Assembly: GCA_051313645.2 (NCBI GenBank)
Contig: JBNRSN020000030.1
Span: 27,342,001 to 27,406,000 of the forward strand
Length of the DNA stretch: 64,000 bases
Direction of reading: 5' to 3'
From: Centroscyllium fabricii
Lineage: Eukaryota
The stretch's first letter is position 1. Every line of letters begins with the position of its first letter. Of the stretch, positions 1 through 64,000 are shown piece by piece. The notes beneath the pieces are model-generated. The model was not told where the DNA came from. It was given only the letters and a program-made list of their open reading frames with translations, and searched no databases. A program made the translations under genes and the position numbers.

Positions 1-260
1 GCACCGACACATATCCCACCCTATCCCCGTAACCCCACATATTCAATCCCCCTAACACGAAGGGTCAATTTATCCTGGCCAATCAACCTAACCCGCACAT
101 GTTTGGACTGTGGGATGAAACCGGAGCACCCGGAGGAAACCCACGCAGACACGGGGAGAATGTGCAAACTCCACACACATAGTACCCGAGGCTGGATTTG
201 AACCCGGGTCTCTAGTGCTGTAAGGCAACAGTGCTAACCACTATGCCACCGTGCCGCCCC
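1..260 (-). mobile_element. HE1-type tRNA-derived V-SINE (5' part; 3' end outside window)
   Basis: Reverse complement begins GGGGCGGCACGGTGGCATAGTGGTTAGCACTG...GGGTTCAAATCC (A/B boxes), then the V-domain GTGTGGAGTTTGCACATTCTCCCCGTGTCTGCGTGGGTTTCCTCCGGGTGCTCCGG. Confidence 0.9.
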
Positions 261-839
261 TTTTATTGAATTACACAATCCTAAATTTTATAGATCTACT
301 TCAGTCTCATGTTTCTTGTTACAACTGGTAAAACTAGTTAGAAGTAACCCAAGTAGAGACCGGTATAAAAGTGTTCAAATGTGACATTACCAACTGTTAC
401 AGGGGAAAGTCCTGCCCACCATTTCCATTGGTGTCACCACTGGACCAGAACTCCATGTAATGCAAACACAAAATGTCTGTCCCCAGTAACCATCCAAGTT
501 ACCATTTAAAAACCAAACAAGGCACGAGGAACAATTAACATTTCGGACTCCAATTTAATGCAGTACATTTCCCCATTAAATGTTGGTGTTCTCTCAAGTC
601 TTACATTATACAGATCGAATATTGCTTTAATACCCATGTTAAATGCATGCCAATTAAACAGCAATTTCTTTTCACAGACTTTAAGGCAATGTTTTTCAAA
701 CACTCAAGAAACCTAAATTCCAATCATCTTTGTCATGCTCTGCTCCATTCTTGCGTTTGATAGGCCTCCTACGAGAAGGCAACAACCGATGCTCCCTCCC
801 AACAGGCTCTAGTTCATGAACCTGGTTTTCCTATAAATT

Positions 840-1238
840 AGGTGTTCCCCAGGGGTCGGTATTAGGACCCCTGCCTTCCGATATATATTAATGACCTGGA
901 CTTGTGTATACTCGGCATAAGGTCAAAGCTTTCAAATGGCAGTAAACTCAAAAATGTAGTAAATAATGACAGGGAAAGTAACAGACTTCATGAGGACATC
1001 GACAGAGTGGGGAAATGGGCAGATGCATAGCCGATGTAATTTAACACAGAGAAATGTGACGTAATCCAATTTTCGGGGAAGAATGAACTGAAGCAATATA
1101 AACTAAATGATTCAATTATAAATCGTGTGCAGGAACAGAGAGAATTAGATTTACCAAAGATTTCTCTGTATTTGAAGGAGGCAGGGGAAGTTGAGAAGAC
1201 CTTTTAGAAGCCTACTGGATACTTGGCTTTATTAAAAG
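840..1238 (+). mobile_element. Degenerate CR1 LINE RT fragment, left part, interrupted by the Gypsy element
   Basis: GGTGTTCCCCAGGGGTCGGTATTAGGACCC (GVPQGSVLGP) and ...ATTAATGACCTGGAC (INDLD) motifs. The sequence resumes after 5645 and is homologous to uninterrupted copies at ~21.7, 32.0, 42.4 and 53.7 kb. Confidence 0.85.
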
Positions 1239-1473
1239 TGTGGCGGCACACCAAGCTGGCGAATCCACCTCGGGAGTCTGCGGGGCATAGCCCCGCCCAC
1301 CGGGTGACGCGATGACGTCACCAGGTCTCTCGGCGTGATGAGGTCACTACGCGGGCCGTTGAAATAAGCCTGCTCCTCGTGGTTCATTCTCTTTCTTGTT
1401 TTGTAATGTAATTAAACGAGTGTTTTCTGTCTCTCTGGCTCCTGTGTGGTTCTTGGGTCCTGCAAGCGCTACA
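1239..1473 (+). repeat. 5' LTR of Gypsy element (235 bp)
   Basis: TGTGGCGGCACA...GCGCTACA; direct repeat of 5409-5645 with ~16 differences by hand count (~93% identity). Confidence 0.95.
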
Positions 1474-1474
1474 G

Positions 1475-1487
1475 TGGTGACCCCGAC
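1475..1487 (+). promoter_or_regulatory. Primer-binding site complementary to tRNA-Trp 3' end
   Basis: TGGTGACCCCGAC lies 1 nt after the LTR and is the reverse complement of ...GTCGGGGTCA-CCA of vertebrate tRNA-Trp(CCA). Confidence 0.9.
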
Positions 1488-1564
1488 TTGGATCGTCTTC
1501 CAAGGAGAAAACAGCAGCTACAGGACTAAAAACCAAGCAGCCTCAGAACACTTTAAAAAGCAAC

Positions 1565-2424
1565 ATGTCTACAAGGAACCAAGCTTCTCGATCACAAGGA
1601 CTTGGCCAGAACTTCGGGCACAGACTAACCCTACTCCCGGCAGCCTGGTTCATGTGCATAGAGAGCAGCTGCCGCAAACATGGCATCCAGGGGGACGACC
1701 ACTACGACCTTGTCTTTTCGGCCCTACCGCAATCGACGATCGATCGGAGGTGGTCGAAACTACAGCGCGTGCCCGCAGCAGGCAGGTACAAGTTCCTCAA
1801 GGCTGCGCTTCTTAAAAAATTTACCCCCTCCCAATTCGAGCACGACTGCCAGCTCCTTAACCTCCGCGAACTCGGGGACGCAGACCCGTCGGACCTTTGG
1901 GGACAAATGCAAGCGCTCACCGCCGATCCCGCCTCCCCGTTCTGCAACATATTCCTCCTTAAACAACCCCGCCCCATCAGACCGGCCCTGGTGGCCCTCT
2001 GCCATCGGACCGGGGACGAGCTAGCCGAGGAAGCCGACAGGCTCATGGCGGCCGAGCGCACCCGTTCCATCACGTGCGACCTTAATGCCGCTGCTATCGA
2101 GCACATCCGCTCTCCCCCCAGGTCCAACCCAACGCCTGAACCCAGGCCCCCGCGCCCGCCCAGGCAACTGCATCCATCAAGCACCAGCTGGTGCTACTAC
2201 CACACGCGGTTCGACTCTAAAGCGCACCGCTGCGTACAGCCCTGCACATTCAAGCCACGGCCCGGCCCAGCCCCCACTATGTCTGTAGGAAACACCGGAG
2301 CACTGCTCTATGTCACAGACAGCGGCACAGGCCTCCGGTTCCTCTGCGACACAGGCGCACAGCACAGCATCGTGCCACCTCCCCAGCAGAAGCCAAAAAA
2401 GTCACCCGGGGCCCGCCACTCGCA
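1565..2424 (+). pseudogene. Gypsy gag plus aspartic protease N-part (frameshifted near 2395-2425)
   Basis: Gag-like helical region, CYYH...HRC...C knuckle-like motif and protease motif FLCDTGAQHSIVP; the frame switches to ORF 2425. Confidence 0.9.
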
Positions 2425-3510
2425 GTGGCCAAAGGCTCTGATATCAAGATGTACGGCACCCGCAAGCTCACAATCAAGCTCGCCGGCCACACGTATCACT
2501 GGGACTTTGTCACGGCCCAGGTCACTTCACCCCTCCTCGGGGCAGATTTCCTCTGCGCCCACGGCCTCCTGGTCGACATGACCCAGCACCGCCTGGTCGA
2601 CATTCACAACATGTCGACCATCCCATGCTCAACAGGTCCCGCACTCCTGGCCCACACGGCGGCACAATGCCGCGCCCGGAACTCTGACGCATACGGCACG
2701 CTCCTCGCAGTGTTCCCAACCCTTACCAACCCCACCTTCACTGCCCGCATGGCCAAACATGGGGTGCAACATTTTATCACCACCTCTGGCACTCCCGTGC
2801 ATTCCCACGCCCGCATGCTGGACCCGGCCAAGCTGGAGATTGCACGCACCGAGTTCCACACCATGGAGCAACGCGGCATAATCCGCCGCTCCAGGAGCCC
2901 CTGGGCCTCTCCCCTCCACATCGCCCCCAAGCCGGGCGGAGGCTGGCGCCCCTGCGGCGATTACCGCCACCTCAACAATGCCACTACACCAGGTAGGTAC
3001 CCCGTACCTCACATCCAGGATTGCTCCGCCAGGCTAGCAGGCTGCACGATCTTCTCGAAGATCGACCTGGTGCGTGGCTACCACCAAGTCCCGGTGCACC
3101 CGGCGGATGTCCCCAAGACAGCCGTAATTACCCCCTTCGGCCTCTTCGAGTTCCTTAGGATGCCCTTGGGACTCAAAAACGCGGCCCAGGCCTTTCAGCG
3201 CCTAATGGACTCGGTCCTACGGGACTTGCAGTTCATTTTCGTCTGCTTGGACGACAGCCTCGTGGCCAGCACCTCCCCCCAGGAGCACCTCCTGCACCTC
3301 AGGACCCTGTTCCAGCGCCTGACCGAACAGGGCCTCATATTAAGCCCCTCTAAATGCAGATTCGGCCTCGAGATCATAGACTTCCTCGGCCACCGCATTT
3401 CCAAAACCGGGGCCATACCCCTGCCCTCCAAGGTGCAGTCAGTTCAGGAATTCCCCCGCCAGCACTCCATTAAGGGGCTGCAGGAATTCCTCGGGATGGT
3501 TAATTTCTAA
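2425..3510 (+). pseudogene. Gypsy protease C-part and reverse transcriptase (disabled)
   Basis: SPWASPLH, WRPCGDYR, FSKIDLVRGYHQ and RMPLGLKNA motifs. Catalytic YxDD is degraded to CLDD, and an in-frame TAA at 3508-3510 interrupts NF*NRFIP. Confidence 0.93.
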
Positions 3511-3974
3511 AACCGCTTCATCCCAGGAGCAGCCGCTCTCATGGCCCCCCTATACCAGGACACACACGGGCAGTCCGGCAAAACTGCAGTCGAGTGGATG
3601 GCCGACGCCGCCACCACCTTCACCACAACCAAAACCGCCCTGGCCAACGCCACCCTCCTAGCCCACCCCAGGCCCAATGCCCGAATGCCCCTCACCACTG
3701 ATGCCGCCGACCACGCTGTCGGGGCCGTCTTTGAACAGTGGACCGGCAACTCTTGGCAGCCCCCGGCCTTTTTCAGCCGGCAACTTCGGCCCCCAGAGTT
3801 TAAGTACAGCGCCTTCGACAGGGAGCTCCTCGCTGTCTACCTCGCAGTGCGCCATTTTCGCTTCCTCCTGGAGGGCCATCCCTTCAGAGCTTTCGTCGAT
3901 CACAAGCCGCTCATTTTTGCAATGGCTAAGATCACCGAACATGGTCGGCCAGGCAGCAGCGCCAACTCACAGCC
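3511..3974 (+). pseudogene. Gypsy RNase H region
   Basis: LTTDAADHAVGAV, YSAFDRELLAVYLAVRHFRFLLEG and FVDHKPL motifs; frameshift near 3945. Confidence 0.9.
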
Positions 3975-5369
3975 ATGTCGGAGTTCACTCCCAACATCCA
4001 ACGTATCTCCAGCCGCGACAGCGTTGTTGCTGACTGCCTGTCACGTCCCGCAATTAACGCCGCCCAAATGGCGGTCGATTACGCCAAGCTGGCATCAGAC
4101 CAGCTGGCCGACCCAGACCTGCTCGACCCAGCAGGAAACCTCCTTGGCCTACGCTTGGCCAAAATCGCACATGGCCCCGCGGCCACCGTAGTCTGCTGCG
4201 ACGTTTCCTTATGGCAGCCCAGACCCGTCATCCCCCACGCATGCAGGCGACACATTTTCGAGAACTTCCATGGCCTGTCCCAACGCGCCACCCGCGCTTC
4301 CGTCAAACTAATTTCAGCCCGTTTTGTGTGGCATGGCCTATGCAAAGATGTCCGCGCCTGGACCAACGCCTGGATTGACTGCCAATGCGCCAAGGTGCAC
4401 AAGCACATCAGGGCACCGCTGGAAACTTTCACCATGCCGGCCAGACGCATCGACCACGTCCATGTCGATCTCGTTGGACCACTACCGCCATCCCGGGGCC
4501 ACACACACGTCATGACCATGGTCGACCGCAACACTCGCTGGCCAGAAGCAGTCCCCCTCATTGCGACAAGCACCACGGACTTGGCCAGGTCGTTAATCGC
4601 TACCTGGATCGCCCGTTTCGGTGTGCCCACTGACATCACGTCAGACAGAGGTCCCCAATTTACGTCGGCACTATGGGCGGCCATCGCCCGTGACCTCGGG
4701 GTTACCCTACATCGAACCACCGCATACCACCCACAATCTAATGGGCTCTGCGAACGGTTCCACCGCTCCATGAAAGCATCCTTGCGGGCCAGCCTCAAAG
4801 ACACATCATGGACCGACCGTCTTCCATGGGTACTGCTTGGGCTGCGCTCGGCGGCCAAAGAAGATCTACATGCCTCAGCAACAGAACTCGTCTACGGCCA
4901 AATTTTAACAGTGCCGGGCGAATTCCTCGCCGAACCAAACGCTCCCTGGTCGGCCGACCAGTTCCTCAAGCACTTCGCCAACCCGGCACGAGCATTCAAA
5001 CCCTTACCGGTGGCCCAGCATGGAGAGCCAACAGCACGTATACTGGACAGCATCAAAAACGCGAAGTACGTCTTTGTCCGCCACGATGCCCATCGCTCAC
5101 CACTACAGCCAACTTATGACAGCCCCTACAGAGTGCTTCGGGCGGGACCAAAAGCTTTTCAGCTACAGCTGGGCAATCGGACAGAAACTGTCTATACAGA
5201 CCGGCTAAAACCGACACACGTTATAGCGGGCGATGCAACAGTTCCCGCCCAACCACCTCAACGCGGACGCCCTCCCGCACCAACACCCACCCACACTCCA
5301 CCGCAGAGGAAGGAGCAATGCACGACACATGCCGGCCGCATCTTACGGCCACCACAACGCCTCACATAG
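3975..5369 (+). pseudogene. Gypsy integrase region
   Basis: Degraded HHCC zinc finger, HVHVDLVGPLP, ITSDRGPQF and AYHPQSNGLCERFHR (DDE core), GPY/F-like YDSPYRV motif. Confidence 0.93.
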
Positions 5370-5408
5370 ACTCTTTCTCCTCTTGGACGGATTCTGGGGG
5401 GGGAGCTG

Positions 5409-5645
5409 TGTGACGGCACACCAAGACTGGCGAATCCGCCTCGGGAGTCTGTGGGGCATAGCCCCGCCCACCGGGTGACGCGATGACGTCACCAGGGCCT
5501 CTCGGCGTGATGAGGTCACTAAACAGGCCGTTTAAATAAGCCTGCTCCTCGTTGTTCAGTCTCTTTCTTGTCTAGTAATGTAATTAAACGAGTGTTTTCT
5601 GTCTCTCTGGCTCCTGTGTGGTTCTTGGGTCCCGCAAGCGCGACA
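5409..5645 (+). repeat. 3' LTR of Gypsy element (237 bp)
   Basis: TGTGACGGCACA...GCGCGACA, preceded by the polypurine tract. Confidence 0.95.
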
Positions 5646-5649
5646 ATAG

Positions 5650-6707
5650 AGCAATAGATTTCAAAAGCAAGGCAGTGATGCTAATCCGTTATACATCACT
5701 GGTTAGGGCTCAGCTGTTGGATTCTGGGAACAACATTTTAGGAGGATGTAATGGCAGAAAAGATTTACAAGCAGGTTTCGGGTGATGAGGGTCTTCAGTT
5801 ACTTGCTTAGACTGGAGAAGTTGTCGTTGTTCTCCTTAGAACAGAGAAGATTGGGAGGAGATCTGATAGAGTTCGTCAAATTCATGAGGGGTCTGGACAG
5901 GACAGTGTCCTATTCCCAGCGATCTTCAGCTGGTTCAGCAATGACCTTGCTTCCAAAATATTTCAGAAATCGGGATGCTCGCTGAAGACTGCACAGGAGG
6001 GAATGCAATGGAGGTCGTCGACATGGATGTTACTAAGGCATTTGACAAATTACCAAAGAGATGGCTGGTTAATAAAATTGAGTTTCATGGAATACATGGG
6101 TCAGTGGCAGTTTGACTGAGGAATTGGCTTAACGATAGAAAGCAGCGAGTTGTTGTAAATGGCTGTTATCCACACTAGATGATGGTAGACAGAGGTGTTC
6201 CCCAAGGGTCAGTGCTGGCGACCTGACTTTTGTATCATTTATAAATGGCCTGGATATTGGAATACCGAGTAAAATTTCTAAATATGCCGACTGCACCAAA
6301 CTTGGGGGTGTAACACACAGCGAGGATAATACCAATCGACTGCAGCAGGAAATAGAAATTTTAGCGTAATGGCAGACACGTGACAGATAGAATTTACTAC
6401 AGAGAAGTGTGAGGTGATGCATTTTGGCAGAAGAAACAGTTAGAGGCTATAATGATAATGTGATAGTTTTAAATATTGTGCATGGACAGATGTACCTGGG
6501 AGTTAATGTGCATCCGTCCTTGACCGAGTCAGGACATGTGGTTAACAAAATGCATGGGATATTGTTCTTCCTAAATAGAGGCATTGAGTACAAAATTATA
6601 GAAGTTATTCGGAATGTTTATAAAACACTGGTCACGTCCAACCAGATTTCTGCTTACAGATCTGGTCACCACATTTTAGGAAGGATGTGAAGGCCCGTAG
6701 AGGGTAC
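5650..6707 (+). mobile_element. Degenerate CR1 LINE fragments (continuation of the interrupted copy plus a second fragment)
   Basis: LEKLSLFSLEQRRLGGDLIE, KAFDK, GVPQGSVL and KYADCTKLGG-like motifs with many stops. Confidence 0.85.
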
Positions 6708-7254
6708 TCTAGTGGTTCAACTAGATGTAGTTGCGATCTAGCTTATCCAGCCAGCCAAACACTTATTCTAATAACTCCTCGAGAGACAGGTCGTGTCTGT
6801 TTTGAAGCTTTACTCGAATAAAATTGTGAAGCTGTAACAAAACAAAATATGTCCTTTGCATAAAGTTAATACTATATATTAGGTGCTATACAAGATGCAA
6901 CAAACATGTCTATGGAAACAAAAGACTGCATAATATAGATACATATATAACTTTAGAAATGAACAGCATTGAGGCCGATCGTTAACATCTGGCAGCTACG
7001 AAACTTCTTATTTACAAAGTATCAACATAATATAGTATGGACGATGTAGTTTGTATACTATTAAACAAGGATGCTCACAGACATTGTGTCTTGCCTAACA
7101 CAAGAAACGAGATGGCATCAGATTCTACAACCCTGGCTACGATGCTGGCTCTGGGTTTTAACACAGCAAACTACCTCCAAAACCACTTCCCGTTGCTGAC
7201 AGGTCGAAGGTCAAATGACACATTGCTTTACAAGACTGTCATTCGGGAGTACTA
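6708..7254 (-). mobile_element. Truncated copy of putative solo LTR
   Basis: Homologous to 12601-13186 and inserted after GGTAC at the same CR1 site; the right end was lost in a deletion. Confidence 0.65.
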
Positions 7255-7542
7255 TAAAAGGCAATCCAAGAGTCTTCTATAGGCAGATATTACCACGTTT
7301 AACGGCACTATGTCAGTGGCACAGTAAGTCGTGTGGATGGAAGCAGAAAATAGCAAATGGACAGAGATTCCGTGGGCAAAATCATAGGCAACTGATTCAG
7401 AAGATTCGGGTGATTTCGGAACTTCAATGAAATTGAAAGGAACATTTGTGACTTGCACAATTTGGGTCAAAGAGATGTAACTGATGGCAAATTAATAATC
7501 GTCCCCTTGATCTGATATTTCTGAAGACTGCGTGCAGCAGTT

Positions 7543-7615
7543 GTTTCCGCAGTGTAGTGGTTATCACGTTCGCTTTGCACGCGAAAGATCCCCGGTTCGA
7601 TCCCGGGCGGAAACA
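7543..7615 (+). tRNA. tRNA-Val-type body with TGC (Ala) anticodon; probable pseudogene
   Basis: GTTTCCGCAGTGTAGTGGTTATCACGTTCGC-TTTGCAC-GCGAAAGATCCCCGGTTCGATCCCGGGCGGAAACA. All stems pair, but U8 is C. T5 terminator at 7634-7638. Confidence 0.85.
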
Positions 7616-8951
7616 TTAAGTTCGAGAATATCGTTTTTGTGAAATAAATCTGAGATCGGATAGGTGATAAAACTTCATCAATTAATGCATTTTCATAAAT
7701 TATTAAGGTTACGTTATTGAAGTTTGGATAATCCCTCCGTGTGAACAGTTCTTTCATTTTAAAAAAACGCTATCGGTTAATGAATGGCGATTTAAAAAAT
7801 GTAGCCACTGAACTACCAGAAAACACTTTAAAGAGTTGATCACAATTCCTTCCATTTCTTATCTTTCGTCTTGTGTTTTTTCAGCGCTTGGTCCTTTTCA
7901 GCTCCTGACTGCGGAAATTCCTCTGAATCAACCTGAAAAAATGCAACATCTCGCAGCCGCGGCCTCGGTTAATACCAGCAGATCTAAGCCGCATTTCAGA
8001 CGCGGAGACAAACCCTTAATGACTCGGTTTGCACAGCACCAGAGCTCAGAGGGTCATTGTCCATCCCTAGGCTGCAAGATACCACGGACCCGGGCCACTC
8101 CTCCCCATCCACCGAGCACAGGCTCGGGAAATCCCCGGGAGAGATGATATCCCGGTCGCTGAGCCCTCGAGCAACATTGAACAAACACCCGGACTGAAAC
8201 ATTTTAAATGCGGAAGTGGGAACCTCCAAGGGCGCTCGCTGGCAGTCAGGAGGCGCTGCGTTTAGATCGAATTTCTTCTGGAAGCTTCGGTTCCAATCAC
8301 ATTGCTGAGATGGGAAAGAAATGGGAAGTGGGAATATTTGGATCGCCCTTTTCAATGAGCCGGCACAGGCACAAAGTCCGAATGGTCTCTTTCTGTGCTG
8401 TCTGATTCTAGGATTCTCTCATAAGTTGATAAAGTTTGTCTGTCATCCAGTAAACTTGTTAGCAAACCCTGCAGCGTGCAACACGGTATTGGGGGTTAAT
8501 TAGTGATGATTCAAACAATTATAAATGTCTCACAGATTTGAATGATCTTCTAATATCTTTGGTTAAAAAAATCTATCAATCGCAGATTAAAAATAATAAT
8601 TCCTGTCGCATCTTTGAAAGAGCTTTCCAATTAGTCCCACTCCGCTGCTCCTCCCCCATAGAGCTGCTGACACACCTGCCAGTGGAAACTGTTCCCCCAT
8701 AATTTGGAACAACTCTATAAGATCTCCCCTGAACAGCGATTCATGGAGTTCAACGTGGGCAAGTGTCAGATCATCCACTTTTGGTGTTAGTGACTATTTA
8801 TATTATGTCCTATTTATAACCGGTCCTGTTAGCAGTGCGTCAGCTCTGATATGAATGGGTTGCGAATCGTTTAACTCATCCTCTAAAAATCTCATACTGC
8901 TAAATTAAAATCACGGGTAAACTTTGTTTCGGTGTAAAAGAAAATGAAAAC

Positions 8952-9042
8952 AAAAACGCCAGACAGCGCCCGCGGTGAAACAGGGTTCGAACATAGAATT
9001 AAGTTCATGGTGCGAAGTAACCGCTGAGCTAAAGCTGACGTC
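8952..9042 (-). ncRNA. VTRNA: Vault RNA gene (single-copy module of the diverged unit)
   Basis: Minus strand: GACGTCAGCTTTAGCTCAGCGGTTACTTCGC...GTTCGAACC...CCGCGGGCGCTGTCTGGCGTTTTT. Matches the vertebrate vault 5' and 3' motifs, with terminal stem and T5 terminator. Confidence 0.9.
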
Positions 9043-9065
9043 AACCAATGTGCGAGAAACCGCTC

Positions 9066-9084
9066 AATATAAAGGATGAGCTCA
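9066..9084 (-). promoter_or_regulatory. Upstream TATA-like box and palindromic TGAGCTCA of the vault gene
   Basis: TTTATATT at about -24 to -31 and TGAGCTCA at about -35 to -42 from the predicted start; a similar TATA-like box precedes most other copies. Confidence 0.55.
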
Positions 9085-9576
9085 CAAATATCAGGGCCGG
9101 TGCAGTCTGGTCAAACTCAAGCCCCTCCTGTCTTGTTCAACAGAGGAACAAGAGACATGACCGGGAGTCAGACGACACAAACTGTAATTAAAGGCACAAA
9201 TACGAGTAACACTTACTTCCAAATCTTTTCACTGTTTTATAATTCCATCCAATTTTAAAGGTGATTGCGTTGAATCTGAAATTCAGCACAATGGGATTTT
9301 ATGTTTACGACCGATTCTACTTCCTGTAGAAATAGAAATAGCCGGTCTTGTTAAATTTGACCAAATTTCCCCAGGTTACTGGGGTCGTCAGCAATGCACA
9401 TGTTTAAACGAGACTCCTAAATTGCAGTTTGTAAAATGAGATATGGGCAACCGTACACATTACTGAAATGTCGCATCTCCCTCAGTTAGCATTATTTTCA
9501 TTGTGCAAAAGAGGATTATTGGTTAATTAATGATGCTTTCCCGTGAAAGCAACATAAACGTTTAACACAATGTTTT

Positions 9577-9649
9577 GGCCCAACATGGGGCTTGAAACAA
9601 CGAAGATGAAATTAAGAGTCTCACACTCTGCCGAATGAGCTCGCCGCGT
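9577..9649 (-). pseudogene. tRNA-Lys(CTT) pseudogene
   Basis: Plus strand GCCCAACATGGGGCTTGAA...ATTAAGAGTCTCA...CCGAATGAGCT matches the reverse complement of tRNA-Lys-CTT with many stem mismatches. Confidence 0.8.
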
Positions 9650-10334
9650 CTGATCACTTTGAACATCCTTGTCGTTGATTGCAGCCAGGCGTCTGCTAAC
9701 TCAGTTCCAGGTGTTCAACTTGTTCTGCAAACCACGAACCAGGTTCTCCAGAATTCAAAAGTGTGTAAAGAAATCAAGTATCAAAAGCCCTTCCATCAAC
9801 CACAGGGCTTCAGGCAATGTTCTGATCGCAAAGCGCAATTAGACTCAAAACTACGGCATCGTTCCAGCAATCTGAGAGGCAGAGTTCTCATCTTCAGTTT
9901 CTTCAGGTAATTCACTCCCCACGTCATCACCTTCTTTATTCAGGGCTATGTGTAGAACCAAGTGTCGAGAGAGTACAGGTGGGCTGGTAATATCAGCAAT
10001 TGTTCTAAACCCCAGTATATCCAGCTCTGTATTGATAGTTTTTGGGACAGGCTCCCGTTCTTCATGAATAATGACAGGTTCTGGTCTCGGAAACTTCTGC
10101 TTGTCAATATTTCTTGCCTATTTCGCGGTGTTTCCCGATTGTGTCTGTCTCTGTGGCTGAGTTTATTCCATGTGTGGCCACCTGCGGTTTGATTTTGAAC
10201 GAACACCTGTATTTGTGAATAGTAAAATTAAGTACATGACATTGGTGAAACAGTCAGAACGACTTTGTAGAAAGAATCAAGTTATTGTGAAAGAGCAAAG
10301 AAAATTATAACGCCGGGATTATCAAGTAGAATAA

Positions 10335-10406
10335 TGACCCCGGCGTGATTTGAACACGCAGCCTTCCGATTTGGAGTCAGACGCGCTACCGTCGCGCCAC
10401 GAGGCC
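10335..10406 (-). tRNA. tRNA-Trp(CCA), near-intact (A14G)
   Basis: GGCCTCGTGGCGCGACGGTAGCGCGTCTGACTCCAAATCGGAAGGCTGCGTGTTCAAATCACGCCGGGGTCA; all stems pair. Confidence 0.9.
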
Positions 10407-10784
10407 CTCAGGATAAGTCTGGATGTTTTTATATATGCAAGTTCCTCAAACACTGTTTCCTTCCTCCTGCCTTGGAGTAATTAAAGGCCATTAAAATCCC
10501 CGCCCACTCCCACCGGGTGACAGACAGCATCAGAAGCAGCGCTCACCTGTCACTCTCACCGTCTCCCGCCCGCTTTCACCACCTGCTGCCGGTGGACTGC
10601 AGCAAATCCAATTACCCGCACCGAGCCCCCACAATCATCACATCACAGGGAAATCAACAGGGAAACTGCTCAAAATACACAACAGGTCGAGCAAATTCTG
10701 AAAATCAATTAGACTTGCGGCGGGAAATAATATTCAGAACTGGCAGAAGGCGGTGTAAAAATATAAAGTGTGGGTGTGTGAGCC

Positions 10785-11010
10785 GAGGCCCGAAGCTCTG
10801 GAGTTCCCTCCCTGAACCTCTCCGCCTCTCTTTCCTCCTTTAAGACGCTCCTTAAAATCTACCACTTGGACCAAGCTTACGGTCACCTTTCCTAATATCT
10901 CCTTATGTGGCTCGGTGTCAAATTCTGTCTCAGAATCGCTCCTGTGAAGCGGCTTGGGAAGTTTTAATACTTAAAAGGCGCTAAATAAATGCAATTTGTT
11001 TTTGTTGTTG
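10785..11010 (+). mobile_element. L2-LINE / SacSINE-type 3' tail (copies near 21.36, 31.66, 42.03, 53.39 kb)
   Basis: CTCCTGTGAAGCGGCTTGGGA...AAAGGCGCTAAATAAATGCAA followed by a (TTG)n tail. Confidence 0.7.
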
Positions 11011-11109
11011 TGTATATGGGTGTGGTGTTTATATATAAATGGGTGTTTATAGAATAAGCACGATGCTGTGCTCGTGTGTTGATTGTAAATATTGGTGAAC
11101 GGATAATGT

Positions 11110-13900
11110 TCAGACTGGAGGGAAGTATACAGAGGTGTTCCCTGGAGCCGGTATTAGGACCGCTGCTACATTCGATATTTATTAATGACCTGGACTTGTG
11201 TATACTCGGCATAATTTCAAAGTTTGCAAATGGCAGGAAACTCAGAAATATATTAAATAATGACACGGAAAGTACCAGAATTCTTGAGGACAGCTACAGA
11301 GTAGGGAAATGGGCAGAGGAATAGCCGATGTAATTTAACACAGAGCAATGTGAAGTGATCCACATTTCGGGGGAAAATGAACTGAGGCAATATAAACGAA
11401 ATGATACAATTTTAAATCATGTGGAGGAACATTGAGGCCTAGATTTACCAAAGATTTCTCTGTTTTTGACGGCGGCGGGACAAGTTGAGAAGGCTTTTAA
11501 AAAGCACACAGGACACTTGGATTTATTAACAGCCCAATAGATTACAACAGCAAGGCAGTAATGCTAATCCGTTAGACATCACTGCTGAGGCCTCAGCTGG
11601 TGGATTCTGGGTGCAACATTTTAGGAAGGATGTAATGGCAGTAAAGATTTACAAGCAGGTTTCGAGGATGAGGGAGTTCAGTCACTTGGGTAGACTGCAG
11701 AAGTTGTCGTTGTTCTCCTTAGAACAGAGAAGATTCCGAGGAGATCTGATTGAGTTGGTCAAATTCATGAGGTGTCTACGCAGGGCATTGTCCTAGTCCC
11801 GACGATCTTTAGCTGAGTCAGCAATGACCTTGCTTCCACAATAATTTCAGAAATGGTGCTGTTCGCTTTAGACAGCACAGAAGGGAATGGAACTGCTGTT
11901 GACGAATTTGATTTTAGTGAGGCGTTTGACAAATTACCATGTAGACGGCTGGTTATCAAATTGAGGCTAGTGGAATAGCTGGGTCTGTGGCAGCTTGAAT
12001 ATGGAATTGACTTAAGGATTGACAACAGCGAGTTGTGGTAAATGGCTGTTTTTCACACGAGATGATAGTAGACAGTGGTGATATCCCCGTGTCAGTGCTG
12101 GTGCCATGACTGTTGTGATATTTTTAAATGGCGTGGATAATGGAATACATTGTATAGTTTCTGAATATGCCGACAGCAAAAAACGTGGTGGTGTAACGGA
12201 CAGTGAGGATAATACCAATCGACTGTAGCAGGACATCGAAAGAAGAGTGGAGTGGCACACAACTGGCAGATGGAATTTATTGCGGAGTAGTGTGAGGTGA
12301 TACATTTTGGCATAAGAGGCAGTGAGAAGCAATGTGCACATAATGGCACAGTTTTAAAGAGTGTGCGGGTCTAGATGAGCCGTGGAGATTGTGCATAGGT
12401 CCTTGAAGGTTGCAGTACATATGGAGGGAGTGGTTAACAAAACGTATGCTTTCCTGTGCTTCATATAGAGAGGTATTGAGCACAAAAATAGTGAAGTTAT
12501 TCTGCACATTTTTTTAAAACTGGTCTGGCCGCCACAGGATTTCTGCATCCAGATGTGGCCACCACACTTTAGGAAGGATGTGAAGGCGCTTAGAGGTTAC
12601 TGTACTGGTCTCAACTAGATGTAGTTGCTATCCAGCTTCACCAGCCAGATAAACACTTATTCAAATAAATCCTCGGGAGACAGGTCGTGTCTGCTTTGAA
12701 GATGTACTTGAGTAAAATTGTACAACTGTAACAATACAACATATCTTCTTTCCATAAAGGTTAATACTATACACACGATGCAAAAAATATGTCTATGAAA
12801 ACAGCATAGCCAGCTTAATAAAGATAAATGAGTAATTATAGAAATTAGCAGCATTGAGGCCGATCCTTTAAACCTGGCAGCTAGTAAGCATCTTAATTAC
12901 AAAGTATCAACAAAATATAGTGGACGCTGTAGGTTGTATACTATTAAACAAGGATACTCACATACATTGCGTGTTGCCTAACACAAGAAACGAGATGGCA
13001 TTAGATTACAGAAGTCTGTCGACCATGCTGGCTCCGGCTGACAACACAGCAAACTACCTCCAGAACGACTTCCTGTTGCTGACAGGTCGAAGGTCAAAGG
13101 ACACATTGCTTTAGAAGACTGACATTGGGAGTACTACCAACATTTACAACTCGAGGGCGCTGTCGGCATGTTACAGGTCCGGTAAAGGTACAGTGGAGAT
13201 TTACCAGAATGATCGCTGTCATCGGGGATCTTAGCTACAAGGACAGGCTGGAGAAGCTGCATTTGTTTTCATTGCAACACCAACTTGTATTTACATAGCG
13301 ACTTTGACAAAACGAAACGACCCAAGGTGCGGTACATGAGTATTTTAAGACCAAGGAGCTTATGGGGTGATTCGATAGAGGTGTACTAAATTATGATAAG
13401 TTCAGACAGGCTAGATGGGGAAAAGCAGGTCCGACGAGTTAATATTAAAATAACATGGGGAAACAGATTTATAGTATTGGGTAAGAGGTACAGGGGGGCG
13501 TTAGGAAACAAAACTACGCAACGAGTGGCGAGGACCTGGAATTCACTGCCCACTGAAGTGGGGGAAACGAAGACACTCATTGTTTTCAAGTGGATAATGG
13601 AGAGGCACTGGAGGGAAACAACATTCCCGGGCTAGGAGGATAGAGCGGGGGATGGGACTGGCTGGATTGCTCTACAAAACTCCAGCACCGACTCGATGCC
13701 GGTATGGCTCTTTGACTATGAACTATAGAGTAGGGATAATGGGAGCATTCAACTATCCTAATATAGATGAGAATAAGACTAAATATAGAAAGTCCAGAGG
13801 AGAAGGGAAAAGCATAATTAGAAGGTCAAAGAGAGAGTTTGACAATAGAATTGCAGGTAACGTAAAATGCAATGCAAAAGTCTTCTATACGCATATATTA
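11110..13900 (+). mobile_element. Array of degenerate CR1 fragments containing the solo LTR
   Basis: LGPLLHSIFINDLD, LFSLEQRRFRGDLIE and RVARTWNSLP motifs plus CR1 3'UTR-like sequence. Confidence 0.8.
12601..13186 (-). mobile_element. Putative solo LTR (~586 bp) with 5-bp TSD
   Basis: Ends TGTACTGG...CCGGTAAA (decayed TG...CA inverted termini), flanked by GTTAC/GGTAC; the empty site in other units is GAGGGTACAGTGGAGAT. Orientation is inferred from an AGTAAA poly(A)-like signal in the 6.8-kb copy. Confidence 0.7.
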
Positions 13901-14173
13901 CCACGTTTAACGGCACCAAGTAAGTGGCACAGTAAGTCGTGTGGATGGGAGCAGAAAATTGCAAAGGGACATAGATTGAGTGGGCAAAATCAGAGGCATC
14001 TGATTCAGAAGATTCGGGAGATTTCGAGACTTTAATGAAATTGAAAGGAAGATTTTTGACTTGTGCAGTTTGGGTCAGAGAGATGTTAGTGATGGCAAAT
14101 TAATCCAGAATCTGCGATTCAGAATTTCATTTTCTCCCTTAACAGATGTTTTTGCAGGCAGCGTAAACCAATG

Positions 14174-14236
14174 GGTTCCGTAGTGTAGCGGTTATCAGGA
14201 CGCGAAAGATCCCCGGTTAGATCCCGGGCGGAAACA
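14174..14236 (+). pseudogene. tRNA-Val pseudogene with anticodon-arm deletion
   Basis: GGTTCCGTAGTGTAGCGGTTATCAGGACGCGAAAG...CCGGGCGGAAACA; ~10 nt including the anticodon are missing and the B box is mutated. Confidence 0.85.
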
Positions 14237-15254
14237 TTATGTTCGAGAGCATTATTTGTGTTAAATAAATTCATAAGCAGTTTCTAAGATCAGAGAGGTG
14301 ATAAAACTTCATCAATTATTCAGTTTTTGCAAATTTTTAAAGTTACGTTATTGAAGTTTGGATAATCCCTCAGTGTGAGCTTTTCTTTCATTCTGCAAAA
14401 ACGCTGTCGGTTAATGAATTGCGATTAAAACAATTAAGCCACTAAACTACCAGACAAGATATTAAAGAGTTGATCACAATTCCTTCCATTTCTTATCTTT
14501 CGTCTTATCTATTTCAGCGCTTGGGCCTATTCAGCTGCTGACTGCGGAAATTCCTGTGAATACACGTGAAAAAATGCAACATCTCGCAGCCGCGGCTTTG
14601 GTTAATACCAGCAGATCTGGGCCGCATTTCAGACGCGGAGACAAACCCGTTAAATACTCGCTCTTACACAAGACCAGAGCTCAGAGTGTAATTGTCCATC
14701 ACTGGGCTGCAAGATACCACGGACCCGGGTCAAATCACTCCATAAACCGAGCACAGGGTCGGGAAATCCCCGGGGGAGATACTATCCCGGTCACTGAGCC
14801 TTCGAGCAGCAGTGAACAAGCACCCGGTCTGAAACATTTCAAATGAGGAACTGAGAACTTGCAAATAAGTTTACTAGCAGTCAGGGTGGCCGAGCCTTTT
14901 AAGCCGCTGCGTTTAAATCACAATCGCTTCTGGAAGCTTGGGTGCCAATCCCAATTATGACCATCTCTATATTTAATTACAAGGTGCAGTTCATTTGTTT
15001 TGACAGCCATTGTGAAGATCTTTGGGACATCCCTCTAAAGTGGTTTTCAGCGGTTCACCTGCTCGCTGGACATTTCCATCAGATCTGGTAGTGAAATTCT
15101 CGAGTTTTCCGCAGCTGTGCGAATTGCTCAGTTGGACACTTCGCAGAGAGGCAACTGGGGAAGCTGAAGTTACCAATGAGACCAGGCCGAGTCAAGATAA
15201 ATGAAGCAGACGTCAATGTTGTTGATTTTGGGAAAGGAGCTAATTTTTCGCGTC

Positions 15255-15326
15255 GGTTCCATGGTGTAATGGTGAGCACTCTAGACTCTGAATCCAGCGA
15301 TCTGAGTTCAAATCTCGGTGGAACCT
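15255..15326 (+). tRNA. tRNA-Gln(CTG), one anticodon-stem mismatch
   Basis: GGTTCCATGGTGTAATGGTGAGCACTCTAGACTCTGAATCCAGCGATCTGAGTTCAAATCTCGGTGGAACCT followed by T4. Confidence 0.88.
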
Positions 15327-15589
15327 AATTTTAGTCAATTTGTTTCCCGGTAAATCCAGACGCGTTTTAATATTTGTGCACAGCTCGATTTTAGATGATG
15401 ACTTTCCAAATTTCTCCAGTCACCTAAGTTGTTGCTGCAATTCATGGTCCTGTAGTTCATAATCTGGCTCTTTGCTCAAATACATGTGTGATTTTGCCGG
15501 AGATAGTTCCTTCTGCAGTTGAAAGGTTGCATATTTTCCTGCGTCACACCATGCGTCCCAATGAACTGGAGTCAGATAAATTGCAAAAA

Positions 15590-15755
15590 CAAACCGCTGC
15601 AAATGTTAGGAACTGGAAATAAAAAAGAAACTGTTGGCTATTCTCGGCAGTTCAGGCAGCATCTGCGGAGAGAGAAACCGGATTAAAGCTTCAGGTCTGT
15701 TACATTTCTGTTTCTCTCTCCACAAATATTGCCGAACTTGTTGAGTATTTGCAAG
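15590..15755. repeat. Short hairpin-forming repeat between the two Gln genes (copies near 25.9, 36.2, 46.6, 58.0 kb)
   Basis: GGCAGCATCTGCGGAGAGAGAAAC is followed by its imperfect inverse GTTTCTCTCTCCACAAAT..TGCC; resembles a common elasmobranch non-autonomous repeat. Confidence 0.65.
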
Positions 15756-15832
15756 AATATCACAAAATGTTCAAGTGGCTGACATTTGTGGGAGACTGGA
15801 CAAATCATAGTGCGCTCACTCCATTGCAAGTG

Positions 15833-15904
15833 GGTTCTATGGTGTAATGGTGAGCACTCCGGATTTTGAATCGAGCGATTCGAATTCAAATTTCGGTGAA
15901 ACCA
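15833..15904 (+). pseudogene. tRNA-Gln(TTG) pseudogene
   Basis: GGTTCTATGGTGTAATGGTGAGCAC...; multiple stem mismatches. Confidence 0.85.
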
Positions 15905-16139
15905 GCAATCTTGTGCTTTCAGTTGCTGGAAATTTGATACGCTCAAGATAAAGGCACCTAGATGCCAACCACGGTTATTGGACCGTAAGTTGCCGAAATC
16001 AATTGCTTACTTTTCTTGAAAACACGTCACAGGCTCAACCTCCCATTCCCAGTTCCATATGAGCGGTGGAGAAAGATACGTGTTGTCCAGCGCTTCGTGT
16101 GACTGTACAGCAGATTGCTCATCGTTTTATTTGCAAGCC

Positions 16140-16690
16140 TGACGTATCGTCAATTATGGCACAAAGACAAATAGATACCTCAACTAAAGGCTTTTGTTAA
16201 CTATTGAATGGAGTGTGTCTCAGCTGAGCTCGGGTCTGTACTGACTGGGGATGGTAGGCAATTACCTATACACCTCGACTCAGGGGAGGTGTCAGAGGTG
16301 GGTCAGCTGAGGCAGGCTCCTGCATACCGATATCTACATATGTAACAGTGGTGCATTATGGTACCGTTACAGTGGTACAATACAGTGGTGGAATACAGGT
16401 TTACCATATTCACCCCTTCTTTATAAATGAGTCCGGCGGGATGAACATGCGCTATTTAGCATTCTGTGATCAGTCTCTCGGGTGGCTGTGTCTGCCTGAG
16501 GGACCGACGGGGTGCCGGTGATGGTGGTCCTGCTCGCGGGGTCGGGGTCGTTTCGTCAGCCAGTGGTGGCAGCGGTGCGATATCCGAACTCTGGTTGTCG
16601 GCCGTTGATGTCGAGGGCCACGTCTGTGTGTGTATGGGGGCCAGTGTTCGGTGGGTGGTGGCTGGTGGAGCTGAGGCCCAACTGGGGGTT
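16140..16690 (-). mobile_element. 3' remnant of a second Gypsy-like element: integrase tail, PPT and 3' LTR (16140-16408); copies start at 26433, 36784, 47115, 58516
   Basis: Minus-strand ORF ends PRRSLRQTRPPERLIT, then PPT AAAGAAGGGGTGAA. The LTR starts T(A/G)TGGTAAACC, carries AATAAAAGCC in the 26.5 and 36.8 kb copies, and ends ...GATACGTCA. Confidence 0.72.
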
Positions 16691-17900
16691 CGTTGTTCAC
16701 CTTAGAACAAAGAAGATTGCGAGGAGATCTGATGGAATTCTTCAAATTCATAAATGCTCTATGCAGGGCCGTGTTCTCCTCCCAACGACCTTCAGCTGGT
16801 TCAGCAATGACCTTGCTTCCAAAATAATGACAAAACTGGTGATGTCCGCTTAAGATTGCACAGAAGGGAATCCAACGGATGTTGTCGACAAGAATTTTAA
16901 TAAGGCGTTTGACAAATTACCACAATTTACCACATAGAAGTCTGGCAAACAAAACTGAGACTCATGGAATAGGTGGGTCAGTGACAGCTTGAATATGGAA
17001 TTGGCGTAATAATGGAAAACAGCGAGTTGTGGTAAATGGCGGTTTATCACACTCGATGATGGTAGACAGTGTTGTTCCCAAATTGTCAGCGCTGGTGTCT
17101 TGACTTTTGTGATATTTAAAAGTGGCCTGGATATTGGAATACAGAGTAGAATTTGTACATATGTCGACAGCACCAAACCTGGGGGGGTGTCACACAGTGA
17201 GGATAATACCAATGGGTTGCAGCATGTCGTAGAAAGGCTCGCGGAATGGCAGACAATGTGCAGATGGAATTTACTGCAGAGTAGTGTGAGATGATGCATT
17301 TTGTCAGAGGAAACAGTGAGAGGCAATATACACATAATGGCATAGTTTTAAAGAGTGTGCAGGGACAGATGTACCTGGGGATTTTCGTGCATAGGTCATT
17401 GAAGGTGGCAGGACATTTGGAGAGAGCGGTTAACAAAACCTAAGGGATATTGGTCTTCATAAATAGCGGTATTGTGTACAAAAGTAGAGAAGTTATTCTG
17501 AACATTTATAAGCACAGGTCAGGCCGCAACTAGATTACTGCATCCAGATCTGATCCCCACACTTTTGTGAAGATGTGCAGACCCTCAGAGAGTACAGTGG
17601 AGATTTACCAGAATAATCGCTATGATGGGGGAGCTTAGCTTCAAGGACAGGCTGGAGTATCTGCATGTGTTTTCATTGCCACATCAACTTTTATTTATAT
17701 AGCGCCTTTAATAAAATAAACGTCCCAAGGTGCGGTACAGGAGCATTTTAAGACAATGGAGCTTATTTAATAGAGGTTTGCTACATTCTGATGAGTTTGG
17801 ATAGGCTAGCCGGGGAAATGCAGATCCCAGTAGTTGATATTAAAAGTACATGGGGCACAGATTTAAGGTATTGGGCAAGAGGTACAGGGGGGACGTTAGG
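16690..17900 (+). mobile_element. Degenerate CR1 fragments (repeated in each unit near 27.0, 37.35, 48.7, 60.1 kb)
   Basis: KAFDK, YVDSTKPGG and WQMEFTTEKCEMMHF motifs; homologous to the other CR1 pieces. Confidence 0.8.
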
Positions 17901-18311
17901 AAACTTTTTTTACTTTTCCATCAGCCCTGTGTTGAAAGTGGAGACTTTTCCCAAGTCTAGCAGCTATCACGTTGGCGCGATGATTTTGTTGGAAATTGCA
18001 TGTCGTGTGGCGAATTTCTCCAATGCTAAAATGTTTTTCATTTTGCAAAAGTAAGTTATTGGTTCACTGTTGGTTATTAAATACATTCTCATTTTATCAC
18101 GTCAGATGCTTGCTGTTAATTGATACAATTACCGCACATTAATTGAATTAAAACGGTGAGACCTAATAAATTCCATAACAGGGAAGCGGATCCGGGCGTC
18201 AGTTCTGATATGAATGGGTTGCGAATCGTTTAAAGTTGCCCTCTAAATATATCACACTGGTAAATTAAAATCAGGGGTACAATTTGTGTCGGTGTAAAAG
18301 AAAATGAAAAT

Positions 18312-18402
18312 AAAAACGCCAGACAGCGCCCGCGTTGCGACAGAGCTCGAACTTACAATGAAGTTGATGCTGTGAAGTAACCGCTGAGCTAAAGCTGACG
18401 TC
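18312..18402 (-). ncRNA. VTRNA: Vault RNA gene, unit 1 copy a
   Basis: Vault 5' motif intact, 3' CGCGGGCGCTGTCTGGCG and T5. Confidence 0.88.
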
Positions 18403-18936
18403 GATCAGCGAGCGAGAAACCGTTCAATCTAAAGGATGAGCTCACAAATATCAGGGCCAGTGCAGTCTGGTCAGACTCAAGACCCTCCTTTCTTACTCAA
18501 CAGAGGAACAAGAGACATGAGCGGGATTCAGACGACACAAACTTTAATTAAAGGCACAAATACGAGTAACACTTACTTCCAAATCTTTTCACTGTAAAAT
18601 AATTTCACCCGAATTTAAAGCTGATTGCGTTGAATGTGAAATTCAGCACAATGGGATTTTATGTTCACAACCGATTCTATTTTCTGTACCAATAGAAATA
18701 GCTGTTCCTGTTAAATTTGACCAAAGTTGCCCAGATTCCAGGTATCATCAGCAATGGACATGTTTAAACGAGACTCCTAAAGTACAGTTTGTAAAATGAG
18801 ATATGAGCAACAGTACAAATTACTGAAATGTCGAATCTCCCTCAGTTAGCATTTCTTTCGTTCTGCAAAAGAAGATTATTGGTTAATTAATTATGCTTTC
18901 CCGTGAAAGCAACATTAAAGTTTAAAAAAATGCTTT

Positions 18937-19009
18937 CGCCCAATATGGGGCTGGAAACAACGAACATGACATTAAGAGTCTCACACTCTGCCGACTGAGC
19001 TCGCCGGGT
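18937..19009 (-). pseudogene. tRNA-Lys(CTT) pseudogene, copy a
   Basis: CGCCCAATATGGGGCTGGAA...ATTAAGAGTCTCA...CCGACTGAGCTCGCCGGG; B box broken. Confidence 0.8.
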
Positions 19010-19258
19010 CTGACCACTTTGAACGGGTTTGTCGCTGTTTGCAGCCAGGCGTCTGCTAACTCAGTTCCAGATGTTTAACTTGTTCCGCAAACCAGGAAAC
19101 AGGTGATATCAAATCAATTCCAAAACAGGGAATCAACCCGGGAGTCATTTCTGATTTGAATGGGTTTCGAAATGTTTAAGGCTGTATTCTAAGAATATCA
19201 CACTGCTGAATTAAAATCACGGGTACAATATTGTTTCGGTCTAAAAGAAAATGAAAAT

Positions 19259-19349
19259 AAAAATGCCAGACAGCGCCCACGGTGTGACAGCGTCCGAACA
19301 TACGATGAAGTTGATGCTGTGAAGTAACCGCTGAGCTAAAGCTGACGTC
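19259..19349 (-). ncRNA. VTRNA: Vault RNA gene, unit 1 copy b (B box mutated)
   Basis: 5' motif intact; GTTCGGAC B box; several CpG-type changes in the 3' motif; T5. Confidence 0.82.
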
Positions 19350-19878
19350 GATCAGCGAGGGAGAAACCGCTCAATATAAAGGATGAGCTCACAAATATCA
19401 GGGCCAGTGCAGTCTGGTCAAACTCAGGAACCTCCTTTATTACTCAACAGAGGAAGAAGTGACTTGAACGGGGGTCAGACGCCACAAACTTTAATTAATG
19501 GCACAAAGAGTAACACATACAGCCAAATGTTTTCACTGTAAAATCATCTCACTCTATTTCAAAGCACATTGCGTTGAATCTGAAGTTCAGCACAGTGGGA
19601 TTTTATGTTCACTTCCGATTATATTTTCTGTAAAAGTAGAAATAACAGGTCCAGTTAAATTTGACCAAAGATGCCCAGATTCCTGGTGTTATCAGCAATG
19701 CACATTGTTAAACCAGACTCCTGAGTTACAGTGTGTAAAATGAGATAAGATAAGAGGACAAGTTATTGAACTCTCGTTCCTCACTGAGTTTGTATTTATT
19801 TCATTGTGCAATAGAATAATATTTTTAATTAATGATGCTTTCCCGTGAAAGTTACATAAAATGTTAACAAAATGCTTT

Positions 19879-19951
19879 CGGCCAACGTGGGGCTCGAACC
19901 AACGAAACAGAAATTAAGTATCACACACTCTGCCGCCTGAACCCACCGGGT
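19879..19951 (-). pseudogene. tRNA-Lys-derived pseudogene, copy b
   Basis: CGGCCAACGTGGGGCTCGAACC matches the Lys-CTT 3' half; the 5' half is degraded. Confidence 0.75.
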
Positions 19952-20158
19952 CTGACTAATTTGAACTTCTTCGTCGCTGTTTTTAGCCAGGCACCTGGCG
20001 GCTCGGCGCGAAGTGTTTAACCTGCTCTGCAAACCACGACCCAGATTCTCCTGAATTACACGGTTTGCAAGGAAATCAAGTATCAAAAGCCCCTTCATTA
20101 ATCGCAGGGCTTCAGGCAATGCCCTCATCGCAAAGCGCTTTCAGACAGCAAACTACGG

Positions 20159-20420
20159 CAGTCCAAAGATGTGCGGGTTAAGTTGATTGGCCAGGATAAA
20201 TTGACCCTTAGTGTTAGAGGGATTGAATATGTGGGGTTACGGGGATTGGGTGGAATATGTGTCGGTGCAGGCTCGATAGGGATCGAGTGATATGGGGACA
20301 AGGCAGGTACAGGGTACTGGGTTTGGATGATCAGCCATGATCTCATTGAATGGCGGATCAGGCTCGAATGGCCGATTGGCCTACTCCTGCTCCTATCTTC
20401 TATGTTTCTATGTTTCTATC
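20159..20420 (+). mobile_element. 5'-truncated HE1 SINE with (TTTCTATG)n tail (copies at ~30469, 40823, 52182, 63573)
   Basis: CAGTCCAAAGATGTGCGGGTT...GATCAGCCATGATCTCATTGAATGGCGG...CTATGTTTCTATG; absent at the homologous site ~9858. Confidence 0.85.
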
Positions 20421-20915
20421 TATCCAGCAATCTGAGAGGCAGAGTTCTCATCTTCAGTTTCTTCAGGTAATCCACTCCCCACGTAATTACCTTCATTATT
20501 AGGGGCTATGGGTAGAACCAAGTCTTGAGAGAGGACAGGTGGTCTGGTAATATCAGCAATCTTTATAAACCCCATATGTCCTGCTCTGTGTCGATAGTTT
20601 TTTGGGACAGGCTCCAGTTCGTCATCAATAATGAGAGGTTCTGGACTCGGAAACTTCTGCTTGTCAATAACTCTTGCCTATTTCACGGTGTTTCCCGATT
20701 CTGTCTGTCACTCTGGGTCTGTTTATTCTATGTGTGTCCACCTGCAGGTTGATTTTGAGCGAACACCTGTATTTGTGAATAGCAAAATTAAATACGAGTG
20801 CATGAGGCGCTTCTCTCCCTGACATTGGGGAACAGTGAGAACCACTTTAGAGAAAGAATCTGTTTGTTGTGAACAGCAAAGAAAATTCTAACTCCGTGAT
20901 TATCGAGTATAATAA

Positions 20916-20987
20916 TGATACCGACGTGATTTGAACATGAAGCCTTCTGATCTGGAGCCAGACCCGCTACCGTTGCGCCACGATGCC
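20916..20987 (-). pseudogene. tRNA-Trp(CCA) degenerate copy
   Basis: Trp body with mismatches in the D, T and acceptor stems. Confidence 0.85.
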
Positions 20988-21689
20988 CACAGCATCACTA
21001 TGCATGTTTTTTATTTGCACGTTCCTCAAACACAGTTTCCATCCTCCTGCCTTGGAGTAATTAAAACCTTTAAAATCTCCACCCACTGACACCGGGTGTC
21101 AGACAGCATCAGAATCAGCGCTCACCTGTCACTCATCGTCTCCCGCCCACTTTCACCTCCTGCTGCCGGCGGACTGCAGCAAATCCAATTACCCGCACCG
21201 AGCCCGCACAATCATCGCATCACAGGGAAATACACTGGGAAACTGCTCAAAATACACAACAGGTCGAGCAGCTTCTGAAAAACTATTAAACTTGCGGCGG
21301 GAAACAATATTCAGAACTGGCAGAAGGCGGTGTAAAAATATAAAGTGTGGGTGTGTGAGCCCGAGGCCCGAAGCTCTGGAGTTCCCTCCCTGAACCTCTC
21401 CGCATCTCTTTCCTCCTTTAAGACGCTCCTTAAAATCTACAACTTAGACCCAGCTTTCGCTCACCTGTCCTAATATCTCCTTATGTGGCTCGGTGTCAAA
21501 TTCTGTCTGAGAATGGAGCCAGTGAAACGGATTTGGACGTGTTAATACTTTAAAGGCGCTATATAAATACAAGGTGTTTTTGTTGTTGTATATATGGGTG
21601 CAGCGTTTATATATAAATGGATGTTTATAGATTGAGCACGATGATGTGCTTGTGTGTTAATGTAAATATTGGTGAACGGTTACATTTCA

Positions 21690-59580: not shown

Positions 59581-61722
59581 AAGGCTTTTAGTAACTATAT
59601 TAATGGAGTGTGTCCAGCTGAGCTCGGGTCTGTACTGACTGGGGGATGGTAGGCAATTACCTGTAAACCTCGACTCAGCGGAGGTGTCAGATGTGGGTCA
59701 GCTGAGGCAGGCTCCTGCATACCGATATCTACATATGTACAGTGGTGCATTATGGTACCGTTACAGTGGTACAATACAGTGGTGGAATACAGGTTTACCA
59801 CATTAACCCCTTCTTTAAAAATGAGTCCGGCGGGATGAACATGCGCTAACACAGTTGGCAATTTAACATTGTGTGATCAGTCTCTCGGGTGGCCGTGTCT
59901 GCCTGAGGGACCGACGGGGTGCTGGTGATGGTGGTCCTGCTCGCTGGGTCGGGGTCATCTCGTCAGCCAGTGGTGGCAGTGGTGCGATGTCCGACCTCTG
60001 GTTGTCGGCTGTTGATGTCGAGGGCCCCGGTGTGTGTGTGTATGGGGGCCAGTGTTCGGTGGGTGGTGGCTGGTGGAGCTGAGGCTCAACCGGGGGTTCG
60101 TTGTTCACCTTAGAACAGAGAAGATTGCGAGGAGATCAGATGGAGTTCTTCAAATTCATGAGGGGTCTATGCAGGGCCGTGTCCTCCTCCCAACGACCTT
60201 CAGCTGGTTCAGCAATGACCTTGCTTCCAAAATAATTACAAAACTGGTGATGTCCGCTTAAGATTGCACCGAAGGGAATGCAATGGATGTTGTCGACAAG
60301 GATTTTAATAAGGCGTTTGACAAATTACCACAAATTACCACATAGAAGTCTGGCTAACAAAACTGAGACACATGGAATAGGTGGGTCAGTGGCAGCTTGA
60401 TTACGGAAATTGGCTTAAGAATAGAAAACAGCGAGTTGTGGTTAATGACGGTTTATCGCACTCGATGATGGTAGACAGTGTTGTTCTCAAATTGTCAGTG
60501 CTGGTGTCATGACTTTCGTGATATATATAAGTGGCCTGGATATTGGAATACAGAGTATAATTTATAAATATGTCGACAGCCCCAAACTTGGGGGTGTATC
60601 ACACAGTGAGGATAATACCAATCGACTGCAGCAGGTCACAGAAAGGCTCGCGGAATGGTAGACACTTGGCAGATGGAATTTACTACAGAGAAGTGTGAGA
60701 TGATGAATTTTGTCAGAAGAAACAGTGAGAGGCAACATACACATAATGGAACCGTTTTAAAGAGTGTGCAGGGACAGATGTACCTGGGAGGTTTTGTGCA
60801 TAGGTCCTTGAAGGTGGCAGGACATTTGGAGAGAGCGGTTAACAAAACTTAAGGGATCTTGGTCTTCATAAATAGCGGTATTGTGTACAAAAGCAGAGAA
60901 GTTATACTGAACCTTTATAAGCACAGGTCAGGCCGCAACTAGATTACTGCTTCCAGATCTGCTCCCCACACTTTAGGAAGGATGTGAAGGACCTCAGAGG
61001 GTACAGTGAAGATTTACCAGAATAATCGCTGTGATGGGGTATCTTAGATACAAGGACAGGCTGAGTATCTGCATATGTTTTCATTACCACATCAACTTGT
61101 ATTTACATAGCGCCTTTAACAATATAAACGTCCCAAGGCGCGGCACAGGATTATTTTAAGACAAAGGAGCTTATTTGATAGAGGTTTGCTACATTATGAT
61201 GAGTTTGGATAGGCTAGCCGGGGAAATGCCGGTCCCACTAGTTGATAATAAAAGAACATGGGACCCAGATTTAAGGTATTGGGCAAGAGGTACAGGGGGG
61301 AAGTTAGGAAAACTTGTTTTACATTTCCATCAGCCCTGTGTTGAAAGTGGACATTTTTCCCAAGTCTAGCAGCTATCACGTTGGCGCGATGCTTTTGTTG
61401 GAACTTGCATGTCGTGTGGCGAGTTTACTCCAATGCGAAAATGTGTTTCATTTTGCAAATGTAAGTTATTGGTTCACTGTTGGTTATTAAATCAATTCTC
61501 ATTTTATCACGTCAGATGCTTCCTGTTAACTTGATACAATTACTGCACATTAATTGACTAAAAACGGTGAGACCTAATAAATTCCATAACAGGGAAGCGG
61601 ATCCGGGCGTCAGTTCTGATATGAATGGGTTGCGAATCGTTTAAAGTTGCCCTCTAAATATATCGCACTGCTAAATTAAAATCACGGGTACAATTTGTGT
61701 CGGTGTAAAAGAAAATGAAAAT

Positions 61723-61813
61723 AAAAACGCCTGACAGCGCCCGCGTTGCGACAGGGCTCGAACATAGAATTAAGTTGATGCTGGGAAGTAACCGTTGAGC
61801 TAAAGCTGACGTC
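61723..61813 (-). ncRNA. VTRNA: Vault RNA gene, unit 5 copy a (A-box substitution)
   Basis: TAGCTCAACGGTTACTTC; otherwise as 50333. Confidence 0.84.
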
Positions 61814-62346
61814 GATCAGCGATTGAGAAACCGCTCAATATAAAGAATGAGCTCACAAATATCAGGGCCAGTGCAGTCTGGTCAACTCAAGCCCCTCCTT
61901 TCTTACTCAACAGAGGAACAAGAGACATGAGCGGGAGTCAGACGACACAAACTGTAATTAAAGGCACAAATACGACTAACACTTACTTCCAAATCTTTTC
62001 ACTGTAAAATAATTTCACCCGAATTTAAAACTGAATTCGTTCAATCTGAAATTCAGCACAATGGGATATTATGTTCACAACCGATTCAATTTTCTCTACA
62101 AATAGAAATAGCTGTTCCTGTTAAATTTGTCCAAAGTTGCCCAGATTCCAGGTATCATCAGCAATGCACATCTTTAAACGAGACTTCTAAATTACAGTTT
62201 GTAAAATGAGATATGGGCCAAAGTACAAATGATTGAAATGTCGAATCTCCCTCAGTTAGCATTTCTTTCATTGTGCAAAAGAAGATTATTGGTTAATTAA
62301 TGTTGCTTTCCCGTGAAAGCAACATTAAAGTTTAACAAAATGCTTT

Positions 62347-62419
62347 CGCCCAATATGGGGCTGGAAACAACGAACATGACATTAAGAGTCTCACACTCTG
62401 CCGACTGAGCTCGCCGGGT
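62347..62419 (-). pseudogene. tRNA-Lys(CTT) pseudogene, copy a
   Basis: Homologous to 18937. Confidence 0.78.
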
Positions 62420-62669
62420 CTGACCTCTTTGAACGTCTTTGTCGCTGGTTGCAGCCAGGCGTCTGCTAACTCAGTTCCAGATGTTTAACTTGTTCCGCAA
62501 ACCAAAAACCAGGTGATATCAAATTAATTCCCTAACAGGGAATCGAACCCGGGAGTCATTTCTGATATGAATGGGTTTCGAAATGTTTAAGGTTGTATTC
62601 TAAGAATATCACACTGCTGAACTAAAATCACGGGTACAATATTGTTTCGGTCTAAAAGAAAATGAAAAT

Positions 62670-62760
62670 ATAAACGTCAGACAGCGCCCGCGGTGCGACA
62701 GGGTTCGAACTTACAATGAAGTTGATGCTGTGAAGTAACCGCTGAGCTAAAGCTGACGTC
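62670..62760 (-). ncRNA. VTRNA: Vault RNA gene, unit 5 copy b
   Basis: 5' motif intact, AGTTCGAACC, CCGCGGGCGCTGTCTGACG (fully Watson-Crick terminal stem with CGTCAG). Confidence 0.88.
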
Positions 62761-63292
62761 GATCAACAAGCGAAAAACCGCTCAATATAAAGGATGAGCT
62801 GACAAATATCAGGGCCAGTGCAGTCTGGTCAAACTCAAGACCCTCCTTTCTTACTCAACAGAGGAACCAGTGACATGAACGGGGGCCAGACGCCACAAAC
62901 TTTAATTAATGGCACAAATACGAGTAACACATACAGCCAAATGTTTTCACTGTAAAATTATCTCACTCTATTTCAAAGCTGATTGCGTTGAATCTGAAGT
63001 TCAGCGCAGTGTGATTATATATTCACTTCCGATTCTATTTTCTGTAAAAGTAGAAATAATAGGTCCAGTTAAATTTGACCAAAAATGCCCAGATTCCTGG
63101 TGTCATCAGCAATGCACATTGTTAAACCAGACTCCTGAGTTACAGTGTGTAAAATGAGATATGATCAGAGTACAGGTTATTGACCTCTCGTTCCTCACTG
63201 AGTTTGTATTTATTTCATTGTGCAATAGGATAATATTTTTAATTAATGATGCTTTCCCGTGAAAGTTACATAAAAGGTTAACACAATGCTTT

Positions 63293-63365
63293 CGGCCAAC
63301 GTGGGGTTCGAACCAACGAAACTGAAATTAAGTGCCACACACTCTGCCGCCTGAACCCACCGGGT
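63293..63365 (-). pseudogene. tRNA-Lys-derived pseudogene, copy b
   Basis: Homologous to 19879. Confidence 0.72.
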
Positions 63366-64000
63366 CTGACTAATTTGAACTTCTTCGTCGCTGTTTGTAC
63401 CCAGGCACCTGGCGGCTCCGCGCGAAGTGTTTAACCTGCTCTGCAAACCACGACCCAGATTCTCCTGAATCACACGGTGTGTACGGAAATCAAGTATCAA
63501 AAGCCCCTTCATTAATCGCAGGGCTTCAGGCAATGTCCTCATCGCAAAGCGCTTTCAGACAGCAAACTACGGCAGTCCAATGATGTGCTGGTTAAGTTGA
63601 TTGGCCTAGGATAAATTGACCCTTAGTGTTAGAGGGATTGAATATGTGGGGTTACGGGGATAGGGTGGGATATGTGTCGGTGCAGGCTCGATAGGGATCG
63701 AGTGATATGGGGACAAGGCAGGTACAGGGTGCTGGGTTTGGATGATCAGCCATGATCTCATTGAATGGCGGAGCAGGCTCGAATGGCCGATTGGCCTACT
63801 CCTGCTCCTATCTTCTATGTTTCTATGTTTCTATCTATCCAGCAATCTGAGAGGCAGAGTTCTCATCTTCAGTTTCTTCAGGTAATCCACTCCCCACGTA
63901 ATTACCTTCTTTATTAGGGGCTATGGGTAGAACCAAGTCTTGAGAGAGGACAGGTGGTCTGGTAATATCAGCAATCTTTATAAACCCCATATATGCTCCT

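Follow-up and report, generated by a model that had tools for sequence, protein, structure and literature searches.

The window analysed here, a 64,000-nt stretch of the Centroscyllium fabricii genome (assembly GCA_051313645.2, contig JBNRSN020000030.1, positions 27,342,001 to 27,406,000), contains eleven vault RNA genes, all on the minus strand. An initial annotation, made from the letters of the sequence, had placed eleven elements of about 91 nt on that strand and had named them vault RNA genes. Every coordinate and strand was borne out, and the RF00006 scan of the window gave full-model matches for 11/11 elements, with scores of 42.1 to 66.2 bits (gathering score 34). A 20-mer from the 5' end had 11 matches in the window at up to 3 mismatches and none in 100 shuffles. 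A G directly precedes the Rfam start in 113/113 genomic copies (116 fetched hits minus two orphan copies and one divergent paralog, described below), so the gene length of 91 nt is right.

The gene at 8952..9042 lies in an older, diverged unit (66.2 bits; fold z -2.23) and is followed by those at 18312..18402 (52.6 bits) and 19259..19349 (48.3 bits). The stems are weakened at 28624..28714 (48.8 bits; fold z +1.37), 38973..39063 (45.3 bits), 50333..50423 (48.8 bits) and 61723..61813 (42.1 bits), the last of which also has an A-box change. In the genes at 29571..29661 (54.9 bits), 39920..40010 (62.4 bits), 51280..51370 (53.4 bits, with one broken inner-stem pair) and 62670..62760 (61.4 bits; fold z -2.62), the first T4 begins 6 nt further on. 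The T run reported earlier for the 3' end is thus present, as T4 or longer, in 7/11 copies and displaced in these four. The paired ends that had been described likewise hold in part: both stems are altered in the four weakened copies, whose folds are not more stable than those of shuffles (z +0.2 to +1.4), whereas the remaining 7/11 fold better than shuffles (z -1.4 to -2.6). As for the B box, GTTCG is found in 11/11 copies, but the full GTTCGA that had been claimed is found in only 9/11, the exceptions being 19259 (GTTCGG) and 38973 (GTTCGC).

Upstream of every vault copy in the window is a conserved block at -60 to -22 that contains the palindrome TGAGCTCA and TTTATAT; for the 8952 copy this putative promoter occupies 9063..9101 on the minus strand. 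The palindrome may be regarded as CRE-like and TTTATAT as TATA-like, the match to the mammalian CRE-like element being one of resemblance. Of 144 copies sampled from the genome, 129 have an A box, 126 have GTTCG, 59 have the stricter GTTCGA[AG] and 131 have a T4 at the 3' end. All four of A box, GTTCGA, T4 and TATA occurred together in 42/144 copies, or in 96/144 with the looser GTTCG. Both stems of the consensus structure were intact in 91/113 copies, no compensatory change was seen within the arrays at any of 18 pairs, and 113/113 genes were free of indels.

Two vault genes lie in each 10.3-11.4 kb tandem unit, beside tRNA-Trp and tRNA-Gln genes and decayed tRNA relics. Self-BLAST delimited the macro-repeat at 13875..64000, with units starting near 13875, 24206, 34515, 44846 and 56247 and the last unit leaving the window; the periods are 10312, 10349, 11360 and 11390 bp, and unit identity is 94-98%. 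An older, rearranged unit, about 80-88% identical to the others, lies at 5645..13874 and contains the 8952 copy. Tandem Repeats Finder returned 0 rows, periods above 500 being outside its range. The vault genes of one unit are 947 bp apart, within an internal duplication that is 81-83% identical; the two 947-bp modules of one unit can be seen, for example, at 28461..30354 (minus strand). In each module the vault gene has a relic upstream that we take to be tRNA-Lys-like and another downstream that is presumably Glu/Asp-like, both named by resemblance.

One tRNA-Trp(CCA) gene is present per unit (minus strand, 31214..31285, with others at 10335, 20916, 41579 and 52939), as is one tRNA-Gln pair (plus strand, 35896..36549, with others at 15255/15833, 25587/26126, 46227/46808 and 57628/58209). 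The anticodon of the Gln copy at 46808 has drifted to TTA. Each unit also has a tRNA-Leu-like gene with a damaged T loop (14880..14962, plus strand). At 7542..7616 (plus strand) is a Val-type tRNA body with a TGC anticodon, called Ala by ARAGORN; other units hold decayed Val-type copies. A non-LTR retrotransposon fragment at 47164..48180 (plus strand) was copied into the next unit (58565-59581), and the two mark the order of duplication. V-SINE-like and CR1-like repeats, as we presume them to be, agree with an elasmobranch source, as does the joint layout of tRNA and histone genes described below.

Genome-wide, a 24-mer from the vault gene had 196 matches at up to 2 mismatches, a promoter 24-mer had 191 and a flank 24-mer had 171, with 0 for all controls. 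Promoter and gene are therefore present in nearly every module. As a neutral control the flank 24-mer is imperfect, since its matches are dominated by a single subfamily variant (30 of the 171 were exact). The total of about 200 copies agrees with the earlier guess that the copy number would exceed that of the window. The array had also been said to run beyond the window edge, and it does, for at least 140 kb leftward; rightward it ends about 11 kb on, after two more copies. Among the 100 gene matches listed, of 196 in total, 95 were on a single 45.7 Mb contig (C823), mostly on either side of a histone cluster: histone matches occupy 28.5-35.4 Mb between the arrays, and a run of tRNA-Gln lies at 36.5 Mb. 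In a contiguous 164-kb block that was not selected by vault sequence, the gene was found in 18/19 modules.

The array copies have hundreds to thousands of flank bases in common. Together with the tandem units, these flanks bear out the view that the vault gene was amplified with a tRNA-gene repeat. It is highly improbable that retroposition spread the copies as a vault-derived SINE, or that the arrays, tandem sequence being open to mis-assembly, are an artefact. Of 116 fetched hits only two orphans (C1 and C711) match the transcript span without the promoter, and neither a target-site duplication nor a poly(A) tail was found at them. There are 110 distinct gene sequences among 144 sampled copies, one insertion was inherited by two successive units, and 314-385 variant pieces align on the module in the contigs from each of four short-read runs. 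These contigs, of unrecorded kind (DNA or RNA), derive from no more than 2 samples in a single study, which may also have supplied the assembly. The two orphans, promoterless and of transcript length, suggest past transcription.

Conservation within the module is uneven. Between the consensus sequences of 6-9 subfamilies, the flank diverged by 13-14%, the loop by 9-11% and the 3' stem by 3-5%, compared with 0.9-1.7% for the promoter and 1.1-1.5% for the first 29 nt. At the rate of the slowest flank, about 16 changes would be expected in the first 28 nt of the genes in the 164-kb block, but 2 were seen (Poisson P 1.3e-5). With 10% of alignment cells masked as non-homologous in the 144-copy allele and subfamily analyses, the ratio of rare to common alleles (common being at least 8 copies) was 22:0 in the 5' end and 29:1 in the promoter, versus 367:122 in the flank (Fisher p 0.004 each). 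The test was weaker at lower thresholds (p 0.007 when common meant at least 5 copies, and p 0.07-0.09 when it meant at least 3), and the 3' stem passed it only at 8 or more. These p values are optimistic, because the copies are related and were partly picked by exact matches. Selection by exact match also inflated the initial estimate of 5' constraint; after 31 copies with a mutated 5' end had been added, the 5' rate was 0.38 of that of the flank and the 3' stem was near-neutral (4.45 vs 4.55). Relative to their flanks, the Trp and Gln genes change at an equal or higher rate, and the Leu, Lys and Glu/Asp types are relics; in a rough comparison, in which the Leu and Val groups mix flanks, the rate relative to flank was 0.3 for the damaged Leu gene and 0.1 for vault. 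Of all Pol III elements in a unit, the vault promoter and 5' end are the best preserved, and the vault gene does not behave like a mere passenger; that its promoter and start are kept across repeat subfamilies hints at use.

In the 19 bases upstream of the start there were 8.6 changes per site, whereas the flank median was 4.5; 0/449 windows reached the upstream value. Such an excess has been described for active tRNA genes (PMC6130373). It was non-significant in the 164-kb block (38/559 windows), some of it lies at CpG sites, and a bias towards C>T/G>A was not evident.

Outside the arrays, a divergent single-copy vault gene of 95 nt (C723) has a different upstream region and a stable fold. 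No other Rfam match was found in the 150 kb scanned, and the first 210 kb of the contig were free of cadherin matches. The shoulder domain of MVP had one match in the genome, and the TROVE domain had two loci, candidates for TEP1 or RO60. The arrays do not adjoin protocadherins, as 0/55 genome matches to PF08266 were on the array contig; the 55 are single long genes and dispersed fragments. A protocadherin cluster was not found in the assembly (PF15974, 0 matches; PF16492, 1; PF08266, no cluster), so a further canonical vault gene is possible. No vault gene was present in the 100 kb sampled around IK (C1011).

As far as these sequences allow us to judge, the arrays consist of true vault RNA genes within a tRNA repeat, amplified at the DNA level, and a subset of these genes probably is transcribed, or was until recently, and has been kept. 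A tRNA-gene repeat within a tRNA/histone supercluster would have taken in vault genes, and tandem and block duplication of a 0.95-kb module in 9-17 kb units would have raised them to about 200 copies. Pol III would transcribe a panhandle RNA of about 90 nt from a composite promoter made up of the upstream palindrome, the TATA-like box and the internal A and B boxes. Evolution would proceed by birth and death, with single copies mutating freely and many becoming pseudogenes, while those that founded long-lived subfamilies had both promoter and 5' end intact. Copies still or lately transcribed would accordingly form a subset that selection, or conversion from active copies, has maintained. The RNA would putatively bind vault particles via TEP1 or act outside them.

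It is possible, though on balance unlikely, that a once-active vault gene was simply carried along with the tRNA repeat, that the arrays are now mostly silent pseudogenes, and that the RNA comes from the C723 gene, with its stable fold, or from one that the assembly lacks; past selection or gene conversion would then account for the conserved blocks. Private mutations affect all parts of the module equally (0.76 per site in the 5' end and promoter, 0.64-0.82 in the flanks), which fits such decay, as do the decaying tRNA genes nearby, one vault copy interrupted by a LINE and another separated from its promoter. The largest subfamily (75/144 sampled copies) has the B box GTTCGG and so lacks the B-box A. 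However, subfamilies 13-14% apart differ roughly ten times less in promoter and 5' end. Such a gap needs constraint throughout the history of the arrays, conversion alone would not spare two blocks yet skip the 20 bases between them, and the Trp and Gln genes of the same units enjoyed no such protection.

That the arrays were selected for dosage appears improbable. The arrays would form a high-output, probably germline or oocyte-type set and the C723 gene a somatic type, with RNA made in excess of vault particles and working outside them. About 200 RNA genes against one MVP match, the two sequence classes with their separate upstream regions, and the position of the arrays beside the histone cluster would suit this, and frogs have oocyte-type 5S and tRNA repeats. 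The heritable signs of transcription, namely the upstream mutation peak and the transcript-length orphans, must moreover arise in the germline. Against it, recent block duplications also copied mutated genes (alleles in 5-7 copies), and sharks and rays, according to a preprint, generally expand their tRNA loci with genome size (bioRxiv 10.1101/2025.06.08.657570), so that a vault-specific need is not required. Also doubtful, in our estimate, is a full 5S-like picture of a high-dose Pol III vault RNA. About 200 genes in a tRNA/histone supercluster, detached from the protocadherin locus, would use an upstream promoter of their own in the germline or in early embryos, and alongside them the genome would have one paralog of somatic type and a single MVP gene.

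The genes resemble RF00006 and the mammalian VTRNA1 and VTRNA2 in their full-length match, A and B boxes, paired ends and T-run terminator. Tandem Pol III repeats are known from 5S arrays and the Xenopus oocyte-type tRNA repeat, for which stage-specific expression has been shown. The present arrays are like these in that a multi-kilobase unit, containing relics as well as several Pol III genes, was multiplied as DNA; we know of no vault RNA in those repeat units. The upstream palindrome and TATA-like box resemble a composite promoter described in PMC7058938, which also gives four expressed vault RNA paralogues and two annotated pseudogenes for human, and just over 100 candidate vault genes across all deuterostomes covered by a 2009 survey. 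Unlike the mammalian loci, the genes here number about 196 and lie in tRNA repeats by a histone cluster. The preprint cited above describes an elasmobranch tRNA/histone supercluster on a small chromosome, chromosome 28 of the red stingray; the large tRNA-rich region with a histone cluster seen here is alike in layout, which is not to say orthologous, and the word "vault" occurs 0 times in the main text of that preprint. A literature search, whose scope did not extend to the 2009 survey "Evolution of vault RNAs", found no such vault array; the loci may already be entered, uncommented, in automated Rfam annotations of genomes like this one. As judged from sequence, this is a new genomic arrangement of a known RNA, whose function here is putative.

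The function of vault RNA is a long-open question, and its gene has been known from a handful of copies. Silent arrays would make this a modest case of repeat-driven amplification. If the high-dose reading were true, the RNA would act mainly outside vault particles, and the fixed promoter and first 29 nt, beside a free loop, would point to the part that matters. The vault gene is able to leave its protocadherin linkage, and vault RNA joins the contents of an ancient tRNA/histone supercluster. With 110 distinct sequences among 144 of its roughly 200 copies, the family is a natural mutational scan inside one genome, in which the promoter and 5' end stand out as constrained and the loop as free.

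All 11 minus-strand vault RNA elements claimed by the initial annotation were found in the window, and each scored above the Rfam Vault (RF00006) gathering score across the whole model (42.1–66.2 bits versus 34). A 20-mer from the 5' end gave 11 matches in the window and 0 in 100 shuffles. When the 11 copies were aligned, the gene was free of indels, and conservation extended ~120 bases upstream of it. Some copies depart from the ideal form: GTTCGA was present in 9 of 11 and a run of four or more T directly at the end in 7 of 11, and 4 copies folded no better than shuffles. The RNA is a plain RF00006 member; the arrangement is the new part.

As proposed, the genes lie inside a tRNA macro-repeat. 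From 13875 onward its tandem units fill the rest of the window; their periods are 10312, 10349, 11360 and 11390 bp, and they are 94–98% identical. Per unit there are two 947-bp vault modules (mutually 81–83% identical), a pair of tRNA-Gln genes, a single tRNA-Trp gene, and Leu- and Val-type genes that are damaged. In every module tRNA relics, whose names we presume from resemblance, flank the vault gene on both sides. The two longer periods are due to a non-LTR retrotransposon 3' fragment at 47164–48180 that recurs at 58565–59581, and this recurrence shows that duplication was stepwise. The fragment has a ~5-bp target duplication and a 329-aa open frame, for which the nearest Atlas clusters were reverse-transcriptase-like and no Pfam family was matched. 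A tRNA-derived SINE that resembles the V-SINE/HE1 type was copied together with the repeat (34153–34507 and corresponding places in every unit). The window also contains an LTR retrotransposon at 1238–5645 (238-bp terminal repeats, 93% identical), whose reverse transcriptase and integrase are encoded in different frames; a related copy occurs in the assembly stretches L008 and L027.

The window corresponds to C823:27342001–27406000 of the assembly. The prediction that the array continues past the window edge proved correct; it stops ~11 kb to the right and reaches leftward to at least 27.20 Mb on the same contig (C823). Total copy number was likewise higher: a gene 24-mer had 115 exact matches in the 7.21-Gb assembly, rising to 196 when up to 2 mismatches were allowed (control 0). 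Among the 100 matches listed of the 196, 95 were on C823, 3 on scaffold C710, 1 on C1 and 1 on C711. Those listed on C823 lay at 24.4 Mb (one), 27.2–27.4 Mb and 36.9–39.9 Mb; further matches carry the arrays to 40.25 Mb, and the three on C710 belong to the array repeat family. Promoter (-60 to -22) and flank 24-mers gave 191 and 171 matches, so modules, promoters and genes are similar in number. Disrupted copies were seen at C823:37.16 Mb (L161) and C823:24.38 Mb (L009), one broken by a LINE after ~27 nt and another separated from its promoter by a ~1.7-kb insertion.

Conservation was measured in 144 array copies of ~196, with 113 taken from contiguous blocks plus exact or top-scoring matches and 31 chosen by exact promoter and mutated gene start, offsetting exact-match bias. 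Around the window, a 164-kb block not selected by vault sequence had the gene in 18 of 19 modules and 2 changes in the first 28 nt versus ~16 expected. Across all 144, change in the 5' end (first 28–29 nt) ran at 0.38 times that of the flanks, with none of 429 windows as low; the loop slightly outpaced the flanks, and the 3' stem kept level with them. This pattern in the 144 arises because rare alleles strike all parts alike and common ones spare the promoter and 5' end: alleles in 1–2 copies occurred at 0.76 per site in both promoter plus 5' end and flanks, whereas those shared by at least 8 copies numbered 1 in the promoter and 0 in the 5' end, versus 0.25 per flank site (p = 0.004 at ≥8 copies, 0.007 at 5, 0.07–0.09 at 3). 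Subfamily consensus sequences diverged by 13–14% in the flanks, 9–11% in the loop, 3–5% in the 3' stem and 1–2% in the promoter and 5' end. Surviving lineages thus appear to have been founded by intact genes, with single copies drifting. Amplification of the vault module at the DNA level within a tRNA repeat and block-wise conservation are both established.

On balance we favour a combined mechanism in which unequal crossing-over and block duplication would spread the modules, Pol III would transcribe them from a composite promoter, and copies would turn over by birth and death. Vault genes of rat and human have a promoter of this kind (PMC7058938). The signs of transcription here are indirect. 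Variability in the 144 copies peaked in the 19 bases preceding the gene start (8.6 changes per site versus a median of 4.5; 0 of 449 windows), and a mutation peak 10–15 bases upstream of active tRNA genes is reported in PMC6130373. In the unbiased 164-kb block the excess was not significant (38 of 559 windows), and CpG sites may contribute to the peak. The orphan copies on C1 and C711 align solely to gene positions -3 to 88 and 1 to 92, as would be expected of copies made from RNA; target-site duplications and tails were absent from both. Counting against activity, and in favour of array copies being silent hitch-hikers, GTTCGG is the B box of the most populous subfamily (75 of 144), and a strict promoter set was found in only 42 of 144 copies and a looser one in 96; we nonetheless regard silence as rather unlikely. 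Selection on germline dosage seems improbable, and a SINE or assembly artefact is scarcely credible.

The Trp and Gln genes in the array units change at 1.2–2.1 times the rate of their flanks (a rough estimate). Some array tRNAs have drifted anticodons, namely Gln bodies with TTA and a Trp body with TCA that ARAGORN labelled SeC (window 46808–46879; L153:6187 and 8681; L063:8401), which could inflate suppressor or selenocysteine tRNA counts in automated scans. Spot samples contained no tRNA in 11 of 12 cases, the exception being L153 (C823:36.50 Mb), with 10 tandem tRNA-Gln-type genes spaced ~600–670 bp. Histone matches on C823 (38 of 150 scored) lie at 28.5–35.4 Mb, between the vault arrays; the assembly has at least four histone clusters, the others being at C446 72.3–76.1, C1044 141.0–141.8 and C811 46.5–46.9 Mb.

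A 2009 survey reportedly placed small lineage-specific vault clusters near the protocadherin locus. The assembly yielded no intact protocadherin cluster, and C823 had no protocadherin match. About 60 dispersed fragments on many contigs (e.g. L002:1402–1767), mostly 75–92% identical, encode the signal peptide plus the first cadherin domain of a clustered-type protocadherin, and may represent part of a gene mobilised by a transposon. A divergent single-copy vault gene of 95 nt lies near a contig end (C723:64875–64969; L008:4876–4970, minus strand), with an upstream region unlike the array type and a CR1-like LINE directly after it; its stems differ from those of the arrays by paired changes (compared by eye). 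MVP had one match, near the start of its contig (C225), and TROVE two loci; IK is on a 7.9-Mb scaffold (C1011), and the placement of IK and MVP suggests that the assembly is broken up in some gene-rich regions. Vault RNA binding to vaults is TEP1-dependent according to PMC7904556.

According to PMC7058938, each species has 1–4 validated vault genes, and deuterostomes together have slightly more than 100 candidates; PMC4378963 counts 9 vault loci from Rfam for human and 2 for chicken. No vault array came up in literature searches that covered listings, abstract openings and the papers cited here by identifier. The repeat types, V-SINE-like and CR1-like, suggest that the source is an elasmobranch. 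The Squalomix preprint (bioRxiv 10.1101/2025.06.08.657570) reports that sharks and rays have a tRNA/histone cluster and expanded tRNA loci; 'vault' appears 0 times in its main text, and its supplements could bear on the point. This general tendency of shark and ray genomes to expand Pol III genes tempers the significance of the vault arrays. The size of the expansion, its location and its pattern of selection, seen in one genome and by sequence, are features that specialists would find surprising, and they can be tested cheaply.
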